From a virus (Duplodnaviria; Heunggongvirae; Uroviricota; Caudoviricetes): a DNA stretch of 24,687 nucleotides. The notes beneath the pieces were generated by a model that was not told where the DNA came from, searched no databases, and was given only the letters and a program-made list of their open reading frames with translations. Of the stretch, positions 1 to 24,687 are shown piece by piece. The stretch is taken from the IMG/VR virus record IMGVR_UViG_2711768042_000001, positions 1 through 24,687 of that record; one strand, written 5' to 3'. How positions within the stretch are numbered: the stretch's first letter is position 1; each line of letters begins with the position of its first letter. The position numbers were made by a program, and so were the translations under genes.

Positions 1-239
1 TGCCCGAGGCCGCTGGCAACTATCCGGTAACTCCGGATGGTTGGATAAGCTGTAGTGAGCGAATGCCGGAAGAAACGGGTGACATTATTGTTGTTTCGGA
101 TGGCATTGTAATGTCAGGGATTTCTTATTCTCGTCGTGACGGGTTCTATATAGCCGCATTGGAGTACGACGACGATGAGCCAATTGACGGTGTAACCCAC
201 TGGATGCCTCTACCGGAACCGCCGCAGGAGGTTAATTGA
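1..239 (+). CDS. DUF551-like protein, C-terminal fragment (5' end lies outside the window)
   Basis: Frame is open from the window edge (first full codon at 3) to TGA at 237-239. C-terminus ...DGVTHWMPLPEPPQEVN carries the W-x-PLPEPP signature typical of DUF551 proteins of lambdoid prophages. Stop overlaps the next ATG (TGATG). Confidence 0.6.
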   Translation, partial: PEAAGNYPVTPDGWISCSERMPEETGDIIVVSDGIVMSGISYSRRDGFYIAALEYDDDEPIDGVTHWMPLPEPPQEVN

Positions 240-523
240 TGGTCTCCTTCGCGAAATATACGATTATTGACTGGATAGCATTCATTCAGGTTTTGCTCAT
301 CTGGTTTTATATGGCTTACAGGAGTGGACAGTGGATTGTCAGTGTAGCCTGTAGCAAGGGATGGCGTTGGTGGAACCGGAAGAATAAAAAAGCGCTGGCC
401 TTGGATTCGTTTTACGAAGCATTCAATCTTAACAGCCTTAAGCCTGGTTCTGTCGTTGTAGTCACCACTCAAAGCGGCATGACGATACAAATTCACAAGC
501 CAAAGGAGGAAGGTCGTGGCTAA
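239..523 (+). CDS. hypothetical small protein with hydrophobic N-terminal segment
   Basis: ATG at 239 overlaps the upstream stop (translational coupling); 94 codons; hydrophobic stretch IIDWIAFIQVLLIWFYMAY; same strand and tight spacing with flanking genes. Antisense ORF 146..562 lacks this context. Confidence 0.45.
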   Translation: MVSFAKYTIIDWIAFIQVLLIWFYMAYRSGQWIVSVACSKGWRWWNRKNKKALALDSFYEAFNLNSLKPGSVVVVTTQSGMTIQIHKPKEEGRG

Positions 524-797
524 CCTGCAACTTGCCGTCAAAGGTGAATACTTCGATGCCATGATTCGCGGAGAGAAAACGGAAGAGTATCGCCTGTGTA
601 ATAACTACTGGAATAAGCGCCTCGTTAACCGTAAGTATGACCGCCTGATTATCACAAAGGGATATCCGAAGCGTGACGATTCCAGTCGCAGAATAGACGT
701 CCCGTATGAAGGGTATGAAATCAAGACAATCACACATCCGCACTTCGGAGATAAACCGGTAAAGGTGTTCGCGATAAAGGTGAATATTGATGGCTAA
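516..797 (+). CDS. ASCH-domain (PUA-like fold) protein
   Basis: GTG start at 516 preceded by AAGGAGGAAGG (503-513). Protein contains GEKTEEYR, matching the ASCH GxKxxExR signature. 8-nt overlap with upstream gene. Confidence 0.6.
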   Translation: MANLQLAVKGEYFDAMIRGEKTEEYRLCNNYWNKRLVNRKYDRLIITKGYPKRDDSSRRIDVPYEGYEIKTITHPHFGDKPVKVFAIKVNIDG

Positions 798-1128
798 ATC
801 AGCAGCAGAGCGCAAAGCCGCTCAGAGAGCCAGACAAGCTGCATCTGGTGTGCGTAAGCTGGAAATTGTGCTTGATGCTCAGGAAATTGAAATGCTGGAG
901 CGTAACTGTGCCACGCGTCGCCCCGGGCGTGCGCCTTACGAATTTGGTGAGTATATAGCGTTACTGATCCGCCAGGATGATGCACGCGTGCACGGGCGTA
1001 TAAAATCGATCAGCAGAAAACGTTGCGGTAAGTGCGGCGAGAGAGTTCCTGTGAATTCATGCCCGTGTGATGGTGACTCGCAATGCTGGGTGACTAAAGG
1101 CTGGCATGAAACGAAATTAATAGTGTGA
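790..1128 (+). CDS. hypothetical protein with C-terminal Cys-rich zinc-ribbon-like motif
   Basis: ATG at 790 (track start 787 is TTG) directly follows the previous stop; C-terminus CGKCGERVPVNSCPCDGDSQC. The stop TGA lies inside the palindrome GTGACATGTCAC. Confidence 0.5.
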   Translation: MAKSAAERKAAQRARQAASGVRKLEIVLDAQEIEMLERNCATRRPGRAPYEFGEYIALLIRQDDARVHGRIKSISRKRCGKCGERVPVNSCPCDGDSQCWVTKGWHETKLIV

Positions 1129-1136
1129 CATGTCAC
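1125..1136. repeat. 12-bp perfect palindrome GTGACATGTCAC, copy 1 of 3
   Basis: Exact string read in the sequence; identical copies at 3390-3401 and 21581-21592, all at gene-module junctions. Confidence 0.9.
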
Positions 1137-1168
1137 GAGTAGATTATGCATGATGAATTTGATGGGGT

Positions 1169-1843
1169 TTGAATACTGCCGCCAACTATGGCGGCTTTAT
1201 TTTGCATGATACTATTACCACAACGGTAACTATTACCACGGTGGTTATGATGCCTGCTGAACCTAAAGCCTATAAACGCAAATCAACGCAATTTAAGCCA
1301 CTAACAGCAATGCAGGAGGCTTATTGCCAGTCATACATCAAAACGCCTGAAAACCAGACTCAGGCAGCGATTAATGCAGGATTCTCCCCAAATACAGCGG
1401 CAGTTAAAGCCAGTGTCATGATGCGCGATGAACGCATTCAAAAACGGATTGCCGAGTTGATGGAGGAGCGCAACAAACGAATGCGCGTCAGTGCTGATTA
1501 CGTTCTCATGCGCCTGGTGGAGATCGACCAGATGGACGTGATCGACATCCTCAACGACGATGGGAGCCTTAAGCCAATCCGCGAGTGGCCGAAAATCTGG
1601 CGCACTACGCTTAGCGGCTTTGATCTGTCATCGACCATCATGAACATGAACGAGGATTCGATAGAGACAATCCTCAAAAAAATTAAATGGCCTGACAAGG
1701 TGAAGAACCTCGAACTGATTGGTAAGCACGTCGACGTCAACGCATTCAAAGAACGCCTGGATGTTAATGTGAATGTGACAATTGCTGATCGCATAGCAGC
1801 AGCCAGGAAGCGACTCAAAGAACGTCAGGATGGTAATCAGTGA
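1169..1843 (+). CDS. terminase small subunit (Terminase_2/P27-like)
   Basis: Sits immediately upstream of the large terminase with overlapping stop/start; region AMQEAYCQSYIKTPENQTQAAINAGFSPNTAAVKASVMMRDERIQKRIAEL resembles small-terminase DNA-binding domains. True start may be ATG 1247 (MMPAEPK). Confidence 0.6.
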   Translation: MNTAANYGGFILHDTITTTVTITTVVMMPAEPKAYKRKSTQFKPLTAMQEAYCQSYIKTPENQTQAAINAGFSPNTAAVKASVMMRDERIQKRIAELMEERNKRMRVSADYVLMRLVEIDQMDVIDILNDDGSLKPIREWPKIWRTTLSGFDLSSTIMNMNEDSIETILKKIKWPDKVKNLELIGKHVDVNAFKERLDVNVNVTIADRIAAARKRLKERQDGNQ

Positions 1844-3315
1844 CAGATACAGTGTTATCTCCTGAAGAGCAGTTGATCGAGGATATTGCAGGGTTTACTC
1901 ACGATCCGCTTGGTTATGCCCTCTATGCGTTCCCGTGGGGGGAAGAGGGGACTGAACTGGCACATGCTACTGGCCCACGTCAGTGGCAGGCTGATGCGTT
2001 CCGAGAGATACGTGATCACCTGCAGAATCCAGAGACGCGCTATCAGCCGCTTATGCTGGCACGCGCTTCTGGTCACGGTATTGGTAAATCCGCATTCATC
2101 TCAATGCTGATCAACTGGGGCATGTCCACTTGCGAGGATTGTAAGGTCGTGGTGACCGCCAACACCGACAACCAGCTACGAACGAAGACCTGGCCGGAAA
2201 TTATCAAGTGGTCGAACCTTGCTATCACGAAAGACTGGTTTACCTGTACCGCTACCGCGATGTACAGCAATGATCCTGGACACGACAAGCGGTGGCGAGC
2301 TGACGCAATCCCCTGGTCTGAGCACAACACTGAGGCATTCGCCGGACTACACAACGAGCGCAAACGCATCATCGTGGTGTTTGATGAAGCGTCGAACATT
2401 GCGGATCTGGTGTGGGAAGTTGCCGAAGGTGCGCTAACGGACGAAGACACTGAGATTATCTGGGTGGCGTTCGGAAACCCGACGCGTAATACCGGACGTT
2501 TCCGTGAATGTTTCCGCAAGTATAAACACCGCTGGAAAACTGCGCAGATTGACAGTCGGACGGTGGAAGGTACCAACAAACAGCAGTTGCAGAAATGGGT
2601 TGATGACTACGGGGAAGACAGCGACTTCGTTAAAATCCGTGTGCGTGGCATATTCCCTGATGCATCTGAATTGCAGTTTATCCCTACCGGTCTTACTGAC
2701 GAGGCAATGAAACGGGTGGTAACCGCTGCGCAGGTTGCACATGCTCCGGTGATAATCGGCGTTGACCCGGCATACTCCGGCGTTGATGACGCTGTGATAT
2801 ACCTGCGGCAGGGGCTACACAGTAAGGTGCTGTGGACTGGCAACAAGACTACCGACGATCTGATTATGGCGAAGCGTATCGCTGACTTTGAAGACCAGTA
2901 TCAGGCTGACGCGGTGTTCATCGACTTCGGTTACGGAACCGGTTTGAAGTCAATCGGTGACGGCTGGGGTCGTACATGGCAACTTGTTCCGTTCGGTGGC
3001 GCGTCTACTGACCCGCAGATGCTTAACAAGCGTGGGGAGATGTTCAACTCATGCAAGACATGGCTGAGGCTCGGCGGCATGCTGGATGACCGGGAAACAG
3101 CGGACGACCTGTCGACGGCAGAGTACAAAGTTCGCGTGGACGGTAAAATCGTTATCGAACCGAAGGAAGATATCAAAGAGCGACTTGGGCGTTCGCCGGG
3201 GAAAGGCGATGCGCTATTGCTGACGTTTGCTTTCCCGGTCTCGAAACGCATAAATATACCAGGACAGCAGAACCAGCAAGGCAAGGCCATCACAGATTAC
3301 GATCCCTATGCTTAA
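1840..3315 (+). CDS. terminase large subunit
   Basis: GTG start at 1840 overlaps terS stop (GTGA). 491 aa with P-loop-like ASGHGIGKSAF and Walker B-like IIVVFDEASNI; size and position typical of TerL. Confidence 0.85.
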   Translation: MTDTVLSPEEQLIEDIAGFTHDPLGYALYAFPWGEEGTELAHATGPRQWQADAFREIRDHLQNPETRYQPLMLARASGHGIGKSAFISMLINWGMSTCEDCKVVVTANTDNQLRTKTWPEIIKWSNLAITKDWFTCTATAMYSNDPGHDKRWRADAIPWSEHNTEAFAGLHNERKRIIVVFDEASNIADLVWEVAEGALTDEDTEIIWVAFGNPTRNTGRFRECFRKYKHRWKTAQIDSRTVEGTNKQQLQKWVDDYGEDSDFVKIRVRGIFPDASELQFIPTGLTDEAMKRVVTAAQVAHAPVIIGVDPAYSGVDDAVIYLRQGLHSKVLWTGNKTTDDLIMAKRIADFEDQYQADAVFIDFGYGTGLKSIGDGWGRTWQLVPFGGASTDPQMLNKRGEMFNSCKTWLRLGGMLDDRETADDLSTAEYKVRVDGKIVIEPKEDIKERLGRSPGKGDALLLTFAFPVSKRINIPGQQNQQGKAITDYDPYA

Positions 3316-3351
3316 TCCGCTAGTGGGGATAATGTCGTTGATATCCTCTGA

Positions 3352-3385
3352 TGAGGATAAAACAAAGCCAGCTCATCGGCTGGCT
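3352..3385 (-). terminator. intrinsic terminator for the minus-strand moron (hairpin AGCCAGC/GCTGGCT plus T-run on minus strand)
   Basis: 7-bp stem at 3366-3372/3379-3385 with 6-nt loop; minus-strand reading continues TTTGTTTTAT. Only a weak T-run on the plus side. Confidence 0.5.
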
Positions 3386-3389
3386 GTTT

Positions 3390-3401
3390 GTGACATGTCA
3401 C
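3390..3401. repeat. 12-bp perfect palindrome GTGACATGTCAC, copy 2 of 3
   Basis: Exact string between the terL stop region and the moron stop. Confidence 0.9.
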
Positions 3402-3405
3402 GGTG

Positions 3406-3825
3406 TTACTTAATGGCATCAAATCCAGCGTTGATGGCTTCCACAATATTGATGGCACTTGTTTTATCGAAGTGCCCATTCTGAATAAGCGCCGCATGCA
3501 GGCATTGTAACTTCATGTTGTATAAGTGTTCGCTCATGTAATCATTATCACTTTTTGCTTTAGCGTAAACAGCGCGAGAAATATCAAACACATCGCCTTT
3601 TTCCATTTCAGAACGTTGTGCTGTTATCCAGTCATGGAATGTAACGCTAGTACCATGGTCTTCGCTAAGAGTTAACCCGGCCAGTCCCTCACTCTGAATT
3701 ACTTCGTAATGCATTTCATTACCAGCAAAAACGCCATAAAAAACGCAGTCTTCAGCCTGAACGATACGAGAATATTTTAATGGCCATTCATTTAGATACT
3801 TAGCCAACATATCAATTGTTTTCAT
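3406..3825 (-). CDS. moron: hypothetical acidic cytoplasmic protein (139 aa)
   Basis: Only credible ORF on the minus strand here; ATG at 3825 preceded on the minus strand by AAGGTGAGA; bracketed by hairpin/T-run elements on both sides; opposite orientation to the structural genes. Confidence 0.6.
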   Translation of the reverse strand: MKTIDMLAKYLNEWPLKYSRIVQAEDCVFYGVFAGNEMHYEVIQSEGLAGLTLSEDHGTSVTFHDWITAQRSEMEKGDVFDISRAVYAKAKSDNDYMSEHLYNMKLQCLHAALIQNGHFDKTSAINIVEAINAGFDAIK

Positions 3826-3834
3826 GATCTCACC

Positions 3835-3860
3835 TTAAAAAAATGCCCGGCGACCCGGGC
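3835..3860 (-). terminator. terminator-like hairpin (GCCCGG-GTCG-CCGGGC followed by TTTTTTT on minus strand) just upstream of the moron RBS
   Basis: Plus-strand 3845-3860 GCCCGGCGACCCGGGC preceded by AAAAAAA; on the minus strand this is a GC stem followed by a U-run, lying between the tRNA and the moron. Confidence 0.5.
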
Positions 3861-4023
3861 GAACTGGAAGCAATGAGTTATGCCTTCCGTGGCTGTACTG
3901 GTTTACAGCATGAAGTCATCGCAATGGCGTCCTGCTGTAAAAAGGGCGGTAATAGTCCTTCAAGGGAAACTATCACCGCCAAGCACCTGGAACTTCTGGC
4001 ATCACGGTCCTTAGGCGTGATTC

Positions 4024-4100
4024 TGGCGTGGCATGCAGGATTCGAACCTGCGACCAACCGCTTAGAAGGCGGTTGCTCTGTCCAACTGAGCTAATGCCAC
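4024..4100 (-). tRNA. tRNA-Arg (anticodon UCU, decodes AGA), phage-encoded
   Basis: Reverse complement folds as a canonical cloverleaf: acceptor GTGGCAT/ATGCCAC, D-arm GCTC-AGTTGGACA-GAGC, anticodon arm ACCGC-CTTCTAA-GCGGT (anticodon TCT), T-arm GCAGG-TTCGAATC-CTGC, discriminator G and encoded CCA. Differs from E. coli argU as I recall it (from memory, not a comparison). Confidence 0.9.
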
Positions 4101-4422
4101 AACGCTGAGAGCACTTAGCCTGTTAAGGCGCCACACTTTGTCGCGGCTCCATAAATGCTCTCATCGTTGTACCCTCGTCTCTTCCGAGGCGTCACACCGA
4201 ATCGCCGGGATGGTGAATCCCCGTGCGCGGAATAAAACCGCTCGACTTGCACATTCCGGCTACCTGGTTCGTTTGCCCGAGCAAGGGAGGGTGCCCCTTA
4301 AACGTATCCAGACCGCTATCGGCGCATGTGCCATACGCCGTACTGCTCAAAATAAAAGCTCACTCCACCTGTTCAATTTAACGACAAGCCAGTCAGGTTA
4401 ATAACCGGAATGAACCATTTTC

Positions 4423-4437
4423 TTACCTGAAAGGTAA
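4423..4437. promoter_or_regulatory. palindromic motif TTACC-TGAAA-GGTAA (candidate operator), site 1 of 6
   Basis: Exact string; same motif class recurs at 20015, 20601, 22348 (imperfect), 23388, 23768, always intergenic. Confidence 0.4.
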
Positions 4438-4527
4438 TAATTAGTGCGTTAAATGTCAACTATCTACGATAAATAAATCATATGTGGTTAAATTGGTAAT
4501 AATTTAATTTCGTACGGAGTCATTGAT

Positions 4528-4734
4528 ATGTGCATGGGTAGCTCACCGTCAGTGCCTGCAACACCAGAAGTTCAGGCAGCACCACAGGAGCAGGATGCCG
4601 CCGTTGTTGATGCCCGCGACGAAGAAACTCGTCGCCGTCGCGCTGCTGCTGGTCGTAGTTCTACGCTGCTTACCGGTTCTCAGGGTGACACATCAACCGC
4701 TAATACCAGCGGTAAAACGCTGCTTGGTCAGTAA
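4528..4734 (+). CDS. hypothetical small protein (68 aa), low-complexity Ala/Thr/Ser/Gln-rich
   Basis: Start context CGGAGTCATTGATATG is nearly identical to the portal start context CGGAGTCATTGAAATG 220 nt downstream; sits directly upstream of the portal on the same strand. Confidence 0.4.
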   Translation: MCMGSSPSVPATPEVQAAPQEQDAAVVDARDEETRRRRAAAGRSSTLLTGSQGDTSTANTSGKTLLGQ

Positions 4735-4748
4735 CCGGAGTCATTGAA

Positions 4749-6428
4749 ATGGCGGAAACAACTAAAGAGCGATTGAACAAACAGTTCGCACAACTTGAAA
4801 GCGAGCGTCAGTCGTTCGAGCCGCACTGGCGCGAGTTGAGTGATTACATCAACCCGCGTGGTTCCCGCTTTCTGACTTCTGAGGTTAACCGTAACGATCG
4901 ACGCAATACACGCATTATTGATTCGACCGGGACTATGGCGGCGCGCACTCTTGCCAGCGGCATGATGTCAGGCATAACAAGCCCCGCCCGTCCGTGGTTT
5001 CGCCTGGCTACGCCAGATCCTGAAATGATGGACTATGGCCCTGTTAAGTTGTGGCTTGAGGCAGTTCAGAACCGCATGAACGATATGTTCAATAAGTCGA
5101 ATCTCTACCAGTCTCTTCCGCAGTTATACGGAAGCCTCGGCACATACAGCACTGGTGCAATGGCGGTGCTGGAGGATGACGAGGACATCATTCGCACAAT
5201 GCCATTCCCGATAGGCAGTTACTACCTGGCTAACTCACCTCGTGGCAGTGTGGACACCTGTTTTCGCAAGTTCTCTATGACTGTTCGTCAGCTTGTTCAG
5301 GAGTTCGGGCTAAATAACGTCAGCGAATCCGTAAAAAGCATGTGGGAAAGCGGCACCTACGAGAAGTGGATTGAAGTGATGCATTCGGTTTACCCGAACA
5401 TTGACCGCGATACATCGAAGCTGGATAGCAAGAACAAGCCATTCAAATCGGTTTATTACGAGGTTGGTGGCGATAACGACAAGTTGTTGCGTGAGTCCGG
5501 ATTCGATGAGTTTCCAATTATGGCTCCGCGCTGGGAAGTTAACGGCGAAGATGTTTATGGATCATCATGCCCGGGTATGCTGGCGCTTGGACCTGTTAAG
5601 GCATTGCAGCTTCTCCAGAAGCGCAAGTCGCAGTTGATTGATAAAGCCACCAATCCGCCGATGATTGCTCCGACTTCCCTCAAGAATCAGCGCGCCTCCC
5701 TTCTTCCTGGCGACATCACGTATATCGATCAGATTACTGGTCAGGATGGTTTCAGGCCTGCTTATCTGGTTAACCCCAGTACAGCAGATCTGGTGGCAGA
5801 CATTCAGGACACTCGTCAAATCATTAACAGTGCCTACTTTGTCGATCTGTTCATGATGTTGCAGAACATCAATACCCGTTCGATGCCTGTTGAAGCGGTG
5901 ATCGAAATGAAAGAAGAAAAACTTCTGATGTTGGGGCCGGTTCTGGAGCGTCTGAACGACGAATGTCTTAATCCTCTCATTGACCGCGCTTTCTCGATGA
6001 TGGTGCGTAAAAACATGCTGCCGCCCCCGCCTGACGCGATGGAAGGTATGCCCCTGAAGGTCGAATACATTTCCGTCATGGCTCAGGCGCAGAAGTCTAT
6101 CGGCCTGTCCAGTCTGGCGTCCACGGTTAACTTCATTGGTCAACTTGCGCAAGCGAAACCAGAAGCTCTCGACAAACTCAACGTTGATCAGGCAATCGAT
6201 GCATTCGCTGATATGTCCGGAGTGTCTCCAACCGTCATTGTTCCGCAGGAACAGGTTGAGCAGGCTCGCCAGCAACGGGCACAGCAGCAACAGCAGCAAC
6301 AAATGATGGCGATGGGGATGGCGGCGGCACAGGGTGCCAAGACGCTAAGCGAAGCTAAAACTTCGGATCCGAGTGTTTTGTCAGCTATGGCGAATGCAGT
6401 TAGTGGTCAGGGTGGGCAATCACAATGA
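4749..6428 (+). CDS. portal (head-to-tail connector) protein, T7 gp8-like
   Basis: 559 aa, follows terminase; Gln/Ala/Met-rich C-terminus (QQRAQQQQQQQMMAMGMAAAQGAKT...) resembles the characteristic C-terminus of T7-type connector proteins; RBS GGAG upstream. Confidence 0.8.
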   Translation: MAETTKERLNKQFAQLESERQSFEPHWRELSDYINPRGSRFLTSEVNRNDRRNTRIIDSTGTMAARTLASGMMSGITSPARPWFRLATPDPEMMDYGPVKLWLEAVQNRMNDMFNKSNLYQSLPQLYGSLGTYSTGAMAVLEDDEDIIRTMPFPIGSYYLANSPRGSVDTCFRKFSMTVRQLVQEFGLNNVSESVKSMWESGTYEKWIEVMHSVYPNIDRDTSKLDSKNKPFKSVYYEVGGDNDKLLRESGFDEFPIMAPRWEVNGEDVYGSSCPGMLALGPVKALQLLQKRKSQLIDKATNPPMIAPTSLKNQRASLLPGDITYIDQITGQDGFRPAYLVNPSTADLVADIQDTRQIINSAYFVDLFMMLQNINTRSMPVEAVIEMKEEKLLMLGPVLERLNDECLNPLIDRAFSMMVRKNMLPPPPDAMEGMPLKVEYISVMAQAQKSIGLSSLASTVNFIGQLAQAKPEALDKLNVDQAIDAFADMSGVSPTVIVPQEQVEQARQQRAQQQQQQQMMAMGMAAAQGAKTLSEAKTSDPSVLSAMANAVSGQGGQSQ

Positions 6429-6721
6429 CAGATTACGAAGACGATCAACTGAAAGAAGAAAACGCCCGTAAGCAACGTGACATGGCACAGCGTGAAATTG
6501 ATGACATTCGCTTTGTCATGAGCAGTGAACAGGGGCGTCGCGTTGTCTGGTCGGTGCTGGAGAAAGGCCGTGTGTTTTCTGCTATCTCACCGATGGACGC
6601 TATGGCTATGGCATTTAATGAGGGGCAACGCAATCTGGCGCTGGAACTGTTTCAGCGCGTTATGGCGCATTGCCCTGAACAGTATTTGAAGATGGCCAAA
6701 GAGGCCAGTGAACAGGAGTGA
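6425..6721 (+). CDS. hypothetical protein (98 aa) between portal and scaffold
   Basis: ATG 6425 overlaps the portal stop (ATGA); stop overlaps the region just before the next start. Confidence 0.5.
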   Translation: MTDYEDDQLKEENARKQRDMAQREIDDIRFVMSSEQGRRVVWSVLEKGRVFSAISPMDAMAMAFNEGQRNLALELFQRVMAHCPEQYLKMAKEASEQE

Positions 6722-6723
6722 TC

Positions 6724-7419
6724 ATGAATTTATTTGAGCGTTTGCTGTATCGCCGTCTTTGCAATGAGCAACCAGTCGATGGTGGAGCAGCTCCGGCTGC
6801 GTCAGAACCGTCAGCGCCTGCAGGTGATAACCCTGCTCCAGTTGGTGATCCATCACAATCGGAAGGTGATAAGCCACAACCTGTTGCTGATGGCGATAAA
6901 CCTGCTGATGACAAAAAGCCTGAAAACGATAAGCAGGATGAAAAAAAGGACGGCGATAAACCAGAGGGTGCGCCTGAGAAGTACGAGTTTCAGGCTGCCG
7001 AAGGCGTAGAGCTGGATACAGAAGCGTTGAAGGAATTCGAGCCTGTGGCGCGAGAACTTAACCTGACCAACGAGCAAGCGCAAAAGCTGGTTGATGCTTA
7101 TCCGAAGATTCTGGCAGGTGTTCAGCAGCGCCAGGCAGAAGCCTGGCAGAAAACAACCGAGCAGTGGGCTGCGGATGTAAAAGCTGACAAAGAAATCGGT
7201 GGCGACAAGTTGATTTCTAACCTTAGCGCCGCACAGCGTGCGCTTGACCAGTTCGGGACACCTGAGCTCAAAGAATATCTGAACACCACCGGGCTGGGTA
7301 ATCACCCTGATCTGGTCAAAACGTTCGTGAAAATCGGAAAGGCGATGTCTGAAGATGGCATGGTCACCGGTGGTAATGAAGGCCAGCGTAGTGCGGCCGA
7401 AGTGCTCTATGGCAAATAA
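6724..7419 (+). CDS. putative scaffolding protein (acidic, Pro/Asp/Lys-rich N-terminal low-complexity region)
   Basis: Position between portal and major capsid; ATG 6724 with AGGAG 8 nt upstream (track ORF starts at GTG 6718); helical acidic composition typical of scaffolds. Confidence 0.55.
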   Translation: MNLFERLLYRRLCNEQPVDGGAAPAASEPSAPAGDNPAPVGDPSQSEGDKPQPVADGDKPADDKKPENDKQDEKKDGDKPEGAPEKYEFQAAEGVELDTEALKEFEPVARELNLTNEQAQKLVDAYPKILAGVQQRQAEAWQKTTEQWAADVKADKEIGGDKLISNLSAAQRALDQFGTPELKEYLNTTGLGNHPDLVKTFVKIGKAMSEDGMVTGGNEGQRSAAEVLYGK

Positions 7420-7433
7420 GAGAGGAAATGACA

Positions 7434-8420
7434 ATGGCTGTTAAAGGCTTAACTGCGCTAACGCTGGCTGACTGGGGTAAGCGCGTCGATCCAAACGGGA
7501 AAGTCGATAAGATTATCGAGCTTCTCGGTCAAACTAACCCGATCCTTCAGGATATGCCTTTTGTCGAAGGGAACCTTCCTACCGGACACCGAACCACCAT
7601 TCGTTCTGGTTTACCTTCAGCTACCTGGCGTTTGCTGAACTATGGCGTACAGCCAAGCAAATCAACCACAGTGCAGGTAACCGATTCCGTTGGCATGCTG
7701 GAAACCTATGCGGAAGTCGATAAGTCACTGGCTGATCTGAACGGCAATACCGCCGAATTCCGCCTTTCTGAAGACCGCGCATTTATTGAAGCGATGAATC
7801 AGCAGATGGCGCAGACGCTGTTTTATGGTGATTCCAGCGTTAATCCTCAGCAGTTTATGGGACTGTCCTCCCGCTATTCCAGCCTGTCTGCGGGTAATGC
7901 TCAGAACATCATTGATGCTGGTGGCACGGGTACAGATAACACCTCAATCTGGTTAGTGGTGTGGGGCGAAAACACCGTGCATGGCATCTTCCCGAAAGGG
8001 CAGAAGGCTGGCATCCAGATGGAAGATAAAGGCCAGGTGACACTGGAAGATGCTAATGGCGGCAAGTACGAAGGCTATCGCACCCATTACAAATGGGATA
8101 ACGGACTTGCTCTGCGTGACTGGCGTTATGTTGTTCGCATTGCAAACATCGATGTCAGCAATCTTTCAGAACCATCCTCTGCCGCAAATATTGCGAAGTT
8201 GATGGTTAAAGCACTACATCGCATTCCAAACCGTGGCATGGGCCGCCCGGTGTTCTACATGAACCGCACTGTAGGCCAGGCTCTTGATCTGCAGTCTCTG
8301 GAGAAAACATCTCTGGCTATCAGCGTAAAAGAGACAGAAGGCGAGTGGTGGACTTCATTCCGTGGTGTACCAATCCGTGAAACTGATGCGCTTCTGGAAA
8401 CAGAAGCCCGCGTGGTGTAA
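7434..8420 (+). CDS. major capsid protein
   Basis: About 329 aa directly after the scaffold gene; ATG 7434 with AGAGGA 7 nt upstream (7428 alternative); followed by small genes and a strong terminator. Confidence 0.65.
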   Translation: MAVKGLTALTLADWGKRVDPNGKVDKIIELLGQTNPILQDMPFVEGNLPTGHRTTIRSGLPSATWRLLNYGVQPSKSTTVQVTDSVGMLETYAEVDKSLADLNGNTAEFRLSEDRAFIEAMNQQMAQTLFYGDSSVNPQQFMGLSSRYSSLSAGNAQNIIDAGGTGTDNTSIWLVVWGENTVHGIFPKGQKAGIQMEDKGQVTLEDANGGKYEGYRTHYKWDNGLALRDWRYVVRIANIDVSNLSEPSSAANIAKLMVKALHRIPNRGMGRPVFYMNRTVGQALDLQSLEKTSLAISVKETEGEWWTSFRGVPIRETDALLETEARVV

Positions 8421-8471
8421 CGCCTGTTATTAACCTGTGGGTCGTAACAGACCCACTAATGGAGAAAGAAG

Positions 8472-8909
8472 ATGATCACCGACAAACTGTTGATGTTCTC
8501 CGAAGCACAGGCGGTAACTGATACCGCGGCTTCTACTGACGTAATCGATCTCGGTCCAATTGACGGAAAACGTCGTGATATCGGCGTTGGTTACCCGCTT
8601 GAGTTTTGGGCGCTGGTTAACACAGCCGCCGCGGCAAGCGGTGATGCAACTGTAAACATCCAGTTGCAGACGAGTGAAAATAACAGCTCATGGACCACTA
8701 TTTATGATAGTGGCGCACTGGCAAAGACCGCCCTGACAGCAGGTAAACGAGTTGTTTCTGCAAAGGTGCCTGCCGGTGTTCAGCGATATCTGCGTGTTAA
8801 CTACTCCGTCGCAACTGGCCCACTAACGGCTGGCGAATTCACTGCTGGTATCAGTCTTGATGTTGATGCCAATACGCCGTATCCGATCCGCTCAAAAGTA
8901 ACTGGTTAA
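8472..8909 (+). CDS. putative virion structural protein (capsid decoration/accessory candidate)
   Basis: 145 aa, RBS GGAGAAAGAAG before ATG; beta-rich composition; position after the capsid gene. Confidence 0.45.
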   Translation: MITDKLLMFSEAQAVTDTAASTDVIDLGPIDGKRRDIGVGYPLEFWALVNTAAAASGDATVNIQLQTSENNSSWTTIYDSGALAKTALTAGKRVVSAKVPAGVQRYLRVNYSVATGPLTAGEFTAGISLDVDANTPYPIRSKVTG

Positions 8910-8919
8910 GGTGATATCG

Positions 8920-9255
8920 ATGTCAGGTGAGAAACCAAGATACCTCGTTCTGCGCCTCTCTCATATCCATAACACTCTGTGGCCGGAGGGGGCAGAAATC
9001 GAATACGAAGGTGAGCCTGGTAGCGCACTGGAACCTGTTAACGATGCAGCCAGACAGGCAAAAGCAAAAGTTGCAGGAAAGGTGTCAATGGCAGCAACCA
9101 GCACCAAAATCATCAACGATGTGTCAGATGATGGTGAACTGGATAAGCTCCGTGAAGAGTACGAATTGCTCTTTAACGAGAAGCCACACCATAACGCTAA
9201 AGCCGAAACGCTCCGCGAGAAGATCGCAGATAAGCGTAAAGAACTAGGCGTGTAA
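8920..9255 (+). CDS. hypothetical protein (112 aa)
   Basis: ATG 8920 with AAGGTGA 5 nt upstream (track start is GTG 8911); followed by an intrinsic terminator. Confidence 0.5.
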   Translation: MSGEKPRYLVLRLSHIHNTLWPEGAEIEYEGEPGSALEPVNDAARQAKAKVAGKVSMAATSTKIINDVSDDGELDKLREEYELLFNEKPHHNAKAETLREKIADKRKELGV

Positions 9256-9273
9256 GCCTCGCGAATCCGACAA

Positions 9274-9293
9274 GGGGCTTCGGCCCCTTTATT
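9274..9293 (+). terminator. rho-independent terminator (GGGGC-UUCG-GCCCC then TTTATT)
   Basis: 5-bp GC stem with UUCG tetraloop at 9274-9287 followed by a T-rich run; located after the capsid-proximal gene block. Confidence 0.65.
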
Positions 9294-9305
9294 GCAGGAG
9301 TGTAT

Positions 9306-9629
9306 ATGGAACTCGTAAACCTCAAAACCGGCACTGACAGCTACCAGGATGAGAGCGGAGAAACCAGAACTCGCGATGAATACCCGTGGGGGCTGTGCAT
9401 CACTCTTAATAACGACACATTGAATAAGCTGAAGGCGCAACCTCAGGGCGTCGGAACAGAAGTGATGATAACTGCAAAAGCTGTTATTCGAGGCCTGTCT
9501 GCCAGAGAAACTGACGATGGTGTTAATCGCAGCGCCGATCTGCAGATCACTGATATGGCGATCGCTCCTGTTTCCGGGGATGTAGAAAAATCAGCGGCTG
9601 AAACCCTGTACGGCAATGGGGGTGAGTAA
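9306..9629 (+). CDS. hypothetical protein (107 aa)
   Basis: ATG 9306 with AGGAG 5 nt upstream; stop overlaps next start (TAATG). Confidence 0.5.
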   Translation: MELVNLKTGTDSYQDESGETRTRDEYPWGLCITLNNDTLNKLKAQPQGVGTEVMITAKAVIRGLSARETDDGVNRSADLQITDMAIAPVSGDVEKSAAETLYGNGGE

Positions 9630-10234
9630 TGGCCTCTGTAGTAGAGATCTGCAATCGTGCGCTGTCCAATATTGGCAATAGCCGCAGCATTAACAGCCTG
9701 ACGGAAGCCAGCAAGGAAGCGGGGGAATGTTCGCTGCACTTTGAGGCCTGCCGTGATGCTGTGCTTTCTGATTTTGACTGGAACTTTGCTACCAAACGCG
9801 TGGCGCTTGCAGATACGAGCAATCCACCGCCTGACTGGGAATATGCGTATCAGTACCCGTCCGATTGTCTGCGCATTACTGAAATTATGCTTCCTGGTGT
9901 ACGCAATCCAACAGCAGCAATGCGCGTTCAGTACGAAGTTGGTGCAGACACCAACGGAACAGGAAAGTTGATCTACACAGACCAGCCGCAGGCATGGCTC
10001 AAGTATGTCTCTCGCGTTTCAGATGTGAACATGTTTGATGCCATTTTTATGGAGGCGTTGGCCTGGCGTCTTGCGGCAGCTATTAACATGGCGCTGACTG
10101 GGAATGCAGACCTCGGTACGTTTGCCCTCAATATGTACAATCGCGTGATTCTTAGTGCTGGCTCGCATAGCCAGAATGAATCACAGGAACCACTGCCACC
10201 GGTTGACGAGTTTACCATTGCGAGGTTGTCCTGA
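9629..10234 (+). CDS. tail tubular protein A-like (T7 gp11-like)
   Basis: 201 aa, immediately upstream of a ~820-aa gene, the same size pairing as T7 gp11/gp12; N-terminal region resembles gp11-family proteins in composition; translationally coupled on both sides. Confidence 0.55.
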   Translation: MASVVEICNRALSNIGNSRSINSLTEASKEAGECSLHFEACRDAVLSDFDWNFATKRVALADTSNPPPDWEYAYQYPSDCLRITEIMLPGVRNPTAAMRVQYEVGADTNGTGKLIYTDQPQAWLKYVSRVSDVNMFDAIFMEALAWRLAAAINMALTGNADLGTFALNMYNRVILSAGSHSQNESQEPLPPVDEFTIARLS

Positions 10235-12705
10235 TGGCTATCAGTTGGATCCAGCCCAGCTTTGCCGGTGGTGAGATTGGACCGTCGTTGTACGGTCGTA
10301 TCGACATGGCGAAGTACCAGGTGGCATTGCGCAAGTGCGATAACTTTATCGTGCGGCAGTATGGCGGAGTTGAGAATCGACCTGGTACGCGTTTTGTCGG
10401 TGCCGCCAAATACCCAAATCGGAAATGCCGCCTGATCCCGTTCCAGTTCTCGACGGTTCAGACTTATGCTCTGGAGTTCGGACACCAGTACATGCGCGTT
10501 ATCAAAGATGGTGCGTTGGTGCTGAACAGCAGCAATGTTATTTATGAAATTTCCACGCCATATACTGAAACCGATCTGTTCCGAATTAAATTCACGCAAA
10601 GCGCAGACGTGCTTACGCTGGTTCATCCGGCATACCCGCCGAAAGAGTTGCGCCGCTATGCGCATGACAACTGGCAACTGGTTGATGTGGTAACGAAGAA
10701 CGGGCCATTTGAAGATATCAATATTGACGAGTCAGTGACGGTTTATGCCAGCGCCAGCACCGGGACAATTACGCTAACGGCAAGCGCCTCTATTTTTGGC
10801 GCGGAGCAGGTAGGCAAATTGTTCTATCTGGAACAGCCTGCAGTGGATTCTGTGCCGGTATGGGAAACCAGTAAGAGTACGTCGATTGGCGATATTCGCC
10901 GTGCAGACAGTAACTACTATCGCGCCGTTACAGCAGGCAAAACAGGTACTTTGCGCCCTTCGCATACAGAAGGCACATCATGGGATGGCTGGGGCGGATC
11001 CGGTGATGATGATACTGGCATTGAGTGGGAATATCTGCACAGTGGTTTTGGCATTGCCCGTATCACTGCTGCAAATGGAACTACTGCAACTGCCGAGGTG
11101 ATTTCCTATATCCCTTCGCAGGTCGTGGGCGAGGATAATGCCAGCTATAAATGGGCTAAATATGCCTGGAACAGTGTTAATGGTTATCCTGGCACTGTTG
11201 TTTATTATCAACAACGTCTTTACTTCGCCGCATCGACTGCGTTTCCTCAGACTATCTGGGCCAGCCGTACCGGGGATTATAAGGATTTTGGCAAAAGCAA
11301 TCCTACGCAGGATGACGACAGAATTATCTACACCTATGCCGGACGTCAGGTTAATGAGATCCGCCACCTGATTGATGTTGGTTCTCTGGTGGCGCTGACT
11401 TCCGGAGGTGAGTACGTCATCACCGGCGACCAGAACAAAGTGTTAACCCCATCATCATTTGCATTCAGCTCTCAGGGATCAAATGGCTCAAGCAACGTCC
11501 CGCCAATTGCCGTGGCGAATATTGCTCTGTTCGTCCAGGAGAAAGGCAGCGTTGTCCGTGATCTGGCCTACTCATTCGATGTTGACGGCTATCAGGGGAA
11601 CGACCTGACCATCCTTGCCAATCATCTTTTTCAGAAGCACAGCATTGTTGACTGGTGCTTCTCGATAGTCCCTTACTCCAGCGCCTTCTGCATTCGTGAT
11701 GACGGTAAATTACTGGTGATGACCTATTTGCGTGATCAACAGGTTTTTGCATGGGCACCACAGTCCAGTACCGGAAAATATGAAAGCACATGCAGTATCA
11801 GCGAAGGCAATGAAGATGCGGTGTATTTCGTCATTAACCGAACCGTTAACGGGCAAACAGTGAGATACATCGAGCGACTGTCCAGCCGTTTATTTACCAG
11901 CGATGAAGATGCTTTCTTTGTTGATTCTGGCCTTAGCTATGATGGAAGAAATACGTCTGACAGAACGATGACCATCACTGGTGGTTCTGGCGAATGGGAT
12001 TACCGCGCGGAATATACAATCAGTGTTTCTGGTGGTGCGTACTTCACCAGTAGTGATGTCGGCGCGCAACTACAGTTCCCTTATACCGGAACTGATCCTG
12101 ATACTGGCGATGAGGTGTCAAAAGAATTACGTTGCGACATTATTTCTGTAACCAGCAATACCGCTGTAGTGGTTCGTGCTAACAGGAACGTCCCGCCATC
12201 CCTCAGGAATGTGGCCACCACGAACTGGCAGATGGCGCGCCGGACATTTGGAGGCCTGTCTCATCTTGAAGGCCAGACCGTAAACATTCTCTCTGATGCG
12301 AACGTGGAACCACAGAAAGTGGTTTCCGGAGGTGCCGTCACGCTGGAATCTCCGGGGGCTGTAGTGCACATCGGCCTGCCAATAACTGCTGAATTCGAAA
12401 CACTGGATATCAACATTAACGGACAGGAAACGCTGCTGGACAAAAAACAGGTAATCCCCTCCGTTACTCTGGTTGTGAATGCCAGTCGCGGCATCTGGGC
12501 GACTACGCCCGGCGGTAAATGGTACGAATATCCACAGCGTGAATTCGAGTTCTACGATGATCCTGTTGATGATGCTACCGGAAAAGTAGAAGTGAAACTG
12601 GACAGTAACTGGGGCAAAAACGGACGTGTAAAAATCCGTCAGCTTGATCCGTTGCCGCTGTCTGTTCTTGCCGTTATTCCTCGCCTTACTGTTGGGGGAT
12701 TCTGA
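10234..12705 (+). CDS. tail tubular protein B-like (T7 gp12-like)
   Basis: 823 aa, coupled start (TGATG), position and size; N-terminal motif pattern (SFAGGEIGPSLYGR...) similar in style to gp12-family proteins. Confidence 0.6.
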   Translation: MAISWIQPSFAGGEIGPSLYGRIDMAKYQVALRKCDNFIVRQYGGVENRPGTRFVGAAKYPNRKCRLIPFQFSTVQTYALEFGHQYMRVIKDGALVLNSSNVIYEISTPYTETDLFRIKFTQSADVLTLVHPAYPPKELRRYAHDNWQLVDVVTKNGPFEDINIDESVTVYASASTGTITLTASASIFGAEQVGKLFYLEQPAVDSVPVWETSKSTSIGDIRRADSNYYRAVTAGKTGTLRPSHTEGTSWDGWGGSGDDDTGIEWEYLHSGFGIARITAANGTTATAEVISYIPSQVVGEDNASYKWAKYAWNSVNGYPGTVVYYQQRLYFAASTAFPQTIWASRTGDYKDFGKSNPTQDDDRIIYTYAGRQVNEIRHLIDVGSLVALTSGGEYVITGDQNKVLTPSSFAFSSQGSNGSSNVPPIAVANIALFVQEKGSVVRDLAYSFDVDGYQGNDLTILANHLFQKHSIVDWCFSIVPYSSAFCIRDDGKLLVMTYLRDQQVFAWAPQSSTGKYESTCSISEGNEDAVYFVINRTVNGQTVRYIERLSSRLFTSDEDAFFVDSGLSYDGRNTSDRTMTITGGSGEWDYRAEYTISVSGGAYFTSSDVGAQLQFPYTGTDPDTGDEVSKELRCDIISVTSNTAVVVRANRNVPPSLRNVATTNWQMARRTFGGLSHLEGQTVNILSDANVEPQKVVSGGAVTLESPGAVVHIGLPITAEFETLDININGQETLLDKKQVIPSVTLVVNASRGIWATTPGGKWYEYPQREFEFYDDPVDDATGKVEVKLDSNWGKNGRVKIRQLDPLPLSVLAVIPRLTVGGF

Positions 12706-13169
12706 TGATCGATGTTCAAATTATTCCCGCAACCGAAGAGCATCTTCAGATGATTTTGCCGGATGTTCGTCAGGCTGATATTGACGAACTGTATGCGGTA
12801 TCACTGATGACTACCGAAGATGCGCTGCGTGTTGGTCTGCGTACTGCGACTATGGCCTGGTCAGGATTTGCGAACGGAGAACTGGTAACCATGTTTGGCG
12901 TATCTCCGGCGTCAATGATCGGTGGCAATGGTACGCCCTGGCTGGTCGGAACCAGCCGTATCGAAAAATATCAGAAGACATTTCTTCGCCACTGCCGCCC
13001 TGTATTGCAGCAGATGCTGGCAGTTTATCCGCGCCTGGAAAACTATGTCGACGAGCGAAACCATGTTGCCAAAGCATGGCTGCACTGGCTTGGATTCAGG
13101 CTTGAAGAAGCCGCGCCTTATGGTGCTCTTGGTCTTAATTTCCACAGATTTCACATGGAGAGAAAATAA
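12705..13169 (+). CDS. putative internal virion/tail assembly protein (gp13 position)
   Basis: 154 aa, coupled to flanking genes; assignment by synteny only. Confidence 0.45.
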   Translation: MIDVQIIPATEEHLQMILPDVRQADIDELYAVSLMTTEDALRVGLRTATMAWSGFANGELVTMFGVSPASMIGGNGTPWLVGTSRIEKYQKTFLRHCRPVLQQMLAVYPRLENYVDERNHVAKAWLHWLGFRLEEAAPYGALGLNFHRFHMERK

Positions 13170-13714
13170 TGTGCGATCCGGTTATTGCTGGTGGCGCAAT
13201 GCTCGCCATGAGTGGCATTCAGGCATACACCCAGTACCAACAGGGAAAGTATGCCTCGAAGGTTGCAGAAGCGAACGCAGATATAGCCACAGCTCAGGCA
13301 AATGATGCAATAAACAGAGGTAACGCTGAAGCTGAGCAACGGCGCAGAGAGACCCGACAGCGGCTTGGTACACAGGCGGCGACAATGGGGGCTACCGGCG
13401 CTGATTTATCTACAGGTAACGCGCTGGATATATTTGGCGACACTGCCCAGTTTGGCGCTCTTGATTCTCTGACGACGGTGAATAACGCGCAACGCGAGGC
13501 TTACGGTTATCAGGTTCAGGCTGCCAACTATAAAGCAGAAGCCAGTTCAGCCCGTAAACAGGGGAATGTGGGAGCAGCAACAACATTGCTCACTGCGCCT
13601 CTGAAGGCATATGGTGCGTACCAGATGTTTGGTGGGACGTGGAGTCCGTTTACTCAAAGCACTCCTGCGCCAATCGGGGCAGCAGCAGGAACCAGATTAC
13701 CCGGAGGATTATAA
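13169..13714 (+). CDS. putative internal virion protein (gp14 position), Ala/Gln-rich
   Basis: 181 aa, ATG overlaps upstream stop (TAATG); low-complexity helical composition. Confidence 0.45.
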   Translation: MCDPVIAGGAMLAMSGIQAYTQYQQGKYASKVAEANADIATAQANDAINRGNAEAEQRRRETRQRLGTQAATMGATGADLSTGNALDIFGDTAQFGALDSLTTVNNAQREAYGYQVQAANYKAEASSARKQGNVGAATTLLTAPLKAYGAYQMFGGTWSPFTQSTPAPIGAAAGTRLPGGL

Positions 13715-16422
13715 TGCCAGTCGTACCAACAGTATCCGGACGTCAGGTGCAAAGTCGTGGTGTGCAAACCGGTGGTTTTCAGACCTTCGATGTTCCTCAA
13801 GCAGGTCAGGTGCTGGCGAATGTCGCAGATCAGTATGCGGTGGCATATGGTGAAGCCAGGCAGAAAGCGAATGTTGCATTGTCTCAGGATGCCATCCTTC
13901 AGCTTAATCAGCGCAGCAATGAACGTCTTTATAACCCTCAAACCGGTTTTTATGCACAACAAGGCAAAAATGCGATTGGTAAGGGGCAAGAGTACATATC
14001 TGGATTTGATCAGGATGTGGAAGAAATAGCTGCTTCATTGACTGATGAAGCAGCAAGAAATATGTTTTTGCAACAAGCCAGAACACAGAAAATTCAGTTC
14101 AGTACTGGAGTTCTCAGACATGAGATAGGGCAGACAAATGCCTATGAAGATGAGCAATATCAGGCAACGAGAAAATTATGGATACAAAATGAAGCGGATG
14201 CCTGGAATGACCCGCAAACTGCCACTTTAGCCAGAAATTCCAGAATGGTAGCCATTGCTAGATATGGAGCTGCCAGGGGATGGTCACAAGAACGCATTCT
14301 GGAAGAAATAGAAAGTGATGATCGCCGTGCCACAGAAATGCGGGCGAAGAATTATGCCGCTGCCAATCCAGAAGGATGGCTAAATGGTCTGTTTCAGAAA
14401 AATGATTCTGGAGGCATGGACATGCGTGCCATACGCCTTGTTGAATCAGGTGATCGACATTTTAATCCTGATGGTAGTCTTCTTGAAGGACCGATAACAT
14501 CTTCTGGAGAGAGAGCCCAGGGGAAATACCAGTTAATGCCGGGCACAGGGAAAGAACTGGCGGCCAAGCGTGGCGTTAAATACAACCCTACGGACGAACA
14601 ACAGCATGAAATGCTCGCCAGTGACTATGTAAATCAACTGTATGGTAAGTACGGCTCCGAAATATTGACCGGAGCAGCATATAACTGGGGGATGGGTAAC
14701 GTGGATAAACTGATCGCCAAAGTCGGTGATCCACGTAAAGGTGAAATATCAGAAGAAGAATTTATCCGAAATCTTCCATCAGAAACACAAGGGTGGCTTT
14801 CCCGATATAGAAAAAATAAAACTGGAATGGATCCGCTGACTATTTATCAAATAGATAACCTTGCTAATAGTCAGATAGAAAAGCAAAGGAAGTTAATATT
14901 AGAACAGCTTGAGCCAGCTATTAATAACACCATGGCCCAGCTATATAACGGTGAGGTTCCAGATTATATACCGGCTCAGGAGACCATCATCAGGGGGTAT
15001 GGAAAAAACGCAGATAAAATAATCAATCAACTGGATATAGCGATTGATAACGCGAGAATATTCCAGGCAATTCAGTATTTGCCTCCTTCTCAGCAGCAAG
15101 AAGAAATGCAGAAAGTGAAGCCTGAGGTTAACGATCCTCACTATGCGTTAAAACTCGATGCTTACGGAAAATTGTCTGCATTGCTTCAGAGATCAAATGA
15201 AGCAATTCAGGCGCAACGGGATTCACGCAGATTTAATGAGGCGCTGACAATAGGTGAAAAATTAGACCCAAGCAACAAGTCAATGCAGAAAGCTGCTGAT
15301 TACACAGAAATGGCGCAGAACTTTCGTATTAATGATGCCTCCACTCATGATGGGGTTGTTCGGCTTGTGGCTCAGACTGGCATAATGCCTTCGCAGGTCA
15401 TCACGCAGCTTTCAGCAGTATCCCGATCCAGCAATCAGGAAGTGGTTAAAAATGCGGCGGAACTGTTTAGTCGGTTATATGAAACAGACAATGCATCTAT
15501 TGGAAATATGCCGAAGGATATGCAGGGTTTTTATCTGACTGTTAAGCAACTAACTGATGCAGGGATGTCTTCTGATGCTGCTATTGTGGAAGCGCAGAGT
15601 AAGACATACAACCAGACAGATGCACTAAGGGCGCAGCTCTCATCTGTTCAGAGTACAAGAGAATACAAAAAAGAGCGTGACAGCGCAGCCAATTCTGCTG
15701 TCAGCAATATGGCTCATTGGCTTCGCTGGGATCCGTCTGCGGATGACCAGACGCCGGAAGCAGCGCTCTTTCGCAATGACTATCAGATGCTGTATGACGT
15801 TAACTATCGCCTTGCTGGTGGTAACGCTGACGTAGCGAAGCAAATGACCAACCAGCAGATAGCCCGCACCTGGAGTATCAGCGAGGTCAACGGGGAAGCA
15901 CAGTTTATGAAATATGCACCGGAGGCGCTTTATCAATATGGGCCGTCAGGTTGGATTGCAGCGCAATGGAAGGCTGAAAAAGAAAAAATCATGTATGGCG
16001 ATGACTTACATAAACCGGCTCCTTCATTTAACCGACCTTCAACTGAGGCTGGTGCATTGGGACTGAATAAGCCACGCTCACTGGTTGGAGGTGAGTTGAT
16101 TCTCGTTCCTGACTTATCAACTCCGAGAGATAAGCTTTATTCAGTTGTGATCAGAACAAAAGATAAAAATGGTATTACGAGGGATGATTTATTTTATGAC
16201 AAGCATGGAAGACAGATGCGCTGGGGGCCATCACTAGAAGATTGGGAACCTTATAAGAAAATGCAGCAGGAACGGGAGCAGCACGAGCAGGAAGAAATTA
16301 TGCGTGGACAGGCTATACGAAACTTCAAAGACAAGCATCGCGCTCTGGATGAGCAGTATCAGCGCCTGCATAACGAACGTATGGACAAATTTAAAGATTA
16401 CTTTTCGTGGGGATCTAAATAA
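13714..16422 (+). CDS. internal virion (ejection) protein with soluble lytic transglycosylase domain
   Basis: ATG 13714 with GGAGG upstream (track ORF begins earlier at 13639, overlapping the previous gene). SLT motif block: RLVESGDRHFNPDGS...GKYQLMPGTGKELAAKRG...AAYNWGMGNV (catalytic E-S motif, QLMP, AYNxG). Confidence 0.8.
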   Translation: MPVVPTVSGRQVQSRGVQTGGFQTFDVPQAGQVLANVADQYAVAYGEARQKANVALSQDAILQLNQRSNERLYNPQTGFYAQQGKNAIGKGQEYISGFDQDVEEIAASLTDEAARNMFLQQARTQKIQFSTGVLRHEIGQTNAYEDEQYQATRKLWIQNEADAWNDPQTATLARNSRMVAIARYGAARGWSQERILEEIESDDRRATEMRAKNYAAANPEGWLNGLFQKNDSGGMDMRAIRLVESGDRHFNPDGSLLEGPITSSGERAQGKYQLMPGTGKELAAKRGVKYNPTDEQQHEMLASDYVNQLYGKYGSEILTGAAYNWGMGNVDKLIAKVGDPRKGEISEEEFIRNLPSETQGWLSRYRKNKTGMDPLTIYQIDNLANSQIEKQRKLILEQLEPAINNTMAQLYNGEVPDYIPAQETIIRGYGKNADKIINQLDIAIDNARIFQAIQYLPPSQQQEEMQKVKPEVNDPHYALKLDAYGKLSALLQRSNEAIQAQRDSRRFNEALTIGEKLDPSNKSMQKAADYTEMAQNFRINDASTHDGVVRLVAQTGIMPSQVITQLSAVSRSSNQEVVKNAAELFSRLYETDNASIGNMPKDMQGFYLTVKQLTDAGMSSDAAIVEAQSKTYNQTDALRAQLSSVQSTREYKKERDSAANSAVSNMAHWLRWDPSADDQTPEAALFRNDYQMLYDVNYRLAGGNADVAKQMTNQQIARTWSISEVNGEAQFMKYAPEALYQYGPSGWIAAQWKAEKEKIMYGDDLHKPAPSFNRPSTEAGALGLNKPRSLVGGELILVPDLSTPRDKLYSVVIRTKDKNGITRDDLFYDKHGRQMRWGPSLEDWEPYKKMQQEREQHEQEEIMRGQAIRNFKDKHRALDEQYQRLHNERMDKFKDYFSWGSK

Positions 16423-19400
16423 TGCCGTTCTATCCTGTATCTGAATCAAACAATAACGGATTTATTTCTGCTGGTCTCGCCATTCCTGAACCTGATGAAC
16501 AGAGTTTTGATGTGCATCCGCCAGAAGGTAAGAACCCTGAACCTCGTCCCAAAGAGCCTTCATTGCTTGCCGCAGCAATACGACAGAACAATATTCTGGC
16601 TGGTTTTTTCCGTCCTGCCAGACAGTTTGAACCGGTCGAGGGTTATAACCCATATGCTGATAAAAATGAGTTGCACGGTTATGAATACTGGGGGGCGAAA
16701 TTTGCAGATTCCCGATCGCCAGAGGAAACGGCGTGGATTAAGCAGCAGATAGATGATGAAAATGAAGATCGGCGTTTTATCTCTGAAGCAGGCTTAGCTG
16801 GTGGAATTGCCAGTGCAACAGCGATGCTTTTTGACCCGGTTACTGTTGCGTCAATGTTTATCCCAGGTGCTCAAGGAGGGGCACTGGCGCGTATTGGCTC
16901 ACAGATTGCGATTGGTGCTGCCGGTACTGCATTAAGCGAGGTTGTACTGAATAATCAGCAAATAACACGCTCATGGGGTGAAAGTGCCGCTCACGTTGCA
17001 GCGGGTGCGATGATGAGCGGCGTGTTTGCCAGTGCTGGTGTTGCGCTTTCGCCATCCGTCCGGGCTGCAGCCACACGTGAGGTTGCTGATGCTCTTGATA
17101 ATATGAGCATTACATCAGCGACTGACAGGGCTGCCGCTTCGCTTTCCGATGGTGGTAGTGTTGGTGCTATGAAAATTGATACAGCGACTCTGGATGATTT
17201 AACCCCTGTTTCCGGTGGGTGGGTTGGAAAGGCTGCATGGAAAGCAGGGAGCTATCTTACTCCTTTGACAAGGTTAATGGAGTCTCCGTCCAAGACGGTG
17301 CGAAAAACAACGCTGGAGTTAGCCGAAAATAATTTCACCCTTAAAGGAAATGAAAGGGGGATTGAAACACCGGTAGCTGTAGAAACCCGTACACGTGGAT
17401 GGCAGCGTGAAGAAGCTGCTGTTGTTGTCGGAAATAAACAGGCATACGCAAAGTATAAAGCTGATGGTGGTGACATGAGTTTTGATTCATTTCGTCAGCA
17501 GGTTGGGAATGCTATGCGAAGCGGTGATGTGCATGCTAATCCTGTTGTTCAGGAAACGGCGCAGGCGATGCGAACTGTATTAAATCGGGTGAAAGTTGAA
17601 ATGCAAAAGCTTGGTTTATTGCCGCCAGATGAAGAACTGAAAGCATTAGGCCAGGCAAGCTATTTCCCACGCATATATAAAGTTGGAAAAATAATCAGTG
17701 AACGCGATAAATTTCGACGTATTTTGGTTGACTGGTGGTCGAGAGGAAATAAAACACTGGATCCTGAGGATGCTGAAATTGCAGCGGATATCGTAATTAA
17801 TAAAATTACTGGTGCTAAGGTTCCACAGGATTTTGTCAGCGTATTTTCTGTAAAAGCCGCAGGTAGTACGAAAGAAAGAACATTAAATGTTCCTGATAGT
17901 CTTATCAGGGATTATCTTGAAAGTGATGTGAATTACGTGCTGCAACGTCATATCCGTGAAGCGGCAGCAGAGATTGAGTTGACGAGAACATTTGGCAAAC
18001 GAACTATGACTGAGCGTCTGCAATTAATTGAGGACGAATATGACAGTCTGTTACGGGAAGTGCCTGAAAAAATAAAGGCGAAATATGACGAAAGTGTGGC
18101 AAATCTGAAAGCACGTTATGAGAGCAATGGTGAAGTTGTTCCTCAGGGTAAACTCGATTCATTAATGCGAAAGTACGAAAAGGAATTACGGAAAGAACAG
18201 TCCAGACTTTCAAAATCAAGAGCAAATGATCTCAGAGACATAACAGCATTACGCGATCGTCTTGTTGGTACATATGGTATGCCTGATGATCCGTCTTCGT
18301 TTTTTGTTCGTGCTGGCGCTTTTCTGCGGGATGTGAACTTCACGACCAAACTCGGTGGAATGACAGTATCAGCTATTCCAGATCTGGCCAGAGGGGTTAT
18401 GGTTAATGGTTTCCGTAACACCATGAAAGGCTATGCTTCTCAGATATCCCAATCACCGGCATTTAAGGCCAGCAAAGAAGAGATGTTGAAGATGGGGATT
18501 GGATTGGAAACTGTACTACATTCACGTTCTCGTGCAATTGGTGATCTTGTTGACAGTTCTTCCAGGACAACAGCAGTCGAAGCAGGAATGGAGCGAATTA
18601 CTGATGCCTTCGGCAAGCTGACACTCATGGATCGATTTAATGACATAAACAAATCCATGAACGGAATGCTCACGTCAGACGGTATTTTGTCTGGTGCGTT
18701 TTCTGCACGTCGCATGGCAAAACTCGGTATCAACGACAATATGGCGGCGCGTATTCGCAGTGAGTTCGAGAAACATGGTGAGGTAATTGATGGATGGCAC
18801 ATTGGTAACTTTGATAAATGGGACGATCAGTACGTTGCCGGAGTATTCCAGTCAGCGGTTCTGAAAGACGTTAATAACACTATCATCACCCCCGGTATTG
18901 GTGACACACCTTTATGGGCGAGTACTCCAATGGGGCGAACGATATTTCAGTTTAAATCATTCACAACGGCTTCATACAACCGTGCGCTACTTGGTGGGTT
19001 ACAGGAAGGAACTGCGCAATTTTATTATGGCACTGCATTTCAGATTGCTCTTGGCTCACTGGTCTATGCGCTAAAAGAAGCATCGAAAGGGAAAAATGTT
19101 GACTGGTCACCAGAGAAGCTGGTGCTTGAGGGTATAGATAGATCCGGTATTCTTGGGCCATTGATGGAATATAACAACATGGCTGAAAAGGCTACTGGTG
19201 GTGCTGTTGGGCTGGGGGCTTTATTTGGCACTGGCACACAGTCTAGGTATGCCAGTCGTGGATTCGTAGGATCTCTATTCGGACCGTCATTTGGTCTTGC
19301 GGATAGCATCATTGATGTGACCGCAGGAGTGTTGAATGGTGATGCCGGTGATCGTATTGTGCATAATGTCCGAACCCTGATACCAGGCAATAACCTGTTC

Positions 19401-19445
19401 TGGATTGCGCCACTAATAAACCAAGTGGATCCGGTGATGCGTTAA
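16422..19445 (+). CDS. large internal virion/DNA-injection protein (gp16 position)
   Basis: 1007 aa, ATG overlaps upstream stop (TAATG); last gene of the + strand structural block before the accessory locus. Confidence 0.6.
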   Translation: MPFYPVSESNNNGFISAGLAIPEPDEQSFDVHPPEGKNPEPRPKEPSLLAAAIRQNNILAGFFRPARQFEPVEGYNPYADKNELHGYEYWGAKFADSRSPEETAWIKQQIDDENEDRRFISEAGLAGGIASATAMLFDPVTVASMFIPGAQGGALARIGSQIAIGAAGTALSEVVLNNQQITRSWGESAAHVAAGAMMSGVFASAGVALSPSVRAAATREVADALDNMSITSATDRAAASLSDGGSVGAMKIDTATLDDLTPVSGGWVGKAAWKAGSYLTPLTRLMESPSKTVRKTTLELAENNFTLKGNERGIETPVAVETRTRGWQREEAAVVVGNKQAYAKYKADGGDMSFDSFRQQVGNAMRSGDVHANPVVQETAQAMRTVLNRVKVEMQKLGLLPPDEELKALGQASYFPRIYKVGKIISERDKFRRILVDWWSRGNKTLDPEDAEIAADIVINKITGAKVPQDFVSVFSVKAAGSTKERTLNVPDSLIRDYLESDVNYVLQRHIREAAAEIELTRTFGKRTMTERLQLIEDEYDSLLREVPEKIKAKYDESVANLKARYESNGEVVPQGKLDSLMRKYEKELRKEQSRLSKSRANDLRDITALRDRLVGTYGMPDDPSSFFVRAGAFLRDVNFTTKLGGMTVSAIPDLARGVMVNGFRNTMKGYASQISQSPAFKASKEEMLKMGIGLETVLHSRSRAIGDLVDSSSRTTAVEAGMERITDAFGKLTLMDRFNDINKSMNGMLTSDGILSGAFSARRMAKLGINDNMAARIRSEFEKHGEVIDGWHIGNFDKWDDQYVAGVFQSAVLKDVNNTIITPGIGDTPLWASTPMGRTIFQFKSFTTASYNRALLGGLQEGTAQFYYGTAFQIALGSLVYALKEASKGKNVDWSPEKLVLEGIDRSGILGPLMEYNNMAEKATGGAVGLGALFGTGTQSRYASRGFVGSLFGPSFGLADSIIDVTAGVLNGDAGDRIVHNVRTLIPGNNLFWIAPLINQVDPVMR

Positions 19446-19466
19446 TCAATATTTATTGGAGTTCTT

Positions 19467-19994
19467 TCAATGGCTGTTTATGGCTTCTAAAGAAGCTTCT
19501 GCACTTATCGGCAAAGCAATAGTATCCTTGTTAGATGTGCTATTGCTTTCCAGAACTATGGAAATCCAATCCTCTTGGTTTTCATTAATTGTGCTGACAG
19601 CCATGATAGCATTCAAATCATTTTTATATATTTCTGATCGAATAAGACCTTTCCTGAATAATTTAGTTAAGTTTTCAGCTATCGACATCGCACGAATGCT
19701 AACTTTACTAAGCTCAATTGCGTCACTACCTGCGACTTTGGCGTGTTGAGAAAGAGCCATCAAAGCTATATGTGAAAATGTTTCTTCTTTTGAAAAACCG
19801 TTACTTAAAGACATGAGTGATACACCAGCTCCGTATGGAGTGAGTTTATATCCTGATACATTCAGTGCATGCTCTACAAAGGTAAGATCATCAGTTGTAG
19901 AAACATGCATATCGTTACTTTTTTGTTTTTTTGCAATAAATAAAAAAACAAAATTAATAATCACGATGCCGACGATGATTAAGAAAACTTCCAT
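19467..19994 (-). CDS. membrane-anchored accessory protein (single N-terminal TM); superinfection-exclusion candidate by position
   Basis: ATG 19994 with GAGG 7 nt upstream; N-terminus EVFLIIVGIVIINFVFLFIA is one TM helix; AT-rich; sits directly after the injection gene on the opposite strand, where P22 carries sieA. Confidence 0.6.
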   Translation of the reverse strand: MEVFLIIVGIVIINFVFLFIAKKQKSNDMHVSTTDDLTFVEHALNVSGYKLTPYGAGVSLMSLSNGFSKEETFSHIALMALSQHAKVAGSDAIELSKVSIRAMSIAENLTKLFRKGLIRSEIYKNDLNAIMAVSTINENQEDWISIVLESNSTSNKDTIALPISAEASLEAINSH

Positions 19995-20014
19995 TGCTTT
20001 TCCTCACAATAACA

Positions 20015-20029
20015 TTACCTTAAAGGTAA
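20015..20029. promoter_or_regulatory. palindromic motif TTACC-TTAAA-GGTAA, site 2 of 6
   Basis: Exact string 20-35 nt upstream of the 19994 start on the minus strand. Confidence 0.4.
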
Positions 20030-20054
20030 TATTTTGTGCTAATGTGATCAAGTG

Positions 20055-20453
20055 TTAAGTGTATACCTCCTGTTGCTCAGTGGTGATTTTACCCGGCAAC
20101 ACCTTTTTAGCTTTGTGCGGGTTAACCACATGGCCTTTAGTCCAGTACTCGTAGAGCACATCGTCACACTCTTCCTGATACTGGATTACCTTGTCGCGGA
20201 TTTCAGGGCGGACTTTGTTAGGGCTGATGCTGTTCAACCAAGCTGCCAATTTTCGTAAAGCCATACAAATCATGGCTTGCACCCCACCGGCAGAAGGTAT
20301 GGTGATTTCCACCATACCCTTCGAGAAGCGTTGAGAAATCTTCTTATGTTGAGATTTCCAGTCTAGCCCCATTCCCTCAACGATAGGTTTCATTGGGGTA
20401 TACGGTTCGCCGTTGTGATTGACAACATAAAGCTCTGCGCCGTGGAATGGCAC
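20055..20453 (-). CDS. antirepressor N-terminal-domain-like protein (P22_AR_N-like), possibly truncated
   Basis: N-terminus FHGAELYVVNHNGEPYTPMKPIVEGMGLDWKSQ...VIQYQEECDDVLYEYWTKG has the style of P22-antirepressor N-domains (from memory). Starts with GTG, no clear SD, only 132 aa, so may be a remnant. Confidence 0.45.
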   Translation of the reverse strand: MPFHGAELYVVNHNGEPYTPMKPIVEGMGLDWKSQHKKISQRFSKGMVEITIPSAGGVQAMICMALRKLAAWLNSISPNKVRPEIRDKVIQYQEECDDVLYEYWTKGHVVNPHKAKKVLPGKITTEQQEVYT

Positions 20454-20590
20454 GTTGATAGTAGTGACAAATTTGAAACATCGCTGGTTGTAAGCCAGCA
20501 GATGCTCGTTATTTTACGTCGCGGCACAATTTCTCGCTGCTGGCTCTTTTACACACATTAACCAAATATGGTTGATTTTAATATTTATAC

Positions 20591-20886
20591 GCGCTTATCA
20601 TTACCTTTGCGGTAAATTTACATTGCATTCCTCTTGTGCCATAGTAATCGGGCACTGGCAAAATCCAGTGTCGGGATTGGTCTCCCGGATTACTAAGTGG
20701 CGCATACCACGCCAGACGTGGTTTTTTTATGCGTATAGCACAGTCATGCCAGAATTATGGTGGGCTGAATGGGGGTCCGAAAGGACGCCGGTACCACTTA
20801 GGCCGGTAAGACCAACTCCGTTCAGTTCACCACCATCTGATTGGTCTCAGCGGTGGTGATGTAATTCGCTAAGTGGAGACGCCATC
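20591..20886 (+). promoter_or_regulatory. structured ~295-nt leader upstream of the AntA-like gene (copy 1 of an inverted pair)
   Basis: About 85-90 percent identical to the reverse complement of 23122-23412; contains TTACC-TTTGC-GGTAA (20601-20615), two stem-loops, an intrinsic terminator, then complementary sites AGACCAA (20809-20815) and TTGGTCT (20841-20847) before the RBS GGAG. Confidence 0.7.
20651..20727 (+). ncRNA. candidate C4-like antisense sRNA, copy 1 (SL1 CACUGG-CAAAAU-CCAGUG; SL2 CGGGA-UUGGUC-UCCCG; terminator CCACG-CCAGA-CGUGG then U7)
   Basis: Three consecutive hairpins ending in a U-run, about 77 nt; SL2 loop UUGGUCU is complementary to AGACCAA in the downstream leader. 5' end not determined. 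Confidence 0.45.
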
Positions 20887-21543
20887 ATGAACGCTCAACT
20901 CATCCCCGTATTCAACGGCACTATATCTAACGAAACAGCCCTACTTTGTAATGCCCGCGATCTGCACGCTTTTTTAGGTGTTAAAAAGGTGTTTGCAGCA
21001 TGGATTACAAATCGCATTTCAGAATACGAATTCATTGAAAATCAAGACTATATTTTGCTTTCCAATTTGGGAAAGCAAACATCTGGTAGAGGCGGCCACA
21101 ACCGCAAAGAGTACCACCTCACCCTTGATACAGCCAAAGAGCTGGCGATGGTCGAGCGTAACGAAAAAGGTCGCCAGATACGACGCTACTTCATTGAATG
21201 CGAGAAACGTTTAAGACAACAAGAAACAAAGGTGGAGAAGGTCTTGTCAGGCTTCATGCCAGCCATTATGGAGGCGATCAAGCTGGAAGACAAAAAAGAA
21301 TACAGCGCCCAACTGAAGCCCGGCTACCGCAGCCTGATTCATTCGCCGTCTGGTGTTCTCGGCCTGACGGAGAACTCACTGCTGATGAATTTGCTGAACC
21401 AGTTACAGGAAGACGGGCATGATGTATCGGGCGCGGCAGCGGAGCTGACCACCATGTTCTGCTACATCGTCGGTGTGAGCAAATGCCTGCGTGATATCCA
21501 GACGCACGCGGAGTACATCAACGACAAGGCAGGGTTCTTCTGA
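20887..21543 (+). CDS. antirepressor, AntA-type N-domain plus shared C-terminal domain
   Basis: ATG with GGAG 8 nt upstream; N-domain ...[16 protein letters not shown]...[30 protein letters not shown] matches the AntA pattern; the C-terminal 80 aa are near-identical to the C-terminus of the 22435..23121 gene. Confidence 0.75.
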
Positions 21544-21568
21544 CGAGCGGCGGCACAGGGATGTGCAA
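21301..21568. repeat. inverted repeat arm A (antirepressor C-domain coding plus 25 bp of 3' flank)
   Basis: About 94 percent identical to the reverse complement of 22410-22677. Confidence 0.8.
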
Positions 21569-21580
21569 AACGGAACTATC

Positions 21581-21592
21581 GTGACATGTCAC
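21581..21592. repeat. 12-bp perfect palindrome GTGACATGTCAC, copy 3 of 3
   Basis: Exact string between the antA stop and its terminator. Confidence 0.9.
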
Positions 21593-21593
21593 A

Positions 21594-21617
21594 GGCCGCT
21601 TTCGCGGCCTTGTTTTT
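21594..21617 (+). terminator. rho-independent terminator (GGCCGC-UUUC-GCGGCC then TTGTTTTT)
   Basis: 6-bp GC stem with tetraloop and T-run directly after the AntA-like gene. Confidence 0.7.
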
Positions 21618-21654
21618 AACGAATGCCACCGCCACCCGGGCGGGAATCCGCAGA

Positions 21655-21678
21655 CACAAAAAAGCCCGCGTCGCGGGC
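21655..21678 (-). terminator. rho-independent terminator for the minus-strand membrane-protein gene (GCCCGCG-AC-GCGGGC then U6 on minus strand)
   Basis: Plus strand AAAAAAGCCCGCGTCGCGGGC at 21658-21678, abutting the stop of the 21679..22218 gene. Confidence 0.65.
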
Positions 21679-22218
21679 TTACCAAAACTTGTACCACGGG
21701 GATTTATCCTTCAATGGACAATCCTTCCATCGTGTGGCCAACCATTCATATTCTTTAAAATATGTGTTTATGTTTTCTTTTTCTCTAATAGCTTGTATAA
21801 GAGGTAGCGCAATCTGATAGTTATTTACAACGGAGCTGTAAAATACTTCCTTAATCATGGTCTCATCATAAGTTTTCCGCTTCACGCTCACAGCCATGCG
21901 TTCGTAGAAACCTAGACAGTAAATTATTTCTCTCTTCTCTATCTTTTCTTCATCCGTAAGATCAGCCTGCCCATTGCTTGGATACATATAAGAGCGGAAT
22001 GATTTGTTCGATTCGTGAATGCGGCGCATAGTAGATAGGCCTTTCTTATAATCTACATCAAACCTGCTTTCACCAAGGAATACTGAAGTGTGTACTTTTC
22101 TCGCTGTATTTACATTATAAATAATAGTAGCGATAGCTATGAACAAGCCAAGCGAAACCGCGACTGCACTTACGATTTGAGCCACAGCCATGGCAAATTG
22201 CATTTCTTCACTTAACAC
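21679..22218 (-). CDS. membrane-anchored accessory protein (N-terminal TM helix), unknown function; exclusion/abortive-infection candidate
   Basis: GTG 22218 with GGAGA 6 nt upstream (alternative ATG at 22203); TM segment FAMAVAQIVSAVAVSLGLFIAIATIIY; own terminator; AT-rich; lies between the two convergent antirepressor cassettes. Confidence 0.6.
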   Translation of the reverse strand: MLSEEMQFAMAVAQIVSAVAVSLGLFIAIATIIYNVNTARKVHTSVFLGESRFDVDYKKGLSTMRRIHESNKSFRSYMYPSNGQADLTDEEKIEKREIIYCLGFYERMAVSVKRKTYDETMIKEVFYSSVVNNYQIALPLIQAIREKENINTYFKEYEWLATRWKDCPLKDKSPWYKFW

Positions 22219-22347
22219 AAACTGTCTCCAGACATGAAAACGGGGCCTAATGGCCCCGTCATTAAACTATCCGAATGTTAAACGCCTTCGTACTCGTCAA
22301 ATTTTCTCATGTGGGCTCCTCCTGTATCGGTGCCTAATCGCTATGGA

Positions 22348-22362
22348 TCACCCGTAAGGTAA
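22348..22362. promoter_or_regulatory. imperfect palindromic motif TCACC-CGTAA-GGTAA, site 4 of 6
   Basis: One half-site mismatch relative to TTACC-N5-GGTAA; intergenic, about 140 nt upstream of the 22218 start. Confidence 0.3.
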
Positions 22363-22409
22363 TAGTACTCTATTCACCCCCCTGTCTGCAATCGTACAGA
22401 ATTATTTAA

Positions 22410-22677
22410 AGGCACATCCCTGTGCCGCCGCCCGTCAGAAGACCCCTGCCTTGTCGTTGATGTATTCCGCGTGGGTCTGGATATCACGCAGGCATTTACT
22501 CACACCGACGATGTAGCAGAACATGGTGGTCAGTTCCGCCGCCGCGCCCGATACGTCGTGCCCGTCTTCCTGTAACTGGTTCAGCAGATTCATCAGCAGT
22601 GAGTTCTCCGTCAGGCCGAGAACACCAGACGGCGAATGAATCAGGCTGCGGTAGCCGAGCTTCAGTGGGGCGCTGTA
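22410..22677. repeat. inverted repeat arm B (antirepressor C-domain coding plus 3' flank)
   Basis: Reverse complement about 94 percent identical to 21301-21568. Confidence 0.8.
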
Positions 22678-23121
22678 GGTTTTGTTCTCTACCTTCATTG
22701 CCTGCATCACTGCTGATGCTGTGGCGCTGGCTACCTGGTCGGCAACCATCTTTATGCGTTCTTCCTGCGGGAGCGAGTTTTTAATGTAACTTCCGGTGCG
22801 GCGGATCTGAGGAAGAACCTCACCTGTAACCCATTTACGAAAGCGGTAGGGGGTAGTGCCTGGTGTCACCGCATCGCGGCAGCGGAGGATCAGTGTGTAG
22901 AGGCCTGACTCGTTGATAATATTGGTTTCGCCTTGACGGCCTAAGTTAAATTTAGCCCTTTCATCATCATCAAGAGATTTTATTGACATAGTGGGGTTTG
23001 TCAGTTGAAGAGCTTTAATAACGTCTTTGGCAACAAACCAAGGATTTCCATCAATAACAATGGCTCGAATGGTTGCTTCTGATTCAAAATGAAAAACAGA
23101 TGGGGTTACGTTAGCAGTCAT
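22435..23121 (-). CDS. antirepressor, Bro-N-type N-domain plus shared C-terminal domain
   Basis: ATG 23121 with AGGTGAT upstream (track ORF extends to 23274 but that N-terminal extension overlaps the conserved leader). Bro-N pattern: IDGNPWFVAKDVIKAL...NESGLYTLILRCR...YRFRKWVTGEVLPQIRRTGSY. Confidence 0.75.
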   Translation of the reverse strand: MTANVTPSVFHFESEATIRAIVIDGNPWFVAKDVIKALQLTNPTMSIKSLDDDERAKFNLGRQGETNIINESGLYTLILRCRDAVTPGTTPYRFRKWVTGEVLPQIRRTGSYIKNSLPQEERIKMVADQVASATASAVMQAMKVENKTYSAPLKLGYRSLIHSPSGVLGLTENSLLMNLLNQLQEDGHDVSGAAAELTTMFCYIVGVSKCLRDIQTHAEYINDKAGVF

Positions 23122-23274
23122 AGCGATCACCTTTGTAGTTAGGTTAATCACCACTACCGACGCCAATCGGTTGGTGGTGAACTGTGCAGGGTTGGCGTAA
23201 CCGGCTACAAAGGACCCGGCGCACCTTTCGGTGCCCCCACACAGCCCACCATAGAATAGGTGCGCTTTACACAT

Positions 23275-23352
23275 AAAAAAACCGCTTATGCGGCATATGT
23301 GCCTCTGTAGTAACTCGGGACGCCAATCCCGGCACTGGATTTTGCCAGTGCC
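23275..23352 (-). ncRNA. candidate C4-like antisense sRNA, copy 2 (SL2 loop UUGGCG; terminator CCGC-AUAA-GCGG then U7)
   Basis: Same three-hairpin architecture as copy 1; loop UUGGCGU is complementary to ACGCCAA (plus 23192-23198, read on minus) in its own leader. Confidence 0.45.
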
Positions 23353-23387
23353 CGATTACTATGGCACAAGAGGAGTGCGATGTAAAT

Positions 23388-23402
23388 TTACCGCAAAGGT
23401 AA
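23388..23402. promoter_or_regulatory. palindromic motif TTACC-GCAAA-GGTAA, site 5 of 6
   Basis: Exact string at the upstream end of leader copy 2, mirroring 20601-20615 in copy 1. Confidence 0.4.
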
Positions 23403-23433
23403 ATATAAGCACTCCATTTGGTAATTGCAAACC

Positions 23434-23691
23434 TTATCTGGTTTGTTTTCGTAATTGTTCGGCACAATAGTCGAGATGTGTTTGCAGATCCTGCATAGAC
23501 ATCTGTGAGCTGGTGACGTAGTTAATCAGTGCAGTCAGTTCGGCAAGTGGGCCATCGACATTAAATCCATCCTTATCGAGATCCCGGAGTAATTTCATCA
23601 AGTGCGATCCCTCCACCAGTGACCTGACGCCTCCCGGCGTGTGAATCCTTTCGGTAAATCCGTCTTCCAGTGGATAGTGATACTGCTGCAT
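23434..23691 (-). CDS. small protein (about 85 aa) homologous to the antirepressor C-terminal domain only
   Basis: ATG 23691 with GGAG 6 nt upstream (track start 23814 is probably too long because it would cover the LexA box and operator motifs). YHYPLEDGFTERIHTPGGVRSLVEGSHLMKLLRDLDKDGFNVDGPLAELT aligns with [50 protein letters not shown]. Confidence 0.55.
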   Translation of the reverse strand: MQQYHYPLEDGFTERIHTPGGVRSLVEGSHLMKLLRDLDKDGFNVDGPLAELTALINYVTSSQMSMQDLQTHLDYCAEQLRKQTR

Positions 23692-23710
23692 CTTATCTTC
23701 TCCATGCAAT

Positions 23711-23730
23711 AACTGTATATTTATACAGTA
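23711..23730. promoter_or_regulatory. LexA (SOS) box: AACTGTATATTTATACAGTA
   Basis: CTGT-N8-ACAG with an AT-rich spacer, 18 of 20 matches to the E. coli consensus TACTGTATATATATACAGTA; 20-40 nt upstream of the 23691 start on the minus strand. Confidence 0.6.
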
Positions 23731-23767
23731 GCAAATAATTTGTTTGCTATCCAGCACGTTTTGCAAA

Positions 23768-23782
23768 TTACCTGAAAGGTAA
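23768..23782. promoter_or_regulatory. palindromic motif TTACC-TGAAA-GGTAA, site 6 of 6
   Basis: Exact string, identical core to site 1 (4423-4437). Confidence 0.4.
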
Positions 23783-23886
23783 TATCTATTCGTATTTACA
23801 GTCTTTCTATCCATATGTGGTTTTCCAGGTAATAGAATAACCAGATATGCGGCGCAACGGGTGCTGCGACTATCTGGAGATTTAAC

Positions 23887-24687
23887 ATGACGGTCTCAAC
23901 CGAAGTTGACCACAACGAATACACCGGTAACGGCGTTACGACATCGTTTCCGTATACTTTTCGAATTTTCAGAAAATCAGACCTGGTTGTTCAGGTGTCT
24001 GACCTGAACGGAAACGTAACAGAATTGGTTCTGGATACCGGTTATACGGTAACTGGGGCGGGCACTTATAGTGGCGGTTCTGTGGTTCTTCCGTCTCCGC
24101 TTGCTACTGGATGGCGAATTACGATAGATCGTGTGCTTGATGTAGTGCAGGAGACAGACCTTCGCAATCAGGGAAAATTTTTCCCCGAAGTGCATGAAGA
24201 TGCCTTTGACTACCTGACGATGCTGATCCAGCAATGTTTTGGGTGGTTCAGACGTGCATTGATGAAACCATCTTTGCTTGCAAAATATTACGATGCAAAG
24301 CAAAACAAAATTTCTAACCTTGCAGATCCATCATTTGAGCAGGACGCTGTAAATAATCGCTCAATGCGTAATTATGTCGATGCTGCAATCGCCGGGGTTG
24401 TTGGTGGTTTTGGTTGGTTTATTCAGTATGGTTCTGGGGCTGTGTACCGAACGTTCCAGGATAAAATGCGTGATGCTATTAGCCCCAAAGATTTTGGAGC
24501 TGTTGGTGATGGTATAAATGACGATTCCACTGCAATAAGCGCGTGCCTTGAAGCCTCATCTCCAGGTTATAAAATTGACGGATTAGGGCTTACTTTTAAA
24601 GTATCAACTCTTCCGGATGTCAGTCGATTTAAAAATGCTCGTTTTTTATTTGAGAGAATACCGGGCCAGCCTCTTTTTTATGCTTCT
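23887..24687 (+). CDS. tailspike/tail fiber protein, N-terminal part (3' end outside the window)
   Basis: ATG 23887 with GGAGA upstream; open to the window end (267 codons); N-terminus TVSTEVDHNEYTGNGVTTSFPYTF is typical of tailspike adaptor domains, and DFGAVGDGINDDSTAI is the pectate-lyase-type beta-helix entry motif. Missing from the supplied ORF track because it has no stop in the window. Confidence 0.75.
   Translation, partial: MTVSTEVDHNEYTGNGVTTSFPYTFRIFRKSDLVVQVSDLNGNVTELVLDTGYTVTGAGTYSGGSVVLPSPLATGWRITIDRVLDVVQETDLRNQGKFFPEVHEDAFDYLTMLIQQCFGWFRRALMKPSLLAKYYDAKQNKISNLADPSFEQDAVNNRSMRNYVDAAIAGVVGGFGWFIQYGSGAVYRTFQDKMRDAISPKDFGAVGDGINDDSTAISACLEASSPGYKIDGLGLTFKVSTLPDVSRFKNARFLFERIPGQPLFYAS

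What the first reader, a model, noticed from the sequence alone, without database searches (positions are those of the whole stretch)
1125..1136. Perfect 12-bp palindrome GTGACATGTCAC repeated three times at module junctions
Copies at 1125-1136 (overlapping the stop of the gene before terS), 3390-3401 (between terL and the moron, next to a hairpin) and 21581-21592 (between the antA stop and its terminator). A specific 12-mer is expected about 0.001 times by chance in a window this size, so three exact copies is non-random. All are at 3' ends of genes or operon boundaries, which suggests a protein-binding site used in termination/antitermination, a recombination or boundary sequence for module exchange, or a nuclease or methylase target.
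Basis: seen in the sequence. Interest (0 to 1): 0.6.

Follow-up and report, generated by a model that had tools for sequence, protein, structure and literature searches.

The report
Conserved phage palindrome at operon ends
The 12-bp palindrome is real and strongly conserved. It is a dyad-symmetric DNA site (GTGAC-N2-GTCAC) found in every genome examined that carries one small, uncharacterised phage DNA-binding protein, so it is most likely that protein's binding site, placed at gene and operon ends.

Summary
Three exact copies of GTGACATGTCAC are present at the stated coordinates, against about 0.0015 expected by chance. The window is the late region of a phiV10/epsilon15-like podophage.

The same 12-mer sits at the same three junctions in epsilon15, PAS61, Tyrion and phiV10, although the flanks have diverged. 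The general form is GTGAC-N2-GTCAC. Nine complete phage genomes of five unrelated types carry 25 sites where 0.35 are expected. Lambda, P2, P22 and Sf6 carry none.

The only epsilon15 ORF with homologs in all four other phage types is the 112-aa gene whose stop codon lies inside copy 1 (epsilon15 gp49 / N15 gp46 family). In 86 of 144 distinct homolog gene ends the site starts on the last sense base, using eight different NNG codons followed by TGA. The protein models confidently as an N-terminal basic helix, a ribbon-helix-helix and a zinc ribbon.

Best reading: a binding site for this dimeric protein, marking operon and cargo boundaries next to terminators. Binding and its effect on transcription are inferred, not shown. 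The spacing excludes host matS, and a stable RNA hairpin is not supported. No paper in the library holds the motif.

The parts
1125..1136 (.). Copy 1 of GTGACATGTCAC. Its first G is the last base of the final Val codon of the 112-aa gene, and bases 2-4 are that gene's TGA stop.
   Evidence: The same arrangement holds in 86 of 144 distinct homolog gene ends, with 8 different NNG last codons. It is conserved in epsilon15, PAS61, Tyrion, BUCT711, N15 and phiKO2.
790..1128 (+). Gene for the 112-aa epsilon15 gp49 / phiV10 p55 / N15 gp46-family protein (phrog_536), the predicted binder. It has an N-terminal Arg-rich helix, a ribbon-helix-helix and a C-terminal Cys4 zinc ribbon.
1178..1203 (+). Intrinsic terminator (stem 1178-1195 plus T tract) 41 nt downstream of copy 1. 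It ends the early-right operon before terS.
3390..3401 (.). Copy 2. It lies 4 nt from the hairpin that follows terL and 4 nt from the stop of the minus-strand cargo gene 3406..3825.
   Evidence: It is a mosaic junction. In E. coli prophage relatives it is exact in most, has one mismatch in about 11, and is absent in some.
3366..3385 (-). Hairpin between terL and copy 2. It scores as a terminator on the minus strand (T tract TTGTTTT) and also folds on the + strand, where the T tract is weak.
21581..21592 (.). Copy 3. It lies 37 nt after the antA stop and abuts the terminator at the end of the rightward block.
   Evidence: The motif plus terminator is homologous to phiV10 19492-19550, but the DNA to its left is different.
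21593..21618 (+). Intrinsic terminator (stem 21593-21610 plus T tract) directly 3' of copy 3.
6477..6488 (.). One-mismatch near-copy GTGACATGGCAC inside the ORF 6425..6721. It is probably not a functional site.
   Evidence: In relatives it varies with the coding sequence, to GTGACATGGCGC.

Best explanation
GTGACATGTCAC is the local form of a dyad-symmetric DNA site, GTGAC-N2-GTCAC. I propose that it is bound by a dimer of the small phage protein encoded at 790-1128 (epsilon15 gp49 / N15 gp46 family: basic helix, ribbon-helix-helix, zinc ribbon).

The gene and one site form a compact module, with the site lying on the gene's own stop codon. That module has moved between otherwise unrelated temperate phages. 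Each recipient genome has gained one to three further sites at gene and operon ends.

In this phage the three sites mark three boundaries:
- the end of the early-right operon, before terS;
- the terL / cargo junction;
- the end of the structural block.
Each lies within 0-41 nt of an intrinsic terminator.

Inferred mechanism: the protein is made only in lytic growth. Once it occupies these sites, it changes what RNA polymerase does at the adjacent boundary. Two versions are possible. It could act as a roadblock or insulator; at copy 1 this would also limit its own expression, as LacI does at O3. Alternatively it could be handed to the polymerase so that the next terminator is read through.

Shown here: the conservation, the co-occurrence, the stop-codon overlap, the RHH fold and the placement at boundaries. 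Inferred: the binding itself, the direction of the effect on transcription, and any link to the mosaic junctions.
For: 1. Conservation under divergence. The exact 12-mer is at the same three junctions in epsilon15, PAS61 and Tyrion, and at two of them in phiV10 (its copy 1 has one mismatch). BUCT711 keeps copies 1 and 3. Flanks differ throughout.
2. Abundance. Nine complete genomes that carry the gene (366 kb) hold 25 GTGAC-N2-GTCAC sites against 0.35 expected. Lambda, P2, P22 and Sf6 (163 kb, no homolog detected) hold 0.
3. Exclusive partner. The gene is the only epsilon15 ORF with BLASTP homologs in N15, ZF40, Vibrio K308 and Yersinia 42.18, all of which carry the site.
4. Stop-codon overlap. 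In 86 of 144 distinct gene ends the site begins on the last sense base. The last codon is GTG, CTG, ATG, CCG, TTG, GCG, ACG or TCG, always followed by TGA. The amino acid is free but the G is fixed. N15 and phiKO2 do the same with GTGACTGGTCAC.
6. Site signature. Invariant half-sites with a variable centre are typical of dimeric DNA binders. The strand residues I infer to face the DNA (positions 23 and 25) are K/E with the AT spacer in the epsilon15-like, L090-, L094-type and ZF40 lineages, and R/D with the CA/TG spacer in two separate lineages, L086 and N15/phiKO2.
7. Reverse sampling. Of 120 viral stretches sampled by a 14-mer containing the motif, 32 carry the gene within a few kb and 49 more match gene-positive phages.
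8. Placement. In 48% of 299 non-identical contexts the site's TGA closes an ORF of at least 60 codons. In 34% a terminator lies within 75 nt.
Against: - No binding experiment exists, and no paper in the library mentions the motif or the protein's function.
- The negative control is only four genomes.
- Many loci are related prophages, so the counts are not independent.
- The order of site and terminator is not uniform. The site is upstream at copies 1 and 3, and downstream on the + strand at copy 2 and in the P2-like clade. Some sites lie inside genes (ZF40, N15 repA, BUCT711) or directly upstream of ribosome-binding sites (K308, N15). No single transcription mechanism fits every case.
- N15, ZF40 and the P2-like phages have their own Q or Ogr, so the protein is not the general late activator.
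- The link between strand residues and spacer is loose. The Yersinia clade uses other residues with an AT spacer, and the Vibrio clade uses GC, AC and CC spacers with one residue set.
- About a third of homologs have no site within 30 nt of their stop.
Confidence: 0.55

Rival explanations
1. The site is bound by a conserved host protein of enterobacteria and vibrios. Examples would be MatP, whose matS site is GTGACRNYGTCAC, or another nucleoid or cell-cycle factor. On this view the phage gene is only a fellow traveller.
For: The half-sites are identical to those of matS (consensus as printed in PMC6907758). The host range of the phages (Enterobacterales, Vibrio) matches that of the MatP/MukBEF/Dam group; this last point is my own knowledge.
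Against: - The spacing is 2 bp, not 3. Nine site-bearing genomes hold no 13-bp matS-type site except one in K308.
- Lambda, P2, P22 and Sf6 infect the same hosts and have no site.
- The site tracks a single phage gene and lies on its stop codon.
- The central dinucleotide differs between phage lineages within the same host group (N15 against phiV10, both E. coli).
Confidence: 0.1
2. The primary role is recombinational. The site would be a shared boundary sequence or a site-specific target at which cargo genes (morons) are swapped in and out.
For: - Copy 2 joins one conserved left flank to at least 7-9 unrelated right flanks, with the break 0-7 nt from the motif.
- At copy 3 homology to phiV10 starts exactly at the motif, and the ant cassette lies on the other side in the opposite orientation.
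- In P2-like phages the gene and the site bracket variable cargo of 0.5-4.5 kb.
Against: - Twelve base pairs is short for homologous exchange.
- No recombinase is shared among the site-bearing phages.
- Copies also lie inside essential genes (ZF40, N15), where no cargo is exchanged.
- A conserved functional site placed at an operon end would become a visible mosaic boundary without causing the exchange.
Confidence: 0.1
3. The element acts in RNA, as a small hairpin (GUGA-CNNG-UCAC) in the 3' UTR or leader. It might work like a nut/boxB site bound by the protein's arginine-rich N-terminus, or as a processing or stability signal.
For: - All copies lie in transcribed regions near stop codons, ribosome-binding sites or terminators.
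- The protein starts with an Arg-rich helix, AERKAAQRARQ.
Against: - The hairpin is worth only -1.2 kcal/mol and is not kept in the context folds of copy 3.
- The stem sequence never covaries. It is invariant, which points to base-specific reading of a duplex.
- The fold matches are double-stranded-DNA-binding RHH proteins.
- With a CA/TG spacer the RNA sequence differs with orientation in N15.
Confidence: 0.07
4. The site is a packaging (pac/cos accessory) or replication signal recognised by terminase or a replication initiator.
For: - Copy 1 lies just upstream of terS.
- In Vibrio K308 a site lies 19 nt before the terS ATG.
- In P2-like phages the site is in the region next to the portal and terminase genes.
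Against: - The terminases and replication proteins of the five phage types are unrelated.
- N15 and ZF40 have no site near cos or terS.
- Three dispersed copies do not fit a single packaging start.
Confidence: 0.03
5. The site is a target of a restriction, modification or homing enzyme.
For: It is a palindrome that contains CATG and ACATGT.
Against: The central bases vary between lineages. There are only 1-4 copies per genome, at fixed junctions. No enzyme is shared.
Confidence: 0.02

Closest known systems
Phage ribbon-helix-helix repressors and their operators (P22 Arc and Mnt; CopG/MetJ class)
   Different: Arc and Mnt operators overlap promoters. Here the sites lie on stop codons, in 3' regions and beside terminators. 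The protein also carries an extra N-terminal basic helix and a C-terminal zinc ribbon. No sequence family match was found.
MatP / matS of E. coli (Ter macrodomain organiser)
   Different: matS has a 3-bp centre (13 bp), whereas this site has 2 bp (12 bp). The four-helix bundle and coiled coil are absent, and there is no profile similarity (probability 0.6%). The protein is phage-encoded.
Lambda Q with its binding element and tR' terminator
   Same: The regulator gene is the last before the late genes. Its DNA site lies just past its end, and a terminator follows within tens of bases (copy 1).
   Different: There is no homology to Q families. The promoter-like match around copy 1 is weak and not conserved (and reading). 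Extra copies lie at operon ends. N15 and ZF40 carry both a Q gene and this module.
LacI bound at O3 at the 3' end of lacI (roadblock that truncates lacI mRNA; Abo et al. 2000, recalled from memory)
   Same: A regulator's binding site lies at the 3' end of its own gene.
   Different: This is an analogy only. Nothing here tests for a roadblock or for tmRNA tagging.
TraR / DksA-type zinc-finger RNA polymerase-binding proteins
   Same: Residues 47-106 (long helix plus zinc ribbon) align weakly with F-plasmid TraR and with YbiI (profile E 0.03; hhalign probability 67%).
   Different: The cysteine spacing differs. The acidic tip residues of TraR are replaced by basic ones. No Pfam zf-dskA_traR hit was found. 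The N-terminal RHH has no counterpart in TraR.

Membership tests
RHH transcription factor with cognate operator | The binder has a ribbon-helix-helix fold. | tested here: met
RHH transcription factor with cognate operator | The DNA site is short, dyad-symmetric and conserved. | tested here: met
   GTGAC-N2-GTCAC occurs 25 times in 9 genomes against 0.35 expected.
RHH transcription factor with cognate operator | The protein physically binds the site. | not testable with these tools
   Only co-occurrence, the stop-codon overlap and the residue-spacer correlation are available.
RHH transcription factor with cognate operator | The site overlaps the promoter it controls. | tested here: not met
   Sites lie at stop codons, next to terminators or inside genes. 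Only a weak promoter-like match (9 of 12) lies at copy 1.
MatP / matS | The site is the 13-bp GTGACRNYGTCAC. | tested here: not met
   All sites have a 2-bp centre. Sites with a 3-bp centre are absent from 8 of 9 genomes and from 108 loci.
MatP / matS | The binder has the MatP architecture: four-helix bundle, RHH and coiled coil. | tested here: not met
   hhalign probability is 0.6% and there is no Pfam MatP hit. Only the RHH core superposes.
Lambda Q-type antitermination | The regulator is homologous to a Q family. | tested here: not met
   No Pfam, NCBIfam or PDB sequence match to Q was found.
Lambda Q-type antitermination | The binding element is embedded in a late promoter and followed by a terminator. 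| tested here: inconclusive
   A terminator lies 41 nt downstream of copy 1. The promoter-like match is weak and is not conserved across clades.
N / nut (boxB) RNA antitermination | A stable RNA hairpin whose stem covaries. | tested here: not met
   The hairpin is worth -1.2 kcal/mol. The stem sequence is invariant in all lineages.
DksA / TraR zinc-finger proteins | A C4 zinc finger with family-level sequence similarity. | tested here: inconclusive
   Profile E is 0.03 against TraR and YbiI. hhalign probability is 67%. There is no Pfam hit, and TraR is not among the fold-search hits.
Boundary sequences at mosaic junctions of temperate phages | A short conserved sequence lies at points where homology between relatives breaks. 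| tested here: met
   Copy 2 has one left-flank family joined to 7 right-flank families, and a second left-flank family joined to 9. At copy 3 homology to phiV10 starts at the motif.

The most novel reading that the evidence does not exclude
The module is a phage-borne counterpart of a chromosome-organising or polymerase-targeting system, in one of two forms.
(a) A MatP-like protein with its own matS-like sites (12 bp rather than 13 bp). It would bridge three points of the phage genome, or keep host SMC complexes such as MukBEF off phage DNA.
(b) A DNA-tethered TraR-like factor. It would be delivered into RNA polymerase as the polymerase crosses the site, switching termination on or off at operon and cargo boundaries.
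Either would be a mechanism not yet described for phages.
Probability: 0.12. Interest if true: 0.85.

Novelty: new variant of a known kind. Interest (0 to 1): 0.62.

Why it matters
If the assignment holds, it defines an unstudied regulatory module: a small RHH and zinc-ribbon protein plus the site GTGAC-N2-GTCAC. The module is shared by epsilon15-like podophages, P2-like myophages, N15-like linear plasmid prophages, ZF40 and Vibrio siphophages.

It would give epsilon15/phiV10-type phages a candidate for the missing control step between early and late transcription, since no Q-type regulator is annotated in the epsilon15 or phiV10 records.

It would explain why variable cargo regions, which include anti-phage and lysogenic-conversion genes, begin at fixed points.

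It would also supply a simple sequence marker for operon and cargo boundaries in prophage annotation.

The near-identity of its half-sites to matS raises a testable question about cross-talk with host chromosome organisation.

Tried and rejected
- **Promoter element.** GTGACA resembles a -35 hexamer. Only copy 1 has a weak -10 partner (9 of 12). Copies 2 and 3 have none, and the match is not conserved across clades.
- **Prophage repressor operator.** The epsilon15 record marks repressor sites, but these are a different motif, ATTACC-N5-GGTAAT.
- **matS.** The spacing is wrong and 13-bp forms are absent.
- **RNA hairpin.** It is too weak and shows no covariation.
- **pac/cos or origin.** Packaging and replication genes are not shared, and site placement is inconsistent across phage types.
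- **phiV10 genome end.** The phiV10 record begins in the middle of the palindrome. This is only because the record was cut after the last gene's stop codon.
- **Family databases.** Pfam, NCBIfam and PDB sequence searches gave no family for the protein. PHROGs gave only the label 'transcriptional regulator'.
- **First structure model.** The model built from 18 close homologs was poor (pLDDT 58). The model built from 58 sequences was good.
- **Literature.** Searches for the motif, five variants of it, and Uetakevirus regulation found nothing relevant.
- **Whole-collection count.** A count of the bare 12-mer across a collection is not possible, because scans need 14 fixed bases.

Full report
**1. 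Observation**

GTGACATGTCAC occurs exactly at 1125-1136, 3390-3401 and 21581-21592. A one-mismatch copy lies at 6477-6488 inside a coding region. A given 12-mer is expected about 0.0015 times in 24.7 kb.
- Copy 1 holds the TGA stop (1126-1128) of a 112-aa gene at 790-1128.
- Copy 2 lies between the hairpin that follows terL (3366-3385) and the stop of the minus-strand gene 3406..3825.
- Copy 3 lies 37 nt after the antA stop and abuts the terminator 21593-21610.

**2. Source**

The window is the late region of a phiV10/epsilon15-like podophage of the genus Uetakevirus. The best E. coli prophage matches are about 97% identical.

**3. Conservation in relatives**

Epsilon15 is about 80% identical in DNA, yet it has exactly three copies, at the stop of gp49, after terL, and at the end of the structural operon before its terminator. 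PAS61 and Tyrion show the same pattern. phiV10 has two exact copies plus a one-mismatch copy 1. Klebsiella phage BUCT711 keeps copies 1 and 3. The flanks differ between these phages while the 12-mer does not.

In 80 prophage loci spanning 10 kb on each side of the gene (1.38 Mb), the motif occurs only at the gene's stop and after terL. Copy 1 is intact in nearly all of them. Copy 2 has a single mismatch in about 11 and is missing in some.

**4. General form and partner gene**

Homologs of the 112-aa protein occur in several phage types: N15-like linear plasmid prophages, Pectobacterium phage ZF40, P2-like Yersinia phages, and Vibrio and Aeromonas phages. Site counts in complete genomes are:

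| Phage | Sites | Notes |
|---|---|---|
| N15 | 3 | GTGACCAGTCAC / GTGACTGGTCAC; one overlaps the stop of gene 46, the homolog |
| ZF40 | 3 | GTGACATGTCAC; one lies 2 nt after the homolog's stop |
| Vibrio K308 | 3 | spacers GC, AC, AC |
| Yersinia 42.18 | 1 | plus a degenerate neighbour 33 bp away |

The consensus is therefore GTGAC-N2-GTCAC. Nine complete genomes with the gene hold 25 such sites against 0.35 expected. Lambda, P2, P22 and Sf6 hold none; the first three gave no hit to the family profile, and none of the four appears in the listed part of the homolog search (counts).

The gene is the only epsilon15 ORF with BLASTP homologs in all four of the other phage types.

The reverse test agrees. 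Of 120 viral stretches picked by the 14-mer TGTGACATGTCACA, 32 carry the gene within a few kb. A further 49 match gene-positive phages elsewhere in their genomes. The remainder include sequences of very different G+C content, as chance hits in a large collection would.

**5. Stop-codon overlap**

Among 144 distinct gene ends of the family, 86 have the site starting on the last sense base. The last codon is GTG, CTG, ATG, CCG, TTG, GCG, ACG or TCG, and the stop is always TGA. The amino acid is free but the G is fixed, so selection acts on the DNA. Six more ends have the site 2-4 nt past the stop. Fifty-two have none within 30 nt, and many of these phages carry sites elsewhere in the locus.

**6. 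The protein**

It has no Pfam or NCBIfam family. PHROGs labels it a transcriptional regulator. With a 58-sequence alignment, AlphaFold gives pLDDT 91 and the following elements:
- a basic helix at 5-19;
- a short strand;
- helices at 30-42 and 52-75;
- a Cys-rich ribbon at 79-99;
- a last helix.

RHH proteins bind as dimers to dyad sites, which fits invariant half-sites with a variable centre. I infer that strand positions 23 and 25 face the DNA. They are K and E wherever the stop-overlapping site has an AT centre (151 sequences, several clades). They are R and D in the two separate lineages with a CA/TG centre, L086 and N15/phiKO2. The rule is not strict. The Yersinia clade uses other residues with an AT centre, and the Vibrio clade shows GC, AC and CC centres with a single residue set.

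**7. Placement**

In 299 non-identical contexts, the site's TGA closes an ORF of at least 60 codons in 48%. A terminator lies within 75 nt in 34%. In this window each copy is 0-41 nt from a terminator hairpin.

The order of site and terminator is not uniform:
- Copies 1 and 3 precede the terminator on the + strand.
- Copy 2 precedes it only on the minus strand.
- In the P2-like clade the terminator comes first.

Other sites lie in different settings: inside genes (ZF40, N15 repA), directly before ribosome-binding sites (N15, K308), or with their central ATG apparently serving as a start codon (L087-type loci).

**8. Mosaic junctions**

At copy 2, one conserved left flank is joined to seven unrelated right flanks. 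A second left-flank family is joined to nine. At copy 3, homology to phiV10 begins at the motif, and the ant cassette lies on the opposite side in the opposite orientation. In P2-like phages the gene and the site bracket 0.5-4.5 kb of variable cargo. Whether the site causes the exchange is open.

**9. Rivals**

- Host MatP is made unlikely by the spacing (matS has a 3-bp centre, PMC6907758), by the absence of 13-bp forms, and by the four control phages.
- An RNA hairpin is weak (-1.2 kcal/mol) and shows no covariation.
- Packaging and replication signals fail because those genes are unrelated across the five phage types.
- The prophage repressor's operators are a different motif.

**10. Mechanism**

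The best-supported statement is that this is the binding site of the RHH and zinc-ribbon protein, placed at operon and cargo boundaries. What binding achieves is inferred. Two options fit parts of the data:
- A roadblock or insulator. At copy 1 this would also limit the protein's own synthesis.
- A factor loaded onto RNA polymerase so that it reads through the next terminator. This would suit a gene that is last in the early operon and sits just before a terminator and terS.

N15, ZF40 and the P2-like phages have their own Q or Ogr, so the protein is not a universal late activator.

**11. Novelty**

No paper in the searchable library holds the motif or any of five variants, and none describes the protein's function. 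The kind, an RHH protein with a dyad site, is well known. The family, the site, its placement on stop codons and beside terminators, and its spread across unrelated phages are not described.

**12. Limits**

There is no binding data. The negative control is small. Many loci are related to one another. The viral stretches are truncated. Host chromosomes could not be scanned for a 12-mer.

Noticed in passing
window 1169-1260: The terS start as listed (TTG 1169, also used in the phiV10 record) is probably too far upstream. A terminator (1178-1195) and a repressor-operator-like site ATTACCACAACGGTAAC (1214-1230) lie inside that ORF. An SD (GGTGG) plus ATG sit at 1248/1251, which matches the epsilon15 terS start.
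   Followed up: partly
window 20014-20030 and 23767-23783: There are two exact copies of ATTACC-N5-GGTAAT, the motif annotated as prophage repressor operators in the epsilon15 record. Zero are expected in shuffles. They lie in the ant / Bro-N region.
   Followed up: partly
window 4024-4100 (minus strand): A tRNA-Arg (anticodon TCT) gene lies between the cargo gene next to copy 2 and the head genes. It is also annotated in related prophages.
   Followed up: no
window 19450-21560, compared with L001 (phiV10) 19540-20520: The antirepressor cassette lies to the left of copy 3 on the + strand in the window. In phiV10 and Tyrion it lies to the right of the terminator on the minus strand. This is a rearrangement with one end at the motif.
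   Followed up: partly
L194 (Yersinia phage vB_YenM_42.18) 11660-11760, and loci L157-L193: In P2-like phages a terminator is followed by GTGACATGGCAC, then GTGACATGTCAC 33 bp later, then a TGTGAC half-site about 32 bp further on. This is an array phased by three helical turns. Variable cargo sits between the homolog gene and the array, including an 873-aa protein annotated in the record as Smc chromosome-partition protein.
   Followed up: partly
L089, L096, L101 and related Klebsiella-type loci, 8-60 nt after the motif at the homolog's stop: The site is followed by a strong promoter (TTGACT, 17 nt, TATACT) overlapped by a LexA-box-like sequence (CTGT-N8-ACAG). This suggests an SOS-controlled gene inserted between the regulator gene and terS.
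   Followed up: no
L086, L087, L090, L125 and related loci, 6.6-9.9 kb upstream of the homolog gene: The central ATG of the palindrome appears to be the start codon of a conserved minus-strand ORF (MS[RQ]..P[ED]..Y). The same 12 bp can therefore supply a stop codon in one place and a start codon in another.
   Followed up: no
L087 15501-16130: In another podophage type (T7-like portal, Bbp19-like protein), two sites lie about 0.6 kb apart just upstream of the major capsid gene. One lies on the stop codon of a 282-aa gene. The other lies 5 nt before a terminator.
   Followed up: partly
window 1073-1093: Two extra GTGAC half-sites, 16 bp apart, lie in the codons for the conserved C-terminal CDGDSQCWVT motif of the regulator gene, 52 and 36 nt upstream of copy 1. 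I did not check whether they are conserved at the DNA level.
   Followed up: no

Follow-up and report, generated by a model that had tools for sequence, protein, structure and literature searches.

The window analysed here (the whole stretch of DNA, 24,687 nucleotides in length) is an E. coli prophage of the epsilon15/phiV10-like group (Uetakevirus), and this analysis concerns the interval between its terL and portal genes. The features of the interval are arranged on the minus strand in the order of a predicted promoter and operator, a large structured RNA that we refer to as X, a tRNA-Arg(UCU) gene, two sRNA-like modules each ending in a terminator, and a 139-amino acid open reading frame. 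Sequence comparison shows the entire cassette, with its order unchanged, in Salmonella, Klebsiella and Enterobacter relatives, such that the arrangement is common to Uetakeviruses from four host genera. Epsilon15 is a deletion derivative of this conserved cassette, with about two thirds of X and the tRNA missing; the epsilon15 genome is nonetheless annotated as complete, and lytic growth, at least in the epsilon15 host, therefore probably requires neither X nor the tRNA. We consider it an even bet that the interval is a conserved leftwards transcription unit of the genus, yielding mostly RNA rather than protein. The original prediction had read the locus as an inserted island composed of a tRNA and a moron, and the features that it listed were all found at the stated coordinates.

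Features of the terL–portal interval

At the right end of the interval is an AT-rich and highly conserved block (4471–4527, plus strand; AAATAAATCATATGTGGTTAAATTGGTAATAATTTAA, near-invariant in eight relatives) together with the 5′ UTR preceding the gp3–portal genes, and this is probably a rightwards promoter region divergent from the leftwards promoter, PX. The predicted −35 hexamer of PX, TTGACA, is at 4454–4459 on the minus strand, and TTGACA or TTGACC is kept at this position in the E. coli, Salmonella, Klebsiella and Enterobacter relatives. The predicted −10 hexamer, TACCTT (4431–4436, minus strand), follows at a distance of 17 nt and lies within the operator. It matches the consensus at only three of six positions and the site was not flagged by a simple promoter scan; a generic scan of positions 3200–4800 returned no promoter-like site at all. 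An equivalent TTGACx-N17-TAxxxT arrangement is present 50–90 nt upstream of X in other lineages, and from these sequence features PX is predicted to be a sigma-70-like promoter overlapped by a phage operator.

The operator is the palindrome TTACC-N5-GGTAA (TTACCTGAAAGGTAA) at 4423–4437, a predicted repressor site. It had been remarked upon previously; it is indeed present, but is a predicted operator dispersed in the phage rather than a curiosity, with eight matches in the window at no more than one mismatch where 0.4 would be expected by chance. Two of these are inside terS, and the six others comprise five exact copies and one with a mismatch, the further exact copies being at 20015, 20601, 23388 and 23768. 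Those at 20601 and 23388 are directly upstream of isrK/C4-led antirepressor units, and the homologous site in the epsilon15 record is annotated both as 'repressor' and as 'IHF'. The shared palindrome at the X unit and at the two isrK/C4-antirepressor units points to a single repressor acting at dispersed operators, in the manner of P1 C1. Between promoter and structured RNA is a variable leader (4346–4422, minus strand) that is poorly conserved between lineages and contains a weak hairpin at 4408–4389, such that X begins about 80 nt past the predicted start site near 4424.

To the left of X is the tRNA-Arg gene (4024–4100, minus strand), with anticodon UCU and an encoded CCA; ARAGORN calls it as tRNA-Arg(tct), as the original prediction had claimed, and it scores 73.3 bits against Rfam RF00005 (gathering score 29; E 1.5e-14). 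This tRNA is also present at the equivalent location in phiV10, SPN1S and Klebsiella relatives, and is already annotated at this position in several GenBank/RefSeq records of phiV10-like phages. It is not a host gene: in 5004 of 5515 E. coli records nothing closer than 85.9% identity over 71 nt was recovered, and copies at least 95% identical are found in only about 505 of the 5515, consistent with prophage carriage. The codons AGA and AGG occur at 6.7 and 3.9 per 1000, respectively, across 23 ORFs of the window, with the greatest concentration in the large virion genes (13639–19445). Typical E. coli usage is roughly 2 AGA and 1 AGG per 1000 codons, and the phage genes are thus enriched about 3-fold. 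A translational role for the tRNA, as first suggested, is therefore plausible from codon usage, whereas the accompanying suggestion of an integration relic is unsupported; counting against an AGA-decoding role, transcription of the tRNA starts from what appears to be an early promoter, while the AGA-rich genes are late. Rare-codon tRNA-Arg(UCU) genes are carried by other temperate coliphages (e.g. argN/argO of Stx phages), but that of the window forms part of a non-coding precursor, with X on one side and the sRNA-like modules on the other, and in other lineages a tRNA-like domain takes its place. Directly 3′ of the tRNA is a conserved hairpin (AUCACG-loop-CGUGAU; 4001–4021, minus strand) that is kept in all relatives with this region. 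We note that in Stenotrophomonas phage BUCT708, too, a hairpin of this kind is located after X.

The two sRNA-like modules follow. Module A (3940–3991, minus strand) consists of a DicF-like seed and an intrinsic terminator, T1, identified in a terminator scan as a stem at 3980–3945 with a U-run, and this is the GC hairpin anticipated on the 3′ side of the tRNA. Its 5′ part resembles that of DicF (UUCCAGGUGC-UUGGCGGU versus UUCUGGUGAC...UUUGGCGGU), but the likeness does not extend beyond the bases near the seed and the layout of the terminator, and module A scores 18.5 bits (E 0.47) with RF00039, below the gathering score of 48. Module B (3838–3939, minus strand) is strongly conserved across genera and ends in a second strong terminator, T2 (GCCCGG-GUCG-CCGGGC followed by U7; stem 3860–3845), likewise identified in the terminator scan, which was absent from the original prediction; its 3′ part (GCUUCCAGUUCGCCC-hairpin-U7) resembles the annotated 'dicF-like region' of P1. 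Both modules are similar in layout to the DicF and RprA sRNAs, with a short seed, a UUGGCGG/UUUGCCC hairpin and a U-run, although the seeds differ. Modules of the same kind, with different seeds, are found at the same relative position in other lineages, and in some lineages the module is RprA-like (50 bits, below threshold).

The 139-amino acid ORF (3406–3825, minus strand) has an AAGGTGA Shine-Dalgarno sequence a few bases before its ATG. It matches phrog_4846, a PHROGs family of unknown function, but has no match in Pfam, PADLOC, NCBIfam or a PDB profile search. All 101 homologues recovered from a search of 5.8 billion proteins are either hypothetical or nameless, those that are named being from Enterobacteriaceae, and the AlphaFold2 model is poor (pLDDT 62, pTM 0.33). 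Other ORFs fill this slot in relatives, which supports its designation as a position for swappable cargo. With only 19 nt between the end of T2 and the ATG, a promoter dedicated to the cargo gene could not be accommodated, and we infer that it would be expressed only by read-through of both T1 and T2. A moron in the sense of Hendrix is an extra gene, variable among relatives, with a promoter and terminator of its own. The cargo gene, described as a moron in the original prediction, has the variability and the terminator but not the promoter, given those 19 nt and the lack of any promoter-like site in the scan. The terminator hairpin is at 3366–3385, between the terL stop codon (3315) and the stop codon of the cargo ORF; the scan places it on the minus strand, and in phiV10 a rho-independent terminator is annotated there on the plus strand.

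X, a structured RNA on the minus strand

The roughly 420 bp to the right of the tRNA (4101–4527) had been described as lacking a convincing ORF. That is correct in so far as only short, mechanically called ORFs are present, but the stretch is not featureless: it encodes a large structured RNA, and is the most conserved and most structured portion of the interval. A coding reading was rejected because the homologues differ by indels and by compensatory changes of the kind found in RNA, and ORFs annotated over the X region in other genomes (phiV10p04, mEp460_036/037 and Tyrion gp54) were rejected as coding for the same reasons; phiV10p04 also overlaps the tRNA on the opposite strand.

X is a pseudoknotted RNA of about 245 nt in total, with a core of about 165–185 nt that contains at least five helices. 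In the window the core spans 4345–4168 on the minus strand, and is composed of a first hairpin (H1), a helix (H2) around a variable arm, the invariant sequence GGUAGCCGGAAUGUGCAAG, a variable hairpin, and helices H5 and H6. The loop of H5 forms a pseudoknot (CACC with GGUG) that itself covaries, and H6 is a hairpin with the loop GAAGAGA. Loop pairings of GCAC with GUGC and of CUUG with CAAG are also proposed, with both sides of each invariant. The invariant GGUAGCCGGAAUGUGCAAG is 19 nt in length, and holds in 21 of 22 loci gathered with a different anchor. On the 3′ side of the core is a lineage-specific domain (4101–4167, minus strand) in which a closing stem, CAACGAUGAGAGCA with UGCUCUCAGCGUUG, surrounds a variable insert and abuts the 5′ end of the tRNA. 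Compensatory variants of the closing stem include GAGAGCA/UGCUCUC, AAGAGCA/UGCUCUU and AAGCGCA/UGCGCUC, and the duplex energy is −23.4 kcal/mol for cognate strands compared to −18.6 kcal/mol for mismatched partners. The UGCUCUC strand is reminiscent of a boxA, but the nut/boxA reading was rejected as this strand varies freely and covaries as part of the helix.

Several lines of evidence make a strong case, from covariation, that X is a real structured RNA. First, 98.5% of cells are paired across 29 base pairs of the alignment, and ten of these pairs include compensatory double changes. Second, the covariation score of 0.263 was not reached in any of 500 shuffles (0.110), and scores with slid partners did not exceed 0.065, at least 4-fold lower. 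Third, the covariance model scores 151 bits on X in the window (E 2.8e-42). Invariant U·G and G·U pairs indicate that the RNA is encoded by the minus strand. There is no second copy in the window, and none of the Rfam 15 covariance models matches X between 4101 and 4422 at E≤10. Across the larger segment from 3300 to 4800 the same collection finds only the tRNA and sub-threshold matches at chance level, and likewise in the homologous regions of nine other loci.

Distribution and genomic contexts of X

X is present in 1840 of 5426 complete E. coli genomes, or about a third. Beyond the Uetakeviruses, the covariance model identifies it in P1, SopranoGao, BUCT708 and lambda-like phages with scores of 121–166 bits. 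It is annotated neither in RefSeq nor in the GenBank phage records that we inspected, including the detailed record of P1, and in the literature on the phiV10 tRNA, HK639, put RNA, the P1 ban operon and catalogues of structured phage RNAs we found no description of it. Neither the tRNA nor the cargo gene is out of the ordinary, and the tRNA is already annotated in phiV10-type phages; what is new is a well-supported structured RNA family missing from Rfam 15, from the P1 record and from the annotation that RefSeq gives to 1840 E. coli genomes. Moreover, X is located at regulatory key points of classic model phages.

In P1, X lies between trnI and ban within the C1-controlled ban operon, beginning a few bases past the 3′ end of trnI. 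It lacks the 3′ domain and has neither a promoter nor a terminator of its own; a terminator-ended sRNA-like module is located upstream, and only ban and dbn follow. In the lambda-like phages, among them mEp460, mEp390 and Stx2a/Stx2c-converting phages, X follows cI immediately and on the same strand, and is the first element encountered past the leftwards early promoter (PL). A cloverleaf-like domain closed by GUUGUGGUGA/UCACCACAAC occupies the slot that corresponds to the tRNA. No N-like ORF is present ahead of the first terminator in these leaders, and the mEp460 annotation includes a Q-like protein but lacks N. A single X, in the left operon, was found in the 22.5 kb of mEp460 that was searched, with no counterpart of putR.

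A hairpin and U-run terminator is located within 900 nt downstream of 102 of 115 distinct copies of X, compared to 41% of random windows from the same loci; these terminators were counted with an energy-based heuristic, a stricter first heuristic having under-called sites. Because no protein gene is common to the three kinds of context inspected, any partner of X would be expected to be a host factor.

Possible functions of X

Our best guess, by analogy with put and EAR, is that X functions as a leader RNA with an effect on transcription elongation. In this proposal the terL–portal interval is a repressor-controlled leftwards unit in which X, either nascent or released, would allow T1 and T2 to be read through, and we judge the chances of the proposal to be evenly balanced. 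The unit would be silent in the lysogen and would fire upon derepression, and the precursor would be cleaved at the tRNA by RNase P and 3′ processing to free X, the tRNA and the sRNAs. The tRNA could then aid decoding of the AGA and AGG codons of the large virion genes. X would act on the transcribing RNA polymerase or on its Rho/Nus partners, such that the long untranslated leader is completed and the built-in terminators are read through into the cargo gene. This last action of X is the weakest step. In P1 the terminator-ended module precedes X, and nothing but ban and dbn comes after X, such that read-through of the module terminator cannot be ascribed to it.

The outline of such a unit is familiar from the P1 ban leader, the P1/P7 immI (c4) region and P4 CI, all of which are repressor-controlled, have non-coding RNAs released from a long leader as their first products, and use tRNAs or tRNA-like RNase P substrates as punctuation. 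The P1 ban leader shares specific parts with the window (a dicF-like module, tRNAs and X), but in a different order, with the sRNA module first and X last, and the window itself carries two isrK/C4 units behind an identical operator. Unlike X, for which no candidate target was found, C4 and CI are short antisense RNAs whose regulatory targets are established.

The put RNAs suppress termination by binding the zinc-binding domain of the RNA polymerase β′ subunit. The closest parallels to X are putL and putR of HK022 and the putL-like RNA of HK639, which share its position in lambda-like phages without N, immediately past an early promoter under repressor control; in the lambda-like phages with X, it likewise comes right after the early promoter and N is not annotated. 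Also alike are the terminators downstream and the absence of an evident dedicated phage protein. However, put is about 70 nt with two stem-loops (PMC9378689), compared to the much larger, pseudoknotted core of X with its five or more helices, and X is present once per phage stretch searched, has no right-operon copy, and is also found mid-operon in P1. By eye the base of H1 (ACGGCG...CAUGCGUCG) is similar to put stem I, but the best nhmmer match is in the HK639 putL-like RNA with an E value of about 2, there is none in HK022 putL, and the X covariance model finds nothing in HK022 or HK639 at E≤10. Membership of X in the put family was thus rejected, as the two are unlike in both sequence and structure and neither search supports the H1 likeness. 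A second analogy, and one that suits the mid-operon X of P1, is the eps-associated RNA (EAR) of Bacillus, a pseudoknotted intra-operon RNA that acts as an RNA-only processive antiterminator and promotes read-through of downstream terminators. X is similarly a structured, pseudoknotted RNA inside an operon, although EAR is from a different phylum and Rfam shows no match to it in the X region.

It is possible, if rather doubtful at present, that X represents a new class of large, pseudoknotted phage RNAs able to reprogram transcription elongation in the host with no dedicated protein from the phage. If so, it would be the third type of RNA-only antiterminator after put and EAR, hidden without annotation in P1, in numerous lambda-like and Stx prophages and in one third of the complete E. 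coli genomes, and it would explain expression of the leftwards early operon in lambda-like phages that lack N. X could also make testable how such phages pass through early terminators, what wiring underlies early gene expression in Stx phages, and whether tRNAs serve as punctuation that frees several regulatory RNAs from a single early precursor.

The alternative that survives best, which we regard as a tentative possibility and on balance unlikely, is that X is a stable, free-standing RNA, cut from the precursor at the tRNA or tRNA-like element, that acts in trans by binding or sequestering a host component in early lytic growth (e.g. an RNase, an RNA chaperone, a defence protein or the translation machinery) rather than its own transcription complex. 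X abuts the tRNA on its 3′ side in the window and begins just past trnI in P1, and this flanking by a tRNA on one side or the other fits a trans-acting X equally well, as does the cloverleaf-like domain in the tRNA slot of the lambda-like phages. The complex fold with its pseudoknot points the same way, the invariant 19 nt suggest sequence-specific recognition by a conserved partner, and the P1 location, mid-operon and past a terminator, suits a gene-like RNA better than a promoter-proximal antiterminator. However, no candidate target was found, X of P1 has no promoter or terminator of its own, and the trans model does not account for why X consistently comes first after the early promoter in the lambda-like phages for which N is not annotated. 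The put RNA is also active when cut from its transcript (PMC9378689), and excision therefore does not discriminate between action in cis and in trans.

Less probable, and in our estimation improbable, is that X is a sensor (a riboswitch-like or protein-binding leader) that responds to a metabolite or to a phage or host protein by choosing between stopping and read-through at the downstream sRNA terminators, with the cargo or early genes as its output. Many invariant nucleotides and a pseudoknotted fold upstream of terminators would be in keeping with a sensor, but some 300 nt, including an entire tRNA or tRNA-like domain, separate X from the terminators, no expression platform overlaps it, and known riboswitch families give no match. 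As to a protein ligand, the lambda nut site comprises boxA (YGCUCUUUA) and a boxB hairpin, and goes together with an arginine-rich N protein. H6 with its GAAGAGA loop resembles the boxB of lambda nutL (loop GAAGA), and similar CCGG-GAAAGA-CCGG hairpins recur in the leaders of BUCT708 and mEp390. The mEp phages were, in addition, isolated as a collection of Nus-dependent phages (PMC11893012). Nevertheless, a lambda-type nut site was rejected for X: the boxA-like UGCUCUC, on the 3′ side of the closing stem, varies in sequence in step with its partner in the helix, the leaders contain no N-like ORF, and H6 is only loosely boxB-like.

Least probable of all, and very unlikely in our view, is the original reading of the interval as a horizontally acquired tRNA-plus-moron island at an old integration hotspot, with supply of a rare-codon tRNA as its sole function and the rest as spacer: the tRNA is genuine and phage-borne, AGA and AGG are enriched, and the protein slot does differ among relatives, but the cassette order is constant across Uetakeviruses of four host genera, the supposed spacer has the strongest conservation and covariation of the interval and is present without any tRNA in lambda-like phages, the ORF has no promoter of its own, the tRNA is intact, and on inspection of the interval no integrase, att-like repeat or tRNA fragment was noticed. 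The spacer and island parts of that reading are already contradicted, and the relic integration hotspot is not borne out either: the order of promoter, RNA, tRNA and sRNA modules is conserved genus-wide, and the epsilon15 arrangement derives from the conserved cassette by deletion.

Composition and conservation of the terL-gp3 interval

Prophages of many E. coli chromosomes share the 1.46-kb interval at 99% identity, and phiV10, TL-2011b and related Uetakeviruses share it at 91–98%; epsilon15, SPN1S, Tyrion and Klebsiella relatives match it more weakly. The interval is flanked by terS (Pfam Terminase_2), terL (annotated thus in phiV10 and epsilon15), a gp3-like protein of 68 amino acids and the portal gene (Pfam Head-tail_con, E 2.5e-187). 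In an alignment of the terL-gp3 intergenic region from eight relatives (phages of E. coli, Salmonella, Enterobacter and Klebsiella) the order of parts is identical throughout, and the sole changing part is the protein slot beside terL, which holds unrelated ORFs of 64 to 263 amino acids, and two of them in some relatives. The original prediction of an inserted island is therefore not supported, and as judged from sequence comparison the interval is a conserved module and not an insertion. We note that in Tyrion an int-alpA RNA match (RF02996; 44 bits against a gathering score of 35.8) lies between its two cargo ORFs (minus strand, 1424–1488 of the Tyrion locus).

The single tRNA that ARAGORN reports in the window is the predicted tRNA-Arg (anticodon TCT; 4024–4100, minus strand), which scores 73.3 bits with the Rfam tRNA model and for which RefSeq and several GenBank records already have an annotation here. 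Its best match is only 85.9% identical in 5004 of 5515 E. coli records, and near-identical copies occur in only about 9% of them, so that it is not a host gene. AGA and AGG occur at 6.7 and 3.9 per 1000 codons over 23 window ORFs, compared with E. coli averages of about 2 and 1 in codon tables, and the suggested role in decoding them is thus plausible; two large genes at 13639–19445 account for 39 of the 73 AGA/AGG codons. A counterpoint is that the promoter driving the tRNA looks early, not late.

A terminator scan located hairpins with U-runs on the tRNA's strand at 3980–3945, 3860–3845 and 3385–3366, the first and last agreeing with the proposed hairpin/U-run and downstream terminator. The 139-codon cargo ORF (3825–3406, minus strand) has the ribosome-binding site ascribed to it (AAGGTGA) and matches phrog_4846, a family of unknown function, with no match in Pfam, PADLOC, NCBIfam or PDB. 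All 101 homologues are uninformative by name, being labeled hypothetical protein or not at all; those that are named come from Enterobacteriaceae. The structure model of the ORF product is unreliable (pLDDT 62). The second of two intrinsic terminators, T2 (a stem of six GC pairs and U7), stops 19 nt ahead of the cargo ATG, so this ORF would be reachable solely by read-through of both T1 and T2.

A pseudoknotted RNA upstream of the tRNA

The stretch 4101–4527 does lack a convincing ORF, containing only short mechanical ones, but it is not a plain gap: covariation indicates that it is a structured RNA, here called X (core 4345–4168, minus strand). Homologues were anchored with a 17-mer from this stretch, TTGCACATTCCGGCTAC, which matched at least 120 IMG/VR contigs; the matches listed comprise 109 distinct versions in 44 clusters (<90% identity). 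Scanning species-representative genomes with an anchor elsewhere in X gave 23 loci, of which one, in Acidovorax, appears to be a chance hit; almost all the others are in Enterobacteriaceae.

A hand-drawn structure of six helices, including two pseudoknots, was tested on an alignment of 53 sequences, in which 98.5% of cells hold standard pairs and 10 of 29 pairs have both partners changed (120 cells). The covariation score of 0.263, compared with 0.110 in shuffles, was reached by none of 500 shuffles, statistics that overstate significance as the sequences are related; with the fairer control of sliding partners by 1–3 columns the score is at most 0.065, and the result is still clear. In the pseudoknot between the H5 hairpin loop (CACC) and a downstream GGUG, C-G is replaced by A-U in five sequences. 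X is read from the minus strand, since its invariant U.G pairs would become A.C on the opposite one. A 19-nt segment, GGUAGCCGGAAUGUGCAAG, is invariant, and is so in 21 of 22 cases even among independently anchored loci, which mitigates the inflation of that stretch's apparent invariance by the exact 17-mer used for most homologues; pairing of this segment with the loops of two hairpins (GCAC and CUUG) is possible, covariation being silent on it because the segment does not vary. In the window's phage a covarying closing stem, which encloses a variable insert, continues the core to the first base of the tRNA. In some lineages the insert holds one or two T-arm-like hairpins (e.g. GGUUCGAUUCC and CUGGUUCAAUUCCAG), as at about 1790–1910 of the SPN1S locus and in three others (L098, L102 and L131).

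The alignment was turned into a covariance model, which gives the window copy a score of 151 bits; the stretch has no match at E≤10 among Rfam 15 families. The same model scores 42 bits for a remnant in epsilon15, which has no tRNA in the interval and keeps only the 5′ third of X (2222–2295 of its locus); the alignment shows epsilon15 to be a deletion derivative of the module. At the junction, UUCCCUUGAUGCU of X's variable arm is fused to its other occurrence, in the first terminator hairpin's loop, and the presence of this motif at both places suggests that the copies recombined and so caused the deletion. The epsilon15 record labels the remnant an 'RNaseIII' site.

Predicted promoter and dispersed operators

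The palindrome reported in this stretch is present as TTACCTGAAAGGTAA at 4423–4437, overlapping a TTGACA-N17-TACCTT sequence upstream of X. This leftward promoter, PX, was not flagged by a generic promoter scan on account of its weak -10 and thus remains a prediction, although its -35 is conserved in relatives and other lineages have equivalent promoters. Further palindrome copies lie at 20015–20029, 20601, 23388 and 23768–23782, with a one-mismatch copy at 22348–22362; the window has eight matches in all, compared with 0.4 expected, including two in terS (1215–1247; one exact, one with a mismatch) that may be chance or regulatory. The copy at 23768 is the same 15-mer as that at 4423.

Two TTACC-N5-GGTAA copies are immediately upstream, one each, of two isrK and C4 antisense-RNA pairs (20652–20837, plus strand; 23170–23351, minus strand), all above Rfam gathering scores, behind which are genes for antirepressor-type AntA (20887–21543) and Bro-N (22435–23274) proteins. 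Together they form a convergent pair of P1 immI-like units. In P1 a single repressor acts at dispersed operators, ban and immI included, and the window's palindrome set resembles that arrangement; in the epsilon15 record the homologous palindrome is marked as a predicted repressor and IHF site.

On the plus strand, AAATAAATCATATGTGGTTAAATTGGTAATAATTTAA (4471–4507), immediately upstream of gp3-portal, is almost invariant in phages of four host genera and probably serves the head genes as a rightward promoter or as a regulatory site. A similar string, CATATGTGGTT, is near the operator copy at 23768.

Genomic contexts and possible roles of X

X is present in 83 phage records, with one copy per phage stretch searched, and in 1840 of 5426 complete E. 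coli genomes, at up to four copies per genome. The E. coli set includes 554 plasmid-borne places, those listed being about 90–95 kb with P1-type matches, and among the E. coli matches listed no annotated feature lies beneath X. Judged by Rfam 15, the inspected annotations and such literature as could be searched, X is an RNA family that has not been described, and it is carried by very well-studied phages. As for the tRNA and the variable gene, these are already known or ordinary. Several GenBank records annotate hypothetical-protein ORFs over the tRNA, X or the leader beside it, for the most part on the other strand (phiV10p04, 2001–2252 of the phiV10 locus; mEp460_037 and 036, 2943–3311 and 3353–3496 of the mEp460 locus; Tyrion gp54, 2324–2485 of the Tyrion locus), and these are probably mis-annotations.

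The lambda-like carriers include mEp460, mEp390, cdtI, 2H10, 1720a-02, Stx2a and Stx2c phages and a Stenotrophomonas phage. In these, X and the cI-like repressor gene share a strand, with X directly 3′ of the gene and about 45–90 nt past a promoter with operators, where lambda has nutL-N and HK022 has putL. The leaders are ORF-free for about 650–780 nt, with an intrinsic terminator ahead of the first gene, which encodes an acidic protein unlike N; the mEp460 record annotates a Q-like regulator and no N.

We propose that the unit would be repressed in the lysogen and fire upon derepression, that the precursor would be cleaved at the tRNA, which would help AGA/AGG decoding, and that X would let the long untranslated leader be completed and its terminators be read through. 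A specific role for X in antitermination or elongation control is possible, and we favor it tentatively: X is the first element past PL in lambda-like phages lacking an annotated N, no partner protein common to the inspected contexts was found, and terminators are enriched downstream, a stable hairpin with a U-run occurring within 900 nt downstream of 102 of 115 distinct copies compared with 41% of windows drawn at random from those loci. Against it, X shows no detectable relationship to put, no right-operon copy was found in the stretches searched, and epsilon15, despite deletion of most of X, has the annotation of a complete phage genome. Moreover, the C1-controlled ban operon of P1 holds X, flanked by trnI and ban, together with two further tRNAs and a 'dicF-like region' marked in the annotation; there a terminator-ended module precedes X and just two genes follow. 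That X is instead a free-standing RNA acting in trans is only slightly less likely, and a sensor-type leader is improbable.

Downstream of the tRNA, on the minus strand, are a conserved hairpin (4021–4001) and two sRNA-like modules, A (3991–3940) and B (3939–3838), closed by T1 and T2. The 5′ part of module A is DicF-like, scoring 18.5 bits against a family threshold of 48, and it is not assigned to DicF; the 3′ part of module B, GCUUCCAGUUCGCCC-hairpin-U7, resembles the P1 dicF-like region. Other lineages have modules with other seeds at the same relative position. In some the 3′ part (UUGCUGUGUGUAGUCUUKGCC-hairpin-U-run) is closely like the host sRNA RprA, scoring 50 bits, short of the gathering score of 70 (2631–2750 of L156, Stenotrophomonas phage BUCT708; about 2900–2970 of L157; also L095 and L075). 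The tRNA slot of lambda-like phages holds a cloverleaf-like domain of about 135 nt closed by GUUGUGGUGA/UCACCACAAC (3236–3375 of the mEp460 locus; likewise in L131 and L158), in which ARAGORN calls no tRNA. Its parts are an acceptor-like stem of 11 bp, a hairpin resembling a D-arm (GCGCA-GGCUGA-UGCGC), a long central arm and a hairpin resembling a T-arm; the domain is possibly an RNase P processing signal. CCGG-GAAAGA-CCGG hairpins recur in the leaders of L156 (about 2372–2392 and 2812–2870) and L157 (2783–2803); they resemble H6 of X and lambda boxB, and their recurrence hints at a hairpin-binding protein.

Follow-up and report, generated by a model that had tools for sequence, protein, structure and literature searches.

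The locus and its features

The window, by which we mean the whole stretch of DNA that was analysed (24,687 nucleotides, positions 1 to 24,687 of IMG/VR virus record IMGVR_UViG_2711768042_000001), comes from an Escherichia phage or prophage that belongs to Uetakevirus (epsilon15/phiV10-like). We are concerned here with an ATG-start open reading frame (ORF) of 139 codons, drawn from the list of ORFs in the window, which occupies positions 3406-3825 of the minus strand and has its stop codon at 3406-3408. The ORF is flanked on one side by the TerL gene (1840-3315) and on the other by a gp3-like gene and the portal gene (4528-6428), all on the plus strand. Over the surrounding region, identity is 95% with Escherichia phage HEMP4, 91% with vB_EcoP_PAS61 and, with the ORF itself excepted, 98% with phiV10. 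An earlier note on this DNA placed the ORF on the strand opposite to all of its neighbours. This description holds for the flanking protein genes, but not for a tRNA-Arg gene (anticodon UCU) at 4024-4100, upstream of the ORF and on the same strand, which is detected by ARAGORN and by the Rfam tRNA model (73 bits).

On its 3' side, the ORF is followed 5 nt past the stop codon by the palindrome GTGACATGTCAC (3390-3401), and then by a terminator hairpin at 3385-3366 (terminator scan, fold z -2.65) whose minus-strand T-run is good and whose plus-strand T-run is weaker. The hairpin lies between the convergent TerL gene and ORF, forms part of a conserved 3' flank, and is annotated as a terminator in phiV10. 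The palindrome occurs in three exact copies in the window, each of them ending a gene block, where 0.08 copies would be expected by chance.

On its 5' side, the ORF is bounded by a compact minus-strand element at 3826-3860, which comprises a hairpin with the sequence GCCCGG-GTCG-CCGGGC (3860-3845; terminator scan, fold z -2.3), seven T residues (3843-3837), and the Shine-Dalgarno sequence AAGGTGAG (3836-3829). Hairpins followed by U-runs are therefore present on both sides of the ORF, as the earlier note had observed; both belong to the minus strand, and both fold more stably than shuffled sequence. Further upstream on this strand is a second terminator-like hairpin with a 14-bp stem (3945-3980, fold z -3.3), which stands downstream of the tRNA gene. 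A DicF-like Rfam match at 3944-3991 was dismissed, since its E-value was 0.63 and its score fell far under the gathering score. The tRNA gene is itself preceded by a structured leader of 315 nt (4101-4415; minimum free energy -118.7 kcal/mol, z -2.9), to which no Rfam family matched. Ahead of the leader lies a promoter-like element with an overlapping operator-like palindrome (4423-4459, minus strand), which reads toward the tRNA gene and the ORF.

Conservation and composition of the ORF

The encoded protein matches the profile of PHROG 4846, a family of unknown function, with an E-value of 7.3e-89, residues 1-139 aligning with positions 1-139 of 140. A word-indexed search yielded 101 homologues from Escherichia, Salmonella, Citrobacter, Klebsiella, Leclercia and Cronobacter, and a profile search with the N-terminal domain of the protein (domain A, described below) added homologues from Enterobacter. 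Full length is kept over at least six genera, at identities of 29-96%, and the identical 139-residue sequence is found on 81 contigs. Of 5426 complete E. coli genomes, 117 contain DNA related to the ORF, which is chromosomal in every case; the protein is confined to phages and prophages. Pairwise dN/dS in domain A has a median of 0.18, which implies purifying selection on the ORF. It is confirmed that the ORF is a real gene, carried as a conserved cargo.

The family is also a narrow one: when 1.84 billion cluster representatives were searched exhaustively with an HMM, only 27 were returned, all of them belonging to this same group. In a tblastn search of 50,697 phage records, domain A was found in HEMP4 and PAS61 only, while the C-terminal module of the protein (module X, also described below) was found in Enterobacter phages Tyrion and BUCT554 as well. 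The earlier note could name no motif in the protein, and our searches agree: there was no match in Pfam at E-values up to 10, none in NCBIfam, and none among the PADLOC defence-protein families at E-values up to 1. Profiles of the whole family and of domain A retrieved nothing meaningful from the PDB sequences, the sole match being an ankyrin fragment with an E-value of 0.22. The literature that we searched on the accession, the PHROG, the carrier phages, and Uetakevirus in connection with anti-defence yielded no characterisation of the protein.

With a pI of 5.09 the protein is mildly acidic, and it has no membrane-like segment (maximum Kyte-Doolittle mean over 19 residues, 0.52), so that its earlier description as an acidic soluble protein of 139 residues stands. 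It is short and modular, and contains no enzymatic motif. The base composition of the ORF is foreign: its GC content is 39.8%, whereas TerL has 53.5% and the portal gene 51.4%.

Architecture of the protein

The earlier note had suggested remote homology searches and structure prediction as checks. The former led to PHROG 4846 only, and the latter produced a two-module model. Given a shallow alignment, AlphaFold2 returned a pLDDT of 60; when more divergent homologues were included (alignment A3), the mean pLDDT rose to 83. Domain A (residues 1-75, positions 3601-3825, minus strand) is predicted with a pLDDT of about 90 as a helix, three strands, a short strand and a helix, in that order, and its conserved residues are W14, P15, R20, Q23, F29, G31, G50, D56, G58, T62 and W66. 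It is followed by a disordered, low-confidence linker (residues 76-92, positions 3550-3600) that varies in length and sequence across the family and whose pLDDT falls below 50 at residues 82-87. The remainder of the protein is module X (residues 93-139, positions 3409-3549), which carries the motif KLQCL...INAGFDAI and is predicted by the AlphaFold2 monomer model to form a helical hairpin from helices at 93-116 and 121-137. A Foldseek search of BFVD with this model matched unnamed phage proteins only.

These parts recur in other combinations. Module X is found as a stand-alone protein of about 61 residues (for example, at locus L026), behind a different N-terminal domain, which we call module B, in proteins of 123 residues (P0090-P0098), and with a C-terminal extension of about 60 residues, module Y, in proteins of 201-204 residues; architectures other than domain A plus module X also occur in P0112-P0125. 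Domain A, for its part, is also found without module X. The PHROG 4846 family is, on these combinations, modular.

An exchange slot between the terminase and portal genes

We collected 80 IMG/VR loci whose TerL is at least 98% identical to that of the window, and classified the 77 that hold both the terminase and the portal gene according to what lies between them. The most frequent occupant is a gene of the PF13876 (Acb4) family, present at 38 of the 77 loci. Members of PHROG 4846 are present at 17, in one case in tandem with another cargo. The remaining occupants are PHROG 4780, a protein of 246-282 residues with a membrane segment and a coiled coil (about 8 loci); PHROG 27507, of 110 residues (5 loci, including the one where it is paired in tandem with PHROG 4846); PHROG 3163, of 115 residues (4 loci); module X alone (2 loci); and an orphan of 99 residues (1 locus). 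The slot is empty at 4 loci (L036, L037, L049 and L065), where about 24-28 nt separate the same flanks. The empty slots retain both flanks together with a mini-ORF of 8 codons, and their occurrence in relatives indicates that the ORF is an accessory cargo inserted between otherwise adjacent genes.

The boundaries of the exchange are sharp. When the window is compared with loci that contain other cargos, homology ends at 3402-3408, where the stop codon lies, and restarts at 3820-3825, where the start codon lies; each swap replaces precisely the coding sequence of the cargo. All types of cargo have in common a 5' flank (hairpin, seven T residues and Shine-Dalgarno sequence) and a 3' flank (the GTGACATGTCAC palindrome and the terminator), so the palindrome follows the other cargos of the slot as it follows this one. 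Both phiV10 (PhiV10p03) and epsilon15 (epsilon15p50) carry a PF13876 gene at the same position, on the same strand and between the same flanks. Conservation in related prophages, which the earlier note had taken as a condition of its proposal, is thus found among close relatives, and it extends further: distant members of the family occupy the same slot in prophages of Citrobacter, Enterobacter and Cronobacter. Cassettes are stacked at one locus (L066), and short remnants stand alone in the slot at two others (L026 and L067). Ahead of these short forms stands the hairpin with its ribosome-binding site, as for the other cargos, and the forms themselves recur as a distinct class of protein. The interval between terminase and portal genes is a hypervariable slot, and counter-defence genes are not its sole occupants.

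Links to known anti-defence proteins

PF13876 comprises the Acb4 proteins, phage sponges that sequester the cyclic-nucleotide signals of CBASS; all eight of the homologues tested bound 3'3'-cGAMP (bioRxiv 10.1101/2024.12.30.630793). PhiV10p03 has a further match in 9e4w, a solved structure of Acb4. Our cargo resembles Acb4 in that the latter is found at this very slot, in the same orientation and between the same flanks, in phiV10, in epsilon15 and in about half of the close relatives, and in that Acb4 is of similar size (112-126 residues) and similar pI (about 5.1). Acb4 is a homotetramer with a dsRBD-like fold of the order alpha-beta-beta-beta-alpha, to which the order of elements predicted for domain A would be similar; on the other hand, Acb4 has no counterpart to the C-terminal helical hairpin of the cargo protein. 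We considered whether domain A is a divergent Acb4; at the level of sequence this gained no support, the HHalign probability being 0.2% for the domain and 0.1% for the whole protein, and PF13876 being unmatched.

A second known sponge occurs in the same place. PF11195 (DUF2829) corresponds to Tad2, which takes up the signals of Thoeris; Tal et al. report that sponges are often fused together, and found Sequestin through its fusions with Tad2 and Acb4 (bioRxiv 10.1101/2025.07.12.664507). In E. coli ECSC054 and PD23, a stand-alone Tad2 of 98 residues occupies the slot between identical flanks. The occupant of the slot in E. coli PF9285 is a protein of 168 residues in which residues 1-73 of domain A are joined in frame to a complete Tad2. 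The Tad2 part matches its Pfam profile with an E-value of 1.2e-23, and the domain A part is 99.5% identical to the window at the DNA level. The junction coincides with the boundary of domain A and falls at an 'SE' dipeptide that both partners share; the fusion could be a tolerated by-product of recombination at this microhomology. The exact protein of 168 residues is present on 7 contigs of a single lineage, which indicates that the fusion has been propagated. The likeness to Tad2 consists of the shared slot in some E. coli prophages and of the fusion to domain A in one lineage; the PF11195 profile itself does not match the window protein, so that the link is one of position and fusion only.

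Taken with the position in the slot, the Tad2 fusion makes the PHROG 4846 protein a candidate anti-defence protein. Among the traits of sponges set out by Tal et al., the protein is encoded by a phage, is shorter than 200 residues and has no known function, and its domain A is joined to a known sponge in the one lineage just described. The same list includes homo-oligomers with positively charged pockets where the subunits meet; the cargo protein, modelled as a monomer, has an overall pI of 5.09. Sequestin (PF21825), a short helical sponge, invites a further comparison, because module X, at about 47-61 residues, is predicted to form a helical hairpin and occurs as a protein in its own right, and because the same discovery logic, fusion to a known sponge, applies to both. 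Nevertheless, we reject an identification of module X with Sequestin, as the HHalign probability against 15 Sequestins was 0.4% and there was no Pfam match. Tal et al. tabulate, in their supplement, the candidates they tested and the homologues of Sequestin, Lockin and Acb5 they detected; of six sequence fragments from the family, none was present in the portions of these tables that we compared, which included one table in part only.

Signals for expression

A promoter scan returned no sigma-70-like site in the interval 3000-4900, and thus none between the upstream hairpin and the ATG. The same-strand terminator hairpin is only 34 nt from the ATG of the ORF, and the terminator ends 1 nt ahead of the ribosome-binding site. 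The stem of this hairpin pairs GCCCGG with CCGGGC in E. coli, GCCCAC with GTGGGC in epsilon15 and GCCCGC with GCGGGC in a Cronobacter prophage; these compensatory changes indicate that the hairpin is functional. Together with its run of seven T residues, it forms a canonical intrinsic terminator on the ORF's own strand and not a promoter element.

A direct reading of the sequence identifies one promoter-like element on the minus strand, about 630 nt upstream of the ORF and composed of a perfect -35 box (TTGACA, 4459-4454), a spacer of 17 nt, and a -10 box (TACCTT, 4436-4431) that falls within the palindrome TTACCTGAAAGGTAA (4423-4437). Palindromes of the form TTACC-N5-GGTAA occur six times in the window, against an expectation of 0. 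This form is annotated as a repressor site in epsilon15 and stands on both sides of the phiV10 repressor gene p40, which makes the palindrome most likely an operator for the prophage repressor. The arrangement of promoter-like element and palindrome is repeated in epsilon15 and in the Cronobacter prophage. A putative operator placed over the sole promoter-like element suggests that the cargo may be repressed in lysogens. One other candidate, a weak promoter (TGTAAA...CATAAC) between the two upstream terminators, was rejected, because it is deleted in loci of the L011 type that still carry the gene.

These signals bear on the proposal, made in the earlier note, that the ORF has a classic moron layout and is for this reason expressed in lysogens. 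Morons in the sense of Juhala and Hendrix are exemplified among lambdoid phages by lambda bor and lom and by HK97 gene 15. The ORF is like them in being an extra gene between otherwise adjacent genes, in differing from these in base composition and in having a terminator of its own downstream, and to this extent the description is apt. It differs from them in lacking an adjacent sigma-70 promoter of its own, in having a terminator ahead of it, and in being probably controlled by the repressor rather than expressed from the prophage. The step from layout to lysogen expression was not borne out, since the upstream hairpin reads as a same-strand terminator and the probable operator overlaps the -10 box of the one promoter-like element.

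Interpretation

We interpret the ORF as a cargo gene that serves counter-defence and sits in a slot of Uetakevirus prophages where genes are exchanged like cassettes, and assign this reading a probability of roughly 0.45. It builds on what was observed at the slot and in the protein, namely the variability of the slot, swaps that replace precisely the coding sequence, the presence of Acb4 and Tad2 family genes among the occupants, the Tad2 fusion, purifying selection, and the two modules. According to this reading, related phages would swap alternative small genes by recombination in the conserved flanks; the slot would mainly carry counter-defence genes, and the PHROG 4846 protein would inhibit some host anti-phage system. 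Upon infection or induction, the prophage repressor would leave the operator at 4423-4437 and the minus-strand promoter would fire, with transcription proceeding through the leader and the tRNA-Arg gene and past two attenuating terminators into the cargo. The unit would consequently be silent in lysogens and active at the onset of the lytic phase. The protein may then self-associate through its C-terminal helical hairpin, while domain A would bind either a component of host immunity or one of its signalling molecules.

For the action of the protein, a signal sponge is the leading but unproven mechanism. The overall acidity of the protein counts against a sponge, and the two same-strand terminators ahead of the ORF fit poorly with the high expression that a stoichiometric sponge needs. 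Passage of transcription through these two terminators is the weakest step of the expression model. Against counter-defence in general stand the mixed contents of the slot, the confinement of the Tad2 fusion to one lineage, and the result that Pfam, PADLOC, HHalign and Foldseek on BFVD detected no sequence, profile or fold homology to known anti-defence proteins. Of the three roles that the earlier note had offered for the cargo (immunity, anti-defence or fitness), anti-defence is the best supported, by the Acb4 and Tad2 slot-mates and by the Tad2 fusion.

A bolder form of the counter-defence reading, which we regard as doubtful, is that PHROG 4846 founds an anti-immunity family of shuffling mini-domains, that the slot is a dedicated counter-defence site, and that it is switched on only when the repressor is absent. 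The mini-domains would comprise A or B, the hairpin module X and, in some members, the extension Y. The unit of exchange would be a cassette composed of terminator hairpin, run of seven T residues, ribosome-binding site, coding sequence and GTGACATGTCAC palindrome, and such cassettes could be exchanged between phages or stacked, as at L066. Expression would possibly involve antitermination by way of the structured leader.

It is important to weigh these readings against others that would account for an accessory gene at this position. The ORF might be a conversion gene, expressed from the prophage, that protects or benefits the lysogen, for example through superinfection exclusion or as a fitness factor. 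The moron-like position, foreign GC content and downstream terminator would be as expected of such a gene, as would its retention in many E. coli lysogens (the 117 genomes noted above), and PHROG 4780, in or beside the slot, looks like an exclusion or abortive-infection protein. We nevertheless consider this explanation unlikely, given that no promoter adjoins the ORF, that a terminator on its own strand stops immediately before the ribosome-binding site, and that a probable repressor operator covers the sole promoter-like element; furthermore, PADLOC finds no match, and the slot-mates that can be identified, Acb4 and Tad2, serve the phage against host immunity.

Alternatively, the gene could be a lytic accessory unrelated to immunity, one that modulates host metabolism, transcription or DNA packaging and merely shares a recombination-prone slot with anti-defence genes. 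The location of the slot between packaging and head genes is compatible with this idea, several cargos have no link to immunity, and a distant relative that carries module X (P0097) is encoded on the structural strand of another podovirus, with a scaffold-like gene on one side and the capsid gene on the other. Yet the gene is dispensable, as the slot is empty or otherwise occupied among phages with near-identical structural genes, and polymorphism of presence and absence combined with domain shuffling is typical of arms-race genes. The existence of the fusion between domain A and Tad2 likewise speaks for a role in counter-defence, and we judge a non-immune function improbable.

The suggestion that the ORF is a non-functional or decaying frame, or that annotation has wrongly placed a gene in intergenic DNA, for which one might cite its lack of a known function and the remnants alone at L026 and L067, is effectively refuted by the conservation and selection data, by the confidently predicted AlphaFold2 domain and proper ribosome-binding site, and by the fact that the short forms share the hairpin and ribosome-binding module and recur as a class of their own.

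Possible relevance to phage counter-defence

A hotspot of anti-defence or accessory genes in a temperate phage is of an already known kind. For the PHROG 4846 family, its mini-domain modularity and the terminator-first cassette, we found no prior description in the literature searched. Anti-immunity proteins of phages are now found mainly through clues from fusion and neighbourhood, and PHROG 4846 is such a candidate in E. coli, without detectable relatives among known inhibitors. If the counter-defence reading is true, the family would help to explain differences in host range among temperate phages of E. coli, including the phiV10-type phages of O157 and other STEC that are employed in typing and biocontrol.

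The conserved terminator ahead of every cargo's ribosome-binding site raises a question of gene timing. The slot also constitutes a compact natural library, with at least eight alternative cargos among phages whose structural genes are nearly identical, and PHROGs 3163, 27507 and 4780 and the orphan of 99 residues are candidates worth the same attention. PHROG 4780 and other uncharacterised cargos could themselves be defence or exclusion genes.

Palindromic elements of the prophage

Two palindromes recur in the window far more often than chance would allow. The first, TTACC-N5-GGTAA, is present in six copies (1215-1229, 4423-4437, 20015-20029, 20601-20615, 23388-23402 and 23768-23782), as compared with zero expected by chance. 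Some copies precede the small terminase gene and the gp3/portal operon, and others surround genes with antirepressor-type domains, namely P22_AR_N (20055-20453), AntA (20887-21543) and Bro-N (22435-23274). In phiV10, the repressor gene p40 is also flanked by this palindrome. TTACC-N5-GGTAA is probably the operator of the prophage repressor; if so, the packaging and head operons would come under direct repressor control.

The second is the 12-bp palindrome GTGACATGTCAC, for which we find three exact copies (1125-1136, 3390-3401 and 21581-21592) as compared with 0.08 expected. Every copy closes a block of genes on its 3' side, and one of them forms the 3' boundary of the cassette that carries the cargo gene (the 139-aa PHROG 4846 gene in the variable slot between the TerL and portal genes). 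Such an element could serve as a recombination site or as a protein-binding site.

Cassette stacking and alternative cargos

A remnant of GTGACATGTCAC also separates two stacked cassettes in the related IMG/VR locus L066, where a PHROG 27507 cargo and a PHROG 4846 cargo stand in tandem (5567-6490), each with its own module of hairpin, T7 run and ribosome-binding site. Because the tandem contains two copies of the module, the cassette unit is open to duplication or addition, besides replacement.

The slot is also occupied by other cargos, all of them uncharacterised: PHROG 3163 (115 aa, containing repeated 'SGDV' motifs rich in Gly, Asn and Val; L014, L029, L030 and L072), PHROG 27507 (110 aa; L017, L018, L022, L027 and L066), a 99-aa orphan (L055), and PHROG 4780 (246-282 aa, with hydrophobic segments at the N-terminus and a long coiled coil; L023, L038, L053 and others). 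These four are candidates for defence or anti-defence tests.

The region upstream of the cargo gene

Upstream of the cargo gene, and on the same minus strand, lies a gene for tRNA-Arg(UCU) (4024-4100). Across six large genes for structure and packaging, 29 of the 244 arginine codons are AGA; the cargo gene contains no AGA and no AGG codons. Separating the tRNA gene from the promoter-like element is a GC-rich minus-strand leader (4101-4415). Its predicted folding is more stable than that of shuffled controls (z -2.9), and it matched no Rfam family. Epsilon15, where the tRNA gene is absent, retains part of this leader (~4306-4388). The leader could act as a processing or antitermination element. 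The 83-codon plus-strand ORF at 3843-4094, the counterpart of the annotated PhiV10p04, is most likely not a gene, since it overlaps the tRNA-Arg gene and the two terminator hairpins in antisense orientation.

Module shuffling and fusion

A 190-aa relative (L093, 5001-5573) combines a Cys-rich N-terminus with module B, an alternative N-terminal domain, and module X, the C-terminal helical hairpin of the cargo protein. It is encoded on the structural strand of an unrelated podovirus-like element, with a scaffold-like gene on one side and the major capsid gene on the other, and so module X is not restricted to the Uetakevirus slot. Outside the window, some family members (homologues P0012, P0069, P0108, P0101 and P0121) carry an optional C-terminal module of ~60 aa, with the motif ...PLIKWL..N.HPH.SVI...ELL.G....TEE.L.D (PHROGs 16206 and 4621). 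In P0121 it directly follows domain A, the N-terminal domain, without module X. This module is another shuffling mini-domain.

A search with phiV10p03, the Acb4-family gene in phiV10's slot, recovered a 196-aa protein (P0200) that joins Sequestin (PF21825) to Acb4 (PF13876), its Acb4 part being 72% identical to phiV10p03. Natural sponge-sponge fusions therefore occur inside phiV10p03's own Acb4 lineage.

Follow-up and report, generated by a model that had tools for sequence, protein, structure and literature searches.

An antirepressor block with a LexA box and two isrK/C4 RNA cassettes, a probable secondary-immunity and induction region of a phiV10/epsilon15-type phage

Here, we propose, with a probability of about 0.7, that a block of antirepressor genes in a temperate podovirus of the phiV10/epsilon15 type is a secondary-immunity and induction region built in three layers. 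All of its parts are already known; the doubled arrangement of two mutually non-matching cassettes is apparently undescribed. The block occupies positions 19467-23886 of the window (the whole analysed stretch, 24,687 nucleotides of virus record IMGVR_UViG_2711768042_000001; Table 1) and is flanked by the last internal-virion gene on one side and by the tail fibre gene (ATG at 23887) on the other. A sequence-only reading had seen here a multi-antirepressor, SOS-linked, immI-like hub of induction and anti-immunity, which is backed by an SPC32H-type Ant behind a LexA box and by genuine riboregulators. The mostly minus-strand gene content was likewise read correctly (five of the six ORFs in the ORF list), whereas the AT-richness ascribed to the block holds for 19501-20000 only (GC 0.35), the remainder lying at 0.45-0.53 like the flanks. 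Judged by its closest matches, the phage is phiV10/epsilon15-like (Uetakevirus), an E. coli prophage type: TL-2011b is 97% identical over 81% of the window, and the gene order is that of phiV10. With this Uetakevirus-like backbone, assignment to the P22-type phages is rejected. The Rep gene is located outside the window.

Table 1. Features of the accessory block, in window coordinates
Feature	Position	Strand	Match or remark
175-aa protein, one N-terminal transmembrane helix	19467-19994	-	phrog_21690 (unknown-function PHROG), E 7.5e-104
Palindrome TTACCTTAAAGGTAA	20015-20029		just downstream of promoter-like site of 175-aa gene
Promoter-like TTAACA-16-CAAAAT, 175-aa gene	20058-20031	-	
Truncated P22/CUS-3-type ant remnant, N-domain only	20055-20453	-	Pfam P22_AR_N, E 1.3e-44
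Palindrome	20601-20615		abuts cassette-1 -35; nearly invariant in 87 related cassettes
Promoter-like TTTACA-17-CATAGT (TG-extended), isrK-1	20617-20645	+	9/12 consensus positions
isrK-1 RNA	20652-20728	+	Rfam RF01394, 65.5 bits; intrinsic terminator 20706-20722
isrK-1 elements	a1 20677-20683; b1 20693-20700	+	
C4 antisense RNA-1	20753-20837	+	Rfam RF01695, 61.2 bits
C4-1 elements	b' 20794-20801; a' 20809-20815	+	b' loop CCACTTAG; a' junction AGACCAA
ant-1 leader	20838-20886	+	a2 20841-20847; b2 20869-20876
218-aa antirepressor, AntA N-domain + SPC32H-Ant-like C-domain	20887-21543	+	Pfam AntA, E 3.9e-26
282-nt inverted repeat, 94% identity	arms 21285-21566, 22412-22693		common C-domain coding sequence
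Intrinsic terminator closing cassette 1	21593-21610	+	
Intrinsic terminator closing minus-strand unit	21662-21680	-	
DUF4760 protein, 179 aa, N-terminal transmembrane helix + helical bundle	21679-22218	-	Pfam, E 1.6e-30
10-codon ORF MRKFDEYEGV, then GC-rich hairpin + T-run	22237-22310	-	upstream of DUF4760
Palindrome, one mismatch	22348-22362		Rep-operator-like
228-aa antirepressor, Bro-N N-domain + SPC32H-Ant-like C-domain	22435-23121	-	Pfam Bro-N, E 4.5e-20
ant-2 leader	23122-23169	-	a2 23160-23166; b2 23130-23138
C4 antisense RNA-2	23170-23256	-	Rfam RF01695, 79.5 bits
C4-2 elements	b' 23205-23213; a' 23192-23198	-	b' CCTTTGTAG; a' ACGCCAA
isrK-2 RNA	23275-23351	-	Rfam RF01394, 74.2 bits; terminator 23294-23281
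isrK-2 elements	a1 23320-23326; b1 23302-23310	-	
Cassette-2 promoter-like TTTACA-17-CATAGT	23386-23358	-	promoter + palindrome span 23358-23402
Palindrome	23388-23402		at cassette-2 promoter-like site
86-aa SPC32H-type antirepressor (small Ant)	23434-23694	-	PDB 5D50_E, phrog_450
LexA box TACTGTATAAATATACAGTT	23709-23728	-	about 19 nt upstream of small ant ATG
Palindrome	23768-23782		between small ant gene and divergent tail fibre gene

The standalone antirepressor C-domain protein recognized earlier behind a LexA box is an 86-aa ORF, not the 126-aa version first listed, which begins upstream of the box. By sequence similarity it is a member of the experimentally characterised SPC32H-type antirepressor family, being near-identical to PDB 5D50 chain E ('Anti-repressor protein', E 3.5e-47) and matching phrog_450 (E 5e-48). 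The 20-mer LexA box (core pattern CTGTATATTTATACAG at 23713-23728) agrees with 18 of 20 consensus positions and keeps its place upstream of the small ant gene across related loci. Since the bare pattern CTGT-N8-ACAG is no more frequent in the window than expected (8 observed vs 8.7), the significance of the box rests on the full match, the position and this conservation. SPC32H likewise has a LexA box directly upstream of ant and is of the epsilon15-like phage type, and 5D50_A is hit by the Rep homologue of phiV10, a related phage (E 4e-42). Removal of Rep from its operators by Ant has reportedly been demonstrated experimentally for SPC32H, in work said to be that of Kim & Ryu (J Virol, 2013) and Kim et al. 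(PNAS, 2016) with structures PDB 5D4Z and 5D50; as relayed in papers citing this work, the tetrameric Ant dismantles the Rep tetramer. By homology and the conserved LexA box, host LexA would hold the 86-aa Ant off until DNA damage frees its expression, and the freed Ant would then strip the tetrameric phage repressor Rep from its operators. Besides the small ant gene, the window has two isrK/C4-gated cassettes whose products join Bro-N or AntA to a diverged second Ant domain; for SPC32H, such downstream fusions are undescribed in the accessible literature, a scope outside which the two primary SPC32H papers lie.

Both of the leaders suspected of riboregulation are Rfam pairs of an isrK and a C4 RNA, all four matches exceeding the gathering thresholds (50 bits for isrK, 45 bits for C4), and the same pair is present in phiV10. 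The promoter-like site of isrK-1 stops 6 nt short of the isrK model match and is nearly invariant across cassettes; promoter-like sites are weak (9/12) and no commoner than in shuffled sequence (11 vs 8.2 +/- 3.1). Convergent terminators, as claimed from the letters, close the cassette-1 and minus-strand units. In the minimum-free-energy folds of both C4 RNAs, a' and b' are unpaired, and they are perfectly complementary to their own isrK and to their own ant leader with its Shine-Dalgarno: b2 overlaps GGAG at 20875-20878 in ant-1 and covers AAGG in ant-2. Within a cassette, the two segments form 7 bp and 8-9 bp (dG -9.2/-12.4 and -10.3/-12.0 kcal/mol), as against 4-5 bp and 5-6 bp (-3.4/-5.3 and -4.9/-5.4 kcal/mol) between cassettes. 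A comparison of 80 IMG/VR loci and of E. coli prophages, with 87 cassette occurrences of 34 distinct types, shows three a-variants and four b-variants, and C4 and leader change together in every cassette. The isrK elements match C4 in all but one, L018 (T24), whose a1 is mismatched to its own C4, so that a1 pairing is not kept without exception. In eight of eight loci, cassettes residing together differ in specificity (chance probability about 0.14). As the two cassettes of the window differ in a and b, each C4 should control its own ant only.

The supposed kinship with Ant, Bro and AntA families was borne out in Pfam, where P22_AR_N, AntA and Bro-N were all matched; of these three N-domain types, AntA and Bro-N stand as antirepressors, whereas P22_AR_N is a fragment only. 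The 218-aa AntA protein matches phrog_377 ('anti-repressor Ant') and, over residues 135-216, phrog_450; the 228-aa Bro-N protein matches phrog_130 and phrog_450. The C-terminal 125 residues of the two fusions are 74% identical, and across cassettes the C-domain stays constant and is combined with five N-domain types, AntA and four Bro-N subtypes. The C-domain shares only 42% identity with the small Ant (measured over 74 residues at the C-terminus of the Bro-N protein), so that Rep binding is not assured. Phage vB_EcoP_ZX5 is 96% identical in nucleotides (megablast) over about 22410-24000, which spans its annotated anti-repressor; overexpression of the ZX5 Bro-N anti-repressor (ORF4) lowered lysogeny about 1000-fold and also reduced repressor transcription (PMC9782041).

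Every transcription unit of the block carries a 15-bp palindrome, TTACC-N5-GGTAA, with more sites elsewhere in the genome (eight in the window vs 0.4 expected). In phiV10 it occurs 14 times (0.7 expected), including two sites between the Rep (repressor) and cro-like genes and two where the leftward early operon starts, and by their match to the former the palindromes are candidate Rep operators. At the isrK promoters it sits immediately upstream of the -35, so that its effect there could be repressing, activating or nil. The palindrome between the small ant and tail fibre genes recurs unchanged ahead of the portal operon (4423-4437). The sequence-only reading had expected the tailspike to need read-through or its own promoter, and an upstream control region of its own is present, consisting of this palindrome and a motif common to the portal operon.

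We propose that in each of the two convergent cassettes a promoter with Rep palindrome would drive transcription through isrK, C4 and the leader into the Ant fusion. C4 is presumably cut from the read-through transcript, as in P1/P7 immI, and its a'/b' would pair with a2/b2 and thereby block ribosome binding on ant. The short isrK carries the same targets and might be a decoy for C4 or modulate termination, a role that agrees with the activating effect of IsrK in Gifsy-1. LexA cleavage would begin derepression, which the RNA-gated large Ants could then reinforce or broaden by acting on their own Rep and/or on the repressors of co-resident prophages. As there is no terminator between the LexA-controlled gene and the directly downstream cassette 2, SOS transcription can feed this cassette; cassette 1 would rely on its own promoter. 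Through the Rep palindromes the block would be linked with the primary repressor, in the manner of the C1 operators of P1, and after infection C4 may restrain Ant synthesis and so allow lysogeny to be set up. The coupling ORFs icd of P1 and orf45 of Gifsy are not conserved here, so that translational control may work differently in its details.

The P1/P7 immI operon, reportedly described by Citron & Schuster in 1990 as c4 antisense RNA - icd - ant, resembles the cassettes in several respects: the C4 covariance model matches, C4 lies upstream of its target within one transcription unit, complements of a'/b' occur twice, ahead of C4 (a1/b1) and behind it (a2/b2), b2 falls on a ribosome-binding site, a primary-repressor operator is found at the promoter, and allelic a/b variants set specificity, as between P1 and P7. 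Unlike in P1/P7, icd is absent and b2 sits right on the Shine-Dalgarno of ant, the Ant family differs, a1/b1 belong to a terminated sRNA (isrK), and the genome has two cassettes, with at least seven a/b combinations in the population. In Gifsy-1, IsrK switches on translation of the antirepressor encoded downstream, and the C4-equivalent position holds a processed RNA, STnc1160 (Hershko-Shalev et al. 2016, PMC4825925). Both RNAs are abundant in lysogens. This isrK-orf45(STnc1160)-anrP locus shares the isrK match, the terminated short RNA with read-through into an antirepressor gene and the stable processed RNA at the C4 position, but phage type and antirepressor are different, and the authors do not take STnc1160 for an antisense repressor of the C4 type directed at the ribosome-binding site of ant (PMC4825925). 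If the cassettes worked in this way, a silent read-through fold would be opened in trans by IsrK via an upstream coupled ORF and C4 would be no antisense repressor. Experiments on the homologous locus (PMC4825925) and isrK scores of 65-74 bits speak for such a mechanism, which we nevertheless consider unlikely here, because an orf45-like ORF is not conserved: on inspection, the frame that begins at the ATG past the isrK-1 terminator has 26 codons and ends inside C4, and the equivalent cassette-2 ATG reads in frame into ant. Moreover, b2 lies on the ant Shine-Dalgarno and covaries with a'/b' in 34 of 34 cassette types, as an antisense repressor predicts. The P1 and Gifsy-1 models can be merged if IsrK is a C4 decoy.

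It is possible, if rather doubtful, that the large Ants target DNA or the repressors of other resident prophages and not their own Rep, as a cross-induction tool whose C-domain serves tetramerisation only. The variable N-domains and the divergence of the C-domain from the Rep-binding small Ant would fit this, as would trans-acting Gifsy antirepressors that coordinate several prophages (PMC3121763). However, the constant domain is homologous to a proven Rep binder, and ORF4 of ZX5 acted on lysogeny and repressor transcription of its own phage (PMC9782041); cross-induction is also compatible with the secondary-immunity and induction region proposed above. We regard it as quite improbable that the distal half of the block (19467-21610) is dead recombination debris, a duplicated cassette with fragments of P22-like and phiV10-like exchanges. 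Both ends of the P22-type ant are missing (it aligns with residues 15-134 of the 300 of P22 Ant), the closest phage, TL-2011b, has a complete Arc + Ant module in that slot, and no complete E. coli genome searched holds at least 80% of the 4.6-kb block in one place. Yet cassette 1 is intact with all a/b elements matched, is 99.6% identical to cassettes standing alone in other phages, and the two-cassette layout recurs in seven other loci and several E. coli prophages. Least credible, to the point of being highly improbable, is a P22-type immI and sieA region with membrane proteins in superinfection exclusion. The position proposed earlier is indeed analogous to that of P22 immI (mnt-arc-ant-sar) with sieA, between ejection-protein genes and tailspike, and the P22_AR_N domain and two single-pass membrane proteins would suit it. 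The phage type, however, is another, no Mnt, Arc, sar or SieA homologue was found in the block, and both membership of P22 immI and its logic are thereby contradicted: control would lie with P1-immI/Gifsy-isrK-like C4 and isrK RNAs, Rep palindromes and LexA. Exclusion itself drew no support from PADLOC defence families, SieA similarity or fold comparison, and Rep palindromes precede the membrane-protein genes, which would disfavour prophage expression if Rep represses there.

The ant remnant, the 175-aa protein and the DUF4760 protein are a recombination remnant and cargo, not core. The remnant is 97% identical to the CUS-3 ant (924 nt) over 20068-20464 only, is without a Shine-Dalgarno on inspection, and its counterparts in relatives are annotated by PGAP as a pseudogene with missing C-terminus. 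Each of the two proteins predicted to be membrane-anchored at the N-terminus has exactly one N-terminal hydrophobic segment. In the 175-aa protein (AF2 pLDDT 55) it comprises residues 3-21; this protein has only nine homologues, all from E. coli and E. albertii, and no match in Pfam, PADLOC or NCBIfam. The DUF4760 protein (AF2 pLDDT 88) has no PDB match better than E 0.6, and comparison with related prophages revealed other genes in its slot, as expected of variable cargo. The 10-codon ORF upstream of it has a strong Shine-Dalgarno.

The accessory block unites three separately studied systems: the LexA-controlled antirepressor (Ant) of Salmonella phage SPC32H, P1-type antisense control by C4 RNA, and the IsrK RNA of Gifsy-1. 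The window is recognizable from its sequence as the late (virion) half of an Escherichia coli temperate podovirus of the phiV10/epsilon15 type. Its closest phage is TL-2011b (97% identity over 81% of the window), followed by phiV10, phiv142-3, O157 typing phages 9 and 10, and vB_EcoP_ZX5, and the gene order from the small terminase to the tail fibre is that of phiV10. The plus-strand virion operon before the block ends with the gene for a 1007-aa internal virion protein (stop at 19445) and is resumed by the tail fibre gene at 23887, which starts with MTVSTEVDHNEY; the limits proposed in a sequence-only reading, 19467-23886, are exactly the gap between these two genes. The by-eye domain calls of that reading (P22_AR_N, AntA and Bro-N) were all correct by profile matches. 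The AntA and Bro-N proteins have a common C-terminal domain (74% identity over the C-terminal 125 residues; 282-nt inverted repeat of 94% identity), which is 42% identical to the 86-aa small Ant. The long Bro-N reading frame extends back to 23274 and crosses the RNA genes, and the real start is therefore ATG 23121.

Features of the accessory block, with paired RNA segments and repeated motifs
Feature	Position	Strand	Remarks
175-aa protein	19467-19994	-	One N-terminal transmembrane helix; phrog_21690; no other match
132-aa protein	20055-20453	-	P22_AR_N, E 1.3e-44
218-aa protein	20887-21543	+	AntA, E 3.9e-26
179-aa protein	21679-22218	-	DUF4760, E 1.6e-30; one N-terminal transmembrane helix
228-aa protein	22435-23121	-	Bro-N, E 4.5e-20
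86-aa protein (small Ant)	23434-23694	-	phrog_450
isrK-1	20652-20728	+	Rfam RF01394, 65.5 bits; upstream of AntA gene
C4-1	20753-20837	+	Rfam RF01695, 61.2 bits; upstream of AntA gene
isrK-2	23351-23275	-	Rfam RF01394, 74.2 bits; upstream of Bro-N gene
C4-2	23256-23170	-	Rfam RF01695, 79.5 bits; upstream of Bro-N gene
Cassette 1, C4 segments			b' CCACTTAG; a' AGACCAA
Cassette 2, C4 segments			b' CCTTTGTAG; a' ACGCCAA
Cassette 1, leader target b2	20869-20876		CTAAGTGG, on Shine-Dalgarno
Cassette 1, leader target a2	20841-20847		TTGGTCT, leader start
Cassette 2, leader targets			b2 CTACAAAGG, on Shine-Dalgarno; a2 TTGGCGT, leader start
Cassette 1, isrK copy b1	20693-20700		CTAAGTGG
Cassette 1, isrK copy a1	20677-20683		TTGGTCT
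Cassette 2, isrK copies			b1 CTACAGAGG; a1 TTGGCGT
Palindrome	20015		At 175-aa gene
Palindromes	20601; 23388		Abutting -35 of isrK promoters
Palindrome	22348		Upstream of DUF4760 unit; one mismatch
Palindrome	23768		Between small ant and tail fibre gene
CATATGTGGTT motif	4479-4489; 23812-23822	+	
CATATGTGGTT motif	20560-20570; 23839-23849	-	

The two riboregulatory leaders of the sequence-only reading proved to be isrK and C4 pairs, and all four RNAs score above the Rfam gathering scores (50 for isrK, 45 for C4). Each pair is followed by a leader and a gene for a large antirepressor, the AntA fusion protein in cassette 1 (plus strand) and the Bro-N fusion protein in cassette 2 (minus strand). 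Both isrK RNAs have an intrinsic terminator with the antirepressor gene downstream, and phiV10 has one isrK and C4 pair at the same location. In the predicted C4 folds, segments b' (loop of the second hairpin) and a' (junction 3' of the second hairpin) are unpaired. Exact complements of the segments of each C4 occur twice, once at the Shine-Dalgarno sequence and start of the ant leader (b2 and a2) and once in the isrK of the same cassette, with a1 in the hairpin-2 loop and b1 in the linker. Cognate pairing is perfect over 7 bp + 8-9 bp (-9.2/-12.4 and -10.3/-12.0 kcal/mol), as opposed to just 4-5 bp + 5-6 bp across cassettes (-3.4/-5.3 and -4.9/-5.4 kcal/mol), all energies being computed on the unpaired segments only, since whole-molecule duplex energies are uninformative with both partners unfolded. 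The two cassettes are therefore predicted to operate without cross-talk. Beyond the outer stem of C4, an invariant 3' ...CACCACCA is compatible with release of C4 from a precursor by RNase P.

Residues 3-85 of the small Ant match PDB 5D50 chain E, the 'Anti-repressor protein' of phage SPC32H (E 3.5e-47). About 19 nt upstream of its ATG lies a predicted LexA box, TACTGTATAAATATACAGTT (23709-23728), which matches the consensus at 18/20 positions and is kept in place upstream of small ant across related IMG/VR loci. The SOS-linked antirepressor C-domain protein that had been postulated behind a LexA box is thus there, as a small Ant of SPC32H type and not as an orphan domain. The bare CTGT-N8-ACAG pattern was not enriched in the window, and promoter-like matches were not enriched relative to shuffled sequence. 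The phiV10 primary repressor (Rep) matches 5D50 chain A (E 4e-42); the immunity region with the Rep gene lies outside the window. SPC32H Ant is reportedly repressed by LexA, and the Ant tetramer is said to dismantle the non-cleavable tetrameric Rep. The structural mechanism of Rep and Ant is set out in two papers citing the SPC32H work. On the minus strand, no terminator-like element lies between small ant and isrK-2, and LexA-controlled transcription can therefore reach isrK-2, C4-2, the Bro-N ant, a 10-codon ORF with its hairpin, and DUF4760. Both convergent terminators of the sequence-only reading are present, with the one at 21593-21610 (+) closing cassette 1 and the strong one at 21680-21662 (-) being where the minus-strand SOS transcript would stop. 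The 10-codon ORF (MRKFDEYEGV; 22237-22310, minus strand) has a strong Shine-Dalgarno sequence, and a GC-rich hairpin and T-run come next, directly before DUF4760. This ORF may act as a leader-peptide attenuator or be what remains of a lost gene. At the other end of the block (19443-19469), the convergent stops of the 1007-aa gene (+) and the 175-aa gene are 21 bp apart with no terminator-like structure between them, so that late transcription would enter the block antisense.

The block had been placed at the P22 sieA/immI position as an induction/anti-immunity hub. The hub is largely right, but in place of P22 immI its frame is a Rep/Ant system of the phiV10/SPC32H type, under C4 control like that of P1. 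Membership in P22 immI/sieA was rejected, as tblastn and blastn found no Mnt, Arc, sar, SieA or full-length ant in the window, the Ant fragment excepted. The P22_AR_N ORF that had favored such membership is this fragment. Its 97% identity to CUS-3 ant is limited to 397 nt, it corresponds to residues 15-134 of the 300 of P22 Ant (residues 10-134 in the tblastn and blastn searches), on inspection it has a GTG start and no Shine-Dalgarno sequence, and in relatives it is annotated as a pseudogene by PGAP. TL-2011b encodes an Arc-like repressor and a full-length, 314-aa P22-type Ant at the position of cassette 1 (1561-2745 of its locus), a complete module, and the slot therefore exchanges with P22-like immI regions.

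In the P1 and P7 immI operon, ant is repressed by C4 as an antisense RNA. Both cassettes have the P1 layout, a1 b1 - c4(a' b') - a2 b2, but the icd-like ORF coupled to ant is absent, the stretch from C4 to ant being free of conserved ORFs. The succession of isrK, terminator and antirepressor gene is that of the Gifsy-1 isrK locus, whose orf45-type upstream ORF has no counterpart here; the frame after the isrK-1 terminator ends inside C4 at 26 codons, and that of cassette 2 continues into ant. With SPC32H Rep/Ant, the block shares the small Ant homologue and the LexA box at ant. In Gifsy-1, the read-through transcript of the sRNA isrK encodes an antirepressor, whose translation isrK activates in trans (PMC4825925). 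A simple reading is that IsrK would be an a1/b1 decoy of the C4-type repressor.

The 15-bp palindrome TTACC-N5-GGTAA occurs eight times in the window (0.4 expected) and 14 times in phiV10 (0.7 expected), where the Rep and cro-like genes have two copies between them and the leftward early operon has two at its start. This enrichment, together with the phiV10 positions, marks it as a candidate Rep operator. Copies elsewhere in the window lie at 1215-1229, 1233-1247 and 4423-4437, with a tandem pair just before the start of the small terminase gene. The palindrome is spread genome-wide, preceding the portal operon, the lysis genes and the integrase and following early terminators, a distribution reminiscent of the C1 operators scattered over P1. 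Lysogens of P1 make C4, and those of Gifsy-1 contain abundant IsrK and STnc1160. The tail fibre gene is preceded by a Rep palindrome found in identical form before the portal operon and by a shared CATATGTGGTT motif, which favor a separate promoter over read-through, the two options that had been put forward for the tailspike.

To compare cassettes across relatives, we used 80 IMG/VR loci encoding the same small Ant, E. coli prophages and phiV10, which gave 87 cassettes, 34 of them distinct. Three a-variants (GGTCT, GGCGT and TGCAC) and four b-variants (CTACAAAGG, CTAAAAGG, CTAAGTGG and CTAGTAGG) occur in seven combinations. All 34 distinct cassettes show perfect complementarity between C4 and the leader of the same cassette, with covarying a and b elements, and 33 show complementarity between C4 and the isrK of the same cassette (the exception being type T24 of locus L018). 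Upstream of isrK, promoter and palindrome are nearly invariant, and the encoded proteins combine one of five N-terminal types (AntA or one of four Bro-N subtypes) with an almost invariant C-domain. With the conserved promoter and isrK 5' end at one border and the conserved C-domain at the other, the cassettes look like exchangeable units. A single cassette is present in most loci, two are present in seven, always in the layout of the window, and three in one. Co-resident cassettes differ in a and/or b in 8/8 of these loci, which at the observed type frequencies has a probability of about 0.14; as this is expected by chance about one time in seven, we do not claim selection for orthogonality.

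Every component of the block is a member of a described family. The literature surveyed, which did not comprise the two primary SPC32H papers, held no description of an SPC32H-Ant-like domain fused to Bro-N or AntA under C4/isrK control, of a multi-allelic a/b code, or of two non-matching cassettes stacked in one genome. We tentatively propose, at about one chance in four, that in Uetakevirus-like E. coli prophages a multi-allelic RNA 'address code' (at least three a-variants, four b-variants, seven observed combinations) gates interchangeable cassettes, sometimes two or three non-matching ones per genome; variable N-domains would aim a shared Rep-type antirepressor domain at different targets, and one SOS trigger would fan out to independently gated outputs against co-resident prophages. 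The cassettes provide natural, sequence-defined sets of RNAs and targets that are predicted not to cross-react and could serve as small translational switches. Of 5426 complete E. coli genomes, 1374 (about a quarter) carry parts of the block, phages of EHEC strains included, which makes the induction of such prophages practically interesting.

In locus L018 (6344-10960), T24 is the middle one of three cassettes (isrK start 9278, minus strand), and its isrK a1, TTGGCGT, mismatches a' of its own C4, AGACCAA, a pattern to be expected of a recombinant. In L018, DUF4760 is joined to the distal cassette, and in the window to the proximal one. The cassette class with b = CTAGTAGG (types T12 and T21; 6158-6700 of locus L054 and two other loci) drives an unrelated 168-aa protein, MPGQKISNDDLYW..., without a Bro-N or AntA domain and without an Ant-like C-domain; the isrK/C4 gate is thus not confined to antirepressors. 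TL-2011b has an unannotated region of about 1.1 kb (4654-5742 of its locus) separating its Bro-N ant from small ant, and several IMG/VR loci have about 830 extra bases between small ant and isrK.

A comparison of relatives for variable cargo, as suggested by the sequence-only reading, located it in the slot between the convergent cassettes, which is occupied by DUF4760 in the window, by a YafO toxin plus further small genes in TL-2011b, and by different small proteins in other relatives. The two membrane-anchored proteins of that reading do have one N-terminal transmembrane helix each, but an exclusion role did not find support: neither is similar to SieA, and PADLOC and NCBIfam gave no match for any of the six block proteins. 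Superinfection exclusion by block proteins is a guess. The 175-aa protein has only nine homologues and no tblastn match in GenBank phages, and its AF2 model (pLDDT 55) is unreliable and too poor for a structure search. The confident model of DUF4760 gave nothing below E 0.6 with Foldseek against PDB, and the best resemblance, to EDS1-type helical domains (TM about 0.5), was treated as noise.

The motif CATATGTGGTT has four copies in the window (0.55 expected) and seven in phiV10 (0.83 expected); all except one of the phiV10 copies have a Rep palindrome within about 70 nt. Ahead of the tail fibre gene, two copies are arranged as an inverted repeat. The motif could serve as a promoter element or as the site of a second regulator. 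A second minus-strand insertion in the virion operon (3406-4100), kept in phiV10, lies between the large terminase and portal genes and contains a tRNA-Arg(TCT) (4024-4100) and a 139-aa ORF (3406-3825), with a CTGT-N8-ACAG core, CTGTACTGGTTTACAG, between them at 3893-3908.

What the first reader, a model, noticed from the sequence alone, without database searches (positions are those of the whole stretch)
19467..19994. Membrane-anchored protein at the sieA-equivalent position
175 aa with N-terminal TM helix (EVFLIIVGIVIINFVFLFIA), strong SD, AT-rich, encoded antisense to the virion operon immediately after the last injection gene. In P22 this slot holds sieA, an inner-membrane protein that blocks DNA entry of superinfecting phage. 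A TTACC-N5-GGTAA palindrome sits in its 5' region.
Basis: inference. Interest (0 to 1): 0.6.

Follow-up and report, generated by a model that had tools for sequence, protein, structure and literature searches.

The report
Repressor-controlled membrane protein gene, not SieA
A real prophage accessory gene sits where phage P22 keeps its exclusion gene sieA, but it is unrelated to SieA, belongs to an uncharacterised family, and carries the prophage repressor's operator on its promoter, so it is probably switched on only when repression is lifted.

Summary
A 175-aa ORF (19467-19994, minus strand) has one N-terminal TM helix and a GAGGA Shine-Dalgarno. It is 35% GC against 48% for the window and ends 21 nt after the stop of the last injection gene.

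The SieA reading is only positional.
- There is no similarity to P22 SieA (hhalign probability 0.2%). SieA has three TM helices; this protein has one.
- The protein matches phrog_21690, which has no known function.
- Its roughly 145-residue all-helical domain is predicted to be cytoplasmic. It defines a family of 124 representative clusters with no Pfam, PADLOC, PDB or BFVD match.

The palindrome is the key clue. TTACC-N5-GGTAA occurs six times perfectly in the window, always between genes. In a near-identical E. coli prophage it occurs three times between the cI-like repressor gene and cro. I therefore read it as the main repressor's operator.

Here the operator abuts the predicted -10, 19 nt before the ATG. 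The gene is the divergent partner of an isrK-C4-antirepressor operon, the layout of phage P1 simABC | Oc4 | c4-icd-ant.

It is thus probably repressed in stable lysogens, unlike sieA. TM-anchored homologues lie beside antirepressor modules in three other phage-like contexts, two of them clear prophages. Function is unproven; membrane-level phage-phage conflict is my best guess.

The parts
19467..19994 (-). 175-aa ORF of family phrog_21690, identical or nearly identical to RefSeq WP_000451652.1. Stop codon at 19467-19469.
   Evidence: ORF listing. Full-length phrog_21690 match, E = 7.5e-104. Annotated as a hypothetical protein in 6 E. coli genomes. dN/dS = 0.24 against the L013 allele.
19932..19988 (-). 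Codons for residues 3-21, the single N-terminal TM helix. It follows ME and precedes KKQK, which predicts N-out / C-in topology.
   Evidence: Kyte-Doolittle 19-residue maximum 3.18, with no other segment above 1.6. AF2 helix 2-20. Homologues keep the short N-tail, TM helix and polybasic stretch.
19470..19910 (-). Codons for residues 29-175: a globular, mostly helical domain predicted to be cytoplasmic. It has 8 helices and a small two-strand sheet.
   Evidence: AF2 with a 106-sequence alignment gives pLDDT 89.7 and pTM 0.83. The family profile finds 124 representative clusters. No Pfam, PADLOC, PDB or BFVD match.
20001..20005 (-). Shine-Dalgarno GAGGA, 6 nt upstream of the ATG.
   Evidence: Read from the sequence. 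Conserved in all copies of the module.
20014..20030 (.). Perfect 17-bp palindrome ATTACCTT-A-AAGGTAAT, inferred to be an operator of the prophage's main repressor. It lies 19 nt upstream of the ATG.
   Evidence: 6 perfect copies of TTACC-N5-GGTAA in the window. Three copies between the cI-like gene and cro, and two to the left of cI, in the sister prophage L007. Retained upstream of the gene in L003 and L013.
20031..20058 (-). Promoter-like site TTAACA-16 nt-CAAAAT (9 of 12 matches). Its -10 directly abuts the operator.
   Evidence: Consensus scan. On its own the match is weak: 5 sites found against 4.3 expected. It aligns with the -35/-10/operator layout of the two antirepressor promoters.
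19982..20058 (-). 77-nt module comprising promoter, operator, Shine-Dalgarno and the first four codons (MEVF). The same module drives a different TM-anchored gene in sister prophages.
   Evidence: 91% identical to L001 16791-16867 and L013 3241-3317. There it precedes the 242-aa WP_001550142.1 (phrog_6762), which has the anchor MEVFWIVVGVV and a Cys-rich C-terminus.
19446..20058 (-). The whole AT-rich cassette, bounded by the stop of the injection gene and by the break in homology with MS 196-1.
   Evidence: Homology with prophages that carry another occupant stops at 19441. Homology with L003 stops at 20058. GC is 34.4% over 19446-20067.
16422..19445 (+). The 1007-aa last internal-virion/injection protein, convergent with the ORF.
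   Evidence: phrog_342 'internal virion protein', E = 3.5e-208. 96% identical to the phage TL-2011b injection genes.
20055..20453 (-). Truncated antirepressor with only the P22_AR_N domain. The non-homologous stretch 20059-20556 that contains it separates the two halves of a divergent promoter pair.
   Evidence: Pfam P22_AR_N, E = 1.3e-44. PGAP calls it a pseudogene missing its C-terminus. In L003 the two promoter halves are adjacent.
20572..20837 (+). The divergent partner control region. It holds promoter TTGATT-18 nt-TATCAT, the operator at 20600-20616, a second promoter-like site at 20617-20645, isrK at 20652-20728 and C4 antisense RNA at 20753-20837.
   Evidence: Promoter scan. Operator matches. 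Rfam isrK at 65.5 bits and C4 at 61.2 bits, both above gathering score.
20887..21543 (+). AntA-type antirepressor gene of the partner operon.
   Evidence: Pfam AntA, E = 3.9e-26; phrog_377 anti-repressor Ant.

Best explanation
The locus is a self-contained accessory cassette (a 'moron') in a temperate E. coli podovirus of the TL-2011b / epsilon15 type.

It encodes a single-pass inner-membrane protein. Two residues are predicted to face the periplasm, followed by one TM helix and a polybasic stretch. A roughly 145-residue all-helical domain is then held at the cytoplasmic face. That domain belongs to an uncharacterised family (phrog_21690) with no recognisable fold relative.

The gene is not a SieA homologue. 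It is the divergent partner of a P1-type immI operon (isrK, C4 RNA, antirepressor). Both back-to-back promoters have the same design, with the -10 immediately followed by the 17-bp operator of the prophage's main repressor.

I therefore infer that the gene is silent in the established lysogen. It would be switched on together with the early and antirepressor genes when repressor is absent or inactivated, that is on infection or after SOS / antirepressor induction.

My best guess at its job is phage-phage conflict at the cytoplasmic face of the inner membrane. It could interfere with DNA entry or early steps of a competing phage while repressor immunity is down. T4 Imm is a precedent for exclusion during lytic growth, and P1 sim is a precedent for the position.

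Shown here: the gene, the anchor, the domain family, the operator distribution, the divergent-promoter layout, and the recurrence next to antirepressor modules.

Inferred: the topology, binding of the repressor to the motif, the timing of expression, and the function.
For: Gene and protein:
- The ORF, anchor, Shine-Dalgarno and low GC are confirmed, and dN/dS is 0.24.
- AF2 gives pLDDT 89.7 with TM helix 2-20 and a globular helical domain.
- The domain also occurs without any TM segment, or fused behind an N-terminal domain that looks like a winged helix. One such member matches Pfam MarR at E = 2e-4. Together with the KKQK flank, this supports a cytoplasmic location.

Operator:
- The window has 6 perfect TTACC-N5-GGTAA sites, all intergenic.
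- In the near-identical prophage of strain CE0007a the motif occurs three times between an HTH_3 repressor gene that lacks a peptidase domain and a cro-like gene. It occurs twice to the left of the repressor gene. It also lies before int, the nin region, terS and portal.
- Only 19 nt separate the operator from the ATG, so no promoter can lie downstream of it.
- The operator is retained in every copy of the cassette.
- The alternative slot occupant, the 187-aa phrog_8033 gene behind an Arc-family (Mnt-like) gene, has no operator.

Layout:
- In MS 196-1 the two promoters, each with its operator, are contiguous.
- The P1 record shows the same arrangement: simC-simB-simA, then the C1 operator Oc4, then c4-icd-ant.

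Recurrence:
- P0015 (37-38% identity) lies in the same region of another epsilon15-like prophage. It is antisense to the injection genes, separated from the last one by a 98-aa gene, and sits beside an isrK/C4-like leader and an ORF6N antirepressor.
- P0017 (32%) lies between the cI-like gene and the antirepressor operon.
- P0034 lies near an ORF6N antirepressor, one gene away.
- More distant members lie in AlpA/excisionase-type or ParA/resolvase-type elements.
Against: - There is no functional evidence of any kind. No match was found to any Sie, Abi or defence model (PHROGs, PADLOC).
- The promoter call is a weak consensus match, no better than chance for the region.
- Binding of the repressor to the motif is inferred from site distribution only. 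The window itself does not contain the immunity region.
- In P1, the immI operon also has a promoter that escapes C1 control. An operator therefore does not guarantee full silence.
- Homologue P0017 has only a half-site upstream and sits just after the repressor gene. This is a rex-like position that would suit expression in the lysogen.
- The 47%-identical relatives lie in the chromosome beside a TonB-dependent receptor gene, not clearly inside a phage.
- Most family members are soluble proteins. The domain may therefore have a generic binding role unrelated to DNA entry.
Confidence: 0.45

Rival explanations
1. The protein is a functional analogue of SieA. It is made constitutively by the prophage, sits in the inner membrane and blocks DNA translocation by superinfecting relatives by interfering with their ejection proteins.
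For: - It occupies the same position and orientation as P22 sieA, next to the last ejection gene.
- It has a membrane anchor.
- It is a variable, AT-rich cassette.
- P0015 lies in the same region of a distant epsilon15-like prophage.
- P0017 lies directly after the repressor gene with only a half operator, a position typical of lysogen-expressed exclusion genes such as rex.
Against: - No homology, and a different architecture: 1 TM helix against 3, and no FxRYPxEAxxFNK motif (PMC10883804).
- A perfect repressor operator overlaps the only possible promoter and leader.
- The domain is predicted to be cytoplasmic and is mostly found in soluble proteins.
Confidence: 0.17
2. The protein is an early lytic-cycle helper that acts on the host rather than on rival phages. 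The membrane-tethered domain would bind and modulate a host factor associated with the inner membrane, for example the division machinery, a protease or a transporter. Precedents are P1 Icd, lambda Kil and lambda CIII.
For: - It is co-regulated with early and antirepressor promoters through the same operator.
- P1 keeps icd in the equivalent immI operon.
- The conserved positions are mostly small or hydrophobic, with no invariant catalytic-looking set. This suggests a binding module.
Against: - The gene is dispensable and rare: 6 of about 190 related E. coli prophages carry it.
- It is exchangeable with unrelated membrane proteins in the same slot.
- Relatives occur outside phages.
Confidence: 0.2
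3. The protein is a component of the immunity switch. The cytoplasmic domain would capture a soluble regulator (repressor, antirepressor or LexA-controlled inducer) at the membrane and so tune induction.
For: - In the E. coli prophages and in three independent homologue lineages the TM-anchored gene lies beside or close to an antirepressor gene or operon.
- In other bacteria the same domain follows an N-terminal domain that looks like a winged helix, the usual layout of a one-component regulator with a partner- or ligand-binding C-terminal domain.
Against: - The association may only reflect that immI regions are recombination hot spots full of repeated promoter modules.
- Prophages with identical antirepressor modules do without the gene.
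- No precedent is known to me.
Confidence: 0.1
4. The ORF is spurious or decaying and has no function.
For: It is AT-rich, lies next to a pseudogene, is rare, and has no annotated function.
Against: - dN/dS is 0.24.
- The ORF is intact and identical or nearly identical to the window ORF (0-1 nucleotide differences) in six of the seven other copies examined. The seventh, L013, is the 93% allele.
- Homologues at 32-48% identity conserve a domain that folds confidently.
- The Shine-Dalgarno and regulatory module are conserved.
Confidence: 0.03

Closest known systems
P22 SieA (phrog_7745; Leavitt et al. 2024, PMC10883804)
   Same: A small inner-membrane protein gene on the antisense strand, about 21 nt after the last ejection-protein gene. 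It lies inside the antirepressor region that precedes the tailspike gene, and it is present in only some related prophages.
   Different: - No sequence or profile similarity.
- SieA has three TM helices (four in types B and C) and the motif FxRYPxEAxxFNK. This protein has one anchor and a 145-residue soluble domain.
- sieA is expressed in the lysogen, whereas this gene carries a repressor operator on its promoter.
- The host phage is not P22-like.
Phage P1 sim (simA-simB-simC), beside the immI operon c4-icd-ant
   Same: The gene is transcribed divergently from a C4-RNA/antirepressor operon, with a main-repressor operator in the shared control region. The prophage uses many dispersed single operators, as P1 does with C1.
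   Different: - No similarity to SimC or SimB.
- From my memory of the literature, not checked here, Sim is a processed exported protein. This protein has no signal peptide and is predicted to face the cytoplasm.
- Here the operator covers the gene's own promoter. In the P1 record Oc4 lies upstream of the predicted PsimA.
Phage TL-2011b gp39 / WP_023352470.1 (187 aa, phrog_8033)
   Same: It occupies exactly the same slot in 96-99% identical injection modules, on the same strand, and has an N-terminal hydrophobic segment.
   Different: - Unrelated sequence.
- It lies downstream of an Arc-family (Mnt-like) gene in a P22-type mnt/arc/ant layout and has no TTACC-N5-GGTAA operator.
- It is more frequent: 36 genomes against 6.
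WP_001550142.1 (242 aa, phrog_6762) of sister prophages
   Same: It shares the 77-nt promoter-operator-SD-MEVF module, has an N-terminal TM anchor, and is likewise divergent from an isrK-C4-ant operon.
   Different: Its cytoplasmic part is unrelated. It is a low-complexity linker followed by Cys-rich repeats that resemble zinc ribbons and match endonuclease VII and Lar-like PHROGs.
Exclusion proteins made during lytic growth, such as T4 Imm (from my knowledge of the literature, not tested here)
   Same: Small proteins with an N-terminal membrane anchor, made early in infection rather than by a prophage, that stop DNA entry of secondary phages.
   Different: No sequence relationship was found with any PHROG annotated as superinfection exclusion. 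Imm is much smaller. Function here is unproven.

Membership tests
SieA (phrog_7745, types A/B/C) | Sequence or profile homology to SieA | tested here: not met
   BLASTP gives only a 7-residue match, E = 0.21. hhalign of the 106-sequence profile against P22 SieA gives probability 0.2%. P22 SieA hits phrog_7745 and the target hits only phrog_21690.
SieA (phrog_7745, types A/B/C) | Integral membrane protein with three (type A) or four TM helices | tested here: not met
   A single hydrophobic segment at residues 3-21. AF2 shows one TM helix and a globular domain. The SieA topology comes from PMC10883804.
SieA (phrog_7745, types A/B/C) | Conserved cytoplasmic motif FxRYPxEAxxFNK | tested here: not met
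   The motif is absent from the 175-aa sequence. The only resemblance is NGFSKE against NGFNKE, which is not significant.
SieA (phrog_7745, types A/B/C) | Located between the last ejection gene (gene 16 homologue) and the tailspike gene of a P22-like prophage | tested here: inconclusive
   The position relative to the ejection gene and the tailspike gene is met. The prophage is of the TL-2011b / epsilon15 type, with T7 gp14-like core, Bbp16 cement and gp10 staple proteins. It is not P22-like.
SieA (phrog_7745, types A/B/C) | Expressed from the prophage in the lysogen | tested here: inconclusive
   Sequence only. A perfect copy of the presumed repressor operator lies between the predicted -10 and the Shine-Dalgarno. 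That argues against lysogen expression, but no expression data are available.
SieA (phrog_7745, types A/B/C) | Blocks DNA entry of superinfecting phage and is sufficient on its own | not testable with these tools
   Needs plating, potassium-efflux and DNA-uptake assays.
phrog_21690 (unknown function) | Full-length match to the family HMM | tested here: met
   E = 7.5e-104 over positions 1-175 of 175. All 106 members of alignment A2 match it and no other PHROG.
Prophage 'moron' (independent accessory transcription unit) | Own promoter, deviating base composition, and presence/absence polymorphism among otherwise similar prophages | tested here: met
   A promoter-like site with operator and Shine-Dalgarno. 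GC 35% against 48%. Present in 6 of 192 genomes that share the injection-gene end. Homology breaks at 19441 and 20058. No terminator was found after the ORF.
P1 sim-type exclusion locus | Divergent from a C4-RNA/antirepressor immI operon, with a repressor operator between the two | tested here: met
P1 sim-type exclusion locus | Homology to SimA, SimB or SimC | tested here: not met
   hhalign probability 0.2% for SimC and 0.1% for SimB. SimA (52 aa) was not compared.
Lambdoid CI/Cro-type operator | A palindrome of about 17 bp, repeated in tandem between divergent repressor and cro genes | tested here: met
   Sites at L007 18690, 18707 and 18738 lie between the HTH_3 repressor gene (18050-18634, minus strand) and the cro-like gene (18789-19019). 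Two more lie at 17916 and 17978. Binding itself was not tested.
Known anti-phage defence systems (PADLOC-DB v2) | Match to any defence-protein model | tested here: not met
   No hit for the target or for any of the 106 family members.

The most novel reading that the evidence does not exclude
TL-2011b-type prophages carry a plug-in platform made of a repressor-controlled promoter, an operator, a Shine-Dalgarno and a MEVF-type TM anchor. It tethers interchangeable cytoplasmic domains to the inner face of the membrane. So far these are the new all-helical phrog_21690 domain and a Cys-rich domain that resembles a zinc ribbon.

These proteins would form a new, non-homologous class of exclusion or defence factor. 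It would be switched on exactly when repressor immunity collapses, at induction or on fresh infection, and would guard the DNA-entry site from the cytoplasmic side.
Probability: 0.2. Interest if true: 0.7.

Novelty: new variant of a known kind. Interest (0 to 1): 0.42.

Why it matters
- If the protein excludes or aborts competing phages, it would be a new type of exclusion protein. It is structurally unrelated to SieA, Sim, Imm and Cor/Llp, and it would be timed to the window when repressor immunity is off.
- It would give a first function to a domain family of 124 representative clusters that has no Pfam entry and no fold relative.
- Independently of function, the work assigns a likely operator (TTACC-N5-GGTAA) to a common group of E. 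coli prophages.
- It also shows that these prophages combine a lambdoid cI/cro switch with P1-style dispersed operators and a P1-type C4/isrK antirepressor module. This makes their induction circuit directly testable.
- If the gene proves to be an ordinary accessory gene with no phenotype, the finding is only a correction. In that case a position like that of sieA does not make a gene sieA.

Tried and rejected
- SieA homology by BLASTP and by profile comparison: none. The NGFSKE/NGFNKE match inside the SieA motif region is chance.
- Homology to the alternative slot occupant gp39 / WP_023352470.1: none.
- Homology to P1 SimC and SimB: none.
- Pfam, NCBIfam and PADLOC for the protein: nothing significant. 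Pfam and PADLOC on all 106 family members gave only single chance partners, DUF6804 and MarR, in N-terminal regions.
- tblastn against 50,697 phage records: no match, so no sequenced isolated phage in that collection carries the gene.
- First AF2 run with 9 close sequences: pLDDT 51.8, unusable. It was repeated with 106 sequences.
- The search for related loci with the broad alignments failed for lack of conserved stretches. A narrower alignment gave one genome locus and five viral contigs.
- The second word-indexed protein search with the profile added almost nothing.
- Literature searches for WP_000451652 and phrog_21690 found no papers. The P1 genome paper was not held, so I used the annotated P1 record instead.
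- Signal-peptide or periplasmic reading: rejected. The N-region is acidic, the hydrophobic stretch is 19 residues, there is no AxA-type cleavage site, and KKQK follows.
- A CI-activated promoter like lambda PRM: rejected. An activating position would place the transcription start inside the ORF.
- Plus-strand ORF 19456..19749 (97 aa), which overlaps the gene: I judged it a by-product of the minus-strand gene. This rests on the strong evidence for the minus-strand ORF. I did not search the plus-strand ORF itself.
Full report
**1. The observation**

The ORF at 19467..19994 (minus strand, 175 aa, ATG) exists as described.
- Residues 2-21 are EVFLIIVGIVIINFVFLFIA. This is the only hydrophobic segment (Kyte-Doolittle 19-residue maximum 3.18 at residues 3-21).
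- The segment is preceded by ME and followed by KKQK.
- A GAGGA Shine-Dalgarno lies 6 nt before the ATG.
- GC is 35% for the ORF against 48% for the window.
- The ORF converges on the 1007-aa last internal-virion/injection gene (16422..19445). The two stop codons are 21 nt apart.
- In the P22 record, sieA lies on the opposite strand 22 nt after gene 16, so the positional analogy is correct.
- The palindrome is at 20015-20029 and extends to a perfect 17-bp palindrome, ATTACCTT-A-AAGGTAAT, at 20014-20030.

The gene is real.
- It is intact in all seven other copies examined. Six differ from the window ORF by 0-1 nucleotides. The 93% allele in L013 differs by 13 synonymous and 12 non-synonymous changes, giving dN/dS = 0.24.
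- More distant homologues conserve a domain.

**2. The genome around it**

The window is the late half of a temperate E. coli podovirus.
- It encodes terminase, portal, capsid, T7 gp14-like core proteins, an SLT ejection protein and a tailspike.
- The closest isolated phage is Escherichia phage TL-2011b, whose injection genes are 96% identical up to window position 19441.
- Near-identical prophages sit next to guaA in a few E. coli genomes.
- The region between the last injection gene and the tailspike gene is an immI-like block. It holds three antirepressor-type genes (P22_AR_N, AntA, Bro-N) and a DUF4760 membrane protein.
- Rfam finds isrK plus C4 antisense RNA in the leaders of two antirepressor operons. 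This is the phage P1 type of immI.
- A LexA box with 1 mismatch lies at 23711-23730. It precedes an 85-aa ORF that resembles the C-terminus of the Ant proteins.

**3. SieA membership**

P22 SieA (164 aa) shares nothing with the target.
- BLASTP gives only a 7-residue match, E = 0.21.
- hhalign of the 106-sequence family profile against SieA gives probability 0.2%.
- SieA is phrog_7745. The target and all its relatives are phrog_21690, a family of unknown function.
- According to PMC10883804, SieA has three TM helices and a conserved motif FxRYPxEAxxFNK, is expressed from the prophage, and is found in P22-like prophages.
- The target has one TM helix, lacks the motif, and sits in a different phage type.

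It is therefore not a SieA family member.

**4. The protein**

A word-indexed search found only 9 clusters. An exhaustive profile search found 124 representative clusters, 73 of them at E <= 1e-10.

The conserved part is residues about 30-160. It occurs in four settings:
- behind a single N-terminal TM helix, as here, often starting ME(V/I)F;
- behind two or more TM helices;
- behind an N-terminal domain with a GHPDR motif that looks like a winged helix (one member matches Pfam MarR at E = 2e-4);
- alone, often starting MFGFFKKK.

With the deep alignment, AlphaFold2 gives pLDDT 89.7 and pTM 0.83. The model has a TM helix at 2-20, a flexible linker, and an eight-helix domain with a small two-strand sheet. 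The shallow alignment had given 51.8.

No relative was found by any method:
- Foldseek against PDB and BFVD, nothing at E <= 0.001;
- a profile search of PDB sequences;
- Pfam;
- PADLOC.

Conserved positions are mostly Gly, Ala and hydrophobic residues, plus E71, S74, D84 (His in the target), N125, D126, Q140 and W143. None is invariant. This looks more like a binding module than an enzyme.

The positive-inside rule, and the existence of soluble and DNA-binding-domain fusions, both argue that the domain is cytoplasmic. This is an inference.

**5. The palindrome is the repressor's operator**

- TTACC-N5-GGTAA occurs perfectly at 1215, 4423, 20015, 20601, 23388 and 23768. Copies with one mismatch lie at 1233 and 22348.
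- All of these sites lie between genes.
- In the sister prophage of strain CE0007a the motif occurs three times between a 194-aa repressor gene and a cro-like gene. That repressor has an HTH_3 domain and no peptidase domain.
- In the same prophage the motif occurs twice to the left of the repressor gene. It also lies before int, the nin region, terS and portal.

This is the signature of a main-repressor operator. It is dispersed over the genome, as C1 operators are in P1. Binding has not been shown, and the window itself lacks the immunity region.

**6. Architecture of the control region**

- Upstream of the target, on the minus strand, the order is TTAACA-16 nt-CAAAAT, then the operator, then 8 nt, GAGGA, 6 nt and ATG.
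- The promoter match is weak on its own. However, it aligns with the two antirepressor promoters, which have the same layout of -10 followed by operator.
- Only 19 nt separate the operator from the ATG. Any transcript entering the gene must therefore start at or read through the operator.
- The 77 nt at 19982-20058 (promoter, operator, Shine-Dalgarno and four codons) recur at 91% identity in sister prophages. There they precede a different gene, the 242-aa WP_001550142.1. That protein has a similar MEVFW anchor and a Cys-rich C-terminus.
- In strain MS 196-1 the target's promoter and the isrK-C4-ant promoter lie back to back, each with its own operator.
- In the window, the stretch 20059-20556, which contains the truncated antirepressor (20055..20453), separates them.
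- The annotated P1 record shows the same layout: simC-simB-simA, then the C1 operator Oc4, then c4-icd-ant.

The best positional analogue is therefore P1 sim as much as P22 sieA. There is no homology to SimC or SimB.

**7. The slot and the family in other genomes**

- The end of the injection gene is found in 192 of 5426 complete E. coli genomes. The cassette is in 6.
- In 36 genomes, and in phage TL-2011b, the slot instead holds a 187-aa protein with an N-terminal hydrophobic segment (phrog_8033). It lies behind an Arc-family (Mnt-like) gene next to arc and ant. That is the P22 layout, and it has no operator.
- A third allele is a 98-aa protein with two hydrophobic segments, co-oriented with the injection genes.

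TM-anchored homologues of the target recur near antirepressor modules:
- P0015 (37-38% identity) lies in the same region of another epsilon15-like prophage. A 98-aa gene separates it from the last injection gene.
- P0017 (32%) lies between the cI-like gene and an isrK/C4-like leader with an ORF6N antirepressor. Only a half operator lies upstream of it.
- P0034 lies one gene away from an ORF6N antirepressor on a short contig.

Other members lie in an AlpA/excisionase-type island with a RES-Xre toxin-antitoxin pair, or in a ParA/resolvase-type element. The 47% relatives lie in the chromosome beside a TonB-dependent receptor gene. In one case they are also near P4-like sid/delta/psu genes.

**8. 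Interpretation**

Shown:
- a genuine, mobile, AT-rich cassette encoding a protein with an N-terminal anchor and a new helical domain;
- an operator of dispersed type on its promoter;
- a divergent pairing with a P1-type antirepressor operon;
- repeated association with antirepressor regions in two other temperate-phage genomes and one short contig.

Inferred:
- N-out / C-in topology;
- repression in the stable lysogen, with expression on infection or induction;
- a role in phage-phage conflict at the cytoplasmic face of the membrane.

The main rival readings are a lysogen-expressed analogue of SieA, an early host-directed helper, and a membrane-tethered modulator of the antirepressor switch. 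None can be excluded without experiments.

**9. Verdict**

The SieA interpretation is only partly supported: position and membrane anchor hold, but homology, architecture and probably regulation do not.

The finding is moderately interesting. It is an uncharacterised protein family in a classical exclusion-gene position, and it comes with a clearly defined and testable regulatory circuit.

Noticed in passing
window 1215-1229, 1233-1247, 4423-4437, 20015-20029, 20601-20615, 22348-22362, 23388-23402, 23768-23782; also L007 12894, 17916, 17978, 18690, 18707, 18738, 19075, 21021, 21083: TTACC-N5-GGTAA is dispersed across the whole prophage in intergenic regions, before int, early genes, terS, portal, the antirepressor genes and the target. 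It occurs three times between the cI-like gene and cro. This suggests that a single repressor silences most transcription units directly, as C1 does in P1.
   Followed up: yes
window 20652-20728 and 20753-20837 (+); 23275-23351 and 23170-23256 (-): Two inverted copies of an isrK sRNA plus C4 antisense RNA leader precede the AntA-type and Bro-N-type antirepressor genes. This is a duplicated P1-type immI module inside a podovirus with a lambdoid early region. The leaders form inverted repeats of 103 nt (91%) and 75 nt.
   Followed up: partly
window 23711-23730, upstream of ORF 23434..23691 (-): A near-consensus LexA box (AACTGTATATTTATACAGTA, 1 mismatch) precedes an 85-aa ORF (phrog_450) that resembles the C-terminus of the Ant proteins. 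It is probably an SOS-controlled small antirepressor. That would fit a main repressor that lacks a peptidase domain.
   Followed up: partly
window 21679-22218 (-), flanked by 21285-21566 and 22412-22693: A 179-aa DUF4760 protein (phrog_2284) with an N-terminal hydrophobic segment lies between two 282-nt inverted repeats (94% complementary). The repeats are the 3' ends of the two antirepressor genes. The segment could invert or be exchanged by recombination. An operator copy with one mismatch lies at 22348.
   Followed up: no
L001 16855-17583 (also L013 2525-3253): A 242-aa protein (WP_001550142.1, phrog_6762) uses the same promoter-operator-SD-MEVF module and TM anchor as the target. It carries Cys-rich repeats that resemble zinc ribbons and match endonuclease VII and Lar-like families. 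This suggests a shared 'anchor platform' with exchangeable cytoplasmic domains.
   Followed up: partly
L002 6158-6721 and L019 3354-3917 (phage TL-2011b gp39); L029 5165-5461; L020 8606-8902: Other occupants of the slot after the last injection gene are a 187-aa protein with an N-terminal hydrophobic segment (phrog_8033, behind an mnt-like gene, 36 E. coli genomes) and a 98-aa protein with two hydrophobic segments that is co-oriented with the injection genes and conserved across genera. Both are uncharacterised.
   Followed up: partly
window 20055-20453 (-): An antirepressor fragment with only the P22_AR_N domain, 97% identical to the start of the ant gene of phage CUS-3. The stretch that contains it (20059-20556) separates the two halves of a divergent promoter pair that are contiguous in E. 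coli MS 196-1.
   Followed up: yes
window 4024-4100 (-): A tRNA-Arg (anticodon TCT) gene lies between the terminase and portal genes, near an operator copy at 4423.
   Followed up: no
L021 7118-7187, 8611-8625, 9677-9834; L020 6892-6906: Related AT-rich prophages from other genera use a similar but distinct operator, about TAACCA-N3-TGGTTA. It again lies between the cI-like gene and cro, at the antirepressor promoter, and before the early-left operon. Repressor specificity therefore seems to have drifted while the dispersed-operator design was kept.
   Followed up: partly

Follow-up and report, generated by a model that had tools for sequence, protein, structure and literature searches.

A short palindrome, TTACC-N5-GGTAA, occurs at positions 20015-20029 of a 24,687-nt stretch of viral DNA (the window, which here denotes the whole of the stretch that was analysed), and it recurs at several other places in the same DNA. 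The question raised by this locus is which protein reads these sites. A preliminary description, made from the sequence, had proposed that they form one set of operators for a dimeric regulator encoded elsewhere, perhaps the prophage repressor or an Mnt/Arc-like protein. The comparisons presented here suggest, with a probability of roughly 0.85, that the window sites are operators of Rep, the CI-like repressor of an epsilon15/phiV10/SPC32H-type (Uetakevirus) prophage.

Recurrence of the palindrome in the window

A pattern search of the window revealed six exact copies of TTACC-N5-GGTAA, beginning at positions 1215, 4423, 20015, 20601, 23388, and 23768 (Table 1), compared to 0.00 expected, and none was found in any of 100 dinucleotide-preserving shuffles. 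Allowing at most one mismatch added the sites at 1233 (TTACC...GGTTA) and 22348 (TCACC...GGTAA), giving eight sites versus 0.40 expected. Within the window, the half-sites TTACC and GGTAA were paired exclusively at a spacing of 5, with no matches at spacings 0-4 and 6-11, and a 50-kb piece of the E. coli chromosome contained no exact copies. Sites 20601 and 23388 are copies within one 103-nt inverted duplication (91% complementary), which leaves five independent exact sites in the window; the flanks of the remaining sites are mutually unrelated.

The six sites originally listed were all recovered at their correct coordinates, five as exact matches and 22348-22362 with one half-site mismatch, but the list was incomplete, the exact site at 1215-1229 and the one-mismatch site at 1233-1247 having been overlooked. 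The structural genes (4749-19445) were found to be free of sites at up to one mismatch, as had been described. The further claim that the sites precede only accessory or immunity genes does not hold: sites 1215 and 1233 stand at the start of the packaging operon and site 4423 at that of the head-tail operon, and the tail-fibre unit is also headed by a site.

Table 1. Putative operators and neighbouring features of the window, with positions of a second palindrome in the window and in two related phages.
Feature	Position	Strand	Sequence and context
tRNA-Arg, anticodon TCT	4024-4100	-	between terminase genes and structural operon
Putative operator, exact	1215..1229	.	TTACCACAACGGTAA; directly after terminator hairpin, ahead of small-terminase start; homologous to epsilon15 12-27
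-10-like hexamer at site 1215	1215	+	TACTAT; weak -35
Operator-like site, one mismatch	1233..1247	.	TTACCACGGTGGTTA; 18 bp from site 1215
Putative operator	4423..4437	.	TTACCTGAAAGGTAA; about 90 bp upstream of gp3-like gene 4528-4734; homologous to epsilon15 2931-2947
Putative operator (site first flagged)	20015..20029	.	21 bp upstream of leftward 175-aa membrane-type gene 19467-19994
Putative operator	20601..20615	.	between leftward truncated P22-type ant and rightward isrK-C4-AntA unit
isrK (20652-20728) and C4 antisense RNA (20753-20837)	20652..20837	+	leader of AntA-type antirepressor gene 20887-21543
Putative operator	22348..22362	.	TCACC...GGTAA; upstream of leftward DUF4760 membrane-type gene
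isrK (23275-23351) and C4 antisense RNA (23170-23256)	23170..23351	-	leader of Bro-N antirepressor gene
Putative operator of inverted isrK-C4-ant (Bro-N) unit	23388..23402	.	overlaps -10 of TTGCAA-17-TATATT (-)
Antirepressor Ant, 85 aa	23434..23691	-	88% identical to SPC32H Ant
LexA box	23711..23730	.	AACTGTATATTTATACAGTA; just upstream of ant start codon; kept in six phages
Putative operator	23768..23782	.	divergent region, leftward small Ant / rightward tail-fibre gene; homologous to epsilon15 19895-19911
Second palindrome, window	4478-4489, 20560-20573, 23432-23443, 23811-23822
Second palindrome, phiV10	3307, 20920, 24736, 33132
Second palindrome, epsilon15	2987, 19939, 24750, 33751

Distribution in related phages and the epsilon15 annotation

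BLAST searches placed the window in the Uetakevirus group, which includes epsilon15, phiV10, SPC32H, and others. The window extends from the end of the early-right genes, through the terminase, portal, head, and tail genes, to the start of the tail-fibre gene. The immunity region, with the repressor gene rep, lies outside it, and since complete E. coli genomes covered the right end of the window to at most 74%, the MS8345 prophage (the closest E. coli prophage, inserted beside guaA) and phiV10 were used as proxies for this region.

At up to one mismatch, 14 sites were found in phiV10, 15 each in epsilon15 and Tyrion, 18 in SPC32H (at the same places as elsewhere in the group), and 13 in Klebsiella phage BUCT711, compared to fewer than one expected in each genome. 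In MS8345, all exact sites fall within the prophage and none in the flanking DNA. Motif enumeration, by which the preliminary description had proposed to detect enrichment, covered the window, its relatives, and the host piece, and gave a strong excess in the window and its relatives. A similar frequency in coding regions had been named as an observation that would speak against an operator set; the phiV10 sites are almost all non-coding, 12 of the 14 lying in the non-coding 6.5% of the genome (p = 4.5e-13) and the other two inside a doubtful annotated 5′ extension of terS, and the 50-kb E. coli piece has no exact copy.

The arrangement of the sites is also conserved. In phiV10, the MS8345 prophage, Tyrion, epsilon15, SPC32H, and BUCT711, the repressor gene is bracketed by two or three sites per side, in an OL/OR-like manner (in phiV10 by the pairs 31953/32015 and 32727/32775; in epsilon15 by three per side); the window stops before its own immunity region. 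Adjacent symmetric sites between the divergent repressor and cro-like genes were thus seen in the relatives only, at 33341, 33358, and 33388 in epsilon15, and at 32727 and 32775 in phiV10, where a two-mismatch site between them was recognised by eye. Elsewhere, the shared layout consists of one site after the terminator of the cro-like gene, a pair after the replication genes, single sites ahead of int, the lysis cassette, the ant/tail-fibre divergent region, and the gp3-portal operon, and a double site ahead of terS.

The RefSeq record of epsilon15 (NC_004775.2) carries seven features annotated as 'protein_bind / repressor / lysogeny', and all seven coincide with the motif; the scan yielded a further three, between the cro-like gene and rep, that the record omits. 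Window sites 1215, 4423, and 23768 align with three of these annotated epsilon15 sites (Table 1). TTACC-N5-GGTAA is therefore a feature already known, the annotated repressor operator of epsilon15/phiV10-type phages, and the seven coincidences, together with the three homologous sites, show that the interpretation first offered for the window matches existing public annotation. The proposal of a single operator set for a prophage repressor encoded elsewhere agrees both with this annotation and with the comparative evidence, as far as sequences can indicate. The epsilon15 annotation may itself be only a prediction. A search of the full-text literature for the motif string gave no relevant match, and the ZX5 paper defines no operators.

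Conservation and consensus of the half-sites

Alignments of six phages revealed that the half-sites stand out as invariant islands, and that the central five bases and the flanks are variable. Upstream of site 4423 the aligned sequences are unrelated, and the similarity starts exactly at the operator. IMG/VR contigs (at least 120) were gathered by an invariant 28-nt block downstream of site 4423, ATATGTGGTTAAATTGGTAATAATTTAA. The 4423 site was exact at offset -57 in 113 of the 117 contigs listed with enough upstream sequence, and these 113 contigs contained 13 different 15-mers at that position. Over 80 distinct viral sequences, the information per column was highest on TTACC and GGTAAT, with drift in the centre and flanks. 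The strict spacing seen in the window was reproduced in 1.05 Mb of listed related contigs, which held 249 exact sites at spacing 5, versus 10, 3, 0, and 0 at spacings 3, 4, 6, and 7. The symmetrised consensus of 37 sites is A-TTACC-T-n-W-n-A-GGTAA-T.

The 28-nt block itself occupies window positions 4480-4507, upstream of gp3, and is invariant in six phages from four host genera. It holds a lone GGTAAT half-site, and the centre of the would-be operator lies 62 bp from operator 4423.

Rep and its antirepressor

The repressor of the MS8345 prophage (194 aa) is 98.5% identical to phiV10 gp40 and matches SPC32H Rep (PDB 5D50) over its full length (E = 4.5e-42); the Reps of close relatives are 98-99% identical to one another. 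Across six Reps (43-98% identical), the sequence NLVNRW is invariant in the N-terminal helix-turn-helix (HTH), which would fit the identical half-sites. The half-sites are also identical between phages whose Reps are only 42-45% identical, and this was counted against the Rep reading. Pfam matches of phiV10 Rep were limited to HTH families, with no S24 peptidase. In a more distant case, the cI of Pseudomonas phage PseuP_224, only the N-terminal domain is common (39% identity) and the recognition helix is different; one TTACC-N4-GGTAA is present upstream of this distant repressor gene, and no cluster.

The Rep-Ant switch of SPC32H (PDB 5D50, 5D4Z) was reportedly described by Kim & Ryu in 2013 and by Kim et al. 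in 2016. In the secondary literature, SPC32H Rep is described as carrying its DNA-binding domain at the N-terminus, a dimerisation domain in the middle, and a tetramerisation domain at the C-terminus, and as occupying palindromic DNA in tetrameric form (a dimer of dimers). The same literature states that a tetrameric antirepressor, Ant, made after LexA cleavage, releases this Rep, and one secondary source remarks that the repression mode of the SPC32H-type repressor has 'not been extensively characterized'. The symmetric regulator anticipated in the preliminary description is in keeping with these accounts, but a simple dimer is not, the homologous repressor having been reported as a tetramer on DNA. 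The Ant encoded in the window matches chain E of PDB 5D50 (E = 4e-47).

Promoter geometry and proposed mechanism

Of 74 site-orientations, 35 have a -10-like hexamer (at least 4 of 6 positions, A2 and T6 included) whose final base is exactly the first T of TTACC. The background is 1.5% when unconditioned and about 10% by a hand estimate, the latter being fairer because the motif itself fixes the last T of the hexamer. In 16 of the 35, a -35-like hexamer was also found 16-18 bp upstream. The clearest case is the leftward early promoter PL of phiV10, TTGACA-17-AATTAT|TACC, with a second operator 62 bp upstream.

Within the window, AATTAT adjoins site 4423 on the minus strand, directed towards tRNA-Arg and a 139-aa gene. 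On the minus strand, TTAACA-16-CAAAAT immediately precedes site 20015, a site that the MS8345 prophage also has, and site 20601 overlaps the -10 of TTGATT-18-TATCAT (+) and adjoins the -35 (TTTACA) of a second promoter-like site. TACTAT adjoins site 22348 on the minus strand, with a weak -35; in the MS8345 prophage, an exact site directly follows the leftward Bro-N ant gene, at what would be a position comparable to 22348. Site 23768 adjoins a conserved TTGCAA on the ant side, with no -10 in register. Site 1233..1247 includes the GGTGG Shine-Dalgarno sequence, and its last base is the A of the likely terS ATG (1247).

An operator placed over the -10, from about -7 to +9, is in the classical occlusion position, and the predicted geometry fits promoter occlusion. 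For site 4423 read rightward, towards gp3 (the first gene of the portal/head/tail operon), and for site 23768 read in the tail-fibre direction, the likely -10 is about 50-75 bp downstream of the operator, and the rightward gp3 and tail-fibre units are not accounted for by simple occlusion. Three sites adjoin a -35-like hexamer, with their centres near -45, a position also compatible with activation.

From these features, we infer binding, repression, and geometry at the operators as follows. The conserved N-terminal HTH domains of Rep would read the two ACC/GGT half-sites, and in a lysogen Rep would occupy the operator heading almost every transcription unit. The units so held in the window would be terS, gp3-portal-head-tail, the two membrane-protein genes, the two isrK-C4-antirepressor units, and the ant/tail-fibre divergent region. 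Since the operator at the majority of sites shares its first base with the end of a -10-like hexamer, Rep bound there would mask the DNA from -7 to about +9 and so block RNA polymerase. Upon DNA damage, LexA would leave the box ahead of the small ant gene, Ant would be made, and its binding to the C-terminal part of Rep would strip the repressor off all operators simultaneously.

Adjacent sites in the listed related contigs are separated by discrete distances: 17-18 bp (65 cases), 30 (4), 48 (4), 62-63 (35), 76 (3), and 81 (8), although these classes were drawn from homologous loci and the counts are not independent. Such discrete spacing classes would suit a tetramer holding two sites. Exact 62-bp pairs (centre-to-centre) are kept at two loci in all genomes examined, at 31953/32015 and 35070/35132 in phiV10, 34195/34257 and 37265/37327 in Tyrion, and 32555/32617 and 35907/35969 in epsilon15, and they bracket promoter-like -35/-10 elements. 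These pairs would fit a single Rep tetramer clamping the promoter.

Alternative readings of the sites

The alternative that survives best is that the sites are read mainly by another phage regulator, either the Cro-like protein or the phrog_536 protein, for shut-off or activation in the lytic phase. The Cro-like protein (76 aa, divergent from rep) is 76% identical between phiV10 and epsilon15, better conserved than Rep, and it matches phrog_35, a 'transcriptional repressor'; in lambda-type switches, CI and Cro use common operators. The Cro-like protein could, on these grounds, read the same sites, and from conservation alone the motif cannot be attributed to Rep. The sites near -45 that adjoin a -35-like hexamer would be in an activator-like position, and the window ORF at 787-1128 encodes a predicted transcriptional regulator. 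The epsilon15 record, however, gives the sites to the repressor, the sites are clustered on both sides of rep in an OL/OR-like manner, and the commonest geometry overlaps the -10 and +1, which is a repressing position, so that we regard a main reader other than Rep as improbable. Sharing of the sites by Rep and Cro would add to the Rep explanation and not replace it.

The Mnt/Arc-like regulator that had been suggested, of the P22 immI kind, was rejected: no RHH domain was identified by Pfam in six ORFs examined between 19.4 and 23.8 kb, the small ant gene lies behind a LexA box, and the large ant genes lie behind isrK and C4.

It is very improbable that the palindromes act as nucleic-acid structures (an RNA hairpin, a terminator, or a cruciform) or as sites of a host protein. 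Every site can fold into a hairpin with a stem of 5 bp and a 5-nt loop, and several come after intrinsic terminators, but the stem is no longer than 5 bp, has A/T-rich ends, and lacks a T-run, and the sites were not among the terminator-like matches. The half-sites are invariant, with no covariation, and the mismatches in the TCACC, GGTTA, GGTAT, and GGTGA variants are uncompensated. A host factor was rejected on the basis of the distribution, exact copies being absent from the 50 kb of host chromosome and from the DNA flanking the MS8345 prophage, and a host-factor site would not be restricted to one phage group. That the recurrence arose by chance or as a by-product of duplicated DNA, as the inverted duplication carrying 20601 and 23388 might suggest, has a negligible likelihood given the unrelated flanks of the other sites, the shuffles (0/100 reaching the observed count), the spacing-5 specificity, and the retention of the motif at homologous positions across genera and contigs.

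Antirepressor units and cargo genes next to the putative operators

Besides the small ant gene, the window contains two units in which isrK and C4 RNAs precede a large antirepressor gene. The Rfam scores are 65.5 and 74.2 bits for isrK (gathering 50) and 61.2 and 79.5 bits for C4 (gathering 45), and Pfam identified an AntA gene (20887-21543) and a Bro-N gene (ORF 22435-23274, minus strand) downstream of the C4 RNAs. The two leaders are inverted relative to each other and lie ahead of different antirepressor genes, in a P1 immI-like arrangement. Two inverted repeats were detected, 20593-20695/23308-23410 (91%) and 21285-21566/22412-22693 (94%), and they indicate that the AntA and Bro-N ant genes also have common 3′ parts. 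The listed ATG of the Bro-N ORF (23274) is upstream of the C4 match, so that the true Bro-N start is probably further downstream.

The same isrK-C4 module is present in Stx phages, a Yersinia phage, and APSE-7, where similarity to the window begins at isrK only, and TTACC-N5-GGTAA is absent within 400 bp of the modules in these phages. Having no counterpart at the foreign modules, the operator belongs to the regulatory layer of the phage group, and not to the module. By this comparison, the Uetakeviruses would therefore have placed their own operator and promoter ahead of a common isrK-C4 module.

A further leftward ORF, 20055-20453 (132 aa), contains only the N-terminal domain of the P22 antirepressor (PF10547); its MS8345 homologue is flagged as a truncated pseudogene, and the ORF is thus probably the remnant of a third large ant gene. 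The products of 19467-19994 (-; phrog_21690, unknown function) and 21679-22218 (-; DUF4760) have strongly hydrophobic N-terminal segments, and each gene has its own operator. These two cargo genes may function in superinfection exclusion or defence. If Rep is the reader, the cargo (the two C4-guarded antirepressors and the two membrane proteins) would be wired to the same repressor as the core phage genes.

Comparison with known repressor systems

The closest parallel is epsilon15, in which the palindrome is ATTACC-N5-GGTAAT (15-17 bp) and sites are likewise found before terS, before gp3/portal, between gp19(ant) and the tail fibre, next to the repressor gene, and behind the replication genes. 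Unlike epsilon15, the window represents an E. coli phiV10-like prophage with a Rep type only about 42% identical to epsilon15 Rep, and it has extra sites at the two isrK-C4-antirepressor units and at the two membrane-protein genes. The likeness to the SPC32H switch extends from the identity of Ant (88%) to the LexA box before ant and to the same motif at the same places, and the repressor of the closest prophage can be matched to SPC32H Rep from end to end; the window differs in being without rep.

As in the OL1-3 and OR1-3 regions of lambda, the operators are two-fold symmetric and 17 bp in length, and in the relatives two or three of them lie next to one another to either side of the repressor gene. 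Unlike lambda CI, this type of Rep has no S24 autocleavage domain and is inactivated by an antirepressor, and the operators precede nearly every other unit, late ones included, with pair spacings of 62, 48, and 17-18 bp. In P1, the C1 repressor acts at dispersed operators, which are asymmetric 17-mers, and one of them lies ahead of the c4-icd-ant (immI) operon, at a C1-controlled promoter. The window resembles P1 in having scattered operators for one repressor and a putative repressor-controlled promoter before a C4 and antirepressor unit, but its sites are perfect palindromes and the repressor families are unrelated. The stoperators of mycobacteriophages L5 and L1 act inside transcription units and in one orientation. 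Repressor sites are dispersed beyond one switch region in both cases, but in the window they are symmetric, intergenic, and promoter-associated, whereas the many gp71 sites found genome-wide in L5/L1 are asymmetric (PMC1934351).

In practice, the repressor-controlled promoters of this prophage can be marked in its annotation, and a clean operator consensus is provided for a phage group with a solved repressor-antirepressor structure.

A second palindrome, a candidate late regulator, and the terS start

A second palindrome, A(A/T)CCATAT(A/G/T)TGGTT (ideal form AACCATATATGGTT), occurs six times in the window, compared to 0.38 expected. Many of the operators have a copy 20-60 bp away, and at the gp3, tail-fibre, and lysis units a copy precedes the -10-like hexamer by 7 nt. 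The palindrome is conserved in six phages, is absent from control DNA, and is without annotation in epsilon15. Its position relative to promoters differs between units: it is located in the spacer at PL, 7 nt upstream at the late units, and overlapping the -35 at the ant units. A role as a single fixed promoter element was rejected, the distance to the -10 varying as judged by eye. A second regulator may act at this palindrome, and the Cys-rich phrog_536 protein, whose gene immediately precedes terS, would be one candidate.

That protein (113 aa) is the product of 787-1128 (+), the last gene before terS. It matches phrog_536 ('transcriptional regulator'), has a Cys-rich C-terminus (CGKCG...CPCDGDSQC), is 36% identical to the product of N15 gene 46, and is encoded where lambda has Q. 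We regard it as a candidate regulator of late genes. Linking the second palindrome to phrog_536 through N15 gp46 was considered and rejected, as DNA specificity is not expected to carry over at 36% identity.

One possibility is that a Rep tetramer could link two sites at fixed distances of 62, 48-50, or 17-18 bp, one being a strong distal operator and the other a full or half site near the promoter. A joint reading, in which such a genome-wide operator clamp by Rep is combined with a second palindrome read by a second regulator, is put forward as a tentative and rather doubtful proposal. If the clamp were real, the late operons (terS, gp3-portal, and tail fibre) would be gated directly, without an early-to-late cascade.

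The long terS frame used by phiV10 and PGAP, which starts at TTG 1169, crosses the terminator hairpin and both operators, and its first part (window 1169-1249) would encode a low-complexity peptide. The low complexity of this peptide, which spans the terminator and the two sites, argues for the in-frame ATG at 1247 as the true start. The start of terS is thus probably ATG 1247, as annotated in epsilon15, and the small-terminase start codon used by phiV10 and PGAP would be corrected accordingly.

Follow-up and report, generated by a model that had tools for sequence, protein, structure and literature searches.

A probable pseudogene fragment of a P22-type antirepressor gene at a non-homologous joint within a divergent control region in a phiV10/TL-2011b-like prophage

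The window analyzed here (the whole 24,687-nt stretch of Caudoviricetes DNA from IMG/VR record IMGVR_UViG_2711768042_000001) aligns with Escherichia phage TL-2011b at 97% identity over 81% of its length and represents a phiV10/TL-2011b-like genome segment. On its minus strand, an open reading frame (ORF) of 132 codons plus stop occupies positions 20055-20453, starting with GTG (20453-20451) and ending with TAA (20057-20055). The original prediction, which supplied this frame, had described an N-domain-only antirepressor ORF of 132 aa with a GTG start, and profile searches confirm that description. The product matches Pfam P22_AR_N (PF10547; E=1.3e-44, residues 2-109 against profile positions 4-114 of 115), PHROG 524, 'anti-repressor Ant' (7e-70, aligning with positions 13-136 of the 317-position profile), and PHROG 14366, a profile of stand-alone P22_AR_N proteins of ~122 aa (7.3e-45). 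For the window, the protein collection lists a shorter gene call, a 112-aa product initiated at an internal ATG (20393).

Downstream on the same strand, a 175-aa ORF (19467..19994; PHROG 21690) encodes a protein with an N-terminal hydrophobic membrane anchor and has a Shine-Dalgarno (SD) sequence, GAGG, of -6.2 kcal/mol. On the other side, an intact antirepressor module (20652..21543, plus strand) is composed of isrK (20652-20728), a C4 antisense RNA (20753-20837) and an AntA-domain gene, antA (20887-21543). The two RNAs score 65.5 and 61.2 bits in Rfam, respectively, both above the gathering threshold, and the antA product matches Pfam AntA (3.9e-26) and PHROG 377, anti-repressor Ant (4.9e-67). 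A second isrK-C4 pair (23351-23170, minus strand) leads into a Bro-N antirepressor gene; since the listed 279-aa Bro-N ORF overlaps the C4 RNA, the real start of this gene is probably the ATG at 23121 and not the listed one. In both leaders isrK and C4 lie in tandem, with all four Rfam matches above gathering, and each leader stands ahead of an antirepressor gene. Each brings the Gifsy-1 IsrK element and the P1/P7 c4 element together in a single leader, and the combination is duplicated in this phiV10/TL-2011b-like genome. In Gifsy-1, IsrK activates in trans the translation of the antirepressor AnrP (anrP) via an upstream ORF (PMC4825925). The intact operons of the window resemble this isrK-orf45-anrP module (PMC4825925) and the P1/P7 c4 immI module (Rfam RF01394, RF01695), whereas the 132-codon ORF lies outside such operons, upstream of the isrK promoter and on the other strand. 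The two isrK-C4 antirepressor modules nearby are the real regulators.

Several other features accompany these modules. The 175-aa gene and a DUF4760 gene (21679-22218, minus strand; PHROG 2284) look like accessory genes placed among the antirepressor modules and may be morons or exclusion genes. Convergent intrinsic terminators (21593-21610, plus strand; 21680-21662, minus strand) lie between antA and the DUF4760 gene. A tRNA gene (4027-4100, minus strand; 73 bits in Rfam) lies in the gap that precedes the large block of structural genes, and in related O157 typing phages a tRNA-Arg is annotated within the matched regions.

To place the ORF among antirepressor genes, we compared its DNA with full-length ant loci. 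The IMG/VR scan returned 80 loci, about 70 of which encode full-length Ant proteins (~307 aa). The best DNA match is the ant gene of CUS-3 (ABQ88384.1, 307 aa), a P22-like phage (compare the immI arc-ant module of P22); this gene encodes the same P22_AR_N domain and aligns at 97% nucleotide identity over 397 bp, covering window positions 20068-20464 only. For all full-length loci (~70, including CUS-3, TL-2011b and IMG/VR prophages), blastn similarity is confined to 20464-20068, give or take a few nucleotides, with identities of 74-98%, and in the CUS-3 alignment it drops abruptly at both ends. The sequence is thus that of an ant gene lacking both of its ends: the ant-derived segment (20068..20464, minus strand) corresponds to codons ~10-137 of a ~307-codon P22/CUS-3/TL-2011b-type gene and contains the whole P22_AR_N domain followed by about 20 linker residues.

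At the 3' breakpoint, full-length products, which read M[KT]SIATAVSTINVPFHG...TTEQQEAIKQLVMSRG..., run about 170 residues beyond TTEQQEAIKQLVMSRG. In CUS-3 Ant, for instance, whose N-terminus is MKSIATAVSTINVPFHG, the residues following ...TTEQQE are AIKQLVMSRG... and ~170 more, including P22_AR_C. The window ORF instead ends four codons past the homology limit at 20068, with ~170 C-terminal codons gone, and its TAA stop (20057-20055) belongs to the resident DNA, as part of the TTAACA -35-like hexamer in the promoter-like site of the next gene. No C-terminal half is present in the ORF, either of the P22_AR_C type or of the phiV10-group type that would bring the total to ~300 aa. Alignment with full-length P22_AR_N proteins, proposed earlier as a means of deciding whether this half is missing, therefore gives an affirmative answer, the deficit being ~170 aa relative to ~70 homologues.

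The 5' end is truncated as well, a feature that the original prediction had missed. Homology starts 11 nt upstream of the GTG codon, and the native M[KT]SIATAVS of full-length products, which begin M[KT]SIATAVSTINV, is replaced by unrelated DNA; about nine N-terminal codons are gone, together with the native ATG and ribosome-binding site (RBS). What looks like a GTG start corresponds to Val13, an internal codon in intact genes, which is GTG in 18 and GTA in 10 of 28 close full-length alleles, and the in-frame stretch upstream of it (NNEHLLAYNQRCFKFVTTIN) contains no ATG, GTG or TTG. The gene-like appearance of the frame thus results from an internal valine GTG being the first codon past an upstream stop that could pass for a start, combined with a resident stop codon soon past the 3' breakpoint. 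A start at the out-of-frame ATG at 20481 was also considered and rejected: it has no SD (-1.5 kcal/mol), the arrangement is common to all relatives, and no full-length homologue begins in this way.

Comparison with the closest phage reveals a further difference. TL-2011b Ant (YP_007001993.1, 314 aa) also carries P22_AR_N, with 83% nucleotide identity over the fragment, and at the C-terminus it has the same ~80 aa as the two intact antirepressors of the window. This common region (82-100% identical) has P22_AR_N as its N-terminal partner in TL-2011b, and in the window it is fused to AntA and Bro-N (20887-21543, plus strand, and 22435-23121, minus strand; 1984-2928 in locus L002), a distribution that points to swapping of N-terminal domains on a constant C-terminal module in this phage group. 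The constant region would be the effector part of the antirepressor, and the fragment has none of it. Furthermore, TL-2011b ant is complete and has an Arc-like repressor gene ahead of it, neither of which is true of the fragment, which also has the opposite orientation. Set against CUS-3 Ant, the copy in the window has lost not only the first ~9 codons, and with them ATG and RBS, but also the middle region and P22_AR_C (residues 138-307); neither arc nor mnt lies beside it.

The signals needed for expression are not recognizable either. The GTG codon has an anti-SD duplex energy of +1.5 kcal/mol, against a median of -6.3 kcal/mol for 18 reference genes of the window, and 96% of sampled window positions pair more strongly, in agreement with the earlier observation that no obvious SD precedes it. 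A similar observation that no clean promoter lies upstream also holds, in that a consensus scan of 20454-20600 yielded no sigma-70-like site on the minus strand; these promoter and SD scans are consensus-based, and weak or leaderless expression could escape them. The fragment has no regulatory context of its own (arc/mnt or an isrK/C4 leader), the upstream isrK and C4 being on the other strand and serving antA, and Rfam searches at the gathering threshold detected no sar-like or other RNA in 20055-20600. In addition, the strong intrinsic terminator at 21680-21662 closes the nearest upstream minus-strand genes and blocks minus-strand read-through into the fragment. Most likely, the fragment is neither transcribed nor translated to a useful level, and would be silent or nearly so.

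The inverted repeat noted upstream of the ORF in the original prediction does exist, as a perfect 9-bp match between AGCCAGCAG (20493-20501) and CTGCTGGCT (20537-20545) with 35 nt between the arms, yet it proved unremarkable. The region folds no better than shuffled sequences (z=-0.5), the two arms are not paired with each other in the minimum free energy (MFE) structure, and loci L060 and L088 have mutations in one arm with no compensating change in the other, for which reasons we rejected it as a functional RNA element.

The DNA upstream of the ORF is instead the control region of the oppositely oriented isrK-C4-antA operon, which had been overlooked. In E. coli MS 196-1 (L092), the sequence corresponding to window position 20058 is joined to that of 20557 with only 5 nt between them, forming an uninterrupted site whose flanks are 98.8% (19400-20058, left) and 86.5% (20557-20857, right) identical to the window. 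The same uninterrupted arrangement is found at paralogous modules in loci L003, L005 and L020. These sites define 20059..20556 as a 498-bp indel, consisting of 9 nt of filler, the 397-bp ant piece, and a 92-nt stretch (20465..20556) that carries the 9-bp inverted repeat and stands in place of the native ant start, RBS and promoter. The 92 nt match no ant upstream region, had no match in 50,697 phage records when searched in distant mode, and among E. coli occur only in the 45 genomes that bear the 5' junction of the fragment.

This indel splits a compact divergent control region that serves the 175-aa ORF on one side and the isrK-C4-antA operon on the other. The promoter-like site of the 175-aa gene (20014..20058, minus strand) comprises TTAACA (20058-20053), a 16-nt spacer and CAAAAT (20036-20031), and is overlaid by a perfect palindrome, ATTACCTT-A-AAGGTAAT, at 20014-20030. 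Across the indel (20600..20645, plus strand), an operator-like palindrome at 20600-20616 is followed by the isrK promoter-like site, with TTTACA (20617-20622), a 17-nt spacer and TG-CATAGT up to 20645; this site ends 7 nt before the start of the isrK model at 20652 and fires away from the fragment. The palindrome, in the form ATTACCTT-N3-GGTAAT, occurs at seven distinct sites in the window (1214, 4422, 20014, 20600, 22347, 23387 and 23767), compared to 0.04 expected by chance, and a copy lies directly upstream of the -35 element at each isrK promoter. On this sequence pattern, the seven-fold palindrome looks like a candidate operator of the prophage repressor.

The architecture of this region bears directly on the possibility, also raised in the original prediction, that the fragment is co-expressed with the downstream membrane protein as the first cistron of a two-gene operon. 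The ORF and the 175-aa gene are indeed on the same strand and only 60 nt apart, but that 60-nt spacer contains the promoter-like site, operator-like palindrome and SD of the 175-aa gene, and no promoter was found upstream of the fragment. Furthermore, in MS 196-1 and at the paralogous modules the promoter region of the 175-aa gene meets the isrK control region directly, the fragment being absent, and the 175-aa product (WP_000451652.1) is annotated both with the fragment and, in MS 196-1, without it. Given its own signals and its annotation in a fragment-free genome, co-expression is neither needed nor indicated, and we consider an operon of the two genes extremely improbable. WP_000451652.1 is a single RefSeq protein in six E. 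coli genomes.

To survey the distribution of the fragment, we examined complete E. coli genomes for its 5' junction, which is present in 45 of 5,426. The junction-bearing genomes fall without exception into three nested 3' classes: 5 share the junction of the window, with ant-derived sequence to codon ~128 and an ORF of 132 or 134 codons; 38 are cut at codon ~87 (NKVRPEIRE, followed by unrelated sequence); and 2 are cut at codon 68. The two shorter classes, comprising 40 of the 45 genomes, have lost part of the P22_AR_N domain. Taken together with the empty site, these domain-destroying cuts reveal no requirement for the product. RefSeq flags the same sequence as a pseudogene in sister genomes, so that the feature is in this sense already known; each of the ten copies inspected bears a pseudogene annotation ('incomplete; missing C-terminus'). 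One of them, MS8345_RS14300 of E. coli MS8345 ('phage antirepressor N-terminal domain-containing protein'), is the same ORF with both junctions at 98.7% identity, and relative to the RefSeq pseudogene copies the window has a single private change, R113H.

Homologues of the same size, which had been named in advance as evidence for an intact short protein, do exist. They occur with both junctions identical in six IMG/VR prophage loci (L006-L009, L028 and L060) and in four fetched E. coli genomes (MS8345, TUM9803, BCE049 and A_5), with a 134-codon allele in CE0007a/L088 and a sixth E. coli copy, P0035, seen only as a Prodigal-called protein. All of these copies share both junctions and therefore trace to one truncation event, so that they do not constitute independent evidence of an intact short protein. 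Domain-only proteins of ~120-150 aa are found elsewhere (PHROG 14366; P0048, P0106 and P0113, which have native N-termini and unrelated tails). The window ORF matches the profile of this stand-alone class and lies outside it, having no start or RBS and a size that is not conserved across independent lineages. In BCE049, the Bro-N antirepressor gene downstream of isrK-C4 is also truncated (L087 2983-3468, a RefSeq pseudogene), with an endosialidase tailspike gene immediately downstream, a further non-homologous joint within this module.

The existence of nested 3' truncations behind a single common 5' junction is the pattern expected of progressive erosion, and it raises the question of the direction of the indel. 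The uninterrupted site might be derived, with a full ant operon originally lying between the divergent promoters and later worn down by deletions; the ORF would be a pseudogene in this case too. Against such a history, MS 196-1 has the uninterrupted arrangement at this very module, and two paralogous modules (L003, L005 and L020) have it as well. Among the 30 E. coli genomes listed, at least 27 match only the resident promoter and gene start (20000-20058), with no ant sequence alongside. Moreover, the uninterrupted arrangement places both operator-like palindromes in one compact divergent control region, and the 92 nt on the 5' side do not correspond to the upstream region of any ant gene. We therefore regard an eroded operon as unlikely and favor insertion into an originally compact control region. 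The most plausible route would be non-homologous recombination during an immI-module exchange, which would have left ant codons ~10-137 in the divergent control region of a phiV10/TL-2011b-like recipient prophage, between the gene for the 175-aa membrane-anchored protein and the isrK-C4-antA operon.

The copies that retain both junctions also differ among themselves in an informative manner. A comparison of window positions 20215-20370 with loci L002, L004, L038, L060 and L088 showed that this central third of P22_AR_N is hypervariable, with several alleles at ~60-70% identity, one of them carrying a 2-codon insertion. It is also hypervariable in full-length genes, and the parts of the domain on either side of it hardly vary from allele to allele. 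The central segment behaves as a recombination cassette and could be a specificity determinant. Four central alleles (about codons 29-77) occur within identical junctions (the window type, L060, L088 and P0035), a pattern suggestive of gene conversion by intact ant genes. Double crossovers between the fragment and live ant genes would bring in intact sequence that has already passed selection, and under such import both open frames and synonymous-biased variation are expected.

The frame is open in 12 of 12 copies with both window junctions (the window, six IMG/VR loci and five E. coli genomes) and in P0035. Variants private to the truncated copies number 5 nonsynonymous to 9 synonymous, tiny counts confounded by import from functional alleles; once those present in divergent full-length alleles are removed, the ratio is 4 to 4. 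Both ratios lie below the neutral expectation of ~3.7:1, on numbers insufficient, given allele import, to indicate constraint. Open frames across four central alleles and a low proportion of nonsynonymous private variants, together with an essentially complete P22_AR_N domain and the existence of stand-alone P22_AR_N proteins (PHROG 14366 and short homologues with native starts), are also what would be seen if the ORF encoded an N-domain-only protein that is intact and expressed, with translation beginning at the GTG or at ATG 20393, and that serves as a third antirepressor or a modulator. Such a protein would have to act through P22_AR_N alone, for example as a decoy or dominant-negative form against incoming Ant, or as a DNA binder. 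We consider both its expression and this mode of action quite improbable. The fragment has no native start, SD or promoter and is insulated by a terminator; in 40 of the 45 genomes sharing its 5' junction the domain has been destroyed by the 3' cut, and a genome with an empty site exists; the C-terminal domain common to the working antirepressors of the phage group is absent; RefSeq calls the sequence a pseudogene; and import from functional genes would account for open frames and a synonymous bias.

A more specific variant, in which a free P22_AR_N, weakly expressed from the GTG, from ATG 20393 or from a promoter that the consensus scans miss, is kept as a decoy against Ant from P22-like and TL-2011b-like phages that superinfect the cell or reside with it, and protects the lysogen from cross-induction, is very improbable; if it were true, the swapping of the central segment would represent tracking of target specificity and not passive gene conversion. 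A functional P22-type Ant acts by binding and inactivating a phage repressor, and any part of the fragment in such binding would be hypothetical. A search of PDB sequences with full-length CUS-3 Ant returned no solved relative, and thus no structural guide to the repressor-binding domain, and a search of the literature for studies that dissect P22 Ant by domain gave nothing that could be applied directly.

Taken together, these data indicate that the ORF is a non-functional remnant, or pseudogene fragment, of a P22/CUS-3/TL-2011b-type ant gene, a reading to which we assign a probability of about 0.9. Of the alternatives put forward in the original prediction, that of a decaying gene left behind by module exchange is upheld by the sharp breakpoints, the empty site, the nested 3' truncations and the RefSeq pseudogene calls, whereas that of a third antirepressor finds no support in a sequence devoid of C-terminal domain, native start, SD and promoter. 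For annotation purposes, any count of antirepressors should leave out the 132-codon ORF, and the contig's recorded call of a 112-aa gene is spurious.

In itself, the ant fragment is a textbook scar of phage mosaicism and carries little weight. It does, however, mark precisely where a non-homologous joint lies in a divergent control region, and an empty site is available for comparison. Furthermore, its 397 bp, at 97-98% identity to live ant genes, could act passively as a substrate for recombination or gene conversion with co-resident or infecting phages, and this role as a patch of homology is probably its main biological effect. A dead 0.4-kb fragment that exchanges its central segment with live ant genes would thereby provide a homology patch between Lederbergvirus-like and phiV10-like phages.

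Follow-up and report, generated by a model that had tools for sequence, protein, structure and literature searches.

The immI operon of phages P1 and P7 is made up of c4, icd and ant (Citron & Schuster 1990) and is annotated in the P1 record NC_005856. In these phages, C4 is processed from the operon transcript and represses by pairing of its a' and b' sequences with a2 and b2 at the ribosome-binding site (RBS). The P1 record lists, in order, the promoters, a1 (TTTGACA) within the loop of a hairpin, b1 (GTTAGTGC), c4, a2 (TTTGACA, directly after c4), b2 (GTTAGTGA, at the RBS), icd and ant. The a1/b1 region of P1 scored 51.0 bits with the c4-a1b1 model and 35 bits (E 8.5e-6) with the full IsrK model, including the terminal hairpin and the U-run. 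Since this region matches c4-a1b1 and also aligns with the full IsrK model, IsrK can be equated with the a1/b1 element.

A second described locus is isrK–orf45(STnc1160)–anrP of prophage Gifsy-1 (Hershko-Shalev 2016, PMC4825925). IsrK supplied in trans lifted anrP translation about 140-fold, an effect lost in the a1 mutants G28A and G31A. The IsrK terminator is leaky there, and IsrK in trans also lifted read-through about 8-fold (PMC4825925). The a' mutants C162U and C159U were strongly derepressed, and compensating a1 changes restored repression partly (224 and 327, vs 4) (PMC4825925). Hfq binding by IsrK and its activation of the downstream antirepressor in trans come from this Salmonella work only (PMC4825925). 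In the Gifsy-1 sequence (NC_010392), IsrK (79.3 bits) was followed by the 'orf45'/STnc1160 region, which matched C4 with 69 bits, and the c4-a1b1 model scored 48.1 bits. Numbered from IsrK +1, G28 and G31 fell in a1 (nt 26-32) and C162 and C159 in a' (nt 158-164), so that both pairs of the published compensation tests, G28:C162 and G31:C159, coincided exactly with a1:a'. Another Salmonella locus, tried as the Gifsy-1 locus, was set aside, being a related module that lacks orf45.

The c4 and c4-a1b1 motifs were defined by Weinberg 2010. Barquist 2013 equated P4 seqA with IsrK and the P4 CI RNA with C4, and named the pair "IsrK-C4 immunity system". In a 2025 review, IsrK and c4 still appear as entries unrelated to each other. 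N15 is also cited as structurally similar.

The window (i.e., the whole stretch of 24,687 nucleotides analyzed here) was a Uetakevirus-like (ε15/phiV10-type) prophage. A scan of the entire window against Rfam gave four matches above curated thresholds, corresponding to two tandem isrK + C4 pairs. The region preceding the gene of an AntA-type protein on the plus strand is very probably one of two IsrK–C4 (P1 immI-type) RNA modules by which the prophage gates antirepressor synthesis. The locus is an ordinary member of the long-known P1/P7/N15/P4/Gifsy-1 IsrK–C4 immunity module; the type of system was already known, and what is known about IsrK–C4 systems as a kind is left unchanged by the window data. 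The particularities of the locus were the occurrence of two modules of different specificity in one prophage (modules A and B, on the plus and minus strands, respectively) and what looks, from the sequence, like direct control of the Shine-Dalgarno (SD) sequence of ant without an icd or orf45 leader ORF, apparently the commoner layout in the family.

The 5' part of module A (plus strand) held a promoter-like site (20617-20645; TTTACA and an extended -10, TG-n-CATAGT, spaced by 17 nt), found by a consensus scan. It lay at constant spacing to position 1 of IsrK and was conserved in the majority of 111 distinct upstream regions. A palindrome read from the sequence, TTACC-N5-GGTAA (20601-20615), abutted the -35 and may act as an operator; its TTACC and GGTAA arms were kept, with a variable spacer, in many homologous upstream regions. 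The IsrK/c4-a1b1 element followed at 20652-20728, made of SL1, SL2, a linker and an intrinsic terminator with a U-run. It matched RF01394 with 65.5 bits (gathering 50) over model positions 1-77 of 77, folded with a z of -2.6, and was closed by a terminator-like hairpin (20706-20722) with seven T after it, retrieved by the terminator scan. The loop of SL2 presented a1, UUGGUCU (20677-20683), complementary to a' and counterpart of P1 a1, and the linker contained b1, CUAAGUGG (20693-20700), complementary to b' and counterpart of P1 b1. The shorter c4-a1b1 model (RF03163) stayed below its gathering score of 46.7 in both modules, with 38.9 bits in A (E 1e-7) and 44.3 bits in B (E 3e-9), which was a near miss; the same bases passed the longer isrK model.

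A C4 antisense RNA homologue was located directly downstream, at 20753-20837 (RF01695, 61.2 bits, gathering 45, full model 1-87 of 87). The C4 consensus is a long closing stem around two hairpins, with the loop of hairpin 2 and the 3' junction single-stranded. The minimum free energy (MFE) fold of 20753-20837 was this consensus (-41.2 kcal/mol, z -5.5) and left a' and b' unpaired; MFE and centroid folds reproduced it both there and in the C4 of module B (23170-23256). The loop of hairpin 2 carried b', CCACUUAG (20794-20801), complementary to b1 and b2, and the single-stranded junction 3' of that hairpin carried a', AGACCAA (20809-20815), complementary to a1 and a2. Conserved contexts were found at the ends of the C4, UUAU|GG in 5' and CCACC in 3', matching the annotated P1 c4 ends, and the mature RNA is predicted by alignment with P1 c4 to span about 20759-20834.

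The leader of the antirepressor gene contained a2, TTGGTCT (UUGGUCU in the RNA; 20841-20847), in the loop of a CACCACC/GGTGGTG hairpin (20827-20859, arms 20828-34 and 20852-58; MFE -17.1 kcal/mol, z -3.3). The 5' arm of this hairpin doubled as the 3' strand of the closing stem of C4, and because one strand is common to both, the hairpin and the C4 fold are mutually exclusive. The second target site, b2 (CUAAGUGG, 20869-76), overlapped the SD sequence GGAG (20875-78), and the ATG stood 8 nt beyond, at 20887. The end of a2 was 27 nt from the SD tetramer, so the SD overlap belonged to b2 and not to a2. The sites of module A were thus ordered a1, b1, b', a', a2 and b2, with a1 identical to a2 and b1 identical to b2. 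In both modules, pairing involved 7 nt for a':a2 and 8-9 nt for b':b2, and b2 overlapped the SD. The downstream gene (20887-21543) encoded a protein of 218 aa with an AntA N-terminal domain (Pfam PF08346, E 3.9e-26), and the terminator scan placed a terminator-like site after it, at 21593-21610.

The preliminary description of this region, made from its letters only, had rightly reported, at the coordinates it gave, a three-hairpin unit ending in a terminator, TTGGTCT in the SL2 loop and again near the SD, AGACCAA between them, and the CACCACC/GGTGGTG hairpin with the second TTGGTCT in its loop. It had taken the three-hairpin unit for a C4-like antisense RNA and AGACCAA for its target in the leader, and these roles were swapped: the unit is the IsrK element bearing the target-site copies a1 and b1, and AGACCAA is the a' recognition site of a C4 lying inside the supposed leader. 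The covariance-model search that it proposed did return a C4 match, located at 20753-20837 and not at the three-hairpin unit, and the proposed folding of the region yielded the C4 consensus there, with the hairpin upstream of the SD as an alternative to it. The pairing it assigned to the SL2 loop held for AGACCAA, but the downstream TTGGTCT is of the same sense and cannot pair with that loop. Its single-site scheme overlooked the b1/b'/b2 set, which covers the SD, and likewise the whole of module B. The earlier interpretation was therefore partly supported, with the type of system and the pairing right, the antisense and target roles exchanged and half of the sites missed.

The sites of module A mapped one to one onto P1 immI, which bore out the initial assignment to the P1/P7 immI c4 type. 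Both loci showed a promoter, a1 in a loop, b1 in a linker, a terminator-like hairpin, a C4 exposing b' in its hairpin-2 loop and a' in its junction, a2 just 3' of C4, and b2 at an RBS ahead of an antirepressor. They also shared the IsrK + C4 tandem, the C4 fold and its UUAU|GG and CCACC ends, and the P1 hairpin arrangement, CCTGC...GCAGG around TTTGACA, was recognized by eye. The a and b sequences differed between the two. The RBS covered by b2 in P1 is that of icd, a small ORF in translational coupling with ant, whereas b2 in the window covered the RBS of ant directly, without an icd-like ORF. The antirepressor families were different, those of the window having AntA and Bro-N N-terminal domains, and the phage harboring the modules was a Uetakevirus-like prophage rather than a P1-like plasmid prophage. 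The window also lacked the C1 operator of P1, and another palindrome abutted the -35 instead.

Gifsy-1 shared with the window the IsrK + C4 tandem and a b2 over the antirepressor SD, and its a specificity (UUGGCGU/ACGCCAA) was identical to that of module B. It differed by an open frame of 45 codons across C4, the translation of which is needed for anrP and which had no equivalent in the window, by a published model in which the downstream RNA is not regarded as a C4 repressor, and by its location next to the Q antiterminator of a lambdoid prophage. The anti-immunity locus of N15 (Ravin 1999) displayed the same tandem, with IsrK at 62.4 bits and C4 at 78.8 bits upstream of an antirepressor operon; comparison of N15 Ant with the AntA-type protein of the window gave no significant similarity (E 0.04). 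The seqA–CI–seqC system of P4 differs in that its small RNA acts mainly by premature transcription termination, and in that it controls replication genes and not an antirepressor. In APSE phages of Hamiltonella (Rouïl 2020, PMC7313666), isrK and c4 likewise lie next to a Bro-N gene, or to an AntA gene in whitefly APSE, and the annotated a'/b' regions match the region upstream of the adjacent gene (PMC7313666). These phages belong to another host and phage lineage, and their modules are known from sequence annotation.

The second complete IsrK–C4 module (module B, 23351-23121, minus strand) preceded a Bro-N antirepressor gene, and its site sequences differed from those of module A. All its features lay on the minus strand: a promoter-like site (23386-23358), an IsrK/a1b1 element (23275-23351; RF01394 74.2 bits, RF03163 44.3 bits) with a1 UUGGCGU (23326-20) and b1 CUACAGAGG (23310-02), and a C4 homologue (23170-23256; RF01695 79.5 bits, fold z -3.6) with b' CCUUUGUAG (23213-05) and a' ACGCCAA (23198-92). 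The isrK and C4 matches covered their entire models in B as well. Its leader (23121-23166) held a2 UUGGCGU (23166-60) in a hairpin loop and b2 CUACAAAGG (23138-30), which overlapped the SD AAGGUGA; the ATG stood at 23121. In this module a1 was identical to a2, while b1 and b2 differed at one position (A to G), which results in a G·U pair with b'. The palindrome TTACC-N5-GGTAA was also found before module B.

The gene downstream of module B (22435-23121, minus strand) encoded a protein of 228 aa with a Bro-N N-terminal domain (Pfam PF02498, E 2.9e-20). Its C-terminal part aligned with that of the AntA-type protein over 125 aa with 74% identity, being near-identical over roughly the last 70 residues, and the common C-terminal coding region formed a 282-nt inverted repeat (94%). 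From their AntA and Bro-N domains, both proteins are predicted to have antirepressor activity.

All six sites changed together between the modules, from UUGGUCU/AGACCAA and CUAAGUGG/CCACUUAG in A to UUGGCGU/ACGCCAA and CUACAAAGG/CCUUUGUAG in B. By base-pair counts, 2 of the 7 nucleotides of the a sites differed, and the b sites had unrelated sequences. Energies from duplexfold and cofold did not separate cognate from non-cognate pairs; duplexfold was dominated by hairpin stems and cofold gave essentially no gain, loop-loop contacts being beyond both programs. Modules A and B are expected to be controlled independently, because specificity sits in the a and b sequences, which differ. If so, the two modules, each gating a different N-terminal domain on a largely common C-terminal region, would provide the prophage with two independently addressable induction switches.

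The arrangement was followed across homologues gathered with a 19-base IsrK seed from viral contigs and one genome per species, which yielded 200 distinct modules spread over many Gammaproteobacteria. The exact a1/a'/a2 triplet was kept in 183 of them, the sites varying together, which satisfied the expectation of the preliminary description that the complementarity be present in homologous prophages. Exact b':b2 pairing of at least 7 nt was obtained in 169 of the 200 modules and the full b triplet in 139. The 200 modules displayed at least 6 a classes, a diversity underestimated by the seed, which fixed the first four bases of a1 (TTGG) and left three a positions free, and 71 b' variants, the b sites being unconstrained; a and b were freely combined. 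In 155 of the 169 modules with b':b2 pairing, b2 ended in or ran into an SD-like tetramer, and the ATG followed in most cases at 7-13 nt. Where a start could be identified (158 modules), the ORF directly after b2 encoded at least 100 aa in 108 cases and fewer than 100 aa in 50. Hosts included Enterobacterales, Vibrio, Marinomonas and Endozoicomonas, with single matches in Methylococcaceae and Nevskiaceae MAGs.

Family membership, folds, complementarity of the sites, their three-way covariation and the position of b2 on the SD were directly established; from these, a mode of action of module A can be proposed in which transcription, terminator efficiency, RNA processing, the block of translation and the action of IsrK as a decoy are inferred. 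Transcription would begin at about 20652, from the predicted promoter at 20617-20645. Many transcripts would end at the IsrK terminator (around 20728), releasing an IsrK RNA of roughly 77 nt, and those reading through would proceed across C4 (20753-20837) into ant. C4 would then be cut from the read-through transcript, its 5' end probably by RNase P at UUAU|GG (about 20759), by homology with P1, and would expose b' (CCACUUAG) in the loop of hairpin 2 and a' (AGACCAA) in the junction strand. Pairing of b' with b2 (CUAAGUGG, overlapping the SD) and of a' with a2 (UUGGUCU) in the ant leader would block ribosome binding and keep the antirepressor off. IsrK, with its second copies of the target sites (a1 and b1), may compete for C4, both in cis, as part of the read-through transcript, and in trans, as the released short RNA; repression is predicted to be relieved when IsrK is in excess, as measured in Gifsy-1. 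Specificity would be set by the a and b sequences.

The Gifsy-1 results can be read in the same terms, with IsrK as a1/b1 target mimic of a P1-type C4, 'orf45'/STnc1160 as C4, and activation by IsrK through titration of C4 off the SD-covering a2/b2, although this unifying reading is put forward only tentatively. The pairing of the SL2 loop with AGACCAA, proposed initially for the window, is real, and its Gifsy-1 equivalents are the pairs G28:C162 and G31:C159 tested there by compensatory mutations. The partial restoration in the Gifsy-1 double mutants fits the action of C4, because a2 stays mismatched with a' in these mutants. The published Gifsy-1 model involves an inactive mRNA fold and translational coupling via orf45, with no processed C4 repressor, and constitutive orf45/STnc1160 did not counteract IsrK; both observations count against the C4 model. 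Mutations of a1 in cis raised basal expression in Gifsy-1 (93 and 218, vs 4), which counts against a pure decoy. Because these cis mutants were derepressed, a1/b1 is suggested to help repression as well, for instance by C4-dependent termination.

Termination may also be the main outcome of the pairing. As in P4 and N15, C4 bound to a1/b1, a2/b2 or both would mainly cause premature transcription termination, at the IsrK terminator or in a Rho-dependent manner downstream, with ribosome occlusion being secondary. This possibility, less probable than not yet compatible with translational control by C4, is favored by the occurrence of the same tandem in N15, by the structural homology of P4 seqA and CI RNA, a system working by termination, with IsrK and C4 (Barquist 2013), and by the position of b1 directly before the IsrK terminator. 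The raised expression of the Gifsy-1 cis a1 mutants and the read-through gained with IsrK in trans point the same way. The overlap of b2 with the SD, seen in 155 of 169 modules and usually 7-13 nt ahead of the ATG, argues however for translation as the selected target, and the translational effect in Gifsy-1 (about 140-fold) was far above the transcriptional one (about 8-fold).

The roles assigned initially, with the three-hairpin RNA (20652-20728) as C4-like repressor and AGACCAA with the rest of 20729-20886 as a mere target leader, are improbable. The complementarity of the SL2 loop to AGACCAA, the terminator making a discrete short RNA plausible, and the binding of short IsrK to the downstream region in trans in Gifsy-1 would all agree with them. 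The 'leader', however, contained the full-length C4 match (61.2 bits) folding as its family consensus, AGACCAA stood about 60 nt upstream of the SD, and the SD-proximal copy had the same sense as the SL2 loop. Moreover, IsrK of Gifsy-1 activates antirepressor translation instead of repressing it, and the upstream element has as its P1 counterpart the annotated target sites a1/b1.

Control through a leader ORF as in Gifsy-1, in which an 'orf45'-like small ORF across C4 would be translated to switch on ant by coupling while IsrK opens the RBS, is highly unlikely in the window. Such control was genetically shown for Gifsy-1, and an AUG conserved at the base of the C4 stem, on its 5' side, was present in the window, but the frames starting there stopped after 3 codons in module A and 15 codons in module B, and none reached the ant start. 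A search of both modules for an orf45- or icd-like leader ORF found none open, and no ORF between C4 and ant. The ORF of at least 100 aa directly after b2 in 108 of 158 homologous modules likewise argues against a leader ORF.

Chance complementarity around an ordinary promoter and terminator, without RNA-RNA regulation, has a negligible probability: when 20560-20900 was dinucleotide-shuffled 5000 times, 129 of the shuffles (2.6%) contained one ordered triplet of 7-mers (X, reverse complement of X, X), which is only suggestive taken alone, but the double arrangement with a second, nested triplet (CTAAGTGG at 20693-700, CCACTTAG at 20794-801 and CTAAGTGG again at 20869-76) arose in none of 20,000 shuffles, the sites showed three-way covariation over 200 modules, and two Rfam families scored above gathering. 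Shuffles and covariation thus ruled out a plain promoter and terminator or chance, and upheld the initial view of the region as a riboregulator rather than a plain promoter.

By deciding on antirepressor synthesis, an IsrK–C4 module determines whether a prophage is silent or induced, and it also sets which incoming relatives the lysogen is immune to. For orthogonal RNA switches, the large space of a and b specificities (at least 6 a classes and 71 b' variants) is of practical interest. The closest phage record was that of Escherichia phage phiv142-3, to which the region was 98.4% identical and which annotates only a "putative anti-repressor protein"; isrK and C4 RNA genes were missing from that record and from the features listed for the matching E. 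coli genomes, and are to be marked in both modules as an annotation correction. The stretch was present, in part, in 1371 of 5426 complete E. coli genomes.

A second complete IsrK–C4 module (module B) was found on the minus strand of the window (23121-23386), before the Bro-N antirepressor gene and convergent with module A, the IsrK–C4 tandem that precedes the AntA-type antirepressor gene. Its a and b sites, i.e., the C4 recognition segments and their matching copies in IsrK and the antirepressor leader, differed from those of module A. The b sites differed between modules in all four two-module loci (the window and the comparison loci L053, L101 and L104), though the a site could be identical in both modules, as in L101. 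The palindrome TTACC-N5-GGTAA immediately adjoined the -35 element of both IsrK promoters (20601-20615 and 23388-23402). Its arms were conserved in homologues while the spacer was variable, and it is a candidate operator for some repressor.

The two antirepressor genes displayed near-identical 3' ends, forming an inverted repeat of 282 nt with 94% identity (21285-21566 and 22412-22693), within which the C-terminal region common to the AntA-type and Bro-N-type proteins was encoded. The repeat copies flanked a DUF4760 gene (179 aa, PF15956; 21679-22218, minus strand) located between the two convergent antirepressor genes, and the segment between them could invert via the repeat. Terminator-like sites were present on either side of the DUF4760 gene, and its slot varied among E. 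coli genomes, some of which harbored a YafO-family toxin there. The DUF4760 gene itself appears to be a moron or cargo gene. Two short antirepressor-related ORFs were encoded on the flanks of the modules (23434-23814 and 20055-20453, both on the minus strand). One, of 126 aa, shared 40% identity with the C-terminal region common to both Ant proteins (E 8e-15), while the other, of 132 aa, displayed a P22_AR_N domain and nothing else. These ORFs may represent remnants, or they may encode stand-alone domain proteins that belong to a modular set of antirepressors.

A subset of modules (L002, L007, L011, L026, L028, L044 and others) possessed a promoter unlike the others, as well as an ORF of 62-81 aa immediately 3' of b2, the b site over the SD, which replaced the long antirepressor gene (one example starts MATTPTQNPQFI...). 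This ORF resembled the leader ORF of the icd type of P1, a small ORF between c4 and ant that is coupled to ant. Gifsy-1 'orf45'/STnc1160 (NC_010392, 34131-34214, minus strand) was a full-length member of the C4 family (69 bits). The first AUG of orf45 (A107) is the one in the AUGG that is conserved where the C4 stem has its 5' base, the same point at which the mature c4 of P1 starts.

A tRNA-Arg gene (anticodon UCU; 4024-4100, minus strand) was also encoded in the window, amid the early and packaging genes of the prophage.

Follow-up and report, generated by a model that had tools for sequence, protein, structure and literature searches.

Nested inverted repeats in a phiV10/epsilon15-like prophage are probably the constant ends of two convergent antirepressor cassettes

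Inverted repeats on both sides of a membrane-protein gene, close to a tailspike gene, raise the question of whether the intervening DNA works as a switch or whether the repeats have another meaning. The window analyzed here is a stretch of viral DNA of 24,687 nucleotides and is part of an E. coli phiV10/epsilon15-like (Uetakevirus) prophage; the repeats lie in its anti-immunity region, which has the last internal-virion gene on one side and the tailspike gene on the other. A repeat search and a base-by-base comparison gave the two arms of the inner pair:

21285..21566, plus strand: left arm of the inner repeat, covering an Ant-like domain and a 23-nt tail after the stop codon with a small hairpin (GGCACA-GGGA-TGTGC)
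22412..22693, minus strand: right arm of the inner repeat

These arms are 282 nt each, are separated by 845 nt and mismatch at 18 positions, so that they are 93.6% complementary, with a longest stretch of perfect identity of 70 nt. Their similarity sets in abruptly at the boundary between N-domain and C-domain and breaks off 23 nt beyond the stop codon, with one mismatch in this last part (21544-21566). A preliminary description of this DNA had given essentially the right figures (270 bp, 94%, 25 bp past the stop) and had placed the arm limits at 21301 and 22677; the arms are real but reach about 16 nt further out. The inner pair is enclosed by an outer inverted pair with arms of about 270 nt (20593-20860 / 23147-23410), already described as inverted leaders, that resolves into four collinear blocks with an overall identity of about 78%. 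The first block (20593-20695 / 23308-23410) spans 103 nt at 91% and the others are 20713-20742 / 23261-23290, 20756-20775 / 23234-23253 and 20786-20860 / 23147-23221. Across both pairs the divergence of the arms is 6-22%. The two pairs are the sole inverted repeats of at least 35 nt within the 24.7-kb window, and repeats of such length and identity cannot have arisen by chance.

The inner arms correspond to the 3' parts of two antirepressor genes that face each other:

20887..21543, plus strand: left antirepressor gene, with an AntA N-domain (aa 22-92) and an SPC32H-Ant-like C-domain (aa 137-213)
22435..23121, minus strand: right antirepressor gene, with a Bro-N N-domain (aa 18-104) and an SPC32H-Ant-like C-domain (aa 147-223)

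The left gene matches Pfam AntA (3.9e-26), phrog_377 over its full length and phrog_450 on the C-domain, and the right gene matches Pfam Bro-N (2.9e-20), phrog_130 and phrog_450; the phrog_450 matches range from 1e-34 to 1e-48, and PHROGs annotates the AntA/Bro-N genes as anti-repressor Ant. The right gene is about 96% identical at the nucleotide level to a region of phage vB_EcoP_ZX5 that contains the ORF4 anti-repressor, and when this near-identical Bro-N antirepressor of ZX5 was overexpressed, the titre of the prophage fell from 10^9 to 10^6 (PMC9782041). Both C-domains align to residues 3-79 of the 86 residues of PDB 5D50 chain E (6.1e-13 for the left and 2e-13 for the right), a fold that had previously escaped notice. 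Judged by sequence, the C-domain common to both genes reproduces the small SPC32H-type antirepressor Ant (PDB 5D50) in its entirety. According to PMC9638917, SPC32H Ant is tetrameric, and on binding two Rep dimers it takes apart the Rep tetramer, which is the DNA-binding form of Rep. The C-domains of the window may likewise bind a Rep protein; the relative phiV10 has as its repressor a homologue of SPC32H Rep (5D50_A, 4e-42), and the cognate Rep was deduced from relatives because neither the Rep gene nor the immunity region falls within the window. As the C-domain is only 36-41% identical to free-standing Ant, it may instead bind another repressor or serve oligomerisation only. In related prophages the C-domain is conserved (mean nucleotide identity 93% among 98 copies) and is found fused to AntA, two types of Bro-N, P22_AR_N with a middle region, and others, in agreement with the domain shuffling that had been proposed from the window.

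The outer arms correspond to the leaders of the same two genes. Matches to Rfam models above their gathering scores identified in each of them an IsrK/C4 antisense-RNA module, which the preliminary description did not recognize:

20652..20728, plus strand: left IsrK-like RNA (Rfam RF01394, 65.5 bits; gathering score 50)
20677-20683 and 20693-20700, plus strand: left IsrK targets a1 (UUGGUCU) and b1 (CUAAGUGG), from element positions
20706-20728, plus strand: left IsrK intrinsic terminator (terminator scan; also delimited as 20706-20722)
20753..20837, plus strand: left C4-type antisense RNA (Rfam RF01695, 61.2 bits; gathering score 45)
20794-20801 and 20809-20815, plus strand: left C4 recognition elements b' (CCACUUAG, in the loop of hairpin 2) and a' (AGACCAA)
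20841..20876, plus strand: left downstream targets a2 (20841-20847) and b2 (20869-20876, CUAAGUGG)
23275..23351, minus strand: right IsrK-like RNA (Rfam RF01394, 74.2 bits; gathering score 50)
23320-23326 and 23302-23310, minus strand: right IsrK targets a1 and b1 (CUACAGAGG, pairing including one G-U)
23281-23294, minus strand: right IsrK terminator (terminator scan)
23170..23256, minus strand: right C4-type antisense RNA (Rfam RF01695, 79.5 bits; gathering score 45)
23205-23213 and 23192-23198, minus strand: right C4 recognition elements b' (CCUUUGUAG) and a' (ACGCCAA)
23130..23166, minus strand: right downstream targets a2 (23160-23166, UUGGCGU) and b2 (23130-23138, CUACAAAGG)

In both leaders the C4 covariance-model match is full length (1-87/87), and the IsrK model match is joined by a terminal intrinsic terminator and a downstream antirepressor gene, as expected of IsrK. 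The minimum-free-energy fold of C4 leaves a' and b' free of base pairing. Two sets of exact complements of these elements are present in the cognate leader, one within the IsrK part and one at 4 and 32 nt beyond C4, and the other leader has none. Among 88 leader copies from 85 loci we found 3 a-alleles, 4 b-alleles and 7 combinations, and in essentially every copy a1/a2 and b1/b2 match the C4 elements, which amounts to a three-way covariation. In the 15 multi-cassette loci no co-resident cassettes share the same a'/b' combination, whereas about 19% would be expected per pair. Duplex energies of the whole C4 and leader RNAs did not discriminate cognate from non-cognate partners because the stems of the common scaffold dominate; specificity was consequently assessed by exact element matching and covariation.

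In both leaders b2 overlaps the Shine-Dalgarno sequence of the antirepressor gene, 11-18 nt 5' of the ATG on the left. This location fits what is expected of C4, an antirepressor or lytic gene lying downstream, with a regulatory effect that is predicted. C4 RNA processed from the leader would pair with a2/b2 and block translation of its own antirepressor, and the IsrK part, which bears the same target sequences, could compete for C4. The different a'/b' specificities of the two cassettes suggest that they are gated independently. Only 49 nt separate the end of the left C4 (20837) from the ATG of ant (20887), leaving no room for a separate icd-like gene. An orf45-like ORF (20747-20859) overlaps C4 in the left leader only, while the equivalent frame of the right leader runs into the Bro-N gene. 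In Gifsy-1, IsrK acts as an activator through orf45; given the orf45-like ORF found here, occlusion of the ribosome-binding site may not be the sole mode of control.

Each IsrK/C4 module is preceded by a promoter-like site adjoining a palindrome:

20601..20615, no strand assigned: operator palindrome TTACCTTTGCGGTAA of the left cassette, adjoining the -35 of the promoter and probably an operator of the prophage repressor
20617..20645, plus strand: sigma-70-like promoter of the left cassette (TTTACA, 17 nt, TG-CATAGT)
21593..21610, plus strand: intrinsic terminator of the left antirepressor gene (terminator scan)
23358..23402, minus strand: promoter-like site (23386-23358) and operator palindrome (23388-23402) of the right cassette

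The left IsrK match begins at 20652, where transcription from the left promoter is predicted to start. TTACC-N5-GGTAA sites occur six times in the window against an expectation of 0, and 14 times in phiV10, where they include the rep/cro-like intergenic region and other promoters. On this pattern, the site is probably bound by the prophage repressor Rep.

Combined, these results indicate that the nested inverted repeats are the constant 5' and constant 3' ends of two antirepressor cassettes arranged tail to tail, the 5' end consisting of operator, promoter and IsrK/C4 scaffold and the 3' end of the Ant domain and its 23-nt tail. Each cassette would thus read, from 5' to 3', operator/promoter, IsrK, C4, ribosome-binding site, a variable N-domain (AntA or Bro-N) and the constant Ant domain, and the locus would hold two complete, convergent cassettes. 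We consider it likely that the whole represents mirrored, RNA-gated antirepressor cassettes that have been reshuffled by recombination and do not form a switch.

Three further units accompany the two cassettes:

21679-22218, minus strand: DUF4760 membrane-protein gene, between the arms (Pfam DUF4760, 1.6e-30)
21662-21680, minus strand: terminator of the DUF4760 gene (terminator scan), giving a cargo unit of 21662..22218
23434..23691, minus strand: free-standing small antirepressor gene (PDB 5D50_E, 4.1e-47), orthologous to SPC32H Ant
23713..23782, no strand assigned: control region of the small ant gene, with a LexA box (CTGTATATTTATACAG, 23713-23728) and an operator palindrome (23768-23782)
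20055-20453, minus strand: truncated P22_AR_N antirepressor gene (Pfam P22_AR_N, 1.3e-44)
20015..20453, minus strand: P22-type remnant region, bracketed by operator palindromes at 20015-20029 and 20601-20615

The DUF4760 gene has no convincing promoter of its own and, in relatives, always lies downstream of one cassette and in the same direction. The small antirepressor, a third copy of Ant that adjoins the repeats and had been missed before, is related to the shared C-domain (BLASTP, 41% over 74 aa, 7e-15) and would, under LexA control, supply an SOS-driven trigger next door to the cassettes. The LexA motif CTGT-N8-ACAG is present in neither leader and is found only at this free-standing gene; the two long genes are consequently Ant-domain fusions under different control and not strict regulatory members. 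The truncated P22_AR_N gene is what is left of a third cassette, of the P22 type: in L002 and L003, two relatives, the P22_AR_N gene is full length, has the same C-domain, stands under an Arc-family regulator and is in the opposite orientation. Every ORF at 19.4-24.7 kb was accounted for and none encodes a recombinase. In PADLOC, neither DUF4760 nor the 175-aa membrane protein nor the antirepressors matched a defence system.

The arrangement of these units varies among relatives, of which a first IMG/VR scan alone gave 300. As the left anchor (the 3' end of a 1007-aa gene) was found at the nucleotide level in 15 of the 85 loci, a fixed stretch of 7 kb was compared, the left part of which is without annotation in many single-cassette loci. 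Firstly, the related prophages L011 and L059 differ in that everything between the outer arms, 3.26 kb in all, is cleanly inverted in one relative to the other: the segment is 98.5% identical when inverted compared to 72% when collinear, and the flanks are 99.7% and 97.0% identical. Secondly, the AntA cassette of the window occupies the opposite position and orientation in L045 (97.8%, 974 nt) and in 72 complete E. coli genomes, and its Bro-N cassette is on the left in strains UTME-9 and UTME-12. Thirdly, the junctions predicted for the products of outer-arm and inner-arm inversion both exist in complete E. coli genomes, the inner-arm one in 41 of them, and the DUF4760 gene occurs in both orientations. 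The earlier proposals that the arms are substrates for inversion and that the membrane gene flips are thus borne out on an evolutionary scale. The accompanying proposal that inversion exchanges leaders and N-domains does not stand, as crossovers at the outer leader edge or inside the C-domains leave these pairings unchanged; they change through separate crossovers. An exact full inversion of the window's own arrangement was seen in none of the relatives, its predicted junctions being found only separately, and none of 5,426 complete E. coli genomes has the window's exact combination of parts. An inner-arm inversion is indistinguishable from a crossover between two phages within the C-domain, and the simplest description of the window is that a single crossover in the left C-domain has fused a left part like that of AH20E044 to a middle and right part like those of F11/A33.

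Because all cassettes of the lineage share their ends, homologous recombination can swap them and occasionally invert the segment between the arms, with the result that the same cassettes and cargo appear in either position and orientation among relatives. Host RecA or a phage-encoded RecE/RecT-like protein would provide the route, and inversion would amount to reshuffling and not to a switch. Since promoter and terminator travel with each cassette, inversion probably has little effect on the expression of the antirepressors. A bolder version, which we regard as rather unlikely, makes the shared ends a recombinase-independent shuffling locus: cassettes, each with its N-domain and C4 specificity, would enter either slot or flip with the cargo, selection would keep co-resident RNA specificities non-identical, and the result would be a combinatorial, orthogonally gated array converging on one repressor, possibly with a RecET-like-driven flip-flop in lysogens.

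Such a flip-flop, if frequent and driven by RecA or RecET, would generate lysogens of mixed orientation and change the cassette that drives DUF4760, resembling phase variation with no dedicated invertase. Both orientations and both kinds of predicted junction do occur among close relatives, the 70-nt perfect identity of the inner arms and the 103-nt block at 91% of the outer arms are sufficient for RecA or RecET, phiV10-type phages encode a RecE/RecT-like fusion protein, and the promoterless DUF4760 gene, always following a cassette, would be the element affected. However, a 6% divergence of the arms strongly reduces recombination under active mismatch repair, orientation follows lineage, and co-resident arms are not homogenised as frequent exchange would make them. 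Moreover, the close strains UTME-9, -10, -12 and -14 carry the same locus in the same orientation and differ only by IS3 insertions, which gives no sign of ongoing flipping. We therefore hold frequent flip-flop to be improbable.

The arms might also stem from a recent inverted duplication within one genome, with one N-domain replaced later and similarity maintained by gene conversion. Nucleotide identity of 93.6% and sharp limits (the domain boundary on one side, 23 nt beyond the stop on the other) would suit this origin, and the preliminary description had indeed called the shuffling recent. Comparison among genomes makes such an age doubtful. Co-resident C-domains (22 within-genome pairs) have an identity of 0.904 compared to 0.930 between genomes, and gene conversion or recent duplication was rejected on the ground that within-genome pairs are no more alike. 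The right arm is 99.6% identical to the arm of strain F11 and the left arm about 99% identical to that of L040, against 93.4% between the two arms of the window. In the 214-nt core, which differs at 8 positions between the arms, all 8 differences are synonymous, indicating long independent evolution under purifying selection. The leaders moreover differ in C4 specificity, and we judge the duplication very unlikely.

Two further explanations are extremely unlikely. Programmed inversion by an element of Gin/Cin/Hin or shufflon type, suggested by repeats that flank a segment near the tailspike gene and by a superficial likeness to the Mu G and P1 C segments, is hardly credible for a locus with no recombinase among the ORFs at 19.4-24.7 kb, in a phage type whose annotated member phiV10 has a tyrosine integrase only and no invertase, and with arms that consist of coding or regulatory sequence (282 nt and about 270 nt) instead of short crossover sites and split neither the tailspike gene nor any promoter. 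An assembly artefact, in which the middle segment was mis-oriented across the repeat, might be suspected because the junction of AntA C-domain, 3' UTR and DUF4760 3' end was found at a coverage of at least 80% in none of the complete E. coli genomes and the alternative in 41; yet one half of it (AntA, C-domain, 3' UTR) is present in MLI109, strain 315 and AH20E044 and the other (C-domain, 3' UTR, DUF4760) in F11 and OkiPb01684, L040 is collinear with the window for 4.85 kb across the junction, the 3' UTR and terminator are the normal sequence behind cassettes in the left position, and 18 differing positions make the arms resolvable in assembly.

Every component of the mirrored cassettes is of an already known kind, and the locus reveals no new kind of system. 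As in P1/P7 immI (c4 - icd - ant) and P4 (seqA-CI-seqC), an antisense RNA derives from the leader of an antirepressor operon and has two short recognition elements complementary to targets on either side of the RNA. P1 and P7 owe their separate specificities to allelic forms of the recognition sequences. In contrast to P1 immI, no icd-like gene separates C4 from ant, b2 lies directly on the ribosome-binding site of ant, and the effector domain of the antirepressor is unrelated to that of P1 Ant; in contrast to both P1 and P4, the host is a podovirus with two convergent cassettes of different specificity in one genome. The Salmonella Gifsy-1 locus isrK-orf45(STnc1160)-anrP, itself compared with P4 seqA/CI, likewise has an IsrK sRNA with a terminator, a processed stable RNA and an antirepressor gene expressed by terminator read-through; there, IsrK activates in trans through translational coupling of orf45, and AnrP leads to AntQ toxicity (PMC4825925). 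The left leader shares with it the orf45-like ORF, while the window differs by a single direct target on the ribosome-binding site, another antirepressor architecture, two mirrored copies and a regulatory direction that is predicted from the elements. The SPC32H Rep/Ant system (PDB 5D50/5D4Z; Kim and Ryu 2013, as cited in PMC7380047) comes from an epsilon15-like Salmonella podovirus, thus from the same phage group, and the small ORF at 23434-23691 is its orthologue, with a LexA box and a location beside the tailspike gene; the two long genes differ from it in carrying Ant behind Bro-N or AntA and under C4/IsrK instead of LexA. P22 immI (mnt - arc - ant) occupies the same genomic slot just upstream of the tailspike gene, and in relatives of the window a complete P22-type Ant is accompanied by an Arc-family regulator and by a small divergent gene, whereas in the window only a truncated P22_AR_N fragment is left and arc/mnt are absent. 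The P22-type Ant of these relatives ends in the same SPC32H-Ant-like C-domain as the two long genes, which P22 Ant itself is not known to have. Mu G and P1 C (Gin/Cin) resemble the locus by inverted repeats around a segment near a receptor-binding protein gene and by the occurrence of both orientations in nature; here, in contrast, there is no invertase and no short crossover site, the arms are long, diverged homologous modules, inversion alters no coding sequence or promoter link, and orientation is fixed within lineages.

Read as cassette ends, the nested repeats become a readable design in which two RNA-gated antirepressors and one SOS-gated antirepressor would share a common repressor-binding module. 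The at least 7 co-varying specificities of C4 loops and targets form a natural set for the study of orthogonality, heteroimmunity and RNA regulatory parts. The conserved ends of the modules allow regulatory cassettes to be both exchanged and inverted among E. coli prophages, and this reshuffling bears on the diversification of induction circuits and on the cross-talk of prophages that share a cell.

The window covers one half, from the packaging genes to the tailspike gene, of an E. coli podovirus prophage that resembles phiV10 and TL-2011b (genus Uetakevirus). Its antirepressor region occupies the gap between the last internal-virion gene and the tailspike gene. Over the whole window, only two inverted repeats of at least 35 nt were found. 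The arms of the inner pair (21285-21566 / 22412-22693) are 282 nt long, 94% complementary according to the repeat finder and spaced by 845 nt; base-by-base comparison gave 18 mismatches (93.6% identity). The outer, leader pair consists of four collinear blocks (20593-20860 versus 23147-23410), the top block being 103 nt at 91% and the whole pair about 78% identical. The inner similarity starts sharply where the N-domains, unrelated to each other, give way to the C-domain that both genes share; past the stop codon it extends for 23 nt, with a single mismatch there, and ends. The preliminary description of the repeats and genes was accurate, the arms being recovered by the repeat finder and the domains by Pfam; its interpretation, recent domain shuffling with the possibility of homologous inversion, was supported in part.

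Features of the antirepressor region and its borders
16422-19445: last internal-virion gene
20652-20728, plus strand: IsrK RNA of the left cassette (Rfam)
20753-20837, plus strand: C4 RNA of the left cassette (Rfam)
20887-21543, plus strand: AntA domain (Pfam)
21679-22218, minus strand: DUF4760 protein with a hydrophobic helix at its N-terminus (Pfam)
22435-23121, minus strand: Bro-N domain (Pfam)
23170-23256, minus strand: C4 RNA of the right cassette (Rfam)
23275-23351, minus strand: IsrK RNA of the right cassette (Rfam)
23434-23691, minus strand: free-standing SPC32H Ant orthologue, 85 aa (5D50_E at 4e-47)
from 23888: tailspike gene

The 23-nt tails after both stops (21544-21566 and 22412-22434) mark the cassette boundary, can form a 6-bp hairpin (GGCACA-GGGA-TGTGCC) and may act as a weak terminator or stability element; in most copies elsewhere, TTTAAATAATT comes next. 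Amid the packaging and head genes, a tRNA-Arg gene (anticodon TCT) is present at 4024-4100 on the minus strand, near an SOS-box-like CTGTACTGGTTTACAG at 3893-3908.

The shared C-domain matches residues 3-79/86 of PDB 5D50 chain E, the antirepressor Ant of the Salmonella podovirus SPC32H (E 6e-13 and 2e-13), and also phrog_450. The long antirepressors are accordingly fusions in which a complete Ant module follows a variable N-domain, an architecture already present in phrog_377, phrog_130 and phrog_1760. The free-standing Ant adjoins the right cassette, just upstream of the tailspike gene, and is a third copy of the domain; it shares 36-41% identity with the C-domain of the long proteins and has a canonical LexA box CTGTATATTTATACAG (23713-23728) 22 nt before its start. 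SPC32H Ant is described as being made after LexA cleavage (PMC7380047). Phage vB_EcoP_ZX5 carries a Bro-N "ORF4 anti-repressor" within a stretch 96% identical at the nucleotide level to the right cassette of the window, and when this protein was overexpressed the prophage titre fell from 10^9 to 10^6 (PMC9782041).

A recent duplication of the arms was rejected, since co-resident copies are not homogenised and closer relatives of the arms exist elsewhere. Among 98 C-domain copies, mean pairwise identity was 0.930 between genomes and 0.904 within genomes, so no homogenisation is seen. Both arms are closer to an arm of another genome than to each other, the right one being 99.6% identical to that of strain F11 and the left one about 99% identical to that of the related prophage locus L040. 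The 214-nt arm core (21321-21534) has eight differences, every one of them synonymous, and perfect runs of up to 70 nt. The constant C-domain is joined to AntA, to two Bro-N types, to a P22_AR_N-plus-middle region and to others. The arms are thus a constant module of the whole lineage.

In each leader, Rfam matches above the curated thresholds identify an IsrK RNA and, downstream of it, a C4 antisense RNA. A promoter-like site (TTTACA, 17 nt, TG-CATAGT) directly follows the palindrome TTACC-N5-GGTAA, its predicted transcription start is base 1 of IsrK, and an intrinsic terminator closes each IsrK. This layout fits the P1/P7 c4-icd-ant region. It is the same as that of the Gifsy-1 isrK-orf45(STnc1160)-anrP locus, which its own authors likened to the P4 seqA/CI immunity RNA (PMC4825925). 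The left C4 RNA is overlapped by an orf45-like ORF of 37 codons (20747-20859, plus strand). The corresponding frame of the right leader is open from an ATG at 23274 on the minus strand directly into the Bro-N gene, giving a 279-aa ORF.

Two stretches stay single-stranded in the predicted C4 folds: b', within the second hairpin's loop (CCACUUAG on the left, CCUUUGUAG on the right) and a' just 3' of the hairpin (AGACCAA and ACGCCAA, respectively). Their exact complements occur twice in the cognate leader, within IsrK (a1, b1) and after C4 (a2, b2), and are absent from the non-cognate leader; b2 overlies the Shine-Dalgarno sequence, 11-18 nt upstream of the ATG. We surveyed 88 leader copies (72 distinct) from 85 loci and found three a alleles and four b alleles in seven combinations. 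In essentially every copy, all four targets fit the a' and b' of their own leader, a three-way covariation that gives strong comparative support for functional a/b pairings. In one hybrid leader (u17, left-middle in L016/L087), a1 (TTGGCGT) mismatches its own a' (AGACCAA) and a2 fits, which suggests a crossover within the leader between IsrK and C4. Co-resident cassettes never shared a combination in the 15 loci with two or three cassettes; this pattern is only suggestive because about 19% sharing is expected by chance per pair and the loci are not independent.

The palindrome occurs six times in the window (1215-1229, 4423-4437, 20015-20029, 20601-20615, 23388-23402 and 23768-23782) compared to none expected, and the last four sites each precede one of the four transcription units of the region. 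In phiV10, whose repressor is homologous to SPC32H Rep along its full length, 14 sites were found with one mismatch allowed (0.56 expected), two in the rep/cro-like intergenic region and others before early operons and the integrase gene. The palindrome, which lies at promoters, is probably the operator of an SPC32H-type Rep; Rep inactivation would then derepress the cassettes and create positive feedback. A truncated P22_AR_N antirepressor gene (20055-20453, minus strand) has an operator palindrome on each side. In some relatives (L002, 1829-2731; L003, 1828-2730) the gene is full-length, combining P22_AR_N and a middle region with the shared Ant-like C-domain; there it is oppositely oriented and, as in P22 immI, under an Arc-family regulator. 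In L016, the fragment is flipped between two divergent leaders, making a three-cassette locus.

The repeats do mediate rearrangement among relatives. Firstly, loci L011 and L059, with flanks 99.7% and 97.0% identical, differ by a 3,258-nt segment running from leader outer edge to leader outer edge that matches at 98.5% when inverted versus 72% when collinear; the breakpoints of this clean inversion lie a few nucleotides from the operator palindrome, at the outer leader edge. Secondly, the complete genomes AH20E044 and CUVET21-H2 share, in opposite orientation, a 2,366-nt block (98.6%) comprising the C-domain, two cargo genes, an identical Bro-N protein and the leader. Thirdly, L045 carries on its right-hand side, on the minus strand, a cassette with 97.8% identity to the entire left cassette of the window (20593-21566). 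The junctions predicted for an inverted window were built and searched against 5,426 complete E. coli genomes. Of these, 4 contain the outer-arm left junction, two of them with 98% identity over 100% coverage; 72 contain the outer-arm right junction and 41 the inner-arm junction (AntA-C-domain then co-directional DUF4760). The native left junction occurs in 3 genomes; at a coverage of at least 80%, none has the native AntA/DUF4760 junction. Among relatives, DUF4760 and the alternative cargo genes may point either way with respect to the tailspike gene, and they always lie downstream of one cassette and co-directional with it. The slot between the cassettes holds interchangeable cargo: DUF4760 in the window, which had no PADLOC match, and in relatives a 53-aa secreted/transmembrane protein, a 210-aa hypothetical protein or a YafO-family toxin (for instance, L001 2715-3607 and L112 5893-6691).

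For the inner arms, one crossover between two phages within the C-domain would look the same as an inversion, and the simplest reading of the window is that its left part is AH20E044-like and was joined to a middle and right part of F11/A33 type. No invertase was present among the ORFs at 19.4-24.7 kb of the window or in the phiV10 annotation, and four near-clonal strains showed no orientation difference. One of these (E. coli UTME-14, L113) carries IS3-family insertions at 1811-3024 and 5305-6518, which lie in two genes of one prophage, that of the 1007-aa virion protein and that of the left Bro-N antirepressor. The repeat homology could serve as a substrate for the RecE/RecT-like protein encoded by phiV10-type phages. 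As each cassette has its own promoter and terminator, inversion should leave antirepressor expression unchanged and would at most place the other cassette upstream of the cargo gene.

In conclusion, the region holds two convergent antirepressor cassettes that both rely on the SPC32H Ant module, and the repeats are their constant ends; each cassette is predicted from its sequence to be under an independent C4/IsrK gate. The components all come from known families. Compared with the work that we could find, four points are new: two orthogonal cassettes occur as a pair, a C4 target is set directly on the ribosome-binding site, the Ant module is fused to interchangeable N-domains, and orientation polymorphism is documented.
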